Assembly: GCA_963820525.1 (NCBI GenBank)
Contig: CAWGAA010000001.1
Coordinates: 1,888,001-1,952,000, forward strand
Length of the DNA stretch: 64,000 bases
Origin: an uncultured Spirochaetota bacterium
Lineage (GTDB): Bacteria > Spirochaetota > Spirochaetia > SZUA-6 > Fen-1364
Direction of reading: 5' to 3'
Both the position numbers and the translations under genes were made by a program. How positions within the stretch are numbered: position 1 is the stretch's first letter; every line of letters begins with the position of its first letter. Positions 1 through 64,000 of the stretch are shown here, piece after piece. The notes below the pieces were generated by a model. It saw nothing but the letters and a program-made list of their open reading frames with translations, made no database searches and was not told the origin of the DNA.

Positions 1-1251
1 CTGGCGGCCGTGGGATCCACGCGGGCGTACGTCCACTTCTCCGAGACGGTGTTCGGAAACGCGGCCCAGACCGCGCCGATCGGGACGGGAAGCCTGGTGT
101 ATTCAGACGGCACTAACTCGATAACCGCCGTCACGCCGGTTGAGCGTGATGCCACCGGGATCGGCGCGCATGCCGCGGTGATCACGTTTACAAGCCCACT
201 GACAGTGGCGAACGTCCTGCCCTCCAGTGCTCAAACCTTCAGCGTCGCGACGGGCGCGATCTGGGGTGTACCCGCGGCGGTGGATCCCGGGACTGTCGTA
301 CCGGCGCCGTTCCCCAACAACACCAACCTCGACAACAACCTCCCCCCGAACGCTGTCCGCTCGATGCTCAACGGGTCCACGACGCCGAGCGCCCTCGCCC
401 ATCTCGTCTCGGACGTCGGGCTGAACCTGGTAGAGCCGGTTTACGCCTACGACACCACGATCCTCCGAGACCCGGTGCGAGGCGGAATTGGCAAAGTCAC
501 GACGTTCGACGGCAGCCAATGGCTGCGGCCTCGCGATACCCAACTTGAAGCACGGATCATGGCGACTGCTCCCGTGTCGACGGACGCGCTCGGCCTCTGG
601 TGGGACGTGAACCCCCAGGATCCCATCCTGCTGAACGGCCTGTGGATACCGCCCTCGGCCTCGACCCTGTTCCCCCATCCGCCGGGAACCCCCCAGCCGG
701 CCCCCGCGCTTCCCGACGGAACTGACCGCTTTCACAACCCCAACACGGCGGCACGAACCACGGCCCAGCCTCCCGCCGTCAACGGCGCGCTTCGGGATTT
801 CCTCATCCCCGGCAACGACCCTGAGTTCACGAGCGGGGCAAGGCTCCAGTTCCTCTTCCTGATCAATGACGGCGGGCACCTCTTCCCCTGCGCCCGCCTG
901 GCGGACCCCAACGATCCCACCTCCGCCCGGCCCTTCGAATATCAGCTGAACGAGCTTCAGGGGCAGCGGGCCAACGTGACAATCACCAACAATGTGATCA
1001 ATCCCGCCAACCACGAGGTGGCGCACCTGACGTACGTCATGAGCAAGCCCGGCAAGGTGACGATCACCGTCTTCGATCTCAAGGGCGACATCGTCGACGT
1101 CCTGTTCAGCGGAACGCAGACGGCGGGGGAGCACACGACGGGTTGGGACGGAAAGAACCGGGGCGGCCGCATCGTGGCCCGCGGCATCTATTTCATCAGG
1201 GCTGTGGGGCCGGGATTCGACGAGTTCAGAAAGGTCCTGGTGGTACGGTAG
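1..1251 (+). CDS. 3' part of a large secreted/surface protein with a C-terminal FlgD-Ig-like domain (5'-truncated by window edge)
   Basis: Frame is open from base 1. Body is Thr/Pro/Ala-rich and beta-rich. C-terminus NNVINP...VTITVFDLKGDIVDVL...WDGKNRGGRIVARGIYFIR...RKVLVVR fits the FlgD_ig pattern. Confidence 0.75.
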   Translation: MAAVGSTRAYVHFSETVFGNAAQTAPIGTGSLVYSDGTNSITAVTPVERDATGIGAHAAVITFTSPLTVANVLPSSAQTFSVATGAIWGVPAAVDPGTVVPAPFPNNTNLDNNLPPNAVRSMLNGSTTPSALAHLVSDVGLNLVEPVYAYDTTILRDPVRGGIGKVTTFDGSQWLRPRDTQLEARIMATAPVSTDALGLWWDVNPQDPILLNGLWIPPSASTLFPHPPGTPQPAPALPDGTDRFHNPNTAARTTAQPPAVNGALRDFLIPGNDPEFTSGARLQFLFLINDGGHLFPCARLADPNDPTSARPFEYQLNELQGQRANVTITNNVINPANHEVAHLTYVMSKPGKVTITVFDLKGDIVDVLFSGTQTAGEHTTGWDGKNRGGRIVARGIYFIRAVGPGFDEFRKVLVVR

Positions 1252-1261
1252 GGGCAGCTTT

Positions 1262-2455
1262 TCAGTTCTTCAAGGGCATGCCGATCCATGCCGTAGGATC
1301 GGCCATGTCCTTGGCGATGAGGCCGATGTCCACCGGCTCGGTCATCTCGGCAACGATGTAGCGCTTGTCGGCGAAGCTGATGGTGGCGCCCTGGCGATCC
1401 AGCTTCACGCCGGCAAGGGCGTGGCCATAGCGGGGGGAAACGAAGATCATCGCATCGTATCCGAGCTGATCGAGGAGGGCGGCGTAGAGAAGGGCCCGCG
1501 AATCGCAGTCTCCGGCCTCGGATGCCGCCACGGCGATGGGTGAGAGAAAATCAGAAAGTGTGCCCGTGCGCTGGAAGGTGAAGCCCTGGATCCAGCAAAG
1601 GAGCGTCGTGGGGGTGTCTTGCGGGGCAACCCCACGCGCTTCCATCTCCCGCTTAAGCCCGGCCAGTATCCCGTCCAGCCTGTGGTAGCCGTCGCGAAAG
1701 ATCATCCTGTAGAACCGCTGCCAGGCCGGTATCTGGCCGGCCTTGTACGATGCGAGAAGGCGCGCCTCGCGCTCAACCAGGGCCTGCTCGGATTCCTGCT
1801 CGCCCTTTCCCACAGTCACCGGGAGGGTCTCGCCGAGGAATTGGATCGCCAGGGTCTTTCGATCATCATCGGGGTAGGCATCGGAAAGCTGACTGATCGG
1901 GCCGGGGAGGAGCTTGGCGGCCTGGTCAGGGGAAAACGAGTCCAGGGCGGAGAGAAGATCGTCCCGCGCCTTTTCGTACCTTTCGATTGGAGCGAACGCG
2001 ATGAGTATTCCATCCAGGGTGGGCGGCGATATTCCCCCCCTGTCCAGGGCACGCACAACCAGAATGAACCCCCGGAAGGGATTGCCGGCCGAGGTGAATG
2101 TGACGTCAGAGAGATAGCAGTCCCTGCCGGAGAAGGAGAAAACCGTGCCGCTCCCCTCTCCCTTGAGCTGCTTTCTGAGGTCGTTCTCCATCTGCTGGGC
2201 AGTTATCGATCTTTCATGCGCGAAAATCGAAATCTGAAGCATGGCGCCGCTTGCCGGATCGGTGAAGGAGAGCTTCGCCATATCCGACGCATCGAACGGA
2301 ATCCATCCCTCGGGCAGGTCGAGCGAGTACCCGTATTCCTTGACGGAAAGGACTTCCGCCCGCGCCGGACACGGTAAGAAAAGAAGCGCGAGAAAGAGCC
2401 CCGCGCATGCCGCAGCTGCCCAGCGTCCGCGCAAATGTCGGCCTTCAATCGTCAT
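1262..2455 (-). CDS. Secreted transglutaminase-like (Cys-protease fold) protein
   Basis: N-terminal signal peptide (..LFLPCPARA). GDCDSRALLYAALL, GHALAGV and VAEMT motifs suggest a Cys-His-acid triad. Confidence 0.65.
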   Translation of the reverse strand: MTIEGRHLRGRWAAAACAGLFLALLFLPCPARAEVLSVKEYGYSLDLPEGWIPFDASDMAKLSFTDPASGAMLQISIFAHERSITAQQMENDLRKQLKGEGSGTVFSFSGRDCYLSDVTFTSAGNPFRGFILVVRALDRGGISPPTLDGILIAFAPIERYEKARDDLLSALDSFSPDQAAKLLPGPISQLSDAYPDDDRKTLAIQFLGETLPVTVGKGEQESEQALVEREARLLASYKAGQIPAWQRFYRMIFRDGYHRLDGILAGLKREMEARGVAPQDTPTTLLCWIQGFTFQRTGTLSDFLSPIAVAASEAGDCDSRALLYAALLDQLGYDAMIFVSPRYGHALAGVKLDRQGATISFADKRYIVAEMTEPVDIGLIAKDMADPTAWIGMPLKN

Positions 2456-2658
2456 GATTCTTCCCTAGTTATTTTATCGTACCACGGGCTGGAAAACGCG
2501 AGGGCTTTCGCCTACGGCTGGTCTACCCGCCCATGAGCCGTACCAGAAAACGCCTTCTAATGGCTTCTCCTGCCGGGCGCATTAGCACCCTCCAAATCCC
2601 GAGTTGCTATAAGCTAGAAAGCCGCCATTTTAACTATCATTTTGATTCAATTTATCTC

Positions 2659-2687
2659 TTTACAAAACATATTATGTAATATATAAT
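2659..2687 (+). promoter_or_regulatory. Near-consensus sigma70 promoter of the RCC1-repeat lipoprotein gene
   Basis: TTTACA (2659-2664), 17 nt, TATAAT (2682-2687) in an AT-rich island. AGGAGG RBS precedes ATG 2714. Confidence 0.7.
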
Positions 2688-2713
2688 TGCGCAAAATGTC
2701 TTAGGAGGAACCA

Positions 2714-4717
2714 ATGAAAAAGCTCATTCGTTTCCTGGGAGGGCTTCTCGCCCTCGGTTTCTGCCTTGCCGCGATCAGCGGATGTATGCCGCCGATGGGT
2801 CCCTTGAGCGACACAAACAGCGACGGCTCGGTGGTCTTGAACTTCTCTGATGGCCGGGCAAAAACAATTGTGCCCGCCGTCAGCCTGGACATCGCAACCT
2901 ACGACATCAGCTTCACACGCTCCGGCCAGCCCACCGTCACCCTCAACGGAGTTCCCGGCGCAACAACCCAGACCCAGCCCGTGTATCTCAAACCCGGTCC
3001 CTGGACAGTCACGGCGACCGCCAAGAACGCCTTAGGGGACATCATCGGGGTGGGCACTAACACAGTCACGGTGAACGCGGGACACACATCCACCGTAAGC
3101 CTCACCATTCTGTCCCTTTTGGGAGACGGGCCCCTCACGTTGAGCGCCACAACAAGCGAGCTTTCCATGAGCTCCCCCTCCGTGGTGGCGACCCTCACCC
3201 CCGGAAGCGGAGGAAGTACTATCCCGTTGAGCTTCACCATGGGCACGGGAAGCGCCGAGTACAGCGGATCGGTTTTGGCGGGGACCTACCTGTTGCTTCT
3301 TGAGCTGTGGGACGGAACGGTGAAGCTTGCAAGCTACGTAGACACGGTGCTTGTGGTGGCGAACTTTCCCACCTCTGCTTCTTTCGCCTTCAAGCCCAAG
3401 AACGGCTCGGTGATCGTTGAGCTTTTGGACCAGATCACGCGGGCTATTCCTATCACCTTGAGTGGGGCGCAGTCGACGCTCAGCGTGGGATCCACGATGA
3501 CGGTGACCGCTACACCTGCAGTACCAGTTGACAGCTACCAGTGGTACCTGGATGGGGAGTCGATCAGCGGAGCAACGACCAATCAGGTGACGGTGGGCAG
3601 CGGGTTGGAGGAGGGGGACTACACCCTGACCGTGGCGGTGAAGAAGGGCTTGGTGTACAGCTCGGAGAGTATCGATTTCACGGTGACGCCGGCCGCAGGG
3701 GGCATAAAAGCCGTCTCAGTGGGAGGTGCGCACACCATGATCCTGAAGACCGATGCCACCCTATGGGCTTGTGGGTTGAACGATTGCGGCCAGTTAGGCG
3801 ACGGCACCACCACCAATCGATCCACTCCCGTCCAGATTATGACCGGCATAGCTTCCGTTTCGGCGGGAAGTGCCCACACCATGATCCTGAAGACCGATGG
3901 CACCCTCTGGGCTTGCGGATACAACTACAACGGCCAGCTTGGAGACGGCACCACCACCAATCAATCCACTCCAGTCCAGGTGATGACCGGCGTGGCTTCC
4001 GTCGCAGCCGGAACTTTCCACACAATGATCCTTAGAACAGATGGTGCGCTTTGGGCTTGCGGCTGGAACAACGGCGGCCAACTCGGCGACGGCACAACAA
4101 CTCAGCGTCTTTCTCCCGTGCAAGTCATGACTGGCGTGGCTTCTGTCTTGGTGGGGGACCTGCATACCATGATCCTGAAGACTGACGGCAGCCTCTGGGC
4201 TTGCGGCTGGAACGGCTACGGCCAGCTCGGCGACGGCACCACCACCAATCAATCCACTCCAGTCCAGGTGATGACCGGCGTGGCTTCTGTTTCAGCAGGA
4301 GGAGAGCACTCTATGATCATGAAGACCGACAGCACCCTCTGGGCCTGCGGGTGGAACTACTACGGCCAGCTCGGTGACGGCACTACCACTGACCAATACT
4401 CTCCTGTCCAAGTGATGACTGGTGCGGCTTCAGTTTCGGCGGGTGATATCCACACCATGATTCTGAAGACCGACGGCACCCTCTGGGCCTGCGGATACAA
4501 CTATTACGGCCAGCTCGGCGACGGCACCACCACGGACCAGCACTCTCCAGTCCAGGTGATGATCGACGTGGCCATTGTCTCAGCATCAGAAGCAGGGGAG
4601 CACACCATGATCATAAAGACCGACGGCACACTCTGGGCCTGCGGCTGGAATGTCTACGGCCAGCTCGGGGACGGCACCACCACGGATCGTCACACGCCTG
4701 TGCAGATTTACTTCTAG
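2714..4717 (+). CDS. Lipoprotein with Ig-like stalk domains and a C-terminal 7-bladed RCC1/BLIP-II-like beta-propeller
   Basis: Lipobox-like LAAISGC. Ser/Thr-rich beta domains including YQWYLDG. Seven repeats of HTMILKTDGTLWACGxNxxGQLGDGTTT. Confidence 0.85.
   Translation: MKKLIRFLGGLLALGFCLAAISGCMPPMGPLSDTNSDGSVVLNFSDGRAKTIVPAVSLDIATYDISFTRSGQPTVTLNGVPGATTQTQPVYLKPGPWTVTATAKNALGDIIGVGTNTVTVNAGHTSTVSLTILSLLGDGPLTLSATTSELSMSSPSVVATLTPGSGGSTIPLSFTMGTGSAEYSGSVLAGTYLLLLELWDGTVKLASYVDTVLVVANFPTSASFAFKPKNGSVIVELLDQITRAIPITLSGAQSTLSVGSTMTVTATPAVPVDSYQWYLDGESISGATTNQVTVGSGLEEGDYTLTVAVKKGLVYSSESIDFTVTPAAGGIKAVSVGGAHTMILKTDATLWACGLNDCGQLGDGTTTNRSTPVQIMTGIASVSAGSAHTMILKTDGTLWACGYNYNGQLGDGTTTNQSTPVQVMTGVASVAAGTFHTMILRTDGALWACGWNNGGQLGDGTTTQRLSPVQVMTGVASVLVGDLHTMILKTDGSLWACGWNGYGQLGDGTTTNQSTPVQVMTGVASVSAGGEHSMIMKTDSTLWACGWNYYGQLGDGTTTDQYSPVQVMTGAASVSAGDIHTMILKTDGTLWACGYNYYGQLGDGTTTDQHSPVQVMIDVAIVSASEAGEHTMIIKTDGTLWACGWNVYGQLGDGTTTDRHTPVQIYF
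3700..4714 (+). repeat. Seven intragenic tandem repeats of 144 bp (48 aa)
   Basis: The conserved His codon recurs at 3731, 3875, 4019, 4163, 4307, 4451 and 4601 (last spacing 150 bp). Confidence 0.9.
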
Positions 4718-4731
4718 CGGATGACATGAGT

Positions 4732-4756
4732 CCCGCCGCACCTTCTAGGCGGCGGG
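4732..4756 (+). terminator. GC-rich hairpin downstream of the RCC1 gene
   Basis: CCCGCCGC-N9-GCGGCGGG, with no strong U-tract. Confidence 0.4.
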
Positions 4757-4824
4757 GCCCATCATGATTAGCGCTTGAGGCGTCATTACTGCCGGGCCGG
4801 GCAACACGCCCTGCCGGGCGCACC

Positions 4825-4858
4825 AAACAAAAAGGCCGCCGGGTAGGCGGCCTTTCTT
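4825..4858 (-). terminator. Intrinsic terminator between convergent genes, possibly bidirectional
   Basis: AAAGGCCGCC-GGGTA-GGCGGCCTTT flanked by A and T runs. Confidence 0.7.
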
Positions 4859-4876
4859 GGGGAGTCTTCCTTTATC

Positions 4877-5413
4877 CTAGAACAGCTTGAAGAGGGCGCT
4901 CACGCCGACCCAGGGCCTCGTGTATTTGAAGAAGTCTGGCTTTGTAAAGTCAGAGATCGAGCTCATGTACCAGTAGCCGTCCACGCCGATGGCAAAGGAA
5001 CCGATGTTGATGTCCGCGGCGAGCTTGAAGTTCAAGCCGATGGGCACGGCATCCTTGGGAGAGTTGGGCGTGTTGGCGAGTGCGATGTAGAAGTTCGGCC
5101 CGACGCCCGCGCCAAGGCGGAGGAACAGGACATCGAAGCACAGGCCAATGTCGGTGAGCACCGTCAGGGAGGGAGGAAGCGGCACCTGGGCGTAGAGATC
5201 CTCGGGATAATAGACGGCAGCAAGGCTGCCCTGCAGGATGCTTACGTTCAGGCGCGTATCGAGCCCAAAGGTGAAGTCGTTCAAGGTGATGCCGTTGGAG
5301 ATCTCGGAAACATCGCCCTTGTACATCGCCACACCGCCGATCTGGAAATCGGCAAAGGCTATCGCGGGTATCACTGCAAGGATTAATACGGCGAGAATTG
5401 CAAGCTTCTTCAT
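4877..5413 (-). CDS. Small outer-membrane beta-barrel-like protein (178 aa)
   Basis: Start MKKLAILAVLILAVIPAIAFA at 5413 behind GGAGG. Alternating amphipathic strands and C-terminal ...VSALFKLF (terminal Phe). Confidence 0.65.
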   Translation of the reverse strand: MKKLAILAVLILAVIPAIAFADFQIGGVAMYKGDVSEISNGITLNDFTFGLDTRLNVSILQGSLAAVYYPEDLYAQVPLPPSLTVLTDIGLCFDVLFLRLGAGVGPNFYIALANTPNSPKDAVPIGLNFKLAADINIGSFAIGVDGYWYMSSISDFTKPDFFKYTRPWVGVSALFKLF

Positions 5414-5471
5414 GCGCGCACCTCCTATGGAGAGAAACATACTCCAATTGTAGCGCCCGGAGGATTGCTTT

Positions 5472-6872
5472 TCAACGTTTGATGAACTCTTTGATACGTT
5501 TTGCCGCACACCGACATGCCTCGCCCAGCCGCTGGATGTCCTCCAGCGTATGAGCCATCGAGATCGACCCCAGGCCGTGCATGACGTGCACGTCCTCCAG
5601 GAGCAGGGCGAGCTGCAAGACTTTTTCGGAAAGTTCCACATCGCAGACCTGGGGATTCTTGGTCTGCTCGGGAGAGGTGAAGGCCGTGCCTTCGCGGTAG
5701 GGGAACTGCACCGCCCCTACCGAGCTCCCGGAGAGAGCCTCGTTGGGGTCTCCCGTGCAGCGCGCAAGGATCCCCTCGGCGGCGAACGCCTCTTCGACGG
5801 TCCGCCGCGCTCTCTCTCCAAGAGCGCCGAGCGCCGGATAGATTTCCCCTTCATGCTCGACGAGCCAGCTCATCATGGTCTTGCCCGCGAGAAGCGACGC
5901 CGGGTGGCAGGAATAGGTTCCGCCAGAAAAGCGCACGCCGCCGCTTCGACCCGCAAGAGCCATAATATCGGCGCGGCCCGCGACGGCTGCCACGGGCATG
6001 CCGCCGCCGATCGCCTTGGCGTACGTTGCTAGGTCCGGCGAAACACCGTAGAGGCGGCTCGCGCTGCTCGCCGAGAAACGGAACCCCGAGATGACCTCAT
6101 CGAATATGAGAACGGCCCCATGCCGGGAGGTGAGCTCCCGCGCAGCCTTCAGGTACTCGCTGTCCGCGGGAATGAAGCCGGCCGAGCCCATGACCGGCTC
6201 GAGGATGAGGCAAGCGATCTTTCCGCCGTGGCTCTTGAACTGGTCCTCCAGCATCTGTGCATCGTTGAAGCGGGTGACCACCACCTCACGCTCCACGGCG
6301 CCGGGCAGCCCTCGGCTCTCCGCGTGCTGGAAGCTCCTGCCGTTCTCCGTATGGAAGTCGACCCCGATGAGCCCCCAGGGCTGGGCGCCGTGCCATCCCC
6401 CGCCCGCCTTCATCACGAGAGAGCGGCCGGTGAAGGCACGGGCAAGGAGCAGCGCGTACATCGTGGAAAGCGAGCCGCTCGTCGTGAAGCGGACCCTCTC
6501 GGCCCCCGTGCGGCTGCAGATGAGCTGGGCCGCCTCCACCTGGAGCCTGTCCGTGAACCCGGTCTGCAGACCCGAGCCGCCGCGAAACGCCGCGGCGAGC
6601 GCCTCGGTGACAATGGGCGGATTGTGGCCCAGGATGTTGGCGAAATGCCCCTGCCAGAAATCGAGGATCTCATGTCCGTCCTCGTCGATAACGAAGCTTC
6701 CCCTGGCCTCCCGGATGCGGGGCGGGAACGGCTTGATGAGCCGCACAGTGTGGCTGCCGCCGTCGATCATGAGCTTCAGGGCTTCCTGGTTGAGGCGGGC
6801 GGAGGCGGGCGAATGAAGCTCGTATTCGGCGGCGAGGCGCGCGATGAGCACGGAGTGATCTCTCTGCTGCAT
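5472..6872 (-). CDS. Class-III PLP aminotransferase, glutamate-1-semialdehyde aminomutase-like
   Basis: Motifs DEDGHEILDF, RFTTSG, LIFDEVISGFR, ATYAKAIGGGMP (PLP Lys) and SGGT. Start reassigned to ATG 6872. Divergent from true HemL, so no symbol given. Confidence 0.8.
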   Translation of the reverse strand: MQQRDHSVLIARLAAEYELHSPASARLNQEALKLMIDGGSHTVRLIKPFPPRIREARGSFVIDEDGHEILDFWQGHFANILGHNPPIVTEALAAAFRGGSGLQTGFTDRLQVEAAQLICSRTGAERVRFTTSGSLSTMYALLLARAFTGRSLVMKAGGGWHGAQPWGLIGVDFHTENGRSFQHAESRGLPGAVEREVVVTRFNDAQMLEDQFKSHGGKIACLILEPVMGSAGFIPADSEYLKAARELTSRHGAVLIFDEVISGFRFSASSASRLYGVSPDLATYAKAIGGGMPVAAVAGRADIMALAGRSGGVRFSGGTYSCHPASLLAGKTMMSWLVEHEGEIYPALGALGERARRTVEEAFAAEGILARCTGDPNEALSGSSVGAVQFPYREGTAFTSPEQTKNPQVCDVELSEKVLQLALLLEDVHVMHGLGSISMAHTLEDIQRLGEACRCAAKRIKEFIKR

Positions 6873-7183
6873 GGTCAGAGGCAATATAGGAAAGCGGACG
6901 CGATTGATCAAGGGCAGCAAGGCGCAGCGGCAGCTTCGCGCTGCCGCTGGGTGAGGCGGCGGCCGTTTGAGGGGCGATGCGGCGAAGGGACGCGCAGGTG
7001 ATGCGCGGCCGGGCCGCCGCAAGCCGGCGCAGCGAAGGGACGCGCAAAACCGGCGCGGGGGCCGCAAGTCGGAGCATGCCTCCACAAGCCTCGCGGGGGC
7101 CGCAAACTGCGCATGACGCCGCAAGAATCGGGTTGCTCTTCCACCTCCCCAGGGAGATCATTACTATCAGTGAGGTAACATCT

Positions 7184-8047
7184 ATGGCGGATTTGGAGCA
7201 GATGTCCCAGGATTACAAGCGCATCGAGCAGACGATCCGGTTCCTGGAGTCGAACTTCAGGCGGCAGCCTTCTCTTGCAGAGATCGCCCAGGGCGCGGGG
7301 GTGAGCGAGTTCCACTTCCAGCGCCTCTTCAGCCGCTGGGTGGGGATCAGCCCCAAGAGGTTCCTGCAGTTTCTCACCAAGGAGTACGCCAAGAAGCTCC
7401 TGGAGGATTCCCGCGACGTGCTGGACGTTGCCTACAGCGCCGGCCTCTCCGGCCCGGGACGCCTGCACGACCTTTTCGTGAACTGCGAGGCCATGACCCC
7501 CGGAGAGTACCGGCAGAGGGGCGGAGGGCTCACCGTGAGCTATGGGATCCACCCGTCGCCCTTCGGAGACTTCGCCCTTGCGGTCACCGACCGCGGCATC
7601 TGCGGGCTTCGCTTCCTCCGCGAGGAGGGAGAGGAGGGGATCGACGAGTGGCTCGCCCGGGCGTGGCCGAACGCGCGGGTGGAGCGGGACCAGCGGGCGA
7701 CGAAACCCCTGGCGGAGAGGGCCTTCTCCTTCGCCGCCGAAAATCCTCCGTCACCCCTCTATCTTTTCGTCCGGGGAACGAACTTCCAGATCAAGGTCTG
7801 GGAGGCCCTGCTCAAGATACCGCTGGGAAAAGCGGTGAGCTACGAGGACATTGCCCGCCACATCGGGCTTCCCGGCGCGACGCGGGCCGTGGGAAGCGCC
7901 GTGGGGGCCAACCCCATTCCCTTCCTCATCCCCTGCCACCGGGTGATCAGGAAGATGGGGGACTTCGGAAATTACGGGGAAGGGCCGCGGCGCAAAAAGG
8001 CCATCCTCGGCTGGGAGGCTGCACTTCATGAACGACTTTCCGTCTGA
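7184..8047 (+). CDS. AraC-HTH / methylated-DNA--protein-cysteine methyltransferase fusion (Ada-like, no N-terminal Zn domain)
   Basis: PSLAEIA...SEFHFQRLFSRWVGISPKRFL HTH. GTNFQIKVW and active-site IPCHRV. GAGG RBS before ATG 7184. Confidence 0.9.
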   Translation: MADLEQMSQDYKRIEQTIRFLESNFRRQPSLAEIAQGAGVSEFHFQRLFSRWVGISPKRFLQFLTKEYAKKLLEDSRDVLDVAYSAGLSGPGRLHDLFVNCEAMTPGEYRQRGGGLTVSYGIHPSPFGDFALAVTDRGICGLRFLREEGEEGIDEWLARAWPNARVERDQRATKPLAERAFSFAAENPPSPLYLFVRGTNFQIKVWEALLKIPLGKAVSYEDIARHIGLPGATRAVGSAVGANPIPFLIPCHRVIRKMGDFGNYGEGPRRKKAILGWEAALHERLSV

Positions 8048-9452
8048 CGCCCGCATGGTGGGTGAGGCGCTGGAGCGCTACCGTAGGGAATCGATCTCCC
8101 GGGAGCGGCCCGTCATCAACCAGCCTCCGCTGGGGAAGCTTGTCGAAGAGCTCGGGCTCCAGCGGCACGTCATGGAGGGAGACCTCGCGGGGGAAGAGTT
8201 CTCCCTGTTCGTGGAGAAGTACCTCGATTCGACGACGCGCCTGCACCATCCCGCCTACCTCGCGCACCAGGTGGCCGTGCCCCACTCCGCGGGGTCGCTC
8301 GCCGCCATGATAGACGGGTTCACCAACAATGCCATGGCCATCTACGAAATGGGCCCCGCCGCCGCGGCGATAGAGTTCTTTATCCTGAACTGGATGATCT
8401 CCAAGATCGGCTGGAAGCCCGCCCCCTATCCCGGGGAGGCGGACGGCGGCGGGGCCCACGCCGGCGGTGCCCTGACGCACGGCGGATCGCTCGCCAACCT
8501 CACCGCCCTGATCGCCGCTCGGAGCCGCGCCGTGCCCGGCATCTGGGAGGAGGGAAACCCGGGAAACCTCGCGCTCCTGGCGCCGGCCGAGAGTCACTAC
8601 TCGATAGCGCGGGCCGCGGGGATCCTCGGCATCGGCGGGAAGTCCGTCTACCCCCTGCCCGTTGACGCCCGAGGCGTGATCAAAGCAGACGAGATCCCGG
8701 CGGTCCTGGATCGGGCGCAGGCGGACGGGAAAAAGCCCATCGCCCTGGTGGCCAACGCGTGCAGCACGGCTCTCGGCCTCTACGATCCGCTTCGCGAGAC
8801 CGCCGAGGCATGCCGGGGGCGCGTGTGGCTCCACGTGGACGGTGCGCACGGCGCCGCCGCCCTGGTGAGCCCCAGGCTCCGGCGCCTGCTCGACGGGATT
8901 GAGATGGCCGACTCGGTGGTCTGGGACGCCCACAAGCTCATGCGCGCGCCGACTTTATGCGCAGCGGTGCTGGTGAAGGACGCGCGCGCGATCGACGGCG
9001 CCTTCCAGCAGGAGGCGAGCTACCTCTTCCACGAAAAAGAGCAGCCCGGATTCGATTTCATCCACCGCACCGTGGAATGCACCAAGGCGGGGCTCGGCCT
9101 GCGGTTTTTTGCGGTCCTGGGGGCCATGGGAGAGAAGGGGCTCGCGCGCTACGTCGAGAGCCGCACCGAGCTGGCCAGGGAAGCGCACCGCTATATCAGC
9201 GGACAGCCTGAGTTCGAGTGCCCGGCGGAGCCGCAGTCGAACATCCTCTGCTTCCGCCTGAAGGGAAGCGACGAGCTTCAACTCTCCGTCCGCGACGCCT
9301 TGATCGGGCGCGGGGATTTCTACCTCTCCACGGCGACCGTGGGCGGCAGGAGACACCTTCGGGCCGTATTCATGAATCCCGAGACTTCCATGACCGACGT
9401 GAAGATGCTCGTGGAAAGGATCAGGGAGACCGCCTCGCCCTTCACTATGTGA
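8028..9452 (+). CDS. Group II PLP-dependent amino-acid decarboxylase (DABA/aromatic/glutamate decarboxylase family)
   Basis: HHPAYLAHQ, GGSLANLTAL, SHYSI, WLHVDGAHG and WDAHK (PLP Lys). Confidence 0.85.
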   Translation: MNDFPSDARMVGEALERYRRESISRERPVINQPPLGKLVEELGLQRHVMEGDLAGEEFSLFVEKYLDSTTRLHHPAYLAHQVAVPHSAGSLAAMIDGFTNNAMAIYEMGPAAAAIEFFILNWMISKIGWKPAPYPGEADGGGAHAGGALTHGGSLANLTALIAARSRAVPGIWEEGNPGNLALLAPAESHYSIARAAGILGIGGKSVYPLPVDARGVIKADEIPAVLDRAQADGKKPIALVANACSTALGLYDPLRETAEACRGRVWLHVDGAHGAAALVSPRLRRLLDGIEMADSVVWDAHKLMRAPTLCAAVLVKDARAIDGAFQQEASYLFHEKEQPGFDFIHRTVECTKAGLGLRFFAVLGAMGEKGLARYVESRTELAREAHRYISGQPEFECPAEPQSNILCFRLKGSDELQLSVRDALIGRGDFYLSTATVGGRRHLRAVFMNPETSMTDVKMLVERIRETASPFTM

Positions 9453-9540
9453 GCACGAGCTGCTGTGCCGCCTTTTCCACCGCTTGCGGGGCGAACGGAA
9501 GCGGAACCGGGCGGCCGAACATTCTCATTAAAGCTGTCTT

Positions 9541-10287
9541 TCAGGCAAGGCCCATCCGTTTCATGTTTTCCAGGCTGATCCGGGCGCTCTCAAGAGGCGA
9601 GCCCTCGCTCGAATCCTGCTCGACGATCAGCCACTCCACTCCGCTCACCTCTGCCTGTCTCACGACGCCTCTTACATCCACGGTCCCGCTGCCCACCTCG
9701 GTGAACCTGCTGCCTTCACCGGCCTTCATGTCCTTCACGTGAACCAGGGGGCATCTGCCGGCGTATGCGCGCAGGTACGCGGCAGGATCGGCGCCCGCCG
9801 CGCTCACCCATCCCGTATCCAGCTCCATCTCGACGAGGGAGGGGTCGGTCTCCCTGAAGAGCAGGTCCAGAACGCGCTCCCCATCAATGAGGGCAAGCTC
9901 GTGACTGTGGTTGTGATAGCAGAACTCCAGCCCGGCATTCTGGATCCGTTCTCCGTAGGAGTTGAACAGGGCGGCGAACTTCTTCACGCTCGGAAGGTCC
10001 GAAAGCGGCGCCTGGGAGCAGACGACATACGGGTTTCCGAGCTCGCTTGCGAAGGCGATGATACCGTCGAGATCCTTCTCCAATTGGGCGAGGCTTACAT
10101 GGCTTCCCACGGGCATCAGAGCCAGCCTTTCCAGGTGTCCCTTGAGCTGGCCGGCGGAAAGGCCGTCATGGCCGAAAAACTCCACCCCGGCGTATCCCAT
10201 TTCGGCCACCTTTCCCAGCGTGCCGACGAAATCCCTGGCCAGATCGTCGCGAACCGTGTAGAGCTGAAGCGCAATGGGAATGCCCAT
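9541..10287 (-). CDS. Sugar phosphate isomerase/epimerase (xylose isomerase-like TIM barrel)
   Basis: IALQLYTVRD, YHNHSHE, ELDTGW, HVKD and VEQD. AAGGAG RBS before ATG 10287. Confidence 0.85.
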   Translation of the reverse strand: MGIPIALQLYTVRDDLARDFVGTLGKVAEMGYAGVEFFGHDGLSAGQLKGHLERLALMPVGSHVSLAQLEKDLDGIIAFASELGNPYVVCSQAPLSDLPSVKKFAALFNSYGERIQNAGLEFCYHNHSHELALIDGERVLDLLFRETDPSLVEMELDTGWVSAAGADPAAYLRAYAGRCPLVHVKDMKAGEGSRFTEVGSGTVDVRGVVRQAEVSGVEWLIVEQDSSEGSPLESARISLENMKRMGLA

Positions 10288-10429
10288 GATTTCTCCTTTT
10301 GCAGAAAGGTACCCCTTTGCTCCCGACGGCGCAATACGCGGCGGCGGACACGCTCCGGGTATGCGGGCAATCCTTCCGGCCAGCTCCTTTTTATGGTATC
10401 TTTCTTTCATAGGTGACTGTGGAGACGCC

Positions 10430-10993
10430 ATGGTTGTCGAAGCGATCTCCAGCTTTCCTTCAGTCTCACGAATGTCCGCCCGTGCCCATCCGAGCGCCGC
10501 TGGTCCCCTCCTGCCCCGGCCTCCGCGCGAGAGGCCTGAAGCCCAGCCCGCCCCGGCTCTTGGCTCAAGCGTGGCGGATCAGAAGCTCCGGGCTGTTGAT
10601 GCCGAAGTGCGCGCCCACGAAGCCACCCATCTGGCTGCCCTGGGCGTGGCGGCCGGCGGCGGCCCTTCCTTCGACTACATCATCGGACCGAATGGAGAGC
10701 GCTATGCGGTGGGCGGATCCGTGCACGTCAGCGTCACCCCCGTGCCCGGTGACCCCGAAGCCACCATCCGCAAGGCAAAGGCCCTGATCCAGGGGGCGTA
10801 TGCCGTGGGCATGCCTTCGGCTGCCGACATGCAGGTGGCGGCCGAAGCCTACCAGATGGAGGTCCAGGCCCAGCACGAGCTGGAACAGCAATCCGAGGAA
10901 GCCGCGGGGCCCCAGGCAGGATTCGGCCGGGAAGGCGGAACCGCCGCGGGGTTCGGCGCCGAGCGGCCGCGGCAGCACGAGTGGTTCGCGTAG
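10430..10993 (+). CDS. SprA-related / CJM1_0395-like putative metalloprotein
   Basis: DAEVRAHEATH (HExxH), GPNGERYAVGGSV, PEATIRKA and PSAADMQVAA. Confidence 0.75.
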   Translation: MVVEAISSFPSVSRMSARAHPSAAGPLLPRPPRERPEAQPAPALGSSVADQKLRAVDAEVRAHEATHLAALGVAAGGGPSFDYIIGPNGERYAVGGSVHVSVTPVPGDPEATIRKAKALIQGAYAVGMPSAADMQVAAEAYQMEVQAQHELEQQSEEAAGPQAGFGREGGTAAGFGAERPRQHEWFA

Positions 10994-11001
10994 CAGCTGT
11001 C

Positions 11002-11118
11002 TCAGACCGATCCCCCGAGCGCCGCGACCACGGTAAAGCGGGCATAGACCGCGAAAGCCACGATGAGAAGCAGCACGACTCCCGCCGCTACAAGAAGCAC
11101 GATCGAGCTTTTCTTCAT
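11002..11118 (-). CDS. 38-aa single-TM small membrane protein (not in the ORF track)
   Basis: MKKSSIVLLVAAGVVLLLIVAFAVYARFTVVAALGGSV*. ATGA overlap with the GntR stop and a GGAGG RBS upstream. Confidence 0.6.
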   Translation of the reverse strand: MKKSSIVLLVAAGVVLLLIVAFAVYARFTVVAALGGSV

Positions 11119-11498
11119 CTCTTTTCCTCCGTTGTCGTGTGATTCGTTCGGGCGGCATACAGCGCTTCAAGCTCTGCGATGCTCATCCCCAGGAGGTCCA
11201 TGGTCTTGAAGATATGGGGCAGCTCACGGCTCTCGAAGCTTCGCCGCGCCAGCTCCCGGGTGGTCAGGTCGGCCTGCTCCGCTGTGAAGTAGCCGATCCC
11301 CCGCTGGTTCTGGATGATCCCCTGGTCCTGGAGGTACGCGTAGGTGCGCATTACCGTGTTGGGGTTCACCTCGATGCTCATGGCAAGCTCGCGAATCGAG
11401 GGGATGCGGTCCCCCGGCTTCCATCTGCCGGCCAGGATGTTCTCGCAGATCATGTCGGCGATCTGAAGGTAGATCGCCTGGTCCTGCCGAAACTCCAT
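11115..11498 (-). CDS. GntR-family regulator, YtrA subfamily
   Basis: IYLQIA...PSIRELA..EVNPNTVMRTY..L...G....RGIGYF with a short C-terminal domain, next to ABC genes. Confidence 0.9.
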   Translation of the reverse strand: MEFRQDQAIYLQIADMICENILAGRWKPGDRIPSIRELAMSIEVNPNTVMRTYAYLQDQGIIQNQRGIGYFTAEQADLTTRELARRSFESRELPHIFKTMDLLGMSIAELEALYAARTNHTTTEEKR

Positions 11499-11499
11499 G

Positions 11500-12312
11500 T
11501 CACACCTCTTTTTCGCCCAGCCGCAGGTACGCTATCACCCAGCACACGGGCGCCAGGCAGCCCCAGAGGAGGATTTTCGCCACGAGCGCCACCGTCCCGT
11601 TGTGCCACATATCGATGGCTACCCGTCCGTTGGATCCGGGCCCGCCAAAGAGCCTGCCCAGAGACTCCTGCATCTGCGGGCTCACCGTGGCTCCCTGAAA
11701 GAAATCGGAGAACACGAGACGGAGGACGACGCTCGAGAATATCGTCAAACCGATCAGAAGCACCACGACTGATAGCGCCGTCTTGATGAAGGCCGCCTTC
11801 TTGAACCAGATGGATCCCAGCAGGAACACGGCCTGGAATACGAGGTAATAGGCGATTGCCATGAGGACATCGACGCTGAAGGGATCGAAGAGAAGATGCC
11901 CCGCGCCGAAGAGCGCCCTGTTCACAAGCTCGCTCAGCGCGGAGACAGCCGTCATGAATACGACGGTTCCCACCGAATAGCCGGCGGCGGAGACGAGGAG
12001 CTTGCTCAGGAACTTTTCGAAGGTGGAGCCGGGAAGCGTGAGGAAGAAGCTTCCCGAAGCGCTCTGGTGCAGCTCCTTGAACACGGAGGCCGTGAATATG
12101 AAGCCCCCGAGGTAGAGCAGGATGCCGAAGAAGGAGGGATAGAATACCTGGTTGCGTCCAAAAAGCATGGAGAGGACGGAGAGAACGAAGATGGCTCCCG
12201 CGGCCGCGGCCATGGTGACCAGGAGGCTGCCATAGCCCATCACGAGGTCCCTCTTGAGAAGAAGGAAGAGCCTGCGGGGATTGAAAACGCTCTCGACGCT
12301 TCGATCAGCCAT
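11500..12312 (-). CDS. ABC exporter permease (about 6 TM)
   Basis: Hydrophobic helices and LTLPGSTFEKFLSK motif. Start overlaps the ATPase stop. Confidence 0.8.
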   Translation of the reverse strand: MADRSVESVFNPRRLFLLLKRDLVMGYGSLLVTMAAAAGAIFVLSVLSMLFGRNQVFYPSFFGILLYLGGFIFTASVFKELHQSASGSFFLTLPGSTFEKFLSKLLVSAAGYSVGTVVFMTAVSALSELVNRALFGAGHLLFDPFSVDVLMAIAYYLVFQAVFLLGSIWFKKAAFIKTALSVVVLLIGLTIFSSVVLRLVFSDFFQGATVSPQMQESLGRLFGGPGSNGRVAIDMWHNGTVALVAKILLWGCLAPVCWVIAYLRLGEKEV

Positions 12313-13171
12313 GGCGTTCCTCCTGGGCGGCGGCCGCGGATTGCGAGAACAGCTGGGCAACCTTTTCCCGGCTCGCGATGACGGTATTGAAGAGAGTCTC
12401 GAGGTCCACGTGGGTTTCCTCGCCGCCGGCGTTGGGACGGACAACCACCCATCCGCCGAGGGTCTTGTCCGCGCAGAGCACACCGTCCGCGGGCGGCTCC
12501 GACGGCTCCAGGCGTACGGAGAGCCTCCGCGTCACCTCGCGCATCGGCTGTTGAAAGATGATGCGCCCTTCGTCCAGCACGATGATGGGGTCTATGAGGT
12601 TCTCCATGTCCCGCACCTGATGGGTGGAGATGAGGATGACCCGGTCTTCCCGGGCGGCGCCCGCCAGAAGCCTTCGAAACTGGCTCTTGGAGGGTATATC
12701 GAGCCCGTTGGTGGGCTCGTCCAGAAGGAGGATGCGGCAGCCGCAGGCAAGACCGAAGGCAAGGAGGAACTTCTTCCTCTGGCCATAGGACAGGTCGGTG
12801 AGCTTCTTGGCCGTGCCCAGCTCGAACTCCCGAAGGTAGTCTCTGAAAACCCCGTGATCGAACCGGGGATAGAACGGCGCGAACAGCGCTTCATAAGTGC
12901 CGGGATACAGCGGCGGCATCGAGAATTCCTCCGCCACCATGACCACTTCTTCCAGCAGATGTACGGGCCGCTTTTTTGAGTCGAAGCCAAGGATTCGACA
13001 CTCCCCTTCCCCGGCAAAGCGCAGCCCGCAGATCAGCTTGAGGAGCGTCGTTTTGCCCGCCCCGTTCTTGCCGAGGAGCCCATAGATGCCGCCCGGCTCC
13101 AGCATGAGATCGAGATGAGAGAAGAGCAGCTGCCTCGTATATCCGAAGCTGAGGTCTTTGATCTGAACCAC
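12305..13171 (-). CDS. ABC transporter ATP-binding protein (YtrB-like)
   Basis: GKNGAGKTT, LSYGQ, LLLDEPT and ISTH. Confidence 0.9.
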   Translation of the reverse strand: MVQIKDLSFGYTRQLLFSHLDLMLEPGGIYGLLGKNGAGKTTLLKLICGLRFAGEGECRILGFDSKKRPVHLLEEVVMVAEEFSMPPLYPGTYEALFAPFYPRFDHGVFRDYLREFELGTAKKLTDLSYGQRKKFLLAFGLACGCRILLLDEPTNGLDIPSKSQFRRLLAGAAREDRVILISTHQVRDMENLIDPIIVLDEGRIIFQQPMREVTRRLSVRLEPSEPPADGVLCADKTLGGWVVVRPNAGGEETHVDLETLFNTVIASREKVAQLFSQSAAAAQEERHG

Positions 13172-13182
13172 TCACTACCTCC

Positions 13183-13216
13183 TAATTAGTGATCTATTTC
13201 ACTAATACACTAATTA
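13183..13216. promoter_or_regulatory. Palindromic operator, probably for the YtrA-type GntR
   Basis: TAATTAGTG-ATCTATTTCACTAATA-CACTAATTA lies between the RBS and a TTGACA (minus strand, 13243-13238). It resembles the GTxxTA..TAxxAC YtrA-type sites. Confidence 0.65.
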
Positions 13217-13313
13217 AGTAGCATACGCCTCGGCAATTGTCAAGAGGAATCGCAATAAAATTTTGGACGTTGCGCTTGTATCCAGAAGGGGCATATACTC
13301 ACCGTCTAGCAAG

Positions 13314-14035
13314 ATGGCTGCGGACCTCAAGATCCTCTATGAGGACAATCACATCATAGCCGTGAACAAGATGCCGGCGGACATCGTGCAGGCGGACAAG
13401 ACGGGGGCCCTACCCTGGCAGACCGGGTGAAGGTGTATCTGAAGGAGAAGCACGGCAAGAAGGGAAACGTGTTCATCGGCGTCGTTCATCGCCTGGACAG
13501 GCCGGTGAGCGGCGTCGTTCTCTATGCGCGAACGAGCAAGTCTCTGGGAAGGCTTTCCGGGCTGTTCAGGGAAGGGGGGGTGCGCAAGCTCTATTGGGCC
13601 ATCGTCCATGAAAGGCCGCCCAAGAAAGAAGATACCCTCGTTCACTTTTTGAGGCGGAACACGGAGATGAACAAATCATTCGCCTTCGAGAAAAAAGTCT
13701 CGGGGGCCAAGGAAGCCCGCCTTCGCTATCGGCTCCTCCTCAGCCTCGAGCGCTACCACCTTCTGGAGATCGAGCTTCTCACAGGCCGCCATCACCAGAT
13801 CAGGGCCCAGCTCGCCGCCATCGGCTGCCATATCAGGGGGGACCTCAAGTATGGAGCGCCGCGCTCCAATCCCGGGGGAGGCATCCACCTCCACGCACGG
13901 CAGATATCGTTTCTTCATCCCGTGCGAGGCGAGCCGCTCACTATCGTCGCGGACCCGCCTCCGGATCCCCTCTGGGACGCGGCCCTTGCGCAATGGAAAG
14001 CGGCCGGCGGCGGCTCTCTGGAGCCTTCCCTCTAG
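13314..14035 (+). pseudogene. RluA/RluD-family pseudouridine synthase with a 1-nt deletion near 13403-13410 (possibly an assembly error)
   Basis: ATG 13314 reads MAADLKILYEDNHIIAVNK...DKTG and stops at 13428-13430. The -1 frame continues TLADRVKVYL...HRLDRPVSG...TGRHHQIR...GDLKYG...LHA. Confidence 0.85.
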
Positions 14036-17000
14036 GATCCGCCGTCCCCGCCGCGGCGCTTTGCCAGTACCTCCCGGACGGTCGTCAGCACCATGTCGAT
14101 GCTGTAGGGCTTTCTGAGGAATCCCTTGGCCCCCCTCTCGATGAGCCGGGCGGCGTCTCCTTCCTCGCTGTATCCGCTGGAGAGAAGCACCGTGACGTGA
14201 GGATCTATGGCGAGGAGGCTCTCGAAGGCTTCCGTTCCGCTCATGCGCGGCATCGCCATGTCGAGGATCACCAGGTCTATTTCGCGGCGGCGCTCCCGGT
14301 ACGCCTCCACGCCGCGCACGCCGTTTTCAGCGATGACGACCACATAGCCGCCCCGCTCCAGCATCCGCTTGAGAACGTTTCGCACCTGCTCCTCGTCGTC
14401 CACGATCAGGACCGTCCCATGCCCGCCCTGGGGCGGGTTCCCTCCATCTACGCCGGCCTCATCCACGCGAACCCGCGAGGCGGGGAGGCTGATCTCGAAG
14501 GTGCTCCCCTTTCCCGGATCGCTGTGAACGGATATCTCCCCCCCGTGGCCGCGCACGATCCCGTACACCATGGCCAGTCCGAGGCCGCGCCCCTTTTCCT
14601 TTGTCGTGAAGAACGGCTCGAAGAGCCGCATCCGGACCGCGGCGTCCATGCCCTTTCCCGTGTCGCTGACGCGAATGAACACCTTGCTGTCCCCCGCGGA
14701 GACGCGCCCGCCGGATCCTCCCAGGCAGGTCTCGATGCGCAGGAGGCCGCCGTTGGGCATCGCGTCGCGCGCATTGAGGCACAGGTTGAGGAGGGCCTGG
14801 TGGAGCTGGCCGCCGTTTCCCATCACGGCCGCGGCGCGGGGATCCAGCCGGGTATCCACAGTGATCGACTTGTCGATGGTGCGTTCCAGCAGGTGCGCAA
14901 CCTCCTTGACCACCTCATTGGGGCCGACGGGGACCATCTCGACCTGGGGATTCCTGCGCGAGAAGGTGAGCAGCTGCTGCGTGAGCTCCGCCGCCCTGCG
15001 CGCCGATCCGGCTATGGCCTCCATGTCCGTGGAGGCCGAGCTGCCCTTGGGAAGCTCTTCCTGGAGCAGCGACGCGTAGCCCAGGATGCCCGTGAGGAGG
15101 TTGTTGAAATCGTGGGCGATTCCGCCGGCCAGGGTTCCGATGGCCTCCATCTTCTGGGCCTGGCGCAGCTGCTCCTCCATGCGCTTGCGCTGGGTGATGT
15201 CATGGACGAGGCCGAAGACCACGGGCCTGCCCGCCACGTGCATCAACGCCTGGCTCACCTCGACGGGGACCCGCGAGCCGTCCTTTCTCATGTACTCGCA
15301 TTCGCTCCTGAGCGTCCCGCCCTCCTCCATGGAAGAGGGCGGGATGCCGGAGGAGCCCAGAGGCGCGATGTCGGTGATCGAGAGGCGGAGGAGCTCGTCA
15401 TGAGCGTAGCCCAGAAGCAGGCACGCCCTCGCGTTCACGTCCAGGATGCGGCCGTCCGCGGTCTGAAGGATGACGGCGTCGCCCGCCTGCTCGAAGAGGG
15501 TGCGGTAGCGCTCCTCGGAATCGCGCAGGGTCTCGTAGAGCCGGGCCCTCTCAACGGCCGCCGCAACCTGCTCCGCGATGATGGAGAGAAGCTGCTCGTC
15601 GTCCTTCGCGTAGGCGCCCATCTTGAAGGACTGGATCGAGATGATCCCGATGACGCGGTCCGAGATCAGCATCGGAGCCCCGAGCCACGAGCGCAGGTAC
15701 CTTCCGCCGATCCTTCGTCCGGCGGCCTTCCCGCTCTCTTCGGCGAACATATCGCGCACCAGGAGGGGCTTCTTCTCCAATAGGATCCGGGAGGAGAACC
15801 CGTCGCTCACGGGAGCCTTGTGGGAGGACACGCGGACCCCCCCATCGACGCGGAAGCGCAGGTCGAGCTCTCCGCCACGATCGTCGCACAGCGCGATGAA
15901 AAAAGAATCGGGGGCGAAGATGCGCGCTGTTTCCCGGTAGACGGCCTCCAGAAGCTCATCCAGCTCGAGGACGGTGCCGACGGCCATGGCTATCCGGTTC
16001 ACGACGGCGAGCCGCTCCGCCCGGGAATTGGCCGCCTCGTAGAGCCGGGCGTTTCGAAGCGCGATGGCGGCCTGGGAGGCGAACATCTCCAGGAGCTTCG
16101 CGTCCTTGGAGTCGAATGGGCGGGATGTGTCGCTCACCACGCACAGCACGCCGAAGAACTCCTCACCCCAGCGCACCGGAGAGCCGACGGAGGCCGTTCC
16201 CTCCATGACGCCGCCCCGCTCTGAAAAGTCGTTCGCGTAGAGGCTCTCGTTCCTCTGCCACACCATGCCGGGGAGGCCTTCGCCGAGCTGCAGGGAGCCG
16301 CCCGCCGGCGGATCGGCGGGGCCCACGCCGATGCGCCACTCGATGATCTTCCTGTCCCGATCGTAGATATAGATCCCTCCCGAGCCTCCTCCCAGGAGCG
16401 CCACGGCCCGGGAGACCACGGACTTCAGAAGGGATTCCAGGTCCAACTCGGCGGTGAGCTCGAGGCCGAGCTGGCGCAGCGCTTCCATCTGCCTCGTGCG
16501 CCCGCGAAGGTCCTCCTCCACGAGCCTTCTCTGGGTGATATCGCGGTCTATCCCCCGGTATCCGATCAGCTCGCCGGAGGCGTCCAGCACGGGTATCCCG
16601 CTGGTCTCCAGCACCACGACCCGGCCGTCCTTGCGGAGGTTCGTGTTTTCCAGCCGTTCGATCGGGGAGCGTGCGGCCGCGAGCGCACGGAACAGCCTTT
16701 CCACCTGCCGGGCCTCGGAAGGGGCCAGGAAATGGAAGACCGACTTTCCGACCACCTCGTGGGGCTGATAGCCCAGCAGGTCATAGACCTTGGGGCTGGC
16801 ATAGGTGTAGACGCCCTCGGCATCAACCTCCCAAATCCAGTCGCTGGAGGTCTCCACCAGGCCGCGGAACCTGTCCTCGCTCTCCTTGAGCGCTTCCTGA
16901 GCCACGCTGACCTGAACCACCTTGACCGTGAGGGAGTTGGTCACCAGAAGCACCATGCCGAGATAGGCGTACTCCATCGTATAGACGAAGGGGTACGCGC

Positions 17001-17646
17001 CGAGGGACACGGCCGTGTCGTTCACCATGGCGAGAAAGAAGAGCACCATCGCGGCAATGAGGGATACGGCACTGCGCCGCCTGACGCCGGCCTGAAACGC
17101 GCGCAGAGCAAAGGCGAACAGGAAGGCATATAGCGCAAAGCCCAGGGCGCTCTGCACGTTGGAGAGGAATCCCGGGGCCACCTCGTTGTACACCACGGTC
17201 ATGCCGAGGGGAAGGCGCATCGTCTTCACCAGCGGCTGGACGTCATTCCAAAAAAGGCCGAGTGGATTGATGGGACACGCCACGGCGATGACCAGAAAGA
17301 GGGCCGAAACCGGAGCAAGGACGAGCCGCGCCCACCGGGGGAACACGGCCGACTGCGCCAGGTAATCCACCACGAACCATGAAAACGCGACGCACACGAG
17401 GGCAAGCGCCGCGCCCTGCATCCGCTGCCACACAACCCCTTGGGCGGTTGAGGATGAGTTGTAGAGCAGGGCGCACAGCACGTCGTAGATCCCCATGAAC
17501 AGGCAGCAGGCGGCGAAGGAGAGGTACTCCCTGCTGTGCGGCCGCCGCGCGAAAATCAGGATATTATAAACTCCGAGATAAAAAGTTATCCCCGCGAGAA
17601 TGAGAGGCGGTATCGACTGGGCTGCCACTGGAAAGAAGGGTACCAC
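14032..17646 (-). CDS. Hybrid sensor kinase/response regulator (7TM-PAS-GAF-GAF-PAS-HisKA-HATPase-REC)
   Basis: N-terminal TM bundle, two PAS and two GAF segments, AHDFNN H-box, FFTTK, GLGL and C-terminal REC. True start is probably GTG 17646 or 17628, not 18570. Confidence 0.85.
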
Positions 17647-17838
17647 CTCCGGGACGGAGCCGCAACTCCGAATCGGGCGCCCGCCAAACACGGAGGGGCA
17701 TACGTCAGGGCGCCCGGGGGGGGACGCTTGCGAGGCCCTCACGGGGGGAGCTCCCCGTGGCATCTCCAGCGCTCCCACGGGCATTCTTCTGGCCAGGCCG
17801 CCTCCGGCGGGTGTATATTCGTGCGCGGAGAGGCTGGT

Positions 17839-18552
17839 ATGGCTCTGAAGGACAGGGTTGTCGCCATCGCCGGTGCGGCCGGCGGGCTTGGGCCCACCGT
17901 GGCGCGGCATTTCGCGGAAGCCGGAGCACGCCTTGCGGTGGCGGGTCGGAACAAGGCGGACCTGGACACGCTGCTCGATTCCCTCGCGCTCCCCCCCGAA
18001 AGGCGTCTGGCTTCGGCTGTCGATCTCGTGGATCCCGATTCGGCCCGCCGCTGGGCCGCCGAGGTGGTCTCCGTCTTCGGCAAGGTGGACGTGGTCCTCC
18101 ATCTGGTTGGGGGCTACAGGGGCGGCACGGCCATAGCGGACATCCCCCCCGAGGATTGGAAGTTCATAGCCGACTCCCTCATCGCCACGGCGCTCAATGT
18201 CGCCCGGGCCTTTGCGGGACCGCTTGCCGTAAACGGCTGGGGCCGCTTCATCGCGGTCACGTCGCCGTACGCCCGCAAGCCCACGGCAAAGAGAGCGGTC
18301 TATGCAATGGGCAAGGCGGCCACGGACGCCCTCATCCTCGCCCTTGCCGATGAACTGAAGGGAACGGGGGCCACCGCCAACGCGGTGTCGGCCTTCTCGA
18401 TCCTCACCCCCGAAGCCCGCGCCGCAGAGCCCGGCAAGCCGCTCGGCAAGGCTACGCTTGCCGAGGAGATCGCCTGCGCCATGCTGTTCCTCTGCTCGGA
18501 GGAGGCGGGGGCGATAAACGGCGAGATCCTCCCCCTCACGGCCCGCAGCTGA
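17839..18552 (+). CDS. Short-chain dehydrogenase/reductase
   Basis: AGAAGGLG Rossmann motif and YAMGK (YxxxK). Confidence 0.85.
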   Translation: MALKDRVVAIAGAAGGLGPTVARHFAEAGARLAVAGRNKADLDTLLDSLALPPERRLASAVDLVDPDSARRWAAEVVSVFGKVDVVLHLVGGYRGGTAIADIPPEDWKFIADSLIATALNVARAFAGPLAVNGWGRFIAVTSPYARKPTAKRAVYAMGKAATDALILALADELKGTGATANAVSAFSILTPEARAAEPGKPLGKATLAEEIACAMLFLCSEEAGAINGEILPLTARS

Positions 18553-18690
18553 ACGGGGGCTTTCGGGCACGCGAGCGGCCTACGGCTGATCGAGGGCCCG
18601 CCGCCGGCGCGGCCGCCCGCTCCCATCACGCCGCCCCCGCCTCCGGATGCCGGTTTGCGGCATCGCGCATTCGGTGCTATCCTGTTCGCG

Positions 18691-20793
18691 ATGCGCCTGA
18701 GGACCAAGCTCCTCATATGGATCCAGCTCATTCTCCTCCTGCAGATCCTCTTCACGGGAGGGTTCACCCTCACGACGTTCCTGCGCACCGCGCGCAGCTC
18801 CACCCGGGGAGATCTGGCCAGGGGCTGGAACCGGGGGCGCGCCTACATCGAGAGCCTGAAGCATTCGCTGTATACCGACATCTTCCAGCTCATGTTCTTC
18901 CTGAGAGACCGGGCGGAAGCGGCATCGGCGGAGGAGCTCACCGGCTGGCTGCGATACTTCATCAGTCTCACGCACGCCGACAGGATCCTGCTGCTCGACG
19001 ATCACGGCATCGTGCTGGTGGACGAATGGGCGAGGATCGAGCGCAATACAAGCCTTCCCCCCCGATTCATCGACTCCCGCGCCTTCCGCTTCCCCAGAAA
19101 CGCATTCGTGACCGGCACGGACCATACGGGGGAAACGCGGCTGTTCCTGGTGACGGGGACGACCCTCGGAGGGCCCGGCGGCGAGCGGCGCCACCTCTAC
19201 CTCATCACGAACATCGACAAGGCACGGGCCGAAGAGATAAGCGGGGAGGCGGGGACGGGGATCGCGTTCTTCGTCGGGCAGCGCTTCATCGCCTCGGACA
19301 CGGCGAGCTTTGCGCTGGAGGCCGAAGGCCCCGCTCCCTACAAGACCATCGACATCGGAAACCATCCCTACGAGATCTACTGCCAGCCTCTCTCCCACGA
19401 CATCGCGCAGAATGTGCGGCTCGTATCCCTGAAGTCGCTCCTGCCGGAGCGGCTTTCCATCAGGCCCGTCATCATCTCCTACCTCACCGCATTCCTGCTC
19501 ACCTTTGCCGCGTCGCTCTTCCTGGCCGCGGGCATGACCAGCCTGACCGTCTCTCCCTTCAGCAGGCTCAACCAATGGCTTCACGCCTACATGGACAGCG
19601 GGACGGTGGGAAACCTCGACATCCACTCCCGCGACGAGGTGGGCTTCCTCGCCGGCGCGTTCCATGGAATGATAAGCAACCTGATCGAAGAGAAGAGGAT
19701 CATCGGCGAGCAGCTGGACCAGATCAGCCTCTTGAATGCATACAACCAGACCATCATGGACAATATCACGGCCGCCATCATCGTCGCGGACGCCGATGGG
19801 GCCATCGAGTTCTGCAACGGCTACTTTCTCGACGTGACGGGGACGAGCTTCGAATCCCTCAACGGCGCGCCGTTGCCCGACCTTCTAGGCCGCCTTTTCC
19901 GCCTGCGGACCGCGGGCAATGCCGATGCCGATATCCTCCTGGACCGACAGGAGATCCTGGAGGGCCTCACCCTGGAGCGGCCGGGCCGGGAGCCCGTCCG
20001 CTTCACTGCAAAGATCAGGCCCATCAGCCTCTCGGGAAGCCGCAGGGGCAGCCTCATCGTGTTGGAGGACATCACGGCTGCCGAGAGGTTCTGGCAGAAG
20101 ATGATGATCGCGGACCGGGTGACCTCGCTGGGGATCCTCTCCGCGGGGATGGCCCATGAGATAAACAATCCGCTGGGCTCCATCCTCTCCCATGTCAGCT
20201 ATCTGAAGGCCGTGGAGCGCGAGAGCGAAAAGCTCGACTCCCTCTCCTGGATCGAGAGCGAGACGAGCAGGATCGCGGCAATCGTCAGCCGCATCCGCGC
20301 CTACTCGGCTCCGCATGGGGCGCTGGAGCCGCGGGCCGACGTCAACGAGCTTGTGCGCCAGACGCTGGAGGTGCTGAAGTTCACGCTGGAAAATCAGGGC
20401 CTGAGAACGACGCTGGACCTGGAGCAGGGGCTGCCTGCTGCGGCGTGCGCTCCCGACGAGCTCAAGCAGGTGATCCTCAACATCCTGCTCAATGCCTGTC
20501 AGGCCTCCTCCCGCGGCGGCGCCATCAGGCTCGCCACAAGCTCCGGCCCGGAGGCGCGGGTCAGGCTCACCGTCGAGGACGGGGGCATCGGCATCGAAGC
20601 AGCGGACCTTCCCAGCATCTTCAATCCCTTCTTCACGACAAAGGGGGCCAAGGATGGAAGCGGCCTGGGGCTTTCCATCTGCTACGCGATCGTCACGAGG
20701 GCCGGGGGGAGCATCCGGGTTGACAGCTCCCCCGGCAAGGGCACCACGGTGGAGGTGAGCTTGAATGTACATGAATATCCTCATCGTGGATGA
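18691..20793 (+). CDS. Membrane sensor histidine kinase (HAMP-PAS-HisKA-HATPase, NtrB/AtoS-like)
   Basis: Two TMs, RDEVGFLA HAMP, AHEINNPL, NACQA, PFFTTK and GLGL. Confidence 0.9.
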   Translation: MRLRTKLLIWIQLILLLQILFTGGFTLTTFLRTARSSTRGDLARGWNRGRAYIESLKHSLYTDIFQLMFFLRDRAEAASAEELTGWLRYFISLTHADRILLLDDHGIVLVDEWARIERNTSLPPRFIDSRAFRFPRNAFVTGTDHTGETRLFLVTGTTLGGPGGERRHLYLITNIDKARAEEISGEAGTGIAFFVGQRFIASDTASFALEAEGPAPYKTIDIGNHPYEIYCQPLSHDIAQNVRLVSLKSLLPERLSIRPVIISYLTAFLLTFAASLFLAAGMTSLTVSPFSRLNQWLHAYMDSGTVGNLDIHSRDEVGFLAGAFHGMISNLIEEKRIIGEQLDQISLLNAYNQTIMDNITAAIIVADADGAIEFCNGYFLDVTGTSFESLNGAPLPDLLGRLFRLRTAGNADADILLDRQEILEGLTLERPGREPVRFTAKIRPISLSGSRRGSLIVLEDITAAERFWQKMMIADRVTSLGILSAGMAHEINNPLGSILSHVSYLKAVERESEKLDSLSWIESETSRIAAIVSRIRAYSAPHGALEPRADVNELVRQTLEVLKFTLENQGLRTTLDLEQGLPAAACAPDELKQVILNILLNACQASSRGGAIRLATSSGPEARVRLTVEDGGIGIEAADLPSIFNPFFTTKGAKDGSGLGLSICYAIVTRAGGSIRVDSSPGKGTTVEVSLNVHEYPHRG

Positions 20794-22120
20794 CGAGCCG
20801 GGCCTGCGAAACGGACTGGTCAAGCTCCTCGGCCTGCGGGGATACCGCGTCCTGGAGGCGGCGAGCTCGGCGGAGGCGCGGCGCGCCGTGGCGGAGAAGG
20901 AGGTGCACCTCATCCTGCTGGACCTCAAGCTGGGCCAGGAAAACGGCCTGGAGCTTCTGCGGGAGCTGAAACGCGAGGAGCCCGCGCTGCCCGTCATCAT
21001 CATCACCGGCCACGGGGATATCGCGAGCGCCGTGGAATGCATGAAAGCGGGAGCAACCAACTACATCCCCAAGCCCATCGATCATGACCTGCTGCTCTCC
21101 ATCATGGACAAAGAGCGGCTTGCCATGGCGGACAGGATGGACAGCGCGGCGTTCCGCCAGACCCTGGAGGCCGTGGCCGACATGAGGATGGTCAGGAGCT
21201 CCTGCCCCGAGATGAAGCGGATCGAGCGCGTGATAGAAAAGGTGAAGGACTCGGACGTGACGGTCCTCCTCCTGGGAGAGACCGGAACCGGCAAGGAAGT
21301 GATCGCCAAGACCATCCACTATTCCGGAAGGTATCGCGACCGACCCTTCGTCGGCCTGAACTGCGCCTCTCTCAACGAAAACCTGCTGGAGAGCGAGCTC
21401 TTCGGCCACGAGAAGGGAGCCTTCTCCGGCGCGGCGGGCAGGAAGATCGGCAGGTTCGAGCTTGCGGGGGACGGGACGCTCTTCCTCGACGAGATCGGGG
21501 ACATGAGCCTCGCCATGCAGGCAAAGCTTTTGCGGGTGCTGCAGGAAAAGACCCTGGAGCGCGTGGGCGGAACCAAGGCCGTTTCGGTCTACTGCCGGCT
21601 CATCGCGGCGACGAACAAGGACCTTGAGGCGCTGCGCGCAAGCGGCGGCTTTCGCGAGGACCTCTACTACAGGGTGAGCACGGTCTCCCTCCAGGTCCCG
21701 CCGCTCCGCGAGAGGCAGAGCGACATCCCCGAGTTCGTGAAGCTCTTCATCGACGAGGCCAACGCGAATTACCGCCGTGACGTGCAAAGCGTTCCGCCCC
21801 CGGTCATGAAGCGGCTCCTTTCCTACTCCTGGCCGGGCAATATCCGGCAGCTGAAGAACGTGGTCACCAATGCCGTCATCTTGAGCGAGGCGGGAGGGCT
21901 TGCTCCCATCGAGCTGCCGGATGGAGGAGGACAGGACCCGGCGGATCTTCCCCTCGAAGGAACGCTCAAGGAGACGGTCCTTCGGCACACGGCGGCGTTG
22001 GAGAAAGGCATCATCCGCAGAGCCCTGGAGAACAACGGCGGAAACGTCTCACGCACGGCGTTCGAGCTGGGAATCAGCCGCAAGACCCTGTACGAGAAGA
22101 TGCGAAATTACTCGATGTAA
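20771..22120 (+). CDS. Sigma54-dependent response regulator (NtrC family: REC-AAA+-Fis HTH)
   Basis: GETGTGKE, ESELFGHEKGAFSGA, LFLDEIG, FREDLYYR, WPGNIRQL and LGISRKTLYEK. Confidence 0.92.
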   Translation: MNILIVDDEPGLRNGLVKLLGLRGYRVLEAASSAEARRAVAEKEVHLILLDLKLGQENGLELLRELKREEPALPVIIITGHGDIASAVECMKAGATNYIPKPIDHDLLLSIMDKERLAMADRMDSAAFRQTLEAVADMRMVRSSCPEMKRIERVIEKVKDSDVTVLLLGETGTGKEVIAKTIHYSGRYRDRPFVGLNCASLNENLLESELFGHEKGAFSGAAGRKIGRFELAGDGTLFLDEIGDMSLAMQAKLLRVLQEKTLERVGGTKAVSVYCRLIAATNKDLEALRASGGFREDLYYRVSTVSLQVPPLRERQSDIPEFVKLFIDEANANYRRDVQSVPPPVMKRLLSYSWPGNIRQLKNVVTNAVILSEAGGLAPIELPDGGGQDPADLPLEGTLKETVLRHTAALEKGIIRRALENNGGNVSRTAFELGISRKTLYEKMRNYSM

Positions 22121-22215
22121 GAATGTTACATCAGTGAAACGTTTTGTTACCTTCAGGAAACGCTTTTTCCCGTGCTTGGACCCGGTTTCTTGCATTGGCG
22201 TTACCTCAGGGTAAC
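22114..22215. promoter_or_regulatory. Candidate upstream activator sites for the NtrC-like regulator
   Basis: Perfect inverted repeat GATGTAA-N5-TTACATC (22114-22132) and GTTACC-N4-GGTAAC (22200-22215), about 100-200 bp upstream of a sigma54 promoter. Confidence 0.5.
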
Positions 22216-22315
22216 ACCGCCGGAATCTTACTACAATCGGGCTGATCGATGAGGAAGAACGACATTTAATTCTAAATAATATAATTAATTATTAAGAGCC
22301 CCTTTGGATAGACTA

Positions 22316-22331
22316 TGGCATTTTAATTGCA
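22316..22331 (+). promoter_or_regulatory. Sigma54 (-24/-12) promoter of the sugar ABC operon
   Basis: TGGCATTTTAATTGCA has exact GG-N10-GC spacing and is preceded by an AT-rich bending tract (about 22265-22295). Confidence 0.8.
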
Positions 22332-22371
22332 TATAATTAACTATCCGAATTCCAATTAAGGAGGTTTTGGG

Positions 22372-23469
22372 ATGAAACGCATTGTTATCCTCATTTCCGC
22401 CCTTCTCCTTGTGGCGGCCTCTCTCGCGTTCATCGCGGGATGCGCGGGCAAGGGCAAAGTGGCAGTAGGAATAGTCCTGCCCACCAAGGATGAGCCCAGA
22501 TGGATCCAGGACCAGACACGGTTCCAGGATGCCCTGAAGGCGGCCGGCTACTCCGCCGAAATCCTCTTCAGCCAGGGCGACTCCGCCAAGGAGAAGGCGA
22601 ACGTCGAATCACTGATCACCAAGGGCGTCAAAGTCATCATCATCTGCCCCCAGGACGCCTCTGCAGCGGCGGCCGCAGCCGATGAAGCGCATGCCGCGGG
22701 CGTGAAGGTCATCTCCTACGACAGGTTGATCCGCGATACCGCTTCCGTAGACTACTACGTCACCTTCGACAGCGTCGCGGTCGGCGCAGCATGGGGAACC
22801 TACCTGTCCGAAAAGGCTTCCGGCAAGGGCAACAACCTCTACCTGTATGCGGGAGCCGCGACCGACAACAACTCCTTCCTCTTCTTCCAGGGAGCATGGA
22901 GCGTGCTTCAGCCGAAGATCGCAGACGGCACCTTCGTCATCAAGAACTCAAGCGAAGCCATCGCGCTCAAGGGCAAGGCTGATCTCTCCCGCGAGGAGAT
23001 GGGCAGAATCATCGGCCAGGTCACCACGAACTGGAACTTCAACGACGCCAAGAGCAAGGCCGAGGCCAACCTGACCTCCGCCAAGGCCGCCGACAAGGGC
23101 ACCGTGTTCATCTGCGCCCCGAACGACGGCACAGCCCGCGCCATTGCGGACGCTTTCGCCGCCGACAAGGCAGTCACGAAGTACTACATCTCCGGCCAGG
23201 ATGCGGAGAAGGCTTCCATCCAGTACATCATCGACGGAAAGCAGTCCATGACCGTGCTGAAGGACGTGCGCGTTCTGGTCAAGGACGCCGTCAATGCCGC
23301 GGCCGCCTATCTCAAGGGCCAGACGCCCGAACAGACAAACACCTACAACAACGGCAAGATCGACGTCCCGGCCAAGCCGTCCGCCATCATCACCGTGACC
23401 AAGGACAACGTGAAGGCCGAGATCGTAGACTCCGGCTATTGGCCCGCCAGCGACTTCACGGGGCTGTAA
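22372..23469 (+). CDS. Multiple-monosaccharide ABC substrate-binding lipoprotein (ChvE/SbpA/XylF family)
   Basis: Lipobox FIAGC, GIVLPTKDEPRW, SYDRLI, APNDG, GQDA and MTVLKD. Confidence 0.85.
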   Translation: MKRIVILISALLLVAASLAFIAGCAGKGKVAVGIVLPTKDEPRWIQDQTRFQDALKAAGYSAEILFSQGDSAKEKANVESLITKGVKVIIICPQDASAAAAAADEAHAAGVKVISYDRLIRDTASVDYYVTFDSVAVGAAWGTYLSEKASGKGNNLYLYAGAATDNNSFLFFQGAWSVLQPKIADGTFVIKNSSEAIALKGKADLSREEMGRIIGQVTTNWNFNDAKSKAEANLTSAKAADKGTVFICAPNDGTARAIADAFAADKAVTKYYISGQDAEKASIQYIIDGKQSMTVLKDVRVLVKDAVNAAAAYLKGQTPEQTNTYNNGKIDVPAKPSAIITVTKDNVKAEIVDSGYWPASDFTGL

Positions 23470-23495
23470 GAGAGTATCTGACCGCATCTTTTTTC

Positions 23496-23529
23496 CGGAA
23501 TAGTGGTGGACGCATCCACCACTATTCCG
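23496..23529 (+). terminator. Perfect 15-bp stem-loop after the SBP gene (mRNA stabiliser or attenuator)
   Basis: CGGAATAGTGGTGGA-CGCA-TCCACCACTATTCCG. Confidence 0.65.
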
Positions 23530-23575
23530 CTACTATTTGCGTGCACCAATCGCATCTCCAGGAGTCGATAAGCCT

Positions 23576-25096
23576 ATGGACACTCCCATATTAGAGATGA
23601 AAAACATCACCAAGACCTTCCCCGGCGTCAAAGCCCTGAGCGACGTGAGCTTTCGAGTCAAGGAGCACGAGATCCATTGCCTCGTGGGGGAAAACGGCGC
23701 GGGCAAATCCACCCTCATGAAGGTCTTAAGCGGGGTATATCCCCACGGTGAATACACGGGGGAGATCCTTTTCGGCGGAAAATCCCAGGTCTTCCGGGGC
23801 ATCAGCGACAGCGAAAGGGCCGGGATCGCCATCATCTATCAGGAGCTGGCGCTCGTTCCCGAGATGACGGTATACGAAAACATTTTTCTCGGCAACGAAA
23901 TCACAAACGGCTTCCTGGTGGACTGGAATGAAACGATCAAGAGGGCGAGCGAAATGCTCGCCAAGGTGCGGCTTTCCGTGAACCCCGACACGAAGGTCAA
24001 GGAGCTTGGCGTGGGAAAGCAGCAGTTGATCGAGATCGCCAAGGCGCTGAGCAGGGACGTGAAGCTTCTCATCCTGGACGAACCGACCGCGTCGCTGAAC
24101 GAGGACGACTGCGAGAACCTGCTGAATCTGGTGCGCGGCCTCAAGCACCAGGGGGTGACCTGCGTGCTGATTTCGCACAAGCTGAAGGAAGTGATCAAGA
24201 TCGCGGACACGGTCACCGTCCTTCGCGACGGCCAGACCATCTGCACGCTGGATGCCGGCAAGGGAGAGGTGTCGGAGGGCGTGCTGATCAAGCACATGGT
24301 GGGACGCGAGATCGACAACATCTATCCCCGGAGAAAACACCAGAGATCCGAGGACGTGGTGCTGGAGGTCAGGAACTGGAGCGCCTTCGACCCGAAGCTC
24401 GGACGGACCATCCTCAAGGACATCGCCTTCACCCTGAAGAAGGGCGAGATCGTGGGCTTCGCCGGCCTGATGGGGTCCGGACGCACGGAGCTGGCCAAGA
24501 GCGTATTCGGAAATCCGGACGGCTACCGGATACGCGGGGAGATGTTCATCAAGGGAAAAGGGACGCGCTTCAATCACCCCCACGACGCCATCGGCGCAGG
24601 GGTCGCCTACGCCACCGAGGACAGGAAAGGCAACGGCCTCATTCTCATCCAGGACGTGAAACAGAACATCACCCTCGCCAATTTGCACGAGATAGCGAAC
24701 CGCGGCGTCATAGACGAAAACAAAGAGGTGAAGGTGGCGGACGAATACAAGACCGCCCTCAACATCAAGACGCCGAGCGTCGAGCAGATCGTCTCCAACT
24801 TAAGCGGCGGAAACCAGCAGAAGGTATCGGTGGCCAAATGGCTGTTCGTCAAACCCGAGGTGCTCATCCTGGACGAGCCGACGCGCGGCATCGACGTCGG
24901 CGCGAAATACGAGATCTACACCATCATGAACAGGCTGGTGGAACAGGGGATGAGCATCATCATGATATCCTCCGAGCTGCCCGAGATCCTCGGGATGAGC
25001 GACAGGGTGTACATCGTTTCTTCCGGCAGAATCGCAGGGGAGATGCCGACGGGGGAAGCGACGCAGGAAAAAATCATGGAGATGGCGACGAACTAG
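23576..25096 (+). CDS. mmsA: Monosaccharide ABC ATPase with two NBDs (MmsA/GguA/XylG-like)
   Basis: GENGAGKSTLMKVLSGVYPHG, LSGGNQQK and DEPTRGIDVGAK. Confidence 0.85.
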   Translation: MDTPILEMKNITKTFPGVKALSDVSFRVKEHEIHCLVGENGAGKSTLMKVLSGVYPHGEYTGEILFGGKSQVFRGISDSERAGIAIIYQELALVPEMTVYENIFLGNEITNGFLVDWNETIKRASEMLAKVRLSVNPDTKVKELGVGKQQLIEIAKALSRDVKLLILDEPTASLNEDDCENLLNLVRGLKHQGVTCVLISHKLKEVIKIADTVTVLRDGQTICTLDAGKGEVSEGVLIKHMVGREIDNIYPRRKHQRSEDVVLEVRNWSAFDPKLGRTILKDIAFTLKKGEIVGFAGLMGSGRTELAKSVFGNPDGYRIRGEMFIKGKGTRFNHPHDAIGAGVAYATEDRKGNGLILIQDVKQNITLANLHEIANRGVIDENKEVKVADEYKTALNIKTPSVEQIVSNLSGGNQQKVSVAKWLFVKPEVLILDEPTRGIDVGAKYEIYTIMNRLVEQGMSIIMISSELPEILGMSDRVYIVSSGRIAGEMPTGEATQEKIMEMATN

Positions 25097-25108
25097 AGGA
25101 GGCGAAAC

Positions 25109-26296
25109 GTGACTGCAAAAGACCTGCAAAGGGTGATGCGGCAGAACATCCGCGAATACGGAATGTACATCGCCCTCTTCATCATCATGGCGATCTTCAC
25201 GGCCACGACGGGCGGCAGCTTCATCTCGTCCCGGAACATCAGCGACCTGATAAACCAGACCGGCTACATCGCGGTGCTGGCGGTCGGCATGACGCTGGTC
25301 ATCGTCATCAGGCACATCGACCTTTCCGTCGGATTTCTCGCGGGCTTCCTGGGAGCGATCGCGGCGATCGCGCTCGTCTTCTGGCACTTTCCCGTCTACG
25401 TCGTCATCCCGCTCGTGCTCGGGCTGGGAGTCGCCGCGGGGGTGGTCACCGCTTTTCCGGTGGCGCAATTGGGAATTCCCTCCTTCGTGGCGTCGCTGGC
25501 GGGATGGCTGATCTATCGAGGCGCGCTGCTCCTCGTCACCTTGAAGACGGGGACGATCATCGTCCCTGACCCCGTCTTCAACGCCCTGAGCAACGGCTAC
25601 ATTCCCGACATTCTGCCTGCCGCGTTCCTGCCCGGCGTGCACAAGCTCACGCTCATCCTGGGCGCCGTGGCCATCGTGTGGTACATGAATACACAACTGA
25701 GAAACCGCAAAAACAAGCTCGCCTATAACTTCGAAGTGCTGCCCAAGGACATGTTCGTGCTGAAGCTGATTTTCATATCGGCTCTGCTCGCCGTGATCAC
25801 GTGGGTGCTTTCGGGATACAATGGCCTTTCCTGGTCCGCCGTCATCGTGCTGCTGGTGGTCGCCATCTATCATTTTGTCACCTCGCGGACGGTGCTCGGC
25901 AGGCACATCTACGCCATCGGTGGAAACCCGGAAGCGGCGGAGCTCTCCGGCATCAGCGTGAAGAAACTCACCTACGTGGTTTTCGGCTCCATGGGCATGC
26001 TTTCCGCCCTATCCGGCATCCTGTTCACGTCCCGCCTGCGCTCCGCCACGACAGTGGCGGGAACCCTCTTCGAGCTTGACTCCATCGCGGCCGCCTACAT
26101 CGGCGGGGTATCCGCGGCGGGCGGGGTGGGCAAGGTGGCGGGGTCCCTCATCGGCGCGCTGGTGTATATATCGCTCACCAACGGCATGAACCTGATGACC
26201 ACCGACATCTCCCTGCAGTATATCGTCCGCGGGGCCGTGCTGGCAGCGGCCGTCATATTCGACGTCGCGACGCGGCGCGGCGGGGGTGGAAAATAA
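25109..26296 (+). CDS. mmsB: Monosaccharide ABC permease (MmsB/GguB/XylH-like)
   Basis: HIDLSVG, IPSFVASL, GRHIYAIGGNPEAAELSGI and FELDSIAA. Confidence 0.85.
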   Translation: MTAKDLQRVMRQNIREYGMYIALFIIMAIFTATTGGSFISSRNISDLINQTGYIAVLAVGMTLVIVIRHIDLSVGFLAGFLGAIAAIALVFWHFPVYVVIPLVLGLGVAAGVVTAFPVAQLGIPSFVASLAGWLIYRGALLLVTLKTGTIIVPDPVFNALSNGYIPDILPAAFLPGVHKLTLILGAVAIVWYMNTQLRNRKNKLAYNFEVLPKDMFVLKLIFISALLAVITWVLSGYNGLSWSAVIVLLVVAIYHFVTSRTVLGRHIYAIGGNPEAAELSGISVKKLTYVVFGSMGMLSALSGILFTSRLRSATTVAGTLFELDSIAAAYIGGVSAAGGVGKVAGSLIGALVYISLTNGMNLMTTDISLQYIVRGAVLAAAVIFDVATRRGGGGK

Positions 26297-26328
26297 GGCC
26301 TCCCGCAGCCCTTCTGGCGGGGGCGCTT

Positions 26329-27564
26329 TTGTGCATGGTGCCGGGAGCGCTCTCCGCCCGCGGCGGCGTGGAAGCGGGGGAATCGGACGCCCGCAAGCTG
26401 GAGATCTTCAGCTGGTGGACCGCCGGCGGCGAGGCCGACGGGCTTACGGCCATGGCGCAGATCTACAAGCGGCAGCACCCCGACATCGAGTTCATCAACG
26501 CCACGGTGGCCGGAGGGGCCGGCTCCATCGCCAAGTCTGTGCTGGCCACGCGGATGCAGGGCGGAAATCCGCCGGATTCCTTCCAGGTTCACGCCGGTCA
26601 CGAGCTTATAGACACCTGGGTGGCGGCGGGAAAGATGGAGCCCATCACCTTTGTCTTCAGGCGGAACGGAGACCTTGACAAGTTTCCCAAGGGGCTGATC
26701 GACATCATCTCCTCCAAGGGAGAGATCTACAGCGTGCCCGTGAACATTCACCGCTCCAATGTCCTGTGGTACAACAAGAGGATCTTCTCTTCCTCCCGGC
26801 TGGCCCCTCCAAAGACCCTGGGCGAGCTGGTGAGAGTGGCTGAAAAGCTCGCCTCCCGGGGAATCACCCCCCTCGCCCTCGGAGACAACGGGATCTGGGC
26901 GTCCACGCACCTCTTCGAGAGCATCCTCCTGGGCACGCTTGGCCCCGAGGCGTACAAGGGCCTGTGGACCGGCAGAACGGCCTGGGAAGGGACCGGGGTG
27001 AAGAGCGCGCTGGTCACCTTCGCCCGGCTCATGGAGTACGTGAACACGGACCACGCGGCCCTGAGCTGGGACGCCGCGGCCCAGTACGTCATCGACGGCA
27101 AGTGCGCCATGACCGTCATGGGCGACTGGGTTGAAGGCTACTTCACGGCCAAGGGCTTGAAGCCGAACCTCGAGTTCGGCTGGGTGCCCTCCCCCGGAAC
27201 GGACGGCTCCTTCATCATGCTCTCCGACTCCTTCGGCCTGCCCAAGGGGGCCCCCCACCGGGACGCAGCCATAAAATGGCTGGCCCTCTGCGCGTCCCGG
27301 GAGGGACAGGACGCCTTCAACCCCAAGAAGGGCTCCATCCCCTCGCGCGTGGACTGCGACAAGAGCCTCTACGACGCATACCTGAAATCCGCCATGGACG
27401 AGTTCGCCGCTGACACCATCGTTCCCAGCGTCACCCACGGCGCGGCTGCCTCTGAAGGCTGGCTCACCTCCATCAACGACGCCATGGCCGCATTCGTCTC
27501 GGACCTCAACGTCGACAAGGCCGCATCCCAGCTCGCCGGGGCGGCGCGGATGTACGCGCGGTAG
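26329..27564 (+). CDS. Carbohydrate ABC substrate-binding protein, family 1 (glucose-binding GtsA-like); exact start uncertain
   Basis: LEIFSWWTAGGEADGL, GNPPDSFQ, PVNIHRSN, MGDW and FNPKKGSIP. Confidence 0.8.
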   Translation: MCMVPGALSARGGVEAGESDARKLEIFSWWTAGGEADGLTAMAQIYKRQHPDIEFINATVAGGAGSIAKSVLATRMQGGNPPDSFQVHAGHELIDTWVAAGKMEPITFVFRRNGDLDKFPKGLIDIISSKGEIYSVPVNIHRSNVLWYNKRIFSSSRLAPPKTLGELVRVAEKLASRGITPLALGDNGIWASTHLFESILLGTLGPEAYKGLWTGRTAWEGTGVKSALVTFARLMEYVNTDHAALSWDAAAQYVIDGKCAMTVMGDWVEGYFTAKGLKPNLEFGWVPSPGTDGSFIMLSDSFGLPKGAPHRDAAIKWLALCASREGQDAFNPKKGSIPSRVDCDKSLYDAYLKSAMDEFAADTIVPSVTHGAAASEGWLTSINDAMAAFVSDLNVDKAASQLAGAARMYAR

Positions 27565-27586
27565 CCGCTGGACAAGGAGGCTTTCC

Positions 27587-29440
27587 ATGCCGCTTCATGG
27601 GTCTCCAACCGAGAGATTCGCGCGGATTGAAGCGGCGTTCGCCGCGGACGGCTTTACGGTGCGCTATTTCCCGGACCCGGGTGACCCCGCCAAGCGCGCC
27701 GGCTACCGTGAGGTGGACGGGAGGATCGGCGTCATGGCCGAGCACGCGTCGGCGAAGAACCGAAAGACGGGCAAGCCGAAGAAGGCGTTCTACCTGGAGG
27801 GAGACAACCGAACGATGGGCTACCTCCTCGGGCTCATGGCCGAGGAGGATGTGGCGCGCATGACGGGCGAATACGCCGAAAACGTCGTGTTTGCCTTCTT
27901 CAATTCGGACGAGGCGGTGGCCGGGGGCGTCCTGGAACCCCTCAAGGACCTGCTCGTTCATCTCGTGTTCAAGGCCTCGGAGGGCATGAGGGACGATATC
28001 CCACGAGAGTACCAGGAGGAGCTGGAAGGGATCCTGGAGGGCTGCAGGGCCGCCAATCCCGCCACCACTGTGGAGGCGAGCCGGCTGTGGGCGCTCAACT
28101 TCGGCATCGACTGCGTTCTGGCCCATGTCTACACGGGCAAGCTCTTCAGCGCGATGGGAATAAAGCCGAGGGTCCTCAAGACCGCCCTGGCTTGCAATGC
28201 ATTTTCCATCTCCGGCGCGGCGGCGGGCGGGAAGCACTTCTTCGGCCGCGATTTCATGTTCCCGACCGCCGGCGTATTCCAGGACACGGCATGCCTCATC
28301 GTCTACAACCCGGATGACCGCGGGGAAAAGAGGCGGCACGCGTTCGCCAGCCAGACGGCTCCGGGCATTGTCGGCACAATGGCGGCCATGAACTCCGCCG
28401 GGGTGGCCATCGGCGTGAACATGCTCCCCAGCCCGTTCTGCGACCCGGATCGCCCCGGCTTCAACTCGCTGGCCCTCAGCCGCGATTGCGTCCAATACTG
28501 CTCATCAGCCGAAGAGGCGGTGGAGCGGATCGCCCAGGCGCCGCGCGGCGTATCGTGGCTCTACCCCGTGGCGGACGGCGGCGGGGCTGCGTACATGATC
28601 GAGGCGGGCCGCAGGCTCTCTCCGGGAGAGCGCTTCCCCTACTTCGCCTCCGTGCCCTGGTACTACCGCCGCCGCCTGCCCCGGCGGAGATACATCAGGC
28701 GGATGCGAATGCGATACGGGACCCCCGCGCCGCGCGGCGGGCTCATTGCGCGCGCGGGAGACTACCGCTATCCCGAGGACTATCTGCCGGACTGGAACGA
28801 GCGGCTGTACCGAGCTTTCAACAAGAATTGGCCGGCCAAGCTTCTGGATTTCATCCTCGACCTGCCCGGCATAGCGGCCGACGCGCTGGGGGGCAAGCTC
28901 GATGCGATGTGGAGGGACCTGAAAAGGGAGGTGGAAGAGCTCGCCGCCGGTGCCGATTTCTCTGAAGCGGATTTCTCCGAGCGCGGCCGCATCAACTCGA
29001 GCTGGGACGGCATCAACTGCCCCGGTCCCTTCTACTTCGCGCCGCAGCGCGAAAGCAGGGAGGACGTGGCGCTTGCCACCAATGCCTTCATCTCGCCCGA
29101 GATGCGGCTCACGGCCATGAGCGCATGGACGGCGATCCTCGCCAGGGCCAACCTCAATGACATCCAGTGGCGCTACGACGAGCTGAACAGGGAGATCCTC
29201 GAAGCCCTGGACGCCTCTCCCGGCGGAATCGACGAGCCGACGGCATGGCGGCTCGTCAACTTCCTCGCCTCGGACGGGGCCTTCCCCGCGTACTACAACC
29301 CCGAAGGGAAGCTCGACTGGCGGGACGTGAAGGTCCACGGAAGCGTCACCCTCTGCGAGCTCACGGGAAAAACGATGAAAAGCCTCTTCGGCTATTACGG
29401 GGACAGCCCCGTCACGATCCACCTCGCCGGCTACCTGTAG
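27587..29440 (+). CDS. Putative C45/acid-ceramidase-like Ntn hydrolase (autoproteolytic Cys amidase/acyltransferase)
   Basis: IPREYQEELEGI pro-domain pattern, then LA|CNAFSI, FFGRDF, AMNSAGVAIG and ATN. GGAGG RBS. Confidence 0.6.
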   Translation: MPLHGSPTERFARIEAAFAADGFTVRYFPDPGDPAKRAGYREVDGRIGVMAEHASAKNRKTGKPKKAFYLEGDNRTMGYLLGLMAEEDVARMTGEYAENVVFAFFNSDEAVAGGVLEPLKDLLVHLVFKASEGMRDDIPREYQEELEGILEGCRAANPATTVEASRLWALNFGIDCVLAHVYTGKLFSAMGIKPRVLKTALACNAFSISGAAAGGKHFFGRDFMFPTAGVFQDTACLIVYNPDDRGEKRRHAFASQTAPGIVGTMAAMNSAGVAIGVNMLPSPFCDPDRPGFNSLALSRDCVQYCSSAEEAVERIAQAPRGVSWLYPVADGGGAAYMIEAGRRLSPGERFPYFASVPWYYRRRLPRRRYIRRMRMRYGTPAPRGGLIARAGDYRYPEDYLPDWNERLYRAFNKNWPAKLLDFILDLPGIAADALGGKLDAMWRDLKREVEELAAGADFSEADFSERGRINSSWDGINCPGPFYFAPQRESREDVALATNAFISPEMRLTAMSAWTAILARANLNDIQWRYDELNREILEALDASPGGIDEPTAWRLVNFLASDGAFPAYYNPEGKLDWRDVKVHGSVTLCELTGKTMKSLFGYYGDSPVTIHLAGYL

Positions 29441-29455
29441 CCGGCGCGGGCTCCC

Positions 29456-30538
29456 CTACTCCCCCGCCTTCACGCGGGTCCAGACCTGGTCGTACAGCGA
29501 GGTCGCCTCCCGAACGTCCTCAAGCATCACCATCTTGGAGCTCTGCTCGGGCGTGGGATACACGCGCGGGTCGGCTCTCACGGCGGCATCGATCAGGGGC
29601 AGGCTCGCCTCGTTCGGGGTGGCGTAGGAGAGGAAGTTCGAGAGCTGGGCGCCCACGTCGGCCTGGAGGATGAAGTCGATGAAGCGATAGGCGCCCTCGG
29701 GGTTTGGGGCCTTGGCGGGAACCGTCATCGCGTCCACCCAGATGATCGTCCCCTCGCGGGGGAGGGCGAAATCGGTGTTCTCGTCCAGGCGGGAGACGGC
29801 GTCTCCGTTGTACGCCACCGCCACCCACGCGTCTCCCGCCAGCACCTTCGCCACGCTGTCGGGGCTGCCGTAGAAGCCCACCATCTTCTTTGTGCGCGCG
29901 CCGCGCAGAACGTCTCCCGCCGCGGAAAGCTCTTTGGCAGAGCGGGTGTTCGGCGAAAAGCCCCGCGAAAAGAGGGCCGCCGCCATCAGGTCACGCATCG
30001 AGTCCAGAAGCACCACCGGCCCCGGCTGTTTGGCGGGATCGAGCACCATGGACCAGGAGGCCGAGAAGCGCGGCAGCTTGTCCTTCCTGTAGACGAGCCC
30101 CATGGTGCCCCACTGATAGGGCAGGCTGTACTTTCCGTCGGGGTCGTAGGCGGGCTTCAAGAAGCGGGCGCTGACGTTTTTGGCGTTGGGAATCCTGGAC
30201 AGATCCAGCGGCCGGAAGGCGCCCTGCGCCGCCATGGTCCTGATGGCGTGGTCCGACACCACGAGCACGTCGTATTGATCTCCGGCGCTGGCGACCTTGC
30301 TCATCATGGTCTCCGTGTTCTCGTAGGTATCCAGAACCACGGTGAGGCCCGTCTCCTTCTGGAAACGCTCCACCAGCTTGGGATCGATGTATTCGGACCA
30401 CATGAATACGGTGACGCTGCCTTTGACGACCTTTGCGCCGGCCGTGGAAGCCGTATTGCCCGACGGTGCCTGCCTGGAGCAGGCGACGACGAGCGCGAGG
30501 GGCAGAAGTATCGCGATAATCCTCTTCATCTCTTTCAT
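29456..30538 (-). CDS. potD: Spermidine/putrescine ABC substrate-binding lipoprotein
   Basis: Lipobox VVAC, WSEYID, PYQWGT, YNGD and EGTIIWVD. ATGA overlap with the potC stop. Confidence 0.85.
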   Translation of the reverse strand: MKEMKRIIAILLPLALVVACSRQAPSGNTASTAGAKVVKGSVTVFMWSEYIDPKLVERFQKETGLTVVLDTYENTETMMSKVASAGDQYDVLVVSDHAIRTMAAQGAFRPLDLSRIPNAKNVSARFLKPAYDPDGKYSLPYQWGTMGLVYRKDKLPRFSASWSMVLDPAKQPGPVVLLDSMRDLMAAALFSRGFSPNTRSAKELSAAGDVLRGARTKKMVGFYGSPDSVAKVLAGDAWVAVAYNGDAVSRLDENTDFALPREGTIIWVDAMTVPAKAPNPEGAYRFIDFILQADVGAQLSNFLSYATPNEASLPLIDAAVRADPRVYPTPEQSSKMVMLEDVREATSLYDQVWTRVKAGE

Positions 30539-31340
30539 TCCTCCCGGGGGCTCCTCACGAGGAGCTGAAGCATGAGCACGAGTGACACCGTCACCAGGAA
30601 TACGATCGTGGAAAGGGCGTGAATCTCCGGCGTGATCCCCCTGCGAAGCGAGCCGTAGATGTACAGCGGCAGCGTGACGGAAGAGGGCCCGGAGGTGAAG
30701 AAGCTGATGACGAAATCGTCGAGGGACAGGGTGAAGGCGAGCATCGCGCCGGCCACCACGCCGGGCGCCAAAAGCGGAAACGTGACGCGCCGCAGGGCGT
30801 ACCACGTGCCGGCATACAGGTCCCGGGCCGCTTCCTCCACGGAGCGTCCGATGGTGGCCAGGCGGCTTCCCACCACCAGGGCCACGAAGGAGATCTGGAA
30901 GGTGACATGCGCCGCGATCATCGTCCCCATCCCCAGCCGCAGCCCGCCCACGATCTGGCGCGCCGCCTCGAAGGCCAGAAGCATTCCCACGGCGAAGACG
31001 ATGTCCGGGGTCACCACGGGCACGTAGACCACCGCGTCGATCATGCGGCGCATCCACCGGGGCCAGGGAAACCTCTCTCCAGGCCCAGGGCCAGAAGCGT
31101 GCCCAGCGCCGTGGCGACCACCGTGGAGACCGTTGCAAGGAGCAGGGTGTTCCCCGCGGCCGTCAGCACAACCGTGTTATGGGCGAGGGATGCGTACCAC
31201 CTGAGGCTGAATCCCTTCCACGCGACGCCGAAGCGCGAGGCGTTGAGCGAAAGGGCGGCAACGGCAAGGAGGGGGAGGTACAGGAAGACAAAGGTGAAGA
31301 GGGCGATCCCGCTGAACGCGGGGTGCAGCCTGCGCTTCAC
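30535..31340 (-). pseudogene. potC: Polyamine ABC permease with a frameshift in a (GA)n run near 31072-31080 (possibly an assembly error)
   Basis: 5' ORF FLYLPL...WKGFSLRWY...ALGLER. 3' frame RFPWPRWMRRMIDAVVYVPVVTPDIV...EEAARDL...FTLSLDDFV. Confidence 0.85.
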
Positions 31341-32245
31341 AGGACCGTCACCTCGTCGCCGGAGCGGCGCAGGACGAGCAGCCCCACCATGGTGATGAAA
31401 GTCAGCACGAGGCTCACCGCCGCGCCGAAGGGGAAATCGCGGCTGACTCCGAACTGGTGCTGGATGAGGTTTCCCAGCATCCAGGTCTTGCCGCCGCCCA
31501 GGAGGTCGGGGACGACGAAAGCCCCCATTGCCGGGATGAAGGTGAGGATCACGGCGGTGACAAGGCCGGGAAGGGTCTGGGGAAAGATGGCGTGGAAGAA
31601 CACGCGCGCGTTTCCCGCATACAGGTCCCTGCTCGCCTCCACCAGGGCCCAGTCGAGCTTCTCAACGTTTGTGTAGAGGGGAAGCACGGCAAAGGGAAGC
31701 GAGTTGGACACCATGCCGATGTACAGGGCCAGGGTGGAAGGGTAGAGGGCGGCCGCCGGGTCTATGAGGTGAAGCGCCTGGGCGATGAGGGCGGGGGGCA
31801 TCTGGTTTCCCAGGAGGAGCATCCAGGCGTACGTGCGGATCACCAGGTTGGTGCAGAAGGGGATGATGATCAGCGTGAGCCACAGGTAGCGGCGGGCGCG
31901 CGGCCGCGCGGCGATGAAGAAGGCCAGGGGATACGCGAGGGCGATGCTCGCAAGCGTCGTGACGCCGGAAACGACGAGGGTCCCGCCGAGGATTGTGAGG
32001 TAGGCCCTCGTCCAGCCGAAGGCATCGAATCCCGCAAGGCGGCTGAAGTTTGCCAGGGTGAAGGTCCACGAGATGTCGCCCGCGGCGCCCCGTGTGGCCG
32101 CGGACCAGGCGATCATCGCGCCCAGGGGAACGACCAGGAGGAGGGTGATCCAGACCAGGGGGAGAGCCATGAGGGCCAGACCGCGCGCCGTGAGCTTTCT
32201 GGTGGTGGCAAGCTCCCCGTACCAGACGAGGAGCCTATTCACCAA
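31337..32245 (-). CDS. potB: Polyamine ABC permease
   Basis: LAYPLA, IRTYAW, LPFAVLPLY, EASRDL and DLLGG. Confidence 0.88.
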   Translation of the reverse strand: MVNRLLVWYGELATTRKLTARGLALMALPLVWITLLLVVPLGAMIAWSAATRGAAGDISWTFTLANFSRLAGFDAFGWTRAYLTILGGTLVVSGVTTLASIALAYPLAFFIAARPRARRYLWLTLIIIPFCTNLVIRTYAWMLLLGNQMPPALIAQALHLIDPAAALYPSTLALYIGMVSNSLPFAVLPLYTNVEKLDWALVEASRDLYAGNARVFFHAIFPQTLPGLVTAVILTFIPAMGAFVVPDLLGGGKTWMLGNLIQHQFGVSRDFPFGAAVSLVLTFITMVGLLVLRRSGDEVTVL

Positions 32246-33374
32246 GCGCCTCCAGGTGCCGGGCGGGAAGCTCGAGCCAGACCTGCTGCCCGGGCTTCAG
32301 GGAGGCGCCCGGAGAGCTGCGCAGATGCAGGTTGGCCGGCTGGGCGAACACGTCGAGATGATCCCCGCGGTAGATGACCTCGCTGATGATGGCCTTCACC
32401 CCATTGGTCTCGGGCCGGTTGGCCCGAACGAGGATCCTCTCCGGCCGGATCGAGAGCACGCCGCGTTCCCACGACGGATGCTCGCGCACCGCGAACGTCC
32501 CCACGTCCGTGTGGACGGAACCGTTGTTCCGCCACGCGGGGATGAGGTTCGTGGTTCCCAGAAACTCGGCCACGAAACGGTTTGCGGGGCGGTCGTACAC
32601 CTCGGCGGGACGGCCGGACTGCACGATCTTCCCCTCCCGCATGACGAAGATCCGGTCGCTCACCGTCATGGCCTCGTTCTGGTCGTGGGTGACCAGGACG
32701 AAGGTCTTTCCCAGCTGGCGCTGGAGCCTGCGAAGCTCGAGCTGAACTTCAGCCCTGAGCTTGGCATCGAGCGCGGACATCGGCTCGTCAAGGAGGAGAA
32801 CGTCGGGCTGGTTCACCAGGGCGCGGGCAAGGGCCACGCGCTGCTTCTGCCCGCCGGAGAGCTGAGAGGTGCGCCGACGGGCCATCTCCTCCAGATGGAG
32901 CATCTCCATGGCGGAATCCACCCTTCGCCCTACTTCCTCGCGGGCGAACCTGCGCGCCCGAAGGCCGAATGCGATGTTCTCGAATACGTTGAGATGGGGA
33001 AAAAGGGCGTAGTTCTGGAAGACAGTATTGACGGGACGGCGGTTTGCCGGAAGACCGGTGATGTCGAAGCCGCCGAGGGCGACATGCCCGCAGTCTGCGG
33101 TTTCGAGCCCCGCGACGATCCGAAGGAGCGTGGTCTTGCCGCACCCCGACGGACCGAGGATGGTTACGAACTCCCCGCTCGCGACGCCGAGGGAAACCCT
33201 GTCGAGAGCCGCGACAGACCCGAAACGCTTCGAGACCTCGCTGACGGCGAGCTCGCATCCCCGGGCTTCATCCGCGGCCGCCCCGATCGCGAGCAGAGCA
33301 GCGTCGGCGCCGTGCGCGGGGTTGCCATCGATGGCCGGTGCAGCGGCGCCGGAGAAGTTGTACGGTGTTTCCAA
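32235..33374 (-). CDS. potA: Polyamine ABC ATPase
   Basis: GPSGCGKTT, RPVNTVFQNYALFPH and LSGGQKQRVALARA. TTG start behind GGAGG. Confidence 0.88.
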   Translation of the reverse strand: METPYNFSGAAAPAIDGNPAHGADAALLAIGAAADEARGCELAVSEVSKRFGSVAALDRVSLGVASGEFVTILGPSGCGKTTLLRIVAGLETADCGHVALGGFDITGLPANRRPVNTVFQNYALFPHLNVFENIAFGLRARRFAREEVGRRVDSAMEMLHLEEMARRRTSQLSGGQKQRVALARALVNQPDVLLLDEPMSALDAKLRAEVQLELRRLQRQLGKTFVLVTHDQNEAMTVSDRIFVMREGKIVQSGRPAEVYDRPANRFVAEFLGTTNLIPAWRNNGSVHTDVGTFAVREHPSWERGVLSIRPERILVRANRPETNGVKAIISEVIYRGDHLDVFAQPANLHLRSSPGASLKPGQQVWLELPARHLEALGE

Positions 33375-33596
33375 CTCAGATGGTCCTCCTCGCTTTCGTG
33401 AACGCTGAAATCAGGACACGAAGCCTCCCGAACGGACCGATCGCTTCTTCCTTGTGGCCGCAGTTTATTCGATATGGGACGGTTTATGCAAGAGTTTTTT
33501 TTGCGGTACAGCCCTAGTCCATGGATGGACGGAGGCCGGCGAAGCCCTGCGGCGGCTCGCGAAGCGAACGCCGCGTTGGATGGCGGGAGCCGGCCC

Positions 33597-35903
33597 CTAT
33601 TCCTTTTTCTTTTTCAGAAGATCGGCGAATGGGTTGTAGACCGTGTCGCCCCTAGGGCTATCGGCGGAGGGGCGGGGCGCGTCGGGGCGCGGCGCGTCGG
33701 ACCTCGGGCTCCGCACACCCTTGGCGCCGGGCTCGGTCCTCCGCGCGCCCGCGGGCCTCAGGCTCAAGCCGATCCGCTTTCTCGGGGCATCCAGTGAAAT
33801 GATTCGAAACTCGCGCGTGTCGCCCACCTTGAGAACGCTCATCGGGTCCTTCACGAACCCTTCCGCCATCTCGGAAATGTGCAGCAGAGCCGTCTCCTTG
33901 ATGCCGATGTCCACGAAAGCGCCGAAATCGACGACGTTCTTCACCTTGCCCGTGACCTTCATCCCCTCCTTGAGGTCCTCGAATCCGAGCACCCCCTGCT
34001 GGAGGATGGGCATGGGGTAGTCCTCGCGTGGGTCACGGTTTGGCTTGGCAAGCTCGGAGGTGATGTCTTGAATCGTCGTCTCTCCCACGCCGTAGCGGGC
34101 CTTCAGCTCCTCCTTCTTCTCACGGGAGAGGCCCGCTGCTGCCGCCCTGGCCAGGGGAAGCATCTCAGCGGCAAGGGAGTAGTTCTCGGGGTGCACCCAG
34201 GTGTTGTCCAGCGGATTGGAGCTCTCCGGGATCTTGAGAAACCCGGCGCATTGCTCGAAGCTCTTCGGCCCCATTCCCGGCACCGCCATCAGGAGCTCGC
34301 GGGAGGAGATCCTTCCCTCCTGCTCGCGGAACTTCACGATCTTCCTGGCAAGGGACGCGTTGATGCCGGAAACGTATTTCAGCAGGGAGGGCGAGGCGGT
34401 ATTGAGATTGACGCCGACATTGTTCACGACGGACCCCACGGTCTCATCCAGCGTCTCGGAGAGCTTCCTCCGGTCCACGTCATGCTGGTACAGGCCCACC
34501 CCGATGGACTTGGGGTCGATCTTCACCAGCTCGGCGAGCGGGTCCTGCAGGCGGCGGCCGATGCTGACGGCTCCCCGGATCGTCAGGTCGAGCTCGGGAA
34601 ACTCCTCCCGCGCCACGTCGCTTGCCGAGTAGACCGAGGCGCCGTCCTCATCGACCACGGTGTACTTCGCTTCAAGGTCGTTCTCCGAGATTGCATCGGA
34701 AACGGCCCTTCTCACCTCATGGCTCGCCGTTCCGTTTCCCACGGCGATCAGCTGCAGGTTGTGCTTCTTCACGGCCTCGGCGATCGCCTTCTTCGCTCCG
34801 GCGAGGTCCCTCTCCTGGTTCATCACGAAGTACCCGAGGAGCTTTCCCGTCTCGTCCAATGCAACGCACTTGGATCCCGTGCGGATTCCGGGGTCGATTC
34901 CCAGCACCCGCGTGCCTTTTATGGGCGGCTGCATGAGGAGGTTGCGGAGGTTCAGGCTGAAGATGCCGATTCCGTGCTCGTCGGCCCGTGATGCGGCATC
35001 CACCCGTATCTCGCGCAGCACCGCCGGAGAGAGAAGGCGGCGAAGCCCGTCATCGATGGCCTCGCCATGGAAGCGGTTCGCCACGGTGACGCGCCCTTGA
35101 AGAAGACCGGACGCGGCGTCCTCGTCCACCTCGATCTTCACGGCGAGCTCCCCTTCCCTCTCCCCGCGGTTCACGGCCATAACGCGGTGGGGCCTGAGAG
35201 TCGAAAGCGGCTCCCTGTAGTCCCAGTACATCCCGTAGGTGGACTGCTCCTTCTTCTTGTCATCCCCGACGCCCTTCACAACGAGGCTTCCCGTCCCGAG
35301 ATAGAGGGCCTTCACGGCGGCGCGGGTTTCAGCGTCCTGGGAAACGTTCTCGGCCACGATGTCCATGGCCCCCCGAATGGCTTCTTCGGCGCTCGCCACG
35401 GAGAGCTCCGGATGCTCCGCATCCTGCCGTATGAAATCCCCGGCCCGGCCCCGGACCGCATCCTCGCCCTCCGAGCACAGGATGCGCGCCAGCGGCTCCA
35501 GCCCCTTCTCCCGGGCGATCATCCCCCGGGTCTTTTTCTTCTTCCTAAAGGGCGCGTAGATATCCTCCAGGCTGGAAAGGGTGTCGCATCTTCGAAGGTT
35601 TTCGTAGAGATCCTCGCTGAGCTTGCCCTGGGAGAAGACGGCCCTGATGATCTCCAGGCGGCGCTCCTCGAGGTTCCCGTAGGAAACAAGGCGATGGGAA
35701 ACCTCGCGCACCTGCACCTCGTCCAGGCTGCCGGTGAGCTCTTTTCTGTACCTGCTGATGAAGGGGACCGTGCAGCCATCCCTGATGAGGCGCACCGTGG
35801 CGGAGACCTGCGCCGGCTTCACGGAAAGCTCCCCCGCTATGCGATCTGCGATGGCCGCCTCGTTTACGGCGAGACCGGCAATGAACTCCTCGGTAAGCTG
35901 CAT
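33597..35903 (-). CDS. tex: Tex/YhgF RNA-binding transcription accessory protein
   Basis: TVPFISRYRKE, GIDPGIRTG, GNGTAS, GASVYSAS, RRLQDPLAELVKIDPKSIGVG and a C-terminal S1 domain. Confidence 0.93.
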   Translation of the reverse strand: MQLTEEFIAGLAVNEAAIADRIAGELSVKPAQVSATVRLIRDGCTVPFISRYRKELTGSLDEVQVREVSHRLVSYGNLEERRLEIIRAVFSQGKLSEDLYENLRRCDTLSSLEDIYAPFRKKKKTRGMIAREKGLEPLARILCSEGEDAVRGRAGDFIRQDAEHPELSVASAEEAIRGAMDIVAENVSQDAETRAAVKALYLGTGSLVVKGVGDDKKKEQSTYGMYWDYREPLSTLRPHRVMAVNRGEREGELAVKIEVDEDAASGLLQGRVTVANRFHGEAIDDGLRRLLSPAVLREIRVDAASRADEHGIGIFSLNLRNLLMQPPIKGTRVLGIDPGIRTGSKCVALDETGKLLGYFVMNQERDLAGAKKAIAEAVKKHNLQLIAVGNGTASHEVRRAVSDAISENDLEAKYTVVDEDGASVYSASDVAREEFPELDLTIRGAVSIGRRLQDPLAELVKIDPKSIGVGLYQHDVDRRKLSETLDETVGSVVNNVGVNLNTASPSLLKYVSGINASLARKIVKFREQEGRISSRELLMAVPGMGPKSFEQCAGFLKIPESSNPLDNTWVHPENYSLAAEMLPLARAAAAGLSREKKEELKARYGVGETTIQDITSELAKPNRDPREDYPMPILQQGVLGFEDLKEGMKVTGKVKNVVDFGAFVDIGIKETALLHISEMAEGFVKDPMSVLKVGDTREFRIISLDAPRKRIGLSLRPAGARRTEPGAKGVRSPRSDAPRPDAPRPSADSPRGDTVYNPFADLLKKKKE

Positions 35904-35907
35904 CGAA

Positions 35908-36177
35908 TCACCTCATGATGGGCCTGGATTGTGGAGCGCCAATGTAGCAGAAGCCCGAAGGACTGTCGAGTGAGACCCAGCAGACCGTCTTCTCGGTGCC
36001 GGGAATGATCCCGGGGACCGTCGCTTCCTGTCGCGCGATATATTCGTCGAGGTATTGGGGAAGCCCGACAAATGTGGTACACGGCGAGGCTCCCGCCCGC
36101 TGAAGAGAAAGAGGCGCAGAGCAGGGATATGCGATGCAGGCTTTAAAGCCCGCGGTTGTTTCCAGAGAATACGGCAA
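35908..36177 (-). pseudogene. Possible remnant of an alpha/beta-hydrolase N-terminus
   Basis: LDEYIARQEATVPGIIPGTEKTVCW (about 36051-35977) resembles, from memory, the segment preceding the HGF motif in a family of alpha/beta hydrolases. No catalytic region follows. Confidence 0.3.
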
Positions 36178-36286
36178 ATGCGGCGACAGGATAGGGCCGA
36201 AAAACCGAGAAAGTCAAGGCCTGATCAGACAGTGGATGGAGAGCCCGTTCTTGGGGTAGATTCAATGCAATTATGCGGGAGGAGCG

Positions 36287-36904
36287 GTGGGGATCACGGA
36301 GTCTCTTGCGGCCTTCGGTACCGGAGTGATCGGCAGCATCGGGTATGCCGGCGTTTTTCTTCTCATGGTGGCGGAAAGCATGGTGCTGCCCATGCCCAGC
36401 GAGGCGGTGATGCCCTTCGCGGGGTTCCTCGTGGCGGAGGGCTCCCTCAGTCCCATCTGGGTGGTCGCCTTCGCCACGCTGGGAAGCATCGTGGGCTCGC
36501 TCGCCTCCTACGCGATCGGACGCTTCGGGGGAAAGCCCTTCCTGAGCCGCTTCGGCAAGTACCTCCTTTTGGACGAGAGGGACCTGGAGGCCACGGATAA
36601 ATTTTTCAGGAATCGCGGGAGCGTCACGATCTTCATCGCGCGTTTCATTCCCGTGGTCCGGCACCTGATCTCCATCCCCGCAGGGATGGGCAGCATGAGG
36701 ATCGTCCCCTTTGCCGTGTTCACCATCCTCGGGGCCGGAATGTGGAACGCCTTCCTCACCTGGTGCGGATACATCCTTCGACGCAACTGGTCCGTCGTGA
36801 TGCGTTACAGCCACATCATCGACATCGCTGTCGTGGCAATCCTCGCGGGGCTGATCGTTCTGTTCGTGGCGCGCCATCTCAGCCGAGCCAGGCGGGGAGC
36901 ATAG
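36287..36904 (+). CDS. DedA-family membrane protein
   Basis: LMVAES..PMPSEAVMPFAG, ARFIPVVRHLISIPAG. Confidence 0.9.
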   Translation: MGITESLAAFGTGVIGSIGYAGVFLLMVAESMVLPMPSEAVMPFAGFLVAEGSLSPIWVVAFATLGSIVGSLASYAIGRFGGKPFLSRFGKYLLLDERDLEATDKFFRNRGSVTIFIARFIPVVRHLISIPAGMGSMRIVPFAVFTILGAGMWNAFLTWCGYILRRNWSVVMRYSHIIDIAVVAILAGLIVLFVARHLSRARRGA

Positions 36905-37007
36905 AGGCGGCGTTCCTCGGATGTCCTCGAGGCCCACGCGCGGGAAGTGCGCCTTTTTTCAAATGCATTCTTGACATTTCGCCGTTCCCCGCAGAAACTT
37001 ACCCTCC

Positions 37008-39203
37008 ATGAGCTCCCGCCGGCTCACAATCGGCTTCCTGATAAGCTATCTCACCGAGGACTACGAGGCGGCCATTTGGAGAGGCCTCGTGAAAGCAGCG
37101 GAGAAGCGTGGGGTGGATCTTTTGGCCGTCGACGGGGGAGCCATCGACAACCCCTACGAGATCCACCGCCAGAAGGCGACGGTTTATTCTCTCATCTGCG
37201 ACGTCTCGCTGGACGGCATTATCGTGGCCGCGGGGGCCATCGGCAACTTCGCGGACGAACGACGGATGGAGACCTTCCTCCGTTCGCTGCCCCGCGTGCC
37301 TCAAATTCTCATCGGAAAGACTGTCGGGAACCGGCCGGCCATCCTTGTCGACAACGGCACCGGCATGAGACAGGCCGTTTCTCACCTCATCGAGGCGCAC
37401 GGCCGGCGGCGTATCGCCTTCATCGCGGGCCCGTCCACGAACCTGGAAGCGGTTCAGCGCTACCAGGCATACCGGGAAGCCCTCGAATCTCACGACATCG
37501 ACTACGACCCCAATCTCGTCTACGCAGGAGACTTCGATCCCGGGGACGGGATCCGGGGCGTAGAGGCGATCTGGGGGAGGCCGGGAGCCAAGCCCGACGC
37601 CCTCGCCGCTTCAACGGACTATATCGCCATCTCCGCCATGGAGGAGCTCGCCCGGCGCGGCATCTCCGTGCCGCGGACGGTGGCCGTCACCGGATTCGAC
37701 GATATCGAAGACTGCGTGAACACCCAGCCGACGGTCACGACGGTCCGCCAGCCCTACGACGCCATTGGAGAGGCGGCTATCGACCTCGTCTTGAAGGCGG
37801 TCCAGGGCAATGGGCACGAGGAGACGGTCACGCTCCCCACGCGGATGCTCGTACGCGCTTCCTGCGGCTGCATGATCCCCCCCGTCGTCTCGGAGACGGG
37901 AGACGAGGACCTCGGACGTCTCTCGCGCCTTCGAAACGCCATTGAGCGCAGCGTCGAGTCGGGGGAGGGCGCGCCCTTCCTGGAGACCCTCGAAGCCGCG
38001 CTCAGGAAAGAAAAGGGCCTCTTCCCCTCCTTCGGACACTGGTTCGACCTTTTGAAATGGCTCTTCGACAGCCTCCTGGAGGGGCTCTCGGACCGCACCA
38101 GCCGCAGGCGGCACATGCTCATGGGCCTGCACGCCTTCGGGCTTGAATACCTGGGCCGAAAGGCCGAGGAGCTGCAGAAGGCGAACGCGGTGCACGTGCG
38201 CGACACCTACATCGTGCTCAACCAGTTCTACGAAAAGAGCTCCTTCACATTCGATCCCGCCGTTTTCTCCGGAGACCTCGACGAAGCGCTTCCCCGCATC
38301 GGAATCACCTCGTTTCTCATGTGTCTCTATCAGGACTCCCTGGAGCGGGCGCGGATCGAGCACATCTACTCGGTTCCCCTGCCCATCGTGCTCACCCCCG
38401 GCGCCTGCGGCACGCCCGCCCAGCTCATCGACTCGTTTCTCGCCTCGTGGAAGAGGGGGCCCGACGCGGGCTCGCTCATCCTCCTGCCCCTCTACCACAG
38501 GAGCGAGGACCTCGGCTTCATCCTCTGCCGGGCGGCGATCCCCGACGGCGCCCTCTACGAGTCTCTGTTGAGCCAGTTGAGCAATGCCATCAAGGGCACG
38601 GCGCTGATGAACGAGGTCCACTCCCACTCCCGGGAGCTGGAGCGCAAGGTGCAAGAGCGCTCGGGAGAGCTCAAAACGGCGCTGGAGGAGCTGGAGCGGG
38701 CCAACCGGAGGCTGGAAAGCATCTCGGTCCTCGACGAGCTCACCGGGCTGTACAACCGCCGCGGATTCCTTGCCTGCGGCCGCCAGCACATCGATCTCAC
38801 CAAGCGTCGGGAGGGGGATTTCATCCTGTTCTTCGTCGACATGGACGGCCTGAAGGACATCAACGACTCCTTCGGCCACGCGAGCGGAGACGAGGCCCTG
38901 CGCGACATGTCGTGGCTTCTCAGCAAGGTGTTCCGCCAGACCGACGTTCTCGCCCGCCTGGGCGGCGACGAGTTCATCGTGCTCGCCGTGGACATGAAGC
39001 CGGATCAGGAACACGTCGTCCGCGAGAGGCTCGCCTCGATCGTGAGCGAGTTCAACGCCACCTCGGGAAAACCGTACCGTCTCGCCTTCAGCATGGGCTG
39101 CGCCCCGTGGGACCCCGCCCGCTACGCCTGCCTGGAGGAGATGATGGCGGAGGCGGACCGCCAGCTCTACGAAGAGAAGAAAGCCAAGAAGGCGTGCAGG
39201 TAG
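37008..39203 (+). CDS. Diguanylate cyclase with an N-terminal LacI-type sugar-binding domain
   Basis: VDNGTG, IAFIAGP and VAVTGFDD. C-terminal DELTGLYNRR, RQTD I-site and RLGGDEF. Confidence 0.9.
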   Translation: MSSRRLTIGFLISYLTEDYEAAIWRGLVKAAEKRGVDLLAVDGGAIDNPYEIHRQKATVYSLICDVSLDGIIVAAGAIGNFADERRMETFLRSLPRVPQILIGKTVGNRPAILVDNGTGMRQAVSHLIEAHGRRRIAFIAGPSTNLEAVQRYQAYREALESHDIDYDPNLVYAGDFDPGDGIRGVEAIWGRPGAKPDALAASTDYIAISAMEELARRGISVPRTVAVTGFDDIEDCVNTQPTVTTVRQPYDAIGEAAIDLVLKAVQGNGHEETVTLPTRMLVRASCGCMIPPVVSETGDEDLGRLSRLRNAIERSVESGEGAPFLETLEAALRKEKGLFPSFGHWFDLLKWLFDSLLEGLSDRTSRRRHMLMGLHAFGLEYLGRKAEELQKANAVHVRDTYIVLNQFYEKSSFTFDPAVFSGDLDEALPRIGITSFLMCLYQDSLERARIEHIYSVPLPIVLTPGACGTPAQLIDSFLASWKRGPDAGSLILLPLYHRSEDLGFILCRAAIPDGALYESLLSQLSNAIKGTALMNEVHSHSRELERKVQERSGELKTALEELERANRRLESISVLDELTGLYNRRGFLACGRQHIDLTKRREGDFILFFVDMDGLKDINDSFGHASGDEALRDMSWLLSKVFRQTDVLARLGGDEFIVLAVDMKPDQEHVVRERLASIVSEFNATSGKPYRLAFSMGCAPWDPARYACLEEMMAEADRQLYEEKKAKKACR

Positions 39204-39288
39204 AATCGAGAGAGCGCGCCGGGCGCGGCTCCGGGCGCACCGCGCGGCAGACAAGCGAGGCGTTTCATGCTCCGTGCCGCCGGCCCTA

Positions 39289-40170
39289 TCACCAGCGCGC
39301 GAAGAAGGGTTGAAGGAAGATCCTGCCCGCCTTTCCCTCGGCCTCGAAGCGGATGTACTCCTCCCCCCCGTAACTGAAGCTGAACACCGCTCCGTCTTCC
39401 TCGCGAAGGACGCGTCCTCCCGGACCGACAAAGCGCCCATGGGCTTCGCCCGCCAGCTTCACCCGGATCTCGCCGCCATCCACGGACAGGCTTCCCAGAA
39501 GGAGACCGGTGGTCGCGTAGAAGCGTCCCGCCTTCAGCGCTTCCAGCACTGAAGCCGGGGAGATCTCCTTCACGCAGGCCATGTTGTACGCCTTGCCGAA
39601 ATCCGGCGGATCGTGGAAGTCGTCGTTGGCGAATCCCCACAGCCTCGCCCCCCGGCTGAGAAGCTCGTCCCAGATGTCCGTGTATAATGGATTGGTGTCC
39701 CTCCACAGCTGAAGGGGATGGTTGTAGTGCCCGTTGAACACCTCCATACCCAGAGGCCGGGGATCGAGGTTGTATATCATGTCCGGCGTCCAGTATTGGG
39801 AATGCTTCCGCGGCCGGGGATGACAGACCACGGTAAGAAGCCCGTCACACCGCCCGAGGGCCTCCTCGAGGGAGAGCTCGTAGAGGGGGAGAACCGCCTC
39901 GCCGATAAAGAGCAGGTTCTCCCGGGAGCTGTACTCGAAGCCTTCAAGGAAAGCCATCTCGGGATACAGCGCGCGAAGCTCGGTGAGGTCGGTGACGTGG
40001 TCGTGGTCCGTAACGGCCATGAAGCGGGCCCCGGCCGCGTGGTAGAGCGCGGCGCCGTGGAGCAGGGGCACCGAGGCGCAGCCGCTGTGCTCACAGCAGT
40101 GGCCGTGGAGGTTGCCGCGGATCCAGATGCCCTGGCCGTCCTTGTATGGATTGATAAGAGAAGACGACAC
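39289..40170 (-). CDS. PHP-domain metallohydrolase (CehA/McbA-like)
   Basis: GNLHGH, VTDHD, CHP, EVFNG and ANDDFH. Confidence 0.8.
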   Translation of the reverse strand: MSSSLINPYKDGQGIWIRGNLHGHCCEHSGCASVPLLHGAALYHAAGARFMAVTDHDHVTDLTELRALYPEMAFLEGFEYSSRENLLFIGEAVLPLYELSLEEALGRCDGLLTVVCHPRPRKHSQYWTPDMIYNLDPRPLGMEVFNGHYNHPLQLWRDTNPLYTDIWDELLSRGARLWGFANDDFHDPPDFGKAYNMACVKEISPASVLEALKAGRFYATTGLLLGSLSVDGGEIRVKLAGEAHGRFVGPGGRVLREEDGAVFSFSYGGEEYIRFEAEGKAGRIFLQPFFARW

Positions 40171-40184
40171 GGCTCGCGGCGCTC

Positions 40185-41621
40185 CTACCCCGTCACCTTC
40201 AGCTCGCGGGCCGCCTTCACCTCGTCCAGGCGGCGGGTGGGCGCCGCATGGGGAGCCTCGTGGAGGAGCGCGGGGCTCTCCCGCGCCTCCCGTGCGATTC
40301 TGTGCATCGCCTCCCCGAAGCGGTCGAGGGTCTCCCTGCTCTCCGTTTCGGTGGGCTCGATCATGAGGGCCTCGTGCACGATGAGGGGGAAATAGTTCGT
40401 TGGTGGATGGAAGCCGTAGTCGATGAGCCGCTTGGCCACGTCGAGCGCCCTGATATCCGGGGCGCCGGAGATCTTTCCCTGGGCCACGAACTCATGCATG
40501 CAGGTCCGCTCGCCAAAGGGCACGGGATACTCGTCTTTCAGCCGGGCCTGGAGGTAGTTGGCATTGAGCACCGCGTTCTCCGCCACCTGCCGCAGCCCCG
40601 CGGCTCCCAGCATCCGGATATACGTGTACGCGCGCACGAGGATGGAGAAGTTCCCGTGAAAGCTCTTCACCCTGCCGATGGATCGCTTGGGCATCGTCCA
40701 GCCGAAGCGGAGGCCGCCTCCATCACGTTTGTCCACGATGGGGCCGGGCAGGTAGGGAGCCAGCTCCCTGCTCACCCCAACGGCTCCGGCGCCGGGGCCG
40801 CCGCCGCCATGGGGCGTGGAGAAGGTCTTGTGAAGGTTGAAGTGCATGACATCGATGCCCATTGCCCCGGGCTTGCAGATGCCCAGCAGCGCATTGAAGT
40901 TCGCCCCATCGCCGTACACGAGACCGCCGGCCTCGTGTACGAGGCGCGTGATCTCCAGGAGGTTCTCCTCGAAGAGCCCCAGGGTATTCGGATTTGTGAG
41001 CATGAGGCCCGCGGCCCGCTCGTCCAGGAGAGCCCGGAGCTTTGCGATGTCCACGTTGCCCCGCGGGTCCGAGGGCACCTCCACCACCTCCAGCCCCGCC
41101 ATCGCCGTGGAAGCGGGGTTCGTTCCATGCGCCGAATCCGGCACCAGGATGCGGTTTCTCCCCGCCTGGCCGCGGTCCGCCAGGCATTTGCGCATGATGA
41201 GGATCCCGGTGAGCTCCCCGTGCGCGCCCGCAGAGGGCTGGAGTGAAACCGAGTGAAAACCGCCAATCTCGGCAAGGAAGCGCTGAAGCTCGTGCATCAG
41301 CGCCAGGGCGCCCTGCACGGTGTCGGGGTCTTGAAGGGGATGGGCGGCGGCGAATCCGGGAAGCCGGGCGGCCGCCTCATTGGCCTTGGGATTGTATTTC
41401 ATCGTGCAGGAGCCCAGGGGATAGAAGCCGGTGTCCACGGCGTAGTTGAGCTGGGAGAGGCGCACGTAGTGGCGAACCACGTCGATCTCGGAAACCTCGG
41501 GAAGGCCCAGCTCGCCGCGCACCCATTCGGCGGGAACGGGCTTTCGGGGAACGTCACAGGCGGGGAGGCTCACTCCTTCCCTGCCGGGACGGGAAATCTC
41601 GGAAAGAAGAGGCTCGGGCAT
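40185..41621 (-). CDS. gcvPB: Glycine dehydrogenase subunit 2
   Basis: PLGSCTMKYNPK, HFNLHKTFSTPHGGGGPG and MIEPTETE. Confidence 0.95.
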   Translation of the reverse strand: MPEPLLSEISRPGREGVSLPACDVPRKPVPAEWVRGELGLPEVSEIDVVRHYVRLSQLNYAVDTGFYPLGSCTMKYNPKANEAAARLPGFAAAHPLQDPDTVQGALALMHELQRFLAEIGGFHSVSLQPSAGAHGELTGILIMRKCLADRGQAGRNRILVPDSAHGTNPASTAMAGLEVVEVPSDPRGNVDIAKLRALLDERAAGLMLTNPNTLGLFEENLLEITRLVHEAGGLVYGDGANFNALLGICKPGAMGIDVMHFNLHKTFSTPHGGGGPGAGAVGVSRELAPYLPGPIVDKRDGGGLRFGWTMPKRSIGRVKSFHGNFSILVRAYTYIRMLGAAGLRQVAENAVLNANYLQARLKDEYPVPFGERTCMHEFVAQGKISGAPDIRALDVAKRLIDYGFHPPTNYFPLIVHEALMIEPTETESRETLDRFGEAMHRIAREARESPALLHEAPHAAPTRRLDEVKAARELKVTG

Positions 41622-41624
41622 GGA

Positions 41625-43142
41625 TCATTTCCTCCGGCCGGCGCGCCGTGCTTTAGCGGCCGGCTTTTTAGCGTCTAGGGCCTTGTTCACGGTGGGCGCC
41701 CCGGCACGCTTCACCCCCCCAGTCTTTTTCGCGGCCGCGGCCTTCGCGCCTTCCGTCTTCTTCGCGGGCGCTGGTTTCTTTCCGACCTCCGGCCTCGCTC
41801 CGATCCTTTCCAGGGCGCCGGCCAGCCGGTCGATATCGGCCTTCGTGACCGTCTCCGTGCAACAGACGAGCATGTGCCCGGAAAGCTCGGGATAATCGAC
41901 GCCGAGGTCGAAGCCGCCGATGATTCCCTCCTCGTCGATCAGCCGTTTGTTGATCTCCCCAACGCTCCGCGGGCAGCGCACGGCGAACTCGTGGAAGAAC
42001 GCCCCGTCGCGAACCGAAAAGCCGGGGATTCCGGCTATCCGCTCCGCGGCATAATGGGCCTTCTGGTAGCACAGATCGGCCGCGCGGGCGAGGCCGCGGG
42101 GTCCCAGCGCCGCCAGGTAAGCCGCTGCGGCGAGCGCGTTCAGGGATTGGTTGGTGCAGATGTTCGAGGTTGCCTTCTCCCGCCTGATGTGCTGCTCCCG
42201 CGTGTTGAGGGTGAACACGAACCCGCGAACGCCGCCCGAGTCCACCGTCTCTCCGGCAATACGGCCGCTGGACCTTCTGATATGCTCTCTGCGGAAGGCG
42301 AAAAAGCCGAGGTAGGGGCCCCCAAAGGAGAGGGAGTTGCCGAGGGCCTGCCCCTCGCCCACCGCGATGTCGGCTCCACAGGAGCCGGGAGGCACCAGCA
42401 GACCCAGGGCGACCGGGTTCGCCGCGACCACGAGGAGGGCCCCGCATGCGTGAACCTTTTCGGCAAGGGCGCCGAGGCGCCGCGGCTCGATCACCCGCCC
42501 GAGGAAGTCCGGGCTCTGGACCACGACGCAGGCCGTGGAGGCATCGCACAGCGCGACGAGCCCCTCCACGTCCCTTTGCACGCTCTCGTCACCCTCGATC
42601 GCGAGCTTCATCCCCTGCGTATAAGTGCGAACCACCTGCCGGTACTGGGGATGCACGCCGGCCGAGAGGAGGACCCTCTTCCTCCGGCGCTGAGCGACGT
42701 TGAGCGCCATGACCACGGCTTCAGCCGTGGAGGTGGCCCCGTCGTAGTGGGAAGCGTTCGCCGCGTCCATGCCGGTCAGCCGCGAAATCATCGTCTGATA
42801 CTCGAATATCGCCTGCAGGGTTCCCTGGCTGATCTCGGGCTGGTACGGGGTATAGGCGGTGGCGAACTCCGAGCGGGAAATCACCATGTCCACCACGCTG
42901 GGAATGAAGTGGCGGTAGGCGCCCGCACCGAGGAAGCAGGGCGAGTGGGGGGATACCGTGTTCATCCCGGAAAGCCGATCCAGCTCTCTCAGGGCCTCCA
43001 GCTCGGAAAGCGCCGGAGGGAGATCGAGAGCGGGGAAGCGGAAGCGCTCAGGAACGTCCCGGAAGAGATCCTCCAGGGAAGCGGCTCCGACTGCTTCGAG
43101 CATCTGGGCGCGGTCGGAGTCCGTGTTGGGAATGAAGCTCAT
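41625..43142 (-). CDS. gcvPA: Glycine dehydrogenase subunit 1 with a basic C-terminal extension
   Basis: AYTPYQPEISQGTLQAIFEYQ and TREQHIRREKATSNICTN. Start ATG 43142 overlaps the gcvH stop. Confidence 0.95.
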   Translation of the reverse strand: MSFIPNTDSDRAQMLEAVGAASLEDLFRDVPERFRFPALDLPPALSELEALRELDRLSGMNTVSPHSPCFLGAGAYRHFIPSVVDMVISRSEFATAYTPYQPEISQGTLQAIFEYQTMISRLTGMDAANASHYDGATSTAEAVVMALNVAQRRRKRVLLSAGVHPQYRQVVRTYTQGMKLAIEGDESVQRDVEGLVALCDASTACVVVQSPDFLGRVIEPRRLGALAEKVHACGALLVVAANPVALGLLVPPGSCGADIAVGEGQALGNSLSFGGPYLGFFAFRREHIRRSSGRIAGETVDSGGVRGFVFTLNTREQHIRREKATSNICTNQSLNALAAAAYLAALGPRGLARAADLCYQKAHYAAERIAGIPGFSVRDGAFFHEFAVRCPRSVGEINKRLIDEEGIIGGFDLGVDYPELSGHMLVCCTETVTKADIDRLAGALERIGARPEVGKKPAPAKKTEGAKAAAAKKTGGVKRAGAPTVNKALDAKKPAAKARRAGRRK

Positions 43143-43528
43143 AGGGTATCCAGGTAGGCCTTGTAGGCAGCCGCGTCCATCAGGGAATCGAGCTCCCTCG
43201 GGTCCGATACGGTGATGCGGACGAGCCATCCCTCGCCGAAGGGATCCTGGTTCACCAGCTCGGGGTTGGAGTCGAGCTTCTGGTTCACCGAGGCGACGGT
43301 GCCGGACACGGGGGCGAAGACATCCTCGGCCGCCTTCACGGATTCGATCACCAGGAACGTGGAGTCCTTCTTCACCGGCTTTCCCGCCGCGGGGAGCTCC
43401 ACGAAGACCACGTCGGAGAGCTTGTCCTGGGCGTAATCGCTGACCCCGACCACGGCCTCTCCTCCCTCCAGCCTGACCCACTCGTGGGTCTTGGAGTAGC
43501 GCGCCTTCTCATCCACCTTGAACGCCAT
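43139..43528 (-). CDS. gcvH: Glycine cleavage system H protein
   Basis: THEW, IESVKAA (lipoyl Lys) and NQDPFGEGW. Confidence 0.95.
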   Translation of the reverse strand: MAFKVDEKARYSKTHEWVRLEGGEAVVGVSDYAQDKLSDVVFVELPAAGKPVKKDSTFLVIESVKAAEDVFAPVSGTVASVNQKLDSNPELVNQDPFGEGWLVRITVSDPRELDSLMDAAAYKAYLDTL

Positions 43529-43569
43529 GCGTCACCTCCTTGGCGAACCCTGGGGCGGCGGCCGTTCGC

Positions 43570-44793
43570 TCAGGAACGGCGGGAGCCCCCCCAGTGGGGC
43601 GAGCGGTAGAACGGCCGCTCGACGATCCGCGCCGCCTTCGGCGCCCCCCGAATGACGACGTCCACCTCTTGTCCGATCCCGGCGAACGCCCCTTCCACGT
43701 ATCCCATGCCGAGGTACCGTCCCGTACCCGGGCTGAAAAGCCCCGTCGTCACGAAGCCGATCTCCCGCCCCCCTGACGCGATGGGATAGCCCTGCCGGGG
43801 GACCGCCGTTTCGGTCATCTCCAGCCCCGCCAGTTTCCTGGCGGGAGGGTTTCTGGAAAGAGCGGTGAGCGCCTGCCTGCCGATAAAATCATGGCCGTCG
43901 AGACGCACCGCCGCCCCGGCAAGCCCGGCGGCGTACGGGTCTTTGTTCTCGTCTATCTCGTGGCCGTACAGAGGGAGGCATGCCTCCGCGCGGAGCGAGT
44001 CGCGCGCTGCAAGCCCGCAGGGGATGAGCCTGCGCGGTGCGCCGGCGGAGAGGATCTTACGCCAGACCTCCTCGGCATGCGCCGCAGGGACCATGATCTC
44101 CACGCCGGGCTCTCCCGTATAGCCTGAGGTGCAGACGATGCAGGGGACCTCCGAGACAGGGCATATCGTGATGCTGTGATGCCCCACGGAGGAAAGGTCG
44201 GCGTCCGTCAGGCCGCCGAGGATGGCGCGCGCCTCGGGACCCTGGAGGGCGACCATGCAGGTTTCATCCGAGACGTCGCGCACCTCCGCGCCGAAGCGCC
44301 GGGCATGACCGTGCATCCACGCCAGGTCCTTGTCCCTGTTTCCCGCGTTGACGACGACGAGCCACTCCGCTGGGGCGGCGGCTGACAAAGCGGCGGGCAC
44401 GCGCGCGTCATCGGGTGTGTCCGACCGGGCACCCCCCGACGCGCCCGGCCCGGCCGGCGCTCCCGTGCCCATTCGATAGATGAAGATGTCGTCGATCACC
44501 CCGCCGGCGTCGTTGCAGAGCATAGAGTAATGGGCTCGCCCCGGGCCGATTCTCGCCGCGTCCCAGGTCTGGATGTATTGAAGGAAGTCGAGCGCTCCCT
44601 TTCCCACCACGGCGAAGCGACCCATGTGGTCGATGTCGAAGAGCCCCGCGGCGCTGCGCACCCGAAGGTGCTCTTCCTTGGGCCCGGTGGGATAGAGAAC
44701 CGGCATGTCCCAGCCGCTGAACTCCACCATCCGCGCGCCTGCGTCGATGTGCCAGCCGTGAAGCTTCGTTTTCCTCAAGGAACTTGCACCCAT
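43570..44793 (-). CDS. gcvT: Glycine cleavage system aminomethyltransferase
   Basis: FSGWDMPV, FDIDHMG, ALQGP, GYTGE and GLAARDSLRAEA. Contains an Ala/Pro/Gly-rich insert of about 30 aa. Start at ATG 44793. Confidence 0.95.
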   Translation of the reverse strand: MGASSLRKTKLHGWHIDAGARMVEFSGWDMPVLYPTGPKEEHLRVRSAAGLFDIDHMGRFAVVGKGALDFLQYIQTWDAARIGPGRAHYSMLCNDAGGVIDDIFIYRMGTGAPAGPGASGGARSDTPDDARVPAALSAAAPAEWLVVVNAGNRDKDLAWMHGHARRFGAEVRDVSDETCMVALQGPEARAILGGLTDADLSSVGHHSITICPVSEVPCIVCTSGYTGEPGVEIMVPAAHAEEVWRKILSAGAPRRLIPCGLAARDSLRAEACLPLYGHEIDENKDPYAAGLAGAAVRLDGHDFIGRQALTALSRNPPARKLAGLEMTETAVPRQGYPIASGGREIGFVTTGLFSPGTGRYLGMGYVEGAFAGIGQEVDVVIRGAPKAARIVERPFYRSPHWGGSRRS

Positions 44794-44802
44794 GCCCTCT
44801 CC

Positions 44803-44846
44803 CAAAAGAAAAAGAGGGAACGGAAATGTCCTTTCCCGTTCCCTCT
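44803..44846 (-). terminator. Intrinsic terminator forming the riboswitch expression platform
   Basis: Minus strand reads AGAGGGAACGG...CCGTTCCCTCT followed by TTTTCTTTT. Confidence 0.75.
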
Positions 44847-45005
44847 CTGTCATAGGCCTTCCCGAGGCGGTTTTCCAGAGTGCCGTCCCGGCGCGATCCT
44901 TTTGCCTGAGAGTTTGGCCCCCGCCGTCCCGGCGGACAAGGCCTTGCACCTTCGGCGGCCCCCGAAGGCTCGCTCCAGGGGCTCTCTCGCGCGCCGATCC
45001 TCCGG
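44846..45005 (-). ncRNA. Glycine riboswitch (one aptamer plus a downstream ghost aptamer)
   Basis: Minus strand GAGAG...CCGCCGAAGGTGCAA...AAACTCTCAGGCAAAAGGA, then a CTCTG...CAGAG stem, directly upstream of gcvT. Confidence 0.85.
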
Positions 45006-45019
45006 CGTCTTTCCCCGTC

Positions 45020-45048
45020 ATTCTGTCAGCCGCAGGGGCGAAAGTCAA
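45020..45048 (-). promoter_or_regulatory. Sigma70-type promoter of the gcv operon
   Basis: TTGACT-17 nt-CAGAAT immediately upstream of the riboswitch. Confidence 0.55.
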
Positions 45049-45135
45049 TACGCATCTGCCGTCCCGGCAAGGCCGTCACAGGGAAAGCGGGCCGCCCTTG
45101 AGGCGCAATAGTACAGCGCCTGGGCGCTTTGGACC

Positions 45136-47502
45136 TCACTCCACCGTGATGAGGATCTCTTTTGTGCGTACGCCGGGACCGGGGATGACTGCCTGGATCC
45201 TGTGTCTTCCCCTGGAGAGCGGAAGCCGAAGCGCATAGGGGAAGGCGGCTTTGCCCAACAGCCCGCCGTCCACGTACCACGAGACCTCGCGTACCCGCGG
45301 CCGGACTTCGACCTGCAAAGGCAGGCTCTGGAACTTCTGCGGCGTGTCGGGGTCCATAAGGTAGCGGGCTCCGTCCTCGGGGTACGTGACGCGAAGCTCG
45401 AGTCGGCCGCCGAACGGAGAATCGTCGGCCGGAGAGCTGAAGCCGTGCTGGGCGCCCCAGAGGGCGTAGATGGGCGGAAGGATGGTGAAGGGACGCACCG
45501 CGACGCGGGATGGCGGGGTGGCATTGGTGGCCACGCTCCCGTCGCGGGCATCGACCACGAAGCGCTTGTGGACGGCGCAGAATGCGCGGGGTACTTCGGA
45601 GGGGCGGAACCATTCCACGGTGGTTGACGGGCAATCGGGGCCCGCCTCGTCGCCCGACATCGCGCAGACGGACACGGGAAGCGTTCCGTCGGGAGGGGGG
45701 AAGGGTACCGCGTCTATCCCCTCCTTCTGGAGGGGGTGGAGAAAGCGCACGATCTCTCCGGCATAGACGGCGGAAACCACGCCGGCCACGCGGTTCATGG
45801 GCCGGTTGTCGGGGTTTCCCATCCACAGCCCCACGATGTAGCGGGACGTGAAGGCCACGGTCCACGCGTCGCGGAAGCCCTGGCTGGTGCCCGTCTTGAT
45901 TGCCACGGGGAAGGGGAACTCCAGGGCGCTCATCCGGGGAAACGACGGAAGCCGGGCGATGTCGTCGGAGAGGAAGAGCGACACCTCGCGCGCGGCGTAC
46001 GGCGAGAAGACCTGGGCCTCGGTCCGGGACCCTCCGTCGGCCCGGAGCCAGCGTAGGGAGAACTCCCTGCCGTCGTTAGCCAGGGGCCCGTAGGCGGCCA
46101 CCAGGTCCGCCAGGGTGACGTAGATCCCGCCGATTGCCAGGCCATAGCCATAAAAAGATGCCGGCCTTCCCGCCCTCTCCAGCCCGAGGAGGCGGGCCAG
46201 ATCGGCGAAATCCTCCATGCCCACGCCCTCCAGGACCCTCAGGGCGGGAACGTTCCTGCTGTTTGCGAGCGCTCTCCTGTAGAGCATGGGGCCCAGGTAG
46301 GCCTCGTCGAAGTTCGCGGCGCGGTACTCGCCGCGGGAGCTCAAGACCGCGAACGGCAGGTCCGCCAGGATGGAGCCGGGGGTGAAGGTTCCCCTGTCGA
46401 GCCCTTCGGCGAAGAGGAAGGGCTTGAGGATGCTTCCCGAAGACCGCGGGGTATCGGCATAGTCGATAGCGCCGGAATGCTCCCGGTCGTAGAACGCGGA
46501 GGATCCGATATAGCCCAGCACTTCTCCCGTTCTGCGGTCCGCCACGATGATTGCGATGTTCTGGGCGTCCAACCGGCGGTTCTCGGCCAGGGCCCTCTCC
46601 GCCACGCCCTGGATGTAGTCCTGGATGACGGGGTCCATGCTCGCCCGAAGCGGCCGGGCGTACGCGCTCGGGCCGCCGGCCTTCACCTCTTGGAGAAGGC
46701 GCAGGATGTAATGGTAGCTGTTTCCCGGGCGGTCTTCGCGCTCGGGCAGGGGCATCGTTTCAAGCTGGCTCAACGCGGAACGGTACTCATCCTGCTCGAT
46801 CTGACCGCGGGAGAACAGCAGGCGAAGGATGAGGCGGGCCCGCCTCTTGGCCAGCTCGAGCCCCTGGTAATTGAAGACGTTCATCCTGCCGGGCTCCCGC
46901 GGAAGGCTTGCCAGGATGGCGGACTCTGCCAGGCTTGCGTCCAAGAGCGGCTTCCTGAAAAACCTGCGCGCCGCATAGGCGACCCCGTGGATCTGGTTTC
47001 CCTGGGGCACGATCTTCAGGTAATGGCGAAGCACCCGCTCGTGTCCGAACTTGGCGATCAGAAAGAAGGCCGTGCTCGCCTCCAGGACCTTTGCCGTCAT
47101 GGCCCGGGAGGCCGGATACTCCATGCGCGCCACCTGCATGGCAATGGTGGATGCGCCCTGGCGCCTGCCGCCTGCGGAGTTGTTGAGAATGGACCGGGCA
47201 ATCGAGCGGACGTCGACGCCGGGGTGAGCGTAGAAGCGGCGGTCCTCGATCGCGGTGAGGCAGAGGGCCATGCGCGGGTTGAGAGGGCCCTCGACGTCCC
47301 AATAGCCCAGGCTCCTGTACTGGTTTTCACCCTCGGTGAGGAAGTTGCCCGCGCGGTCCTCGATGATGGGCGTAGGCGGCGGAGAGAAGAGCTCGGCGCG
47401 CTGCCAGCCGATGGCAAGGAAAGCGCCCAGCAGGCTCACAAGCCACGTGGAGGCGAAAAAGGCGATTCTCCCGGCGCGCGCCTTTGAAAGCGAAAGCTTC
47501 AT
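45136..47502 (-). CDS. pbpC: Penicillin-binding protein 1C
   Basis: Transglycosylase EDRRFY and GASTIAMQ. Transpeptidase SILK, SRN and KTGT. C-terminal Ig-like BiPBP domain. ATGA overlap with the A2M stop. Confidence 0.9.
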   Translation of the reverse strand: MKLSLSKARAGRIAFFASTWLVSLLGAFLAIGWQRAELFSPPPTPIIEDRAGNFLTEGENQYRSLGYWDVEGPLNPRMALCLTAIEDRRFYAHPGVDVRSIARSILNNSAGGRRQGASTIAMQVARMEYPASRAMTAKVLEASTAFFLIAKFGHERVLRHYLKIVPQGNQIHGVAYAARRFFRKPLLDASLAESAILASLPREPGRMNVFNYQGLELAKRRARLILRLLFSRGQIEQDEYRSALSQLETMPLPEREDRPGNSYHYILRLLQEVKAGGPSAYARPLRASMDPVIQDYIQGVAERALAENRRLDAQNIAIIVADRRTGEVLGYIGSSAFYDREHSGAIDYADTPRSSGSILKPFLFAEGLDRGTFTPGSILADLPFAVLSSRGEYRAANFDEAYLGPMLYRRALANSRNVPALRVLEGVGMEDFADLARLLGLERAGRPASFYGYGLAIGGIYVTLADLVAAYGPLANDGREFSLRWLRADGGSRTEAQVFSPYAAREVSLFLSDDIARLPSFPRMSALEFPFPVAIKTGTSQGFRDAWTVAFTSRYIVGLWMGNPDNRPMNRVAGVVSAVYAGEIVRFLHPLQKEGIDAVPFPPPDGTLPVSVCAMSGDEAGPDCPSTTVEWFRPSEVPRAFCAVHKRFVVDARDGSVATNATPPSRVAVRPFTILPPIYALWGAQHGFSSPADDSPFGGRLELRVTYPEDGARYLMDPDTPQKFQSLPLQVEVRPRVREVSWYVDGGLLGKAAFPYALRLPLSRGRHRIQAVIPGPGVRTKEILITVE

Positions 47503-50500
47503 TTGCCGGCTTCAGGCAGTACCCTGACCTCCGTGCCGTCCGAGCGCCCCTGGACGGACAGCTTGTACATGAGCTCGGCCTTTGCCGAAGGCTCGGTGAA
47601 GGATCCGCTGAAGCTCGCCCGCACCCGGAAGTAGAAGTTGTAGGTGCCCTTGGGAAGGCTGTCGTAATAGAATACGACCTTGTCGTCGGCGTACAGCGAG
47701 TAGGTGGGCGCGAGGGTGAGGCTGCCGGACGGAGCGGCCTCCTTGGGCGCGCCGGCAAGCTGAGGGTTCAGCGGCTCGAACCCCGAGGAGATCGGGACCG
47801 AGACCGCCACGAAGTTCCTGTCCTCGAAGTTGACCACGGTCACGTGCTCTTCGACCACCGTGTCGAGGGGAAGCTCTATTGCCTTTCCCGCCGCGGCCCG
47901 CGTCTTGGATGCCGGATTCCCCTCGTTTCCAATGACGATAAGCTCGCGGTCCACGGAGAAGCCCGCGTTCTCCGCCTTGACCTGGGAGCCGCGCGCAGCC
48001 GGCACGTAGTCGGTGTACATGAGAAGGGAGAGCGGCCGGCCGGGGCTCGCGCCCTTTCGGACGTTCACCGTGGCCGGGCCGGTCACGTCCAGGGAGAACA
48101 CGGCAAGCGCCTTTCCGCCGGTTGAAAGCTGCCGCTTTCCCGAAGAGGAGGAAACTTCAAGGAGCGCGTCTTCGGATGCCGATGTCGTGAGCACCGTTTT
48201 CAAGGCGCGCATGGCGGAAACGTTGTCCTGAGTGTTTCCCCAGCCTTGATCGTCGGATTGCGATACAAGGTAGTCGGTGAGGAGCCTCAGCTTTGGAGAC
48301 CTCGGGTCCATCCTGTACAGCGCATCGATGCACGCGCCCACGTCCCGAACGGGGCTCGCAAGCACGATCCCGCCCCACCAGGAGCGCTGATCCGTCTGGA
48401 ACCCGGCAAAGATCTCGCGGCCCGCCTCGCGCTTCGTCACGACGGCGGACTTGAGCCGGTCTGCAAGCTGGACGGCATTGCGGGTGGAGGCGAGGCGCCT
48501 GCGTTGAAGGACCGAGTACAGCCTCGCCTGGCTGTAGAGGGGCAGGCCCTGGGAGCTTGCCAGAAGCTCGTTCGCGTACGCCTGGTCGAAGCCGCCCGCC
48601 GCGTCAAGCGCGCACAGTGCCTCGACCCGCTCGTAGCTGGTCCATCCGGAAAGGAGCCTTCTGTAATCGGATCGGAGCGCGGCCCGGAGGGCCGAAGACG
48701 CCTTGTCCATCATCCGCGCGTCAAAGGGGATCTTTGCGTCCCGGCACGCCACGAGGAACTCCACGGCGTAGGCAGTGAGGCTCACGTAGCCGGTGGAGCC
48801 CGGCCAGTAGCCGAAAAGCCCATCCTCGTCCTGGCACGACGCCAAGTAGGCGAAGAGGTTCCTCATCGCCATTTCGTTCACGGGGTAGTATTGGGGAATG
48901 CCCGAGGATTCCAGCAGGTCCTTGAGCATAACGGCGGGATAGAGCTTTGACACACGCTGCTCGAGACATCCGTGAACGTACCCCGTGAGGTAGTTCAGCC
49001 CTTCCAGGATTGAAAGGAGGCGCGGATCTCTGGCCGCTATTATAGTGCGAGACACGGTGCCTGAGCGGACGGGCTCTTTTGGATCCGGAAGGGAGACGGG
49101 CTTGGAGCCGTCCGTGGTCTGAATGGCCGCGATGTGCCGGGAATCCACGTCGTTTCGCACGGGAAGCTCGATCCTGAAGGCGTCGCGCGCCTTATCCGAG
49201 TTTCTCTGCACGTAGAGGCTCACCGCGACGTTTGATCCCTCCTTTTCCTGGAGGGTATCGGGAACGCGCATGGGGAAGAGCAGCCGCTCCGCCTTCCTGC
49301 CGTTGAAGGTGAGCTCCCGGACGGCCTGCGCGGGTCCTTCCCGTCGAGCGTGAGGCCCTCCACTTTGATTCCGGCCAGTCCCGGCCCATCGGGTCCCTCC
49401 ACAACCCTGCCGATTCCGCCGGCGTTGAAGGAGTCCCGGGGCCGCACGAATCGCGGCAGGGCCGACTGGGCGATCACGGGCAGGCGGACAGACACCATGG
49501 AGCGGGCCGCTCCCAGCCTGTCGTAGCCCGAGGTTGCCACGGCGCGGATGGCGAAATCGGTGAGATTGTCGGGCAGGCTCACCTCGATCTCGGCGCTTCC
49601 GCCCTTGATCGCGATCGAGGGATTGAAATAGGGCACTGTCTTGAAGTTCTTCCGCACCGTGACGCGGTCGAAAAGCTCCCTTGCCATCTCTGCGCTCATC
49701 ATCCCGTCGCCGCCGGGGATCTCCTCGATGGGGAGGTTTCCGAAGGTGAGGTTTCGGGTATCGCGGATGCTGATGAAGCTCTTCTGCGCCTCGATGAAGG
49801 GCGAAAGCGGGTCCAGCGGAAGCTCGGTGCCCAGCGCGAGGACCGCCTTGTCAACCAGCCACAGGGCAGCTTCTCCGTCAACCGGATTTCCCTTCCAATC
49901 GGATGCCGAGATGCGGATCTTCAGAGTCGTTCCCGGCTGCCGCTTGGGCTCGTGCTCCAGCGCCACGGTGAGCTGGTTTGCGGCGGGTTGGACCGCCAGG
50001 CGGATGGAGGCGCCCAGGGTCGCGGGCTTGCCAAGATCCAGCTTTTCGGCCGCCTTGCCCGTGCCCGCCACGCGCCCACGCTCCAGGAGCACGCCGATGG
50101 GCAGGCTCGGCGCCATGTTGTCCTGGATGGCAATCGAATAGATCCCCTGCCCGCCTGAAATCTTCACCCAATCGAAGCGGTTGGACTCCGGGCCTTCGAC
50201 GACGACCAGGGCATACCCTTCCTGGTACGGGCTCTTGAGGAGCAGCTTCGCGGTCATACCAGGCTGGTAGCTTCTCTTGTCCGGGGTGATCTCGAAGATG
50301 CTCTCCTTCTTCTTCTCCCAGCTCACGGGAGTGCCGCCGGCAACGAAGAGGTCGGACTTCACCAGGAGCTGCCGGCCCATGTAATCCCTCGCGAACGCCT
50401 CAACGATATAGACCCCCGCTTCGCTCACGCTGAAGGAGGGGCTCACCGTATCCGTTGTTGAAACGATGGACTGCTCGCCCATCGGCGTATCCACCACGTC

Positions 50501-53230
50501 GGTGACGTAGCGCGCCTCCCCGGTGGTGAAATCCGTCTCCGCGATGTAGGAGTGCCACTGACGCTGTGACAGTCTCACCGTGACCTGCTTGCCCGCCAGG
50601 GGCTGTTCCGCGTGATCCAGAACCACGATCTGGGGCTTGATGACCTTGCTGTCCGTGAGGAAGCGGTCCACCTTGAGGCCGATGCTGAAGGGTGGAAGCG
50701 CGAAGACCTGCTTCACCGTGGTCACGCTCTGGCGGTCCGCGCCCAGGACGGTTGCCCGCGCCACGTAGCGGCCGGCGCGTCCGTCCCTCTCCGCGGCAGG
50801 ATTCACCTGGATCCTGGAGGATCCCTCGTCGTCCAGCGTGTCGCTCTTTCGAAGCGCCCCGGTGACGCCTGACGGCTCTCCCGAGGAGAACCGTTCGTCC
50901 GTGGAAAAGAGGAAGCCGGGATACGAGGGGCTGGAGATCGAGTAGGGGTAGCGCGTCACTTCCCAGTCCACCTGCTCTCCAACCACCCGTCCCCCCGAGT
51001 AGTAGTCAGCCGTGAGGGTGAGCACGAAGGGCCGGTCCAGCGGCACCTTTTCCGGGCCGGAGATGTTCGCCTCGAAGAGCGGGACGCGGTAGCTCTCCTT
51101 CCTGAACCTCACCGAGGCGAGGACCGTCTGGTCCTTCGCGTACCTGACGGAGGCGCCGTATTCGCCGGTGGGAAGATCCTTGTCCTGGAACTGCGCTGAA
51201 AACCTCCCGTTTCCCGCCAGCTCCGCTGGATACACCCATTCCCTGTCCCCCGGCCCGCGCACCGCCACTTCCAGCTTGCGGGAGCCCGCATACTTGAGGA
51301 TCCTGCCGTCCATCCTGTCCCTGACCCAGCCCACGATGTACACGAGATCCTCGGGCCGGTAGACGGGTCTCTCCGTCACGATATAGGCCTTGGTTGCTCT
51401 CTCGTGGCGCTGCTCCCGCGGGGCCGCCGTGAGCCAGGCGAGCCATGACGAGCTTCCCTGGGACCAATGGTTGTCGGCAAATGCGGGAGGCGGGTCTTGA
51501 GGGTTCAGCACCAGGATATCGGCGTCCTTTGACACGACGATCCGCGACGGTGAAAAGTTGAACCGCCTTGAATGCTGGTAGCGCAGCTGCCCGGAGGCGT
51601 CGGTCACGCCCGAGAACAGGGGGGCCATTCTGTCCGCGTTCCTCGCTTCCACGCGTACCGCGGCTCCGCTCACCGCCGCTCCCGTGAAGAGCGAGGTGAC
51701 GACGAAGACCACCGCGTTCTCTTCCTCTATGGTGCTCAAGCAGAGGTCCGTGACCGCCAGCCGCGCGTAGAACCTGGTGCTGCTGCTGTCCAGGCTCCGA
51801 TAGCCCACAAGGTACGTCCCGGGGCTCGCCTTCCCATACTTGGCGGCCAGCTCCCCCGCAAGGTCGATGCCGAACGCGCTTCGCCCGCTGTGCTCGCTTA
51901 TGGGAAGATCGAGGATCTTGGAGATATCGGGCGAGCCGAGGAGGCGGACCTGCTTGATGAGCTCGCGCCCATACTCGGGCTCCTCACCCGGCATCGGGGG
52001 GCGCGATTCCTCGTCGATGGAGATGGGCTGGCCGGGAAACGGCCAGAAGTTGAGGCTCTCCGGGTCTATCCTGTAGACGCGAAGGTCCACCCGCCCCATG
52101 CCCCTGCCCTCCATGGGGAGGAACTGGGGCCCGAAGCGCTCCGCGATTCCCTGGGCAGTCTTCCACACGAGGTACGGCTTGGACTGCTTGTAGTAGAAGT
52201 AGAACGATGCCCTGTCGAACGCGGAGAGCGCCCTTCCGCTGATGCTCCTGATCTCCTGATAGCCCGCCGTGATCCTGTACGCCTTGTCCCTCTCCGCCTC
52301 GAACCTCAGATACAGCCTCTGGCCGGAGACCTCGCAGACGAGGTTTCTCACCGCCGGCTCGAAGCTCACCAGCCGCTTGAGGGCCTCCACTCCGACGGGA
52401 GCGATGTCCTCGGAAAACTCCAGGAACAGGGGCTCGCTTCCCGTGCCGCAGTTCACGGCCTGGTCTATCGGATACGCGGCGCCGGAGGGCGTCACGGGAA
52501 ACCGTGCGCTTCCCGAGCCCATGCCGATAAGCCTGAACTCGGGCCGGGTCTGGAAGGTGTACTTCGCCACGGAATCGCGCAGGGACTCGTCGAGGGAGAG
52601 CTTGAGATAGAGGATGGCGTGCTTTCCATAGGGGATTTCATTCTTCAGCGTCACCAGGTAGGAGGCGCTCGTGGCCGTCTTGGAGCGCTCCAGCTGCCGG
52701 ACCGTGAAGTCGGCGTCCGACATCCACCAGGAGCCTTCCGTCGTGAGGCCGGGAAGCTGGCGAACCTCGAAGCGGATCATGCGTGCAAGGCTGTCGGTAT
52801 CAAGGACCGCCGGAAACGAAAGGGTGAAGGAGCGGATTGGCTCCAGGCCCATGCTCCCCGATGACGGGGAGACGGAGGAGGGAGGCACCATCATCGTCGA
52901 GAGCTTCGCGCTCCTGTCCTTTGCCTGGATGGTGAAGACCTTCAAGGCCGGCCAGGGCACGGCTGGAAGGAACTGGACTGTGCGCGGGTCCAGCCACCTG
53001 TATTCCCCGGCAAGGGCGGGGAGGACGCTCAAGTACCCGCCGGGACCGTCCGCCGGTCCGCCGCGGGCCGGGCCGACCTGCCTGTTGTAGAAGACCGTGA
53101 CCGGATCATAGCCGCGGAGAAAGCCGTCGGGAACGATCGTGGATCCCAGGGCGGAGTCATCGGCCCGGAGGCCGGCGGCGCAGGCCAGGAGGACCATGGA
53201 AATAACGACGATGGTGCGACTGCTCAACAT
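47499..53230 (-). pseudogene. Bacterial alpha-2-macroglobulin (YfhM-like, about 1910 aa) split by a 1-nt deletion near 49330-49340 (possibly an assembly error)
   Basis: ERPVYRP, VDKAVLAL, RKNF, LPDNLT and LPRFVRP in the 5' ORF. Thioester GCLEQ (48971-48957), FGYWPG, WGNTQDN and PSAKAELMY in the 3' ORF. Confidence 0.9.
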
Positions 53231-53242
53231 GACGGGCCTACC

Positions 53243-56200
53243 TCATTCTTCCCTGTAGGACTTTATGACGTCGTCGGGGGTCTCGGTTCGGCTGCCCGAC
53301 AGGCCGTAGACGACGGGCGCGAAGCGCCGCGTCTCCCCCTTCGCTTCCACCAGGAGGTAATACAACCCAGGAGCAAGCTTCCTGATGAAAAGGGTCCCCT
53401 CGCCTATGGGCTTGAAGCGGGCGTCGAACAGCGCGGCGGAAAGGCCGTCGCTTTCGGCCCTGATTCCGGCGCCGATCTTTCCCGCCGCCTTCACCTCGAA
53501 GCGGTACAGGGCAAGCTCTCCCGGACCGAGGAGGGCGGGCGCGCCCTCCCCTTCCACGGCGACGGTGGTCGGCGCGAGGAGCGCGAGGCGCAGCGACCCT
53601 CCCTGGCCCGCTCCCCGGAAGGGCCGCGTGAACGCCATATAGGAGCCCTTGGGAAGCGAGGAGATTACGGTCCTGCCGCCAAGGCCCGCGGCCAGGCCGA
53701 GAAGCGCGCCGCTCCTGTCGTAGAGCGCCGTCACTCCGTCGGCATCGGAGCGCAGACACGCGATGGCGTCCTGGTCCAGGGAGAAGGTCCAGGATTGGGC
53801 CGCCTGCCCCAGCGTGACTCCCTCCACGGACAATGCCGATCCGGGCGCCCACGAATCCTTTGAAGCGAATGACGAGCGAAGATCCTCCGGCTTGGAGATC
53901 CACGCCTTGAGCGCTCCATGAGCGGTGGAGATCTCCAGCCGTCCTTTGCCGCCGGGAAACACCAGCACGGGGCCGAGATCGGTGCCCACTGATTGACCTG
54001 AGGTGATGCGGCCGTCGGCCTCGCTCAGGTACCGCGCATCTCCATGATCGCCCCAGAGGAAGAGGCGGGACTTCGGGTCGGCGGACACGGAGAAGGAGAG
54101 GTCCCGCTCGCCGGCAAGCACTGCCTCGAAGCCCTGCGCCTCGGTAAGGTCGGTCTGGGAGGCCGCCGCGCCCGACACGATGGAGCAGAGGGCGGGAGCG
54201 CTCGAATCGTTGACCACGACGATGGACCCTCCCTGGACTTCCATGATCCCGCTTGTGCTCGCTTCGGGGGCATCCACCACGCCGGCAGGCCTGCCGTTCC
54301 AGCCAAATGCCGTCATGCCTCGCTCCAGGGAGACGGAGAGCGCCTGGCGGGCGCCGTCCAGGGCAACAGCGGCCGCGGAGCCGGAAGGCACGCTTACGGT
54401 GAGCCTGCCGCTCTTGCCCAGTACGGTCTCGGAGACCACAGGGAAGAACCGGGCCGACACGGCGCGCCGCCGATCTTCCTGCCCGGAGCCGCAGTCCCAG
54501 AGCCTTCCGCGGAAGGAGCCGTCTCGAAGCCCGATCACGGTGGCAAGCTTGGTGACTCCGGCGCCTCGCCAGTCGAACGTGTCTGCTTTGTATGATCCGG
54601 CGGGAGAAGCCGAGAGGCCGATCTCCTGCCCCGCGTTGTCCGTGCGGATCAGCGCCGCCGTTCGCGGAGGAACCTGAACGCTGAAGACCTGGGGAACGCT
54701 GCCCACCACAACGGCGCCGGCCGTTCCGTCTCTGAGGGCGAGCGGGGAGATCTTCACACCTCCGACGGGGGAGCCGTCGGCGTGAAGGACCCAGCCCGTG
54801 GCCCCGGATGTGTTGACCGCCGCCTCGGTAAGAGGCCTGAAGGGGAGATTGAGGCCCGGCGAGTAGAGGAGCCTCCCCGCGGCGGGGGTGACGGTGAAGC
54901 TCGAGCCGTCCCGGTTTTCCAGCTGGACAACGGTTTCATTCACCGTCTGTGAGATTTCGCCGCCGCCAAGCGAGATCACCGCGGGACGCTCGGCGGTTAA
55001 ATGGAAGGCGACCTGCTTCTCTCCGACGCCGGAATGCCAGAAGCTCACCGAATAGTTCTCCCCCTGAGAAAGGGGAAGGAAAAGCGGGGCGGCGCCGGAA
55101 GCGATCACGCGCCCGCCGCGGCTTATGGATACCGAGATCGGCTCATCCGAGGCTGCCCAGAAGCGGTGCACTCCCGCGGTTTTCGCCGTGAAGGCCGCCG
55201 CTCCCACCTCGGTTGAAAGGTCCACCGTCACATCAAGCGTTCCGCCCGCCGATGAGAGGGCGCGTGTGTCGCGGGAGATGAGCGTTATCATGGGAGATCC
55301 GGCGGGCGCAGGCCCCAGCTCGGGAACCGCCTCGCTTCCGCCCCGGTCCTGGGCGCGGTACTCCCCGCCGCCCTCATCCTCGGAGACCGCGCCTTGATCG
55401 CTTCCTTGCTCGTCTCCGCCATCCTGGTACTCGCCCTCGCCATTGTCGTAGGCGCCCTGGTCTTCGGATTCGGAGTACTCGCCTTCCGACTGCGAGTCAG
55501 AATGCCTATCTTCCTCCGCGACGGGTTGGCCCCTCGAAGAGGAAGCTGAAGCGTCTTCCGCGGAGGACAGCGCCAGGGTGTATCTGCCCGCCTTGACGTT
55601 GGCCACGATCCTGAAGTTCCAGTCGTCGGGAATCTCCTCGGCTGTTGCCACGATTCTTCCCGATTGGTCCACCAGGACGGCCTGCATCTCCTGGGAGCCA
55701 TAGCTCCAGATGTCGATGTTCCCGTCCTTGCCCACCGTGACGGGGATGCTCGCCGGAAGCGAGCCCGGGGTTCGAGGCCCGCCCTCGTAGAGGTCCGCCG
55801 TGGCCACGGCAATGCTGTAGTTCTTGAGGTTGTCCTCCTCGATGCTGGACACCTGGATCCGGCAGGTTCCCGCGGGGAGCATGGCCTCGGAGTGCTCGCC
55901 GCCTCGGCCGTGATCCAGCACCTGGCCCTTCTCGTCGAGCACCCTGAAAAGCATTCCCTGAGAAATGTACAGGATTGCGTCGATGCTGGAGGGCAGGCTC
56001 AGGGTAAAGACGTCTTCGGGGCGGCCCTGGCTCTCGGTCCAGATCTTGCGGTAGGTGCGGTTGAGCCGGATGGAGAGGAGCTTGGCCTTTGGATCGTACG
56101 GGGCTTGATCCTGGCCCGCCCGCGCCGTCAGGGAGAGAAGGCGCCGGGTGGGAACGGGATCCATGGCCGACACGTAATGGTAGGTTCCGACGGGAAGTCT

Positions 56201-58675
56201 CCGGGCAAGCGTGCCGTTTCCAATGGGACTTCCCAGCGGCCAGGCGTCCGCGTCCTCGAACCTCCAGACGAATGAGCGTCCGAGGCCCAGGCACTCCAGG
56301 GAATAATCGGTTTCGCGGTCCACGCGCACGTCGGCCTTCAAGACGGAGCCGGCGGGCACGGTCTTTCTGAGGATGACCCCTTCGGAGAGCGTTCCCGCGA
56401 GGATGGTGCCGACGCGCTCGAGCGTCATTCCGGCCCGCCCCCTTGACGCGCCCTGCGCGCTCACGCGCACCATGTAGGCTCCCGGCCTGAGGTACGCCGT
56501 GACAACCGCGTTTCTGCCGTCCGCGTTCTGGGAAGCCGAGAAGAGGTCCGGCTTGAGGATGGTTCTGATGCCGATGCCCATGGCAAGCCGCCCCGCTGTG
56601 GCGATCCTGTACGGGCCCGGCTGCACCACCTTGAGGAGGAAGGTCGCGCTCTCGCCGCGCTCGAAGCTTTTCCACACGGCAACCCCTTCCGTGAAGGAGG
56701 GAAAGAGGGTTTCAAGCTCCGCCTTTTTCGGCTTCTCCAGGCCGGATGTCCGCTCCCGGGGGACCGCGGAGATCACGTGCCACGCTTCCTGGCCCGTCGG
56801 GTTGGAGAGAACAAGCTGGTGGCGGCCCGGCAGGACGGCTCCATCCGCCTTCCACGGGGAGCCGTCGATGCGGGCCGTCTGGCCGGAAAAAGTGGGGTTG
56901 ATCGAGGAGACCAGCTGTTCCGCGTCGTTCACGAATGGAAGGGTCATGCTGGCCCCGGCCTCAAGCCTGACGCACACGGGCTCCCTCAAGTCCAGGGGGA
57001 GGCGCCTCACGGTGACGCCCTGGGGGACCCTGCCGCGGGAGGCGATGATAAGCCACGTGGAGTCAGAGCCGGAGAGAACCGGGATTGAAGACCAGCTCAG
57101 GCCATTGACGGGCCGGGGAGGCTCTGCGGCGAGAAGCCTTGCCGAGTCTCCTCCGCCGACGATCGTCGTCGGCATGATGACGAAATCCAGAACGCCGCTT
57201 TTCACGGGAGAAATGGTGAGGATGTAGAGCTTGTCCTGGAGCCTGATCCTGCCGCCGCCGGCCACCTCGACGGGAGTCGCCCGTCCCCTTCCGGCAATCA
57301 TGTCGTCCATCAGCGTGAAGGCATATTTGGCGCCCACTGCTTTGGAATCCTTCTCCACCACCGCATAGAAACCGGCCTGCTCCACCCTGACGGCGAGGGA
57401 AACCGAGAAGAGGCTGTTCAAGCGGCGCCGGATGGGATGATTGGCGCCAAGGCTGGGAACCTGGATGCCCTTTGGCTCCAGCAGAACGCCTTTGTCGCGA
57501 TGAGTGCTGTCGACCACGAGCCCGCTCACGTCAATGGACTCCTCGCCTTCAGCCGCCCCGAGAACCGTGGCCAGGTAGTCCCGCGAATCCCTGTCGTAGC
57601 GCAGGGCCAGGCTGTCGAAGGGGTAGTTTCCGGAAAGAGTGGGGAACCAGCGGATCTCCACGGACTCTCCCGGCGGGCCCTGGAGAGTGAGCCACTGGGT
57701 CCGGTCGGAGACGCCCCCCGAAGCCGTCGCGCGGTAGGAGGATGACTTCTCATTGATCTCCGCCCGCGAGCTGGAGTCGAACCTGCTCGCTCCCGGGCTG
57801 TTTGCGGAGATGGCCATGCGATAGACCTTGTTGTTGCGGGATTCCATCTGGAAGAACCGGGCATTCCCCGAGACGAGGTAGCTCGCCAGGCCGCTCTCGC
57901 CAAAGGTGACGCTCATGACGCCCATCTCTCCGAGGTAGCGCCCCCCGCGGGTCATGGAAAACCTGTCCTTCCCCGTCTCCTTGGGCCATGACCTGCGCGG
58001 ACCGCCTGCAAACGTCACGAGGTAGAGCCCCGGGTCCATCCTCACGTTGAACTCGAGGCTCATCATGGGCATGCCCTTCTCGGGCTCGAACTCGCGCATC
58101 AGGGGACGAATGCCGGTATCCCACGCACCGTCGCGCCATACGACGGCGTCGGTGAGGTTCCTTCCGTGGGCCTCCAGCAGGAGCACGGGGTCCGACTCGT
58201 CTATCCTGACCCACCAGGAGAGAAGCTCGAAGTCGTGAAGCTCGCCCGAGACGCTCTGGATCTTCGCGAGCTCCGGCACGTCGAAGTCTTCCCTGCCCGC
58301 ATTTGCCACGGAGAATGCGCGCGCCGAAAGGGTGACGGCCTGCCCCTGGGGCTTTCCGATGCGGATCTTGTATTCGCCGGGCTCCAGGAACGAGTCGATG
58401 CGGCCCGCAACCGCATCCATGCCGGATGCCCGGCCATTGGTTGCCATGCTGCCGGCCATCCGGTCCACCAGCTCGAGGCTCGCCCCGAGCTTGCCCTGGG
58501 AGACGATGGCGTAGCGGCCCACCGTGGGCACGCGAAGAATCGTCTCCGCAGAAGCGCCGGGACCGGAGAAGAGGCTTGAATCGAGGGAAGGCGGAGCCGC
58601 CGCGAAGAGCGGAAAAGCCGTCAGAGCCAGGACAAACGCGGCCGCAATAGCGTTGGGGCGCGGACGTCGGATCAT
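53243..58675 (-). CDS. Uncharacterised 1810-aa secreted multi-beta-sandwich protein (PPC-like modules)
   Basis: Signal peptide ending FPLFA. Recurrent GxY-hydrophobic strands and an acidic internal linker. Ends 12 nt before the A2M start. Confidence 0.8.
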   Translation of the reverse strand: MIRRPRPNAIAAAFVLALTAFPLFAAAPPSLDSSLFSGPGASAETILRVPTVGRYAIVSQGKLGASLELVDRMAGSMATNGRASGMDAVAGRIDSFLEPGEYKIRIGKPQGQAVTLSARAFSVANAGREDFDVPELAKIQSVSGELHDFELLSWWVRIDESDPVLLLEAHGRNLTDAVVWRDGAWDTGIRPLMREFEPEKGMPMMSLEFNVRMDPGLYLVTFAGGPRRSWPKETGKDRFSMTRGGRYLGEMGVMSVTFGESGLASYLVSGNARFFQMESRNNKVYRMAISANSPGASRFDSSSRAEINEKSSSYRATASGGVSDRTQWLTLQGPPGESVEIRWFPTLSGNYPFDSLALRYDRDSRDYLATVLGAAEGEESIDVSGLVVDSTHRDKGVLLEPKGIQVPSLGANHPIRRRLNSLFSVSLAVRVEQAGFYAVVEKDSKAVGAKYAFTLMDDMIAGRGRATPVEVAGGGRIRLQDKLYILTISPVKSGVLDFVIMPTTIVGGGDSARLLAAEPPRPVNGLSWSSIPVLSGSDSTWLIIASRGRVPQGVTVRRLPLDLREPVCVRLEAGASMTLPFVNDAEQLVSSINPTFSGQTARIDGSPWKADGAVLPGRHQLVLSNPTGQEAWHVISAVPRERTSGLEKPKKAELETLFPSFTEGVAVWKSFERGESATFLLKVVQPGPYRIATAGRLAMGIGIRTILKPDLFSASQNADGRNAVVTAYLRPGAYMVRVSAQGASRGRAGMTLERVGTILAGTLSEGVILRKTVPAGSVLKADVRVDRETDYSLECLGLGRSFVWRFEDADAWPLGSPIGNGTLARRLPVGTYHYVSAMDPVPTRRLLSLTARAGQDQAPYDPKAKLLSIRLNRTYRKIWTESQGRPEDVFTLSLPSSIDAILYISQGMLFRVLDEKGQVLDHGRGGEHSEAMLPAGTCRIQVSSIEEDNLKNYSIAVATADLYEGGPRTPGSLPASIPVTVGKDGNIDIWSYGSQEMQAVLVDQSGRIVATAEEIPDDWNFRIVANVKAGRYTLALSSAEDASASSSRGQPVAEEDRHSDSQSEGEYSESEDQGAYDNGEGEYQDGGDEQGSDQGAVSEDEGGGEYRAQDRGGSEAVPELGPAPAGSPMITLISRDTRALSSAGGTLDVTVDLSTEVGAAAFTAKTAGVHRFWAASDEPISVSISRGGRVIASGAAPLFLPLSQGENYSVSFWHSGVGEKQVAFHLTAERPAVISLGGGEISQTVNETVVQLENRDGSSFTVTPAAGRLLYSPGLNLPFRPLTEAAVNTSGATGWVLHADGSPVGGVKISPLALRDGTAGAVVVGSVPQVFSVQVPPRTAALIRTDNAGQEIGLSASPAGSYKADTFDWRGAGVTKLATVIGLRDGSFRGRLWDCGSGQEDRRRAVSARFFPVVSETVLGKSGRLTVSVPSGSAAAVALDGARQALSVSLERGMTAFGWNGRPAGVVDAPEASTSGIMEVQGGSIVVVNDSSAPALCSIVSGAAASQTDLTEAQGFEAVLAGERDLSFSVSADPKSRLFLWGDHGDARYLSEADGRITSGQSVGTDLGPVLVFPGGKGRLEISTAHGALKAWISKPEDLRSSFASKDSWAPGSALSVEGVTLGQAAQSWTFSLDQDAIACLRSDADGVTALYDRSGALLGLAAGLGGRTVISSLPKGSYMAFTRPFRGAGQGGSLRLALLAPTTVAVEGEGAPALLGPGELALYRFEVKAAGKIGAGIRAESDGLSAALFDARFKPIGEGTLFIRKLAPGLYYLLVEAKGETRRFAPVVYGLSGSRTETPDDVIKSYREE

Positions 58676-58708
58676 GGTTCGACCTCGTTATGGATGCGTG
58701 ATACATCG

Positions 58709-58737
58709 ATTATACGCCCCAAAACGAGGTTTGTCAG
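58709..58737 (-). promoter_or_regulatory. Sigma70 promoter of the giant protein-A2M-pbpC operon
   Basis: Minus strand CTGACA-17 nt-TATAAT, with a GAGGT RBS before ATG 58675. Confidence 0.65.
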
Positions 58738-58782
58738 GGATGGGACGGCTGGAGCCGCCAATTGGGCGGCGGCCCGGGCGGA

Positions 58783-60093
58783 CTAGAAGCCGACTTCCAC
58801 CGTGAGCTGGATGCTGCCAAGCGTTCCAGCGCTTCCCGTGCGCAGGGAGCCGAACTCGGTGCTCTCCGGCCCCAGGTACCAGGTGGCATCCAGGTTGATG
58901 GTGCAGTTCTCCACGTAGGAGCTTCCCAGCCCGGCCCTGAGGAGGGTGCTTCCATCCATCGGATTGACGAGCACGGTGGCCTGAGCCGAGAGCGAATCCG
59001 TGAAGGCGGAGACCCTGGTTGTAAGATTGGGCTGGGTGACGGAGAAGGCAAGGTTGTGCCTGTAGGCGGAGCCGCGATCGAAGAGGGGGGGATAGCCGGG
59101 AGCAGGCGGCGCCGGCAGGCTTTCAAGGCCGTCCTGCTGGTAGAGGTACTCGGCGACGATGTAGGTGTCCGTCACCGGGGCCTGCAGGCGCAGGCCGCCA
59201 AGGGCGCCGGTGGCCCATCCGTTCCATGCGGGATCCAGCTTGGAGTGCTCCCTGGCGGCGAACTCTCCGTGGAAGCTCAGGCCCGAGAGGATGGGTACTC
59301 CGGAGAAGATGTTGGCGTCGAACGAGCCGCCGGTGTTGAAGCCCTCGGGATCCGCGTAGAAGAATACGAGGTTGAGATCCACCCCGGGGATCAGCGCCGA
59401 GGTGGCGAGCTTGGCCGCGTAGCCCGTGGAGGAAAGCTTGTCATAGATGATTGCGGCCTGCTCGAAGGAGAACGCGGAGAGGTAGAGGCCGAGGTGCGCG
59501 CTCCACACGCCCTGACGCTGCTCTTCCGGCTGCGTGGGGTCCTTGGGAGGGTTGATGAAATCGGTCGGGTTGTGGAAGAAGCCGGTCCCCCATGCCATCC
59601 TGCGCTTTCCAGCCAGGAAGACGAGAGACTGGGACAGATCCGCCCGAAGCCATGCCTCGTTCAGCCAGCCGTCCAGGTTTTCGAGCAGGGTCGAATCGAG
59701 AGAGCTCGACAGCCCCGTCAAACCGCCCTCCGCGTCCAGGTGTGCCCGCGCCGCCTTGGAGGGGGCAAGCTCGACAACGCTTCGAATCCACAGCCGGTTT
59801 CCGGCCATGAGGGCGGCCGATGTGTCTGCGGGAAGTTGAGAGGAAAGCTCGTCGCGGATCCAGCCGGAGAACACGACGGACTGTTCGGTCGGGGGGACGG
59901 GCGCCTCCTGGAGGGCGGGCTCCTGTGCCGGGGTATCCGGCGCCGCCGCTTCCGCGGCCTCACTCGGTGCCGCCTGTTCCGCGGCCGGCTCGGCGGCCTC
60001 CTCGGCAGAGAGCGTGCCCGCGGCGCACAGCGCCAGCGTTATCGCCAGGATGAATACCGCAAAGCCGCGCGCGGCACCTGCTTGAGATTGCAT
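58783..60093 (-). CDS. Putative outer-membrane beta-barrel of the LolA-like/ABC cassette
   Basis: Signal peptide, Ala/Glu/Pro linker, LNEAW..GKRRMAWGTG..NPTD motif and terminal ...LTVEVGF. Confidence 0.7.
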   Translation of the reverse strand: MQSQAGAARGFAVFILAITLALCAAGTLSAEEAAEPAAEQAAPSEAAEAAAPDTPAQEPALQEAPVPPTEQSVVFSGWIRDELSSQLPADTSAALMAGNRLWIRSVVELAPSKAARAHLDAEGGLTGLSSSLDSTLLENLDGWLNEAWLRADLSQSLVFLAGKRRMAWGTGFFHNPTDFINPPKDPTQPEEQRQGVWSAHLGLYLSAFSFEQAAIIYDKLSSTGYAAKLATSALIPGVDLNLVFFYADPEGFNTGGSFDANIFSGVPILSGLSFHGEFAAREHSKLDPAWNGWATGALGGLRLQAPVTDTYIVAEYLYQQDGLESLPAPPAPGYPPLFDRGSAYRHNLAFSVTQPNLTTRVSAFTDSLSAQATVLVNPMDGSTLLRAGLGSSYVENCTINLDATWYLGPESTEFGSLRTGSAGTLGSIQLTVEVGF

Positions 60094-61478
60094 TATGCCA
60101 CGGCCTCTGCCGCCTTGCGGGCTCCACCGGCCTCCCTGGCCAGCCTGCGCCGGCGCCGTTCGGCCATGAGCTCGCGCAGCGGGGAGATCTTCTTGAAGCG
60201 CTTGACAAGGGTGTCGGTAATGGGCTGGAAGTTGAGCCTGAGGGCAGGGCCCACCGTGGCAAAGATCGAGAAGACTAGGATCACGATGAAGCCGCTCGCC
60301 ACGTCCATTATTTTGAACTCGGGCCAGAAGCTCTCATTTCCCAGGGCGTAGCTCATCGGCCCGCCGCCCACGTAGATGCCCGTCGTCCCGAAGACTACGA
60401 CGTATGCTATTCCAATGGCCAGCGCCACGGCAAACGCCATCATGGTGAGGAAGAAGACCTCGCTGAAGATCACGACGTAGCAGCTCCACCTGCCGAAGCC
60501 CATGGCGCGCATGGTGCCGAACTCCCGCATCCGCTCGAAGAGGTTCATCCGAAGCGACGATCGCAGCCCCAGCGCGATGATGATCATCATCACGTAGACG
60601 AACATGGCAGACATGCTCTTCATTCCCTGGGCGTTTCTGGGGTAGAACACGGACGCGCTGTACCACCAGTCGCTTCCCAGGGGAAGCCCCGCATCCTTGA
60701 GCTGGCCATCGAGCTTTTCTGAAATCCGCTTTGCGGCTTGCGGGTTCTTGAGGAAGATCATGCAGACGTCGAAGAACGACTGGTCAGCGTCAAGCAGCAT
60801 GCGCGCATCGCGGTCCGACATGAATGCGTACCACGCGTCGTAGCCTGCCCGGTTCTTGTAGATCCCGCGCACGGTGAAGTCCAGAAGGTTCGCGGCCCCG
60901 TACACGCTCTTGATGGAGAGGCTCACCGTGTCTCCAACGGAAAGCTTCAGCTTCCTGGCGGTATCCTCACTCACCGTGATAGCGCCCGGCTCGTCGATCT
61001 CCAGCTTCCCGGCCTTCAGCTCTATGGTCTTGGTGGCCAGAAGGTGATCGCGGTGCTCGGGGGTGAGGTTGTACGTGCAGACTTGGTGCGTCACCCTGCC
61101 CTTGGTGATGTTTCCGAAGCGGGTGATCCTGCGGTCTATGTACGCGATCTCGTCTCCCACGGCGGAGAGCATGACGTCCAGGGCGGGGAGGGCCGCGACG
61201 CGCGCGGCACGTTCCTTCTGGTCGGGAAGCTCGGTCAAGAAATACTTGGCCGGATCGCTCATTTTCTTTCCCTTCAGCTCGGGCCCCACCACGTTGACCT
61301 CTCCGCTTTGAAGGTTGATGTAGCCCTTGATAACCTGGGTCTCCACGCCGTTCATGGTGAAATCGCTCAGGAAGAGCACGAGGGTGGAGATGAAAATGGT
61401 GGAGCCCACCAGGAGGGACCGTTTCCTGTTCTGTATGACGTTCCTGATCGCGATGCGCAACATCGGTCTCACAGACAT
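60093..61478 (-). CDS. FtsX/MacB/LolC-E-type ABC permease
   Basis: IAIRNV...RSLL, a large periplasmic loop, ERMREFGTMRAMG and three C-terminal TMs. Confidence 0.85.
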   Translation of the reverse strand: MSVRPMLRIAIRNVIQNRKRSLLVGSTIFISTLVLFLSDFTMNGVETQVIKGYINLQSGEVNVVGPELKGKKMSDPAKYFLTELPDQKERAARVAALPALDVMLSAVGDEIAYIDRRITRFGNITKGRVTHQVCTYNLTPEHRDHLLATKTIELKAGKLEIDEPGAITVSEDTARKLKLSVGDTVSLSIKSVYGAANLLDFTVRGIYKNRAGYDAWYAFMSDRDARMLLDADQSFFDVCMIFLKNPQAAKRISEKLDGQLKDAGLPLGSDWWYSASVFYPRNAQGMKSMSAMFVYVMMIIIALGLRSSLRMNLFERMREFGTMRAMGFGRWSCYVVIFSEVFFLTMMAFAVALAIGIAYVVVFGTTGIYVGGGPMSYALGNESFWPEFKIMDVASGFIVILVFSIFATVGPALRLNFQPITDTLVKRFKKISPLRELMAERRRRRLAREAGGARKAAEAVA

Positions 61479-61485
61479 TCTCCTT

Positions 61486-62751
61486 TCACCATTCCCGCAG
61501 GGTGTCGGCCGGCCTCTCCCGAGACGCCCGCAGGGACGGGTACAGGGAGGCGAGGAACGCGAAGGCGGGAACGAAGACGATGATCGGCAGCGCGCAATCC
61601 GGGTTGAAGAGGAAGCGGAACTCGCTGCCCGTGGAATAGCTCATGGGGGGCGTGACGGTGAAGGTGATGCCGGAGAGCCACTTTACCAGCCCCAGGGCCG
61701 CGCCGGTGCCGAGCGCTCCGAAGAAAATCGAGATGATGAAGATCTCCACAACGAAGAGCCCCACGATCCGGCCCCGGGAGAATCCAATGGCGCGCATCGT
61801 GCCGATCTCCTGGCGCCGCTCCAGGCCCATCATGAAGATGATGTTCATGGTGACGATGCCGGCGATCACCATGATGATGACGATGAAGAACGTGTTGGTG
61901 ATCCCATAGATGGATTGGGCGGCGGTGATGAAGCTGCCCATCTTGTCGTAGGTGGTGGTCTTCAGGCGGTCCGCCTGGGGAAGCGCCGCATCGAGGGCCG
62001 GGCCCAGGAGGCGGGCCACGGCGGCCGTCTGGCGCTTGTCTTGGAGGTACAGGACGGCGTCCGTGGCGCCTCCATCGATTCCGAGGAGCTCCCGGGCCGC
62101 GGCAAGGTCTATGTAGGGTGAATCGAAATTGAAGCCGTACTTCCACGTCATGCCGGGATCTCCGACTCCGACCACGGTGAGACCCACGTCGGCCGAATAG
62201 CCATCCTGGCTCTGGCCCATGAGGCCGAGGGTGTCCCCCACTTTGGCGTTGAGATTAGTAGCTATGGCGGTGGGCAGGACAATGCAATGGTCATCCCCCG
62301 GCTGGAGCATGCGCCCGGAGGTAAGCCTGAAGCTTTCACCGACAAACCTGTCCGAAGTATCCGTGGCCAGGAGAAGCGCCCCGGTGGTTTCCGTGTCCGA
62401 TACCAGCATCCCCGTGGCGCGGATCCGCGGCACGAGGACCGCGCCGGGCACGCGCCGGGAGACGAGGTCCTGGACGGTTTTCAGTGTTTGCGCCGAGATG
62501 AGGTACTTCCCCGCCCCTTCCCAGGGGTTTTCCACGGAGAGCATGTCCTTTTCGGGATTGGAAGCGGGCCTGAATTGGACGTGTCCCGTGGCGCTGGAGA
62601 TGACAAGATCCTGCATTCCCTCACGCACCGTGAACGAGAAGGCATTGGACATCACGATCATGAAGGCGATTGCCAGCACGAAGATTCCCAGGGTGAGAGC
62701 GCGGGCCTTATTGTGGAAGATGTTCTTCATGCACAGGCCGAAGATGCTCAT
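61486..62751 (-). CDS. FtsX/MacB/LolC-E-type ABC permease
   Basis: KNIFHNKAR, a periplasmic loop, ERRQEIGTMRAIG and ASLYPSLRAS. Confidence 0.85.
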   Translation of the reverse strand: MSIFGLCMKNIFHNKARALTLGIFVLAIAFMIVMSNAFSFTVREGMQDLVISSATGHVQFRPASNPEKDMLSVENPWEGAGKYLISAQTLKTVQDLVSRRVPGAVLVPRIRATGMLVSDTETTGALLLATDTSDRFVGESFRLTSGRMLQPGDDHCIVLPTAIATNLNAKVGDTLGLMGQSQDGYSADVGLTVVGVGDPGMTWKYGFNFDSPYIDLAAARELLGIDGGATDAVLYLQDKRQTAAVARLLGPALDAALPQADRLKTTTYDKMGSFITAAQSIYGITNTFFIVIIMVIAGIVTMNIIFMMGLERRQEIGTMRAIGFSRGRIVGLFVVEIFIISIFFGALGTGAALGLVKWLSGITFTVTPPMSYSTGSEFRFLFNPDCALPIIVFVPAFAFLASLYPSLRASRERPADTLREW

Positions 62752-63434
62752 CGCCGCTCCTCCCCAGTCAGGGCGCCGTCCTCCAGCCTGAGCACCCTGT
62801 CGGCCTTCCCGATGATCTTGGGGTCGTGGGAGGAAAAGACGAACGTTGTCCCTTCCTCGCGGTTGATGGCATGCATCAGCTCCACGATCTCGATGCCCGT
62901 CTTGGAGTCGAGGTTGGCAGTGGGCTCGTCCGCGAGCACGATGGCGGGCTTGGTTACCAGGGCGCGGGCAACGGCCACGCGCTGTCTCTGCCCTCCCGAA
63001 AGCTCGGAGGGCTTCTGCTTTTCCTGGTCCTCCAGGCCCACCTCATTCATGAAGTGCCTGACCCTCTCGCGCCTCTCCTTCAGGCTCACCTCGGGTACGA
63101 TGAGCAGCGGAAGCTCGATGTTCTCGTACACGTTGAGCACGGGGATCAGGTTGAAGGACTGGAAGATGAAGCCGATGGTGTAGAGCCTGAGGCGGTTGAG
63201 CTCGCGCTCGCTGAGGGTTGAAACGGCCTTGCCGGCCACCTCCACCTCGCCTTCCGTGGGGTGGTCCAGACAGCCGATCAGGTTGAGCAGCGTGGATTTC
63301 CCCGAGCCGGAGGCACCTGCGATGGTGACGAACTCCCCCTTCTCGACGTCCAGGGTCACCCCTTTGAGGGCGTGCACAACGGTCTTTTCCAGGTGATAAT
63401 CCTTGATAACCTTCTTGAGTCTCACTGTCGACAT
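62748..63434 (-). CDS. LolD/MacB-type ABC ATPase
   Basis: GASGSGKST, IGFIFQSFNL, LSGGQRQRVAVARAL and ADEPTANLD. Confidence 0.92.
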   Translation of the reverse strand: MSTVRLKKVIKDYHLEKTVVHALKGVTLDVEKGEFVTIAGASGSGKSTLLNLIGCLDHPTEGEVEVAGKAVSTLSERELNRLRLYTIGFIFQSFNLIPVLNVYENIELPLLIVPEVSLKERRERVRHFMNEVGLEDQEKQKPSELSGGQRQRVAVARALVTKPAIVLADEPTANLDSKTGIEIVELMHAINREEGTTFVFSSHDPKIIGKADRVLRLEDGALTGEERR

Positions 63435-63547
63435 GATCTTTTTCCCTTTCCTTTATATGGGCGCCCGCCATGGTCCACGGATGGACGTACAGCGGCGCGG
63501 CCATGGATGGCCGGGCGCCGCGCCAGCGGCGGGCGGCGCCTGGTCTT

Positions 63548-64000
63548 TTATCTCAGCAATCCCTGCTGCACGTATGACGGCGTGAAAATCTGATCCCCGA
63601 GTGAAAGCCCTTCCTTCACGCTTTCCACGGAGATCTCGGATTTGTATTCGGGGTTCTCCTCGTTCACGATTGACATCAGGCTCGGCCTGGCGCGCGAGCC
63701 GAGCTTTCGAATCTCGCCGAACGTCATGGTCCTGAGCTTTCGGCCGGACAGCGCAAAGTACTCGCGCTTGATGGGCATGCTTGTCTTCTTGTCTATCCAG
63801 CAGACGATCTTGTCATAGGAGATGGAGCGGTCCTTTGCCTTGAGCTCGATCTTCCACGCGGCGCGGCCGTTCGCCTCTTCGGTTGTCGCCGAGATGACGG
63901 TATAGTCGCGGGCCAGGTCTACACGCATGATGTCGGCGTTGGACGCCTCCCCGCCCATGCTCGTATCCTTGGTTCCGATGCGGGTGATCTTCTTGGACCT
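63548..64000 (-). CDS. Outer-membrane lipoprotein-sorting (LolA-like/TP0789-type) protein, 5'-truncated by window edge
   Basis: Frame open to the window end (RSKKITRIGTKDTSMGGEASNADI...). YDKIVCWIDK, EYFALSGRKLRT and IFTPSY motifs. Confidence 0.8.
   Translation of the reverse strand, partial: RSKKITRIGTKDTSMGGEASNADIMRVDLARDYTVISATTEEANGRAAWKIELKAKDRSISYDKIVCWIDKKTSMPIKREYFALSGRKLRTMTFGEIRKLGSRARPSLMSIVNEENPEYKSEISVESVKEGLSLGDQIFTPSYVQQGLLR

Follow-up and report, generated by a model that had tools for sequence, protein, structure and literature searches.

A giant, predicted exported protein that accompanies one clade of bacterial alpha-2-macroglobulins, from the genome of an uncultured Spirochaetota bacterium

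Positions 45136 to 58737 of the window, a 64,000-nucleotide stretch of DNA from an uncultured Spirochaetota bacterium that was analysed as a whole, carry three consecutive genes on the minus strand. The source genome comprises 5.05 Mb in 4 contigs, and the best sequence-read matches to the window come from wetland and freshwater-sediment metagenomes, with no RNA data set among those listed. The first gene (53243..58675) encodes a protein of 1810 aa, hereafter the giant, with a predicted Sec signal peptide at about residues 1-25. It is followed by an alpha-2-macroglobulin (A2M) gene (47499..53230) belonging to a long, distinct clade (~1,950 aa) with the Pfam domains bMG3, MG2, A2M_BRD, A2M, bMG10 and a weak TED, and by a gene (45136..47502) for a PBP1C-like protein of 788 aa with transglycosylase, transpeptidase and BiPBP_C domains. 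This order had been described in an earlier, sequence-only reading of the window, and the signals listed there were recovered along with it: a sigma-70-like promoter site, CTGACA-17-TATAAT (58737 to 58709, minus strand, 11/12 matches), 34 nt before the giant ATG; a 12-nt gap between the giant and A2M genes (53231..53242, minus strand), where the RBS-like GAGGTAGG overlaps the giant stop and precedes the A2M ATG; an ATGA overlap of the A2M and PBP1C genes (47502 to 47499, minus strand); and the thioester motif GCLEQ (48957..48971, minus strand). The giant gene itself has an RBS-like GAGG (58683..58686, minus strand) 7 nt before its ATG. Three promoter-like sites were found against 1.2 +/- 1.2 in shuffles, a count that is not significant alone, and a terminator scan returned 9 against 11 expected, no signal above expectation.

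The A2M gene is not one open reading frame in the assembled window, a point missed in the earlier reading. A -1 shift near 49331 divides it into an upstream part of 1336 aa (49220-53230), which ends off-frame, and a downstream part of 590 aa (47499-49271), which contains GCLEQ. When eight public runs were compared, all five that covered the break carried one extra base there (4/4 in the first set and 1/4 in the second, the other three being without coverage), so the split is a one-base assembly error, and a pseudogene or a programmed frameshift is ruled out by the same reads. One contig with the extra base is otherwise identical to the window over 1,113 bases; the best-matching run may be the assembly's own sample, in which case it is the most direct check and not an independent one. 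The natural gene is intact and encodes about 1,910 aa. Its closest intact named relative has 1,912 aa, and the median among 75 full A2M ORFs of the clade is 1,953 aa.

Residues 25-490 of the A2M (51761..53158, minus strand) form clade-specific, well conserved N-terminal domains. Further features were counted in 74 relatives, which are the 75 full ORFs minus two wrong-frame ORFs plus locus L013. CxEQ is kept in 70 of them and the thioester Cys is lost in four; this Cys is also absent from 3/3 Rhizobium plasmid A2Ms examined, where the giant is retained, and covalent trapping is thus not essential to the giant-A2M pairing. A candidate bait region lies at 49658..49717 (minus strand), judged by its position after the Pfam A2M_BRD match, and the corresponding segment of the clade is variable and Gly/acidic-rich, with a median of 18 aa between conserved anchors. 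By pattern search only, a lipobox occurs in 1/74 relatives, and the window copy has a possible one, VLLAC at Cys17, that may or may not be used. A PDB sequence search with an intact relative gave no match at E 0.001, and the first A2M domain weakly resembles the Ig-like domains of L,D-transpeptidases (E 0.002). The PBP1C-like protein has the transglycosylase motif EDRRFYAHPG (E86) and the transpeptidase motifs SxxK (357), SxN (415) and KTG (536), and it scores 454.5 bits against TIGR02073, below the cut-off of 494.2.

These properties bear on a reading in which the giant and the A2M build a large structural envelope assembly, the A2M being not mainly a protease trap and its thioester optional. 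The pair persists whether or not the thioester Cys or PBP1C is there, which would suit such an assembly, as would the distance of this A2M from the solved ones and the L,D-transpeptidase likeness of its first domain. However, most relatives keep CxEQ, the clade has a variable bait-like segment, and in the accessible part of the MagD study the Cys-free MagD still traps protease (PMC5764988). We regard a mainly structural role as improbable.

The giant, called unknown in the earlier reading, maps to no characterised family: no family was assigned by Pfam or NCBIfam, no relative was found among PDB sequences at E 0.001, and there was no match in a phage collection. No enzyme domain was found with Pfam and NCBIfam, and BLAST detected no internal repeats. 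Its own family is large. Homologues numbered 22 in one search, 317 genome and 196 metagenome stretches were confirmed by one-motif scans, and a set clustered at 50% identity gave 869 representatives with E values no higher than 1e-30, a figure that counts fragments as well. The closest named relative of the window giant comes from an uncultured Spirochaetota bin. Homologues are about 1,700-1,900 aa long, with length and domain order fixed and no variation in repeat number. The window giant has a predicted signal peptide and neither a lipobox nor an inner transmembrane segment. Among the 147 full-length homologues that start with Met (out of 171 proteins), crude hydropathy finds a hydrophobic N-terminus in 126, a lipobox-like motif occurs in one, and an inner hydrophobic window above 2.0 in four.

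AlphaFold2 models of the two halves of the giant, built on 104-row alignments, are nearly all-beta. Residues 26-1045 (55541..58600, minus strand; pLDDT 92.7, pTM 0.84) are modelled as about ten packed beta-sandwich domains, several of them PPC/collagen-binding-like, and residues 1128-1810 (53246..55294, minus strand; pLDDT 94.2, pTM 0.87) as about seven, the last PPC-like and followed by a terminal helix. The strand pattern of the models thus suggests about 16-17 beta-sandwich domains in all. Between the halves lies an acidic low-complexity linker (55271..55558, minus strand) whose 96 aa are peculiar to the window copy, since the family median is 14 aa and the linker exceeds 60 aa in 4/105. 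The invariant motifs GxNGxGRN, RLEDxxGWP, WxE and DWN all fall within residues 650-1045, and a PPxxVxxxY helix is conserved at the C-terminus.

In fold searches run mainly on residues 656-960, 1421-1502 and 1616-1793, the other domains being barely sampled, single giant domains matched the PPC/collagen-binding domains 5sv5, 1nqd and 3jqw, with the periplasmic g-type lysozyme inhibitor PliG (4dzg) and GOLD domains nearly tied. For 5sv5 the values were Z 12.5 and rmsd 2.4 over 96 aligned residues in the N-terminal half and Z 12.3 and rmsd 1.9 over 94 in the C-terminal half; for PliG they were Z 11.8 and rmsd 2.2 over 94, and Z 10.3 and rmsd 2.9 over 96. The likeness to PPC domains and PliG is therefore one of single-domain fold (Z ~10-12.5, rmsd 1.8-2.9 over ~95 residues) at 9-21% identity. 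Weak PPC matches in Pfam were obtained for 2/22 homologues. Foldseek found no match for the whole protein and listed multi-domain beta proteins at low TM-scores, the best to the query being 0.17. In contrast to the M9/S8 proteases that carry PPC domains, the giant showed no protease domain in Pfam or NCBIfam, and its domains keep a fixed arrangement.

The fold matches raise the question of whether the giant serves chiefly in recognition or as a decoy, binding wall-degrading enzymes or proteases and either inhibiting them or passing them to the trap. Besides the PliG fold, an N-terminal LprI domain is present in 10/156 giant proteins and 12/104 loci, acidic tails longer than 25 aa occur in 27/105 homologues, and collagenases use their PPC domains to bind protein substrates (PMC6168687). 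The Type I A2M model, as given in the accessible text of PMC5764988, has lysozyme damage mended by PBP1C. However, collagen-binding, PPC and GOLD domains scored as well as PliG or better, with identities of 12-21%, and the PliG match therefore shows no more than a shared jelly-roll fold. About 90% of the family, the window giant included, has no LprI domain, and ScwA, a protein with LprI, has no role involving lysozyme in the accessible part of PMC7933661. A role of this kind would also not explain why the giant is tied exclusively to a single A2M clade, unless it binds the A2M as well. On balance we consider a mainly recognition or decoy function unlikely. The same low likelihood applies to a stronger version, a complement-like defence machine of two subunits. 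In it the giant would recognise patterns, its 16-17 PPC/CUB-like domains capturing incoming proteases and wall hydrolases and handing them to a docked thioester A2M for covalent tagging, while PBP1C would repair the wall and the unit would spread horizontally across a dozen phyla. No result separates the scaffold, decoy and recognition roles of the giant.

Gene order was compared in the best 80 of the 317 genome stretches and the best 80 of the 196 metagenome stretches, two sets that partly overlap. An A2M lies directly downstream of the giant in 71 of the genome loci (eight reach a contig edge and one has none) and in 61 of the metagenome loci (16 at a contig edge, three with room but none), that is, in 132 of the 136 evaluable loci. 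In the genome locus without a downstream A2M (L016) the giant is truncated, and the A2M clade was not found in that genome as assembled. The genome loci come from 12 named phyla, some possibly mis-binned, and the giant stop and A2M start overlap by 4 nt in 30/75 relatives. The expectation that giant homologues sit 5' of an A2M-pbpC pair thus holds for the A2M and in part for PBP1C: among 96 loci with a full A2M, six of them at a contig edge, PBP1C is next in 79 of the 90 that could be evaluated and missing in 11. The core unit is therefore the giant plus the A2M, not three equal genes. No gene recurs upstream of the giant beyond close kin in the 160 loci, and an ABC/LolA-like cluster located upstream in the window was rejected as part of the module, as it is not conserved among relatives. 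An apparent giant-A2M fusion (a 3,717-aa frame in genome G711) was likewise set aside; the C-terminal part of the giant lies in another frame there, and the junction is off-frame.

The pairing was then followed in both directions with a profile of the N-terminal 596 residues of the window-type A2M, whose best match is at least 497 bits in each clade genome and at most 35 bits elsewhere in a 201-genome sample. Giant and A2M clade occur in identical genomes in each of three samples: 17/17 among 201, 14/14 among 191 and 4/4 among 401, the giant being sought in the last with a single protein query. Altogether, 35 of 793 whole genomes have both, although 3 of the 35 had been chosen as search centres because they carry the giant, and some of the genomes had contributed to the profiles. 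The two genes are adjacent in 32/35; contig ends break the pair in two, and in one (G702) they are unlinked and both kept. Another 28 genomes of the 201-genome sample have weak clade-profile matches only, presumably to other A2M types (two of them, G580 and G584, are unpublished), and no strong giant match. Among 72,556 plasmids the same seven Rhizobium records match both giant and A2M queries, and the three examined show the order giant, MG2-domain protein, transglycosylase. Cultured symbiotic strains with the module include Rhizobium sp. CIAT894 (RHEC894_RS31465-31475) and R. acidisoli FH23 (CO657_RS28460-28450), whose copies lack the thioester Cys, whereas Dongia sedimenti R-7 (L023) has a CxEQ copy. 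A second, lipoprotein-type A2M-PBP1C pair in the window's own genome, with a lipobox-like LLVISC and CIEQ, has no giant. The module is patchy, being present in 0/12 same-family genomes and 2/8 further same-order genomes.

FastTree trees of 104 giant-A2M pairs have 49/101 splits in common. Of 54 well-supported giant splits, 42 recur in the A2M tree and eight conflict with it, and pairwise identities of the two proteins are correlated (r = 0.92). Such congruence shows co-inheritance, not contact; operon inheritance alone explains both it and the synteny, and binding is not required for either. Beta-sandwich domains in tandem are a typical feature of adhesins. The giant could accordingly be a secreted surface or adhesion protein in its own right, inherited and regulated together with A2M-PBP1C and making no contact with it. 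Its array suits this role, a few giants lie apart from an A2M, and the patchy distribution and plasmid carriage indicate that the block moves as a unit. However, a hitch-hiker would be expected to be lost from the A2M clade, and no such loss was seen in the 35 genomes and seven plasmids, while PBP1C was lost in the 11 loci noted above; the constant length and domain order of the giant, and the modelling of both its halves as packed units, also speak against an adhesin. We therefore hold an independent adhesin to be quite unlikely.

Direct contact was addressed in two ways. Covariation between giant and A2M (104 pairs, Neff 78) peaked at z 6.8 between the chains, below the 7.6 reached inside the giant. 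The leading pair, giant R721 with A2M E416, varies mostly in one clade and is no evidence of contact. Complex prediction of giant residues 650-1045 plus 1695-1810 with A2M residues 25-490 scored 0.35 against 0.00 for the best control, the three-chain job itself lying outside the calibration. In that calibration the pass mark is reached by 116/157 solved complexes and 2/215 mismatches, but just 18/157 complexes, and both of these mismatches, pass with a score of 0.60 or less. Runs agree in at least 80% of contacts with a partner pLDDT of at least 75, and no interface was obtained; swapping out giant residues 650-1045 lowers the score to 0.00. The prediction weakly backs binding of the giant to the A2M N-terminus. 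Because the two proteins co-occur across many phyla, the giant is likely a dedicated binding partner of the A2M, in a form of envelope defence for which no description was found. The reading that we lean towards, with somewhat better than even confidence, is that it is a non-enzymatic exported partner that would bind one A2M clade through the A2M N-terminal domains and would stabilise and position it.

Bacterial A2Ms have been divided into Type I, with a thioester, a lipobox and PBP1C, and Type II, with no thioester and a six-gene partner operon (accessible parts of PMC5764988 and PMC3735191). The module shares with the Type I A2M-PBP1C pairs (E. coli ECAM/YfhM-PbpC, Salmonella Sa-A2M) the CxEQ motif, a bait-like region, the MG/BRD/TED/MG10 domains and the position of the A2M gene directly before PBP1C, with the ATGA overlap here and in 79/90 relatives PBP1C next in line. 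It differs from Type I in the ~1,950-aa A2M clade with its own N-terminal domains, in the scarcity of lipobox patterns (1/74 relatives and the VLLAC of the window copy, by regular expression), and in the giant partner that all 35 genomes and seven plasmids with the clade possess, unlike a two-gene unit. The Type II MagD of Pseudomonas, with MagA/B/F, is a lipobox-less A2M that depends on operon-encoded partners; most copies of the present clade likewise have no lipobox pattern, and a comparable dependence here is suggested by the co-occurrence. In contrast to the five smaller partner genes of Type II, there is one giant partner in a three-gene block, CxEQ is usually kept and PBP1C is usually adjacent. 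We take E. coli yfa to be the equivalent of the Pseudomonas mag operon, and DUF2135 presumably marks the Mag/Yfa partner proteins; it was found in the E. coli control and not in the window's genome, and the giant has no Pfam link to Mag/Yfa families. Nor does it have a transmembrane helix like that of MagB; lacking this and a lipobox, it cannot anchor as MagB does. With the lysozyme inhibitor PliG the window giant shares fold likeness only, and it has no LprI domain. In the available sections of two papers, both the stability of lipobox-less MagD and its association with the membrane depend on its operon partners (PMC5764988, PMC3735191), and the best reading by analogy is that the giant would work like these Mag partners without membership in the Mag system.

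Under our preferred reading of the giant as a binding partner, it and the A2M, for which signal peptides are predicted, would be exported to the periplasm and co-expressed 1:1. The giant would bind the A2M N-terminal domains directly, and the resulting complex would keep a likely protease trap, in most copies without a lipid anchor, stable and in position. The A2M may trap proteases as Type I A2Ms do, by bait cleavage and thioester attack, and PBP1C would act as a looser repair partner. The giant plus A2M would make up a third architecture in addition to Types I and II, as the clade mixes the two: it combines a thioester with PBP1C, for the most part lacks a lipid anchor, and has one obligate giant partner. 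No description of a giant partner was found in the literature as far as it was accessible; the 2004 survey of bacterial A2Ms is represented there through papers that cite it and may mention the gene. The macroglobulins in the accessible part of PMC4653623 belong to another type, the PAN-domain A2Ms. The giant represents a large family that is modelled with confidence and to which no function is assigned. Free-living bacteria of soil and sediment commonly carry the clade, which makes it unlikely that host proteases are the sole threat that it answers. Finally, the plasmid copies in cultured, symbiotic Rhizobium make both the trap-and-repair idea and the partner role of the giant directly testable.

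The 3' limit of the module formed by the giant, A2M and PBP1C-like genes is marked by a glycine riboswitch element on the minus strand, comprising an aptamer (44884-45001; Rfam RF00504, 56.6 bits) and a terminator-like hairpin (44848-44811). The element lies immediately 3' of pbpC and 5' of a glycine-cleavage cluster of gcvT/H/P-like ORFs, which were named from sequence.

On the 5' side, the giant gene is adjoined by minus-strand genes (58783-64000) for a LolA-like protein, an ABC ATPase and two FtsX/MacB permeases, together with one for a 436-aa protein that matches no family and has two paralogues in the genome. This upstream cluster is not conserved next to other giants. A search of the window for a T-tailed terminator ahead of the giant's promoter found none, and transcription from the upstream cluster could therefore possibly run into the giant gene.

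The same genome carries a second A2M with PBP1C (L012, contig C1, about 1600400-1608400). No giant accompanies this pair, which lies 3' of a pyrB-like gene. This A2M has a lipobox-like LLVISC and the thioester motif CIEQ. Within the giant-linked A2M clade, the thioester cysteine has been lost and the giant kept at the Rhizobium plasmid loci L198-L200, as well as at L057, L073, L091, L153 and L173. A tandem pair of A2M-like genes at L176 (G630:C178) is of another type than this clade.

Several relatives have unusual giant loci. At L175 (G702:C17) the giant and its A2M are unlinked, and part of the giant's C-terminal half is repeated in a 540-aa duplicate that lies 3' of it. Inserted DNA separates intact giant and A2M genes at L033, L171 and L110 (12492-13082); in L110 it holds an ORF called transposase-like on the strength of its sequence. 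The mid linker of the L021 giant carries a 188-aa insert, presumably akin to an OmpA-type peptidoglycan-binding domain as judged by a look at its sequence; this candidate likeness, if genuine, would suggest wall tethering. Close to the window start are genes for an RCC1-repeat protein and a FlgD-Ig-domain protein (2714-4717 and 1-1251, both plus strand).
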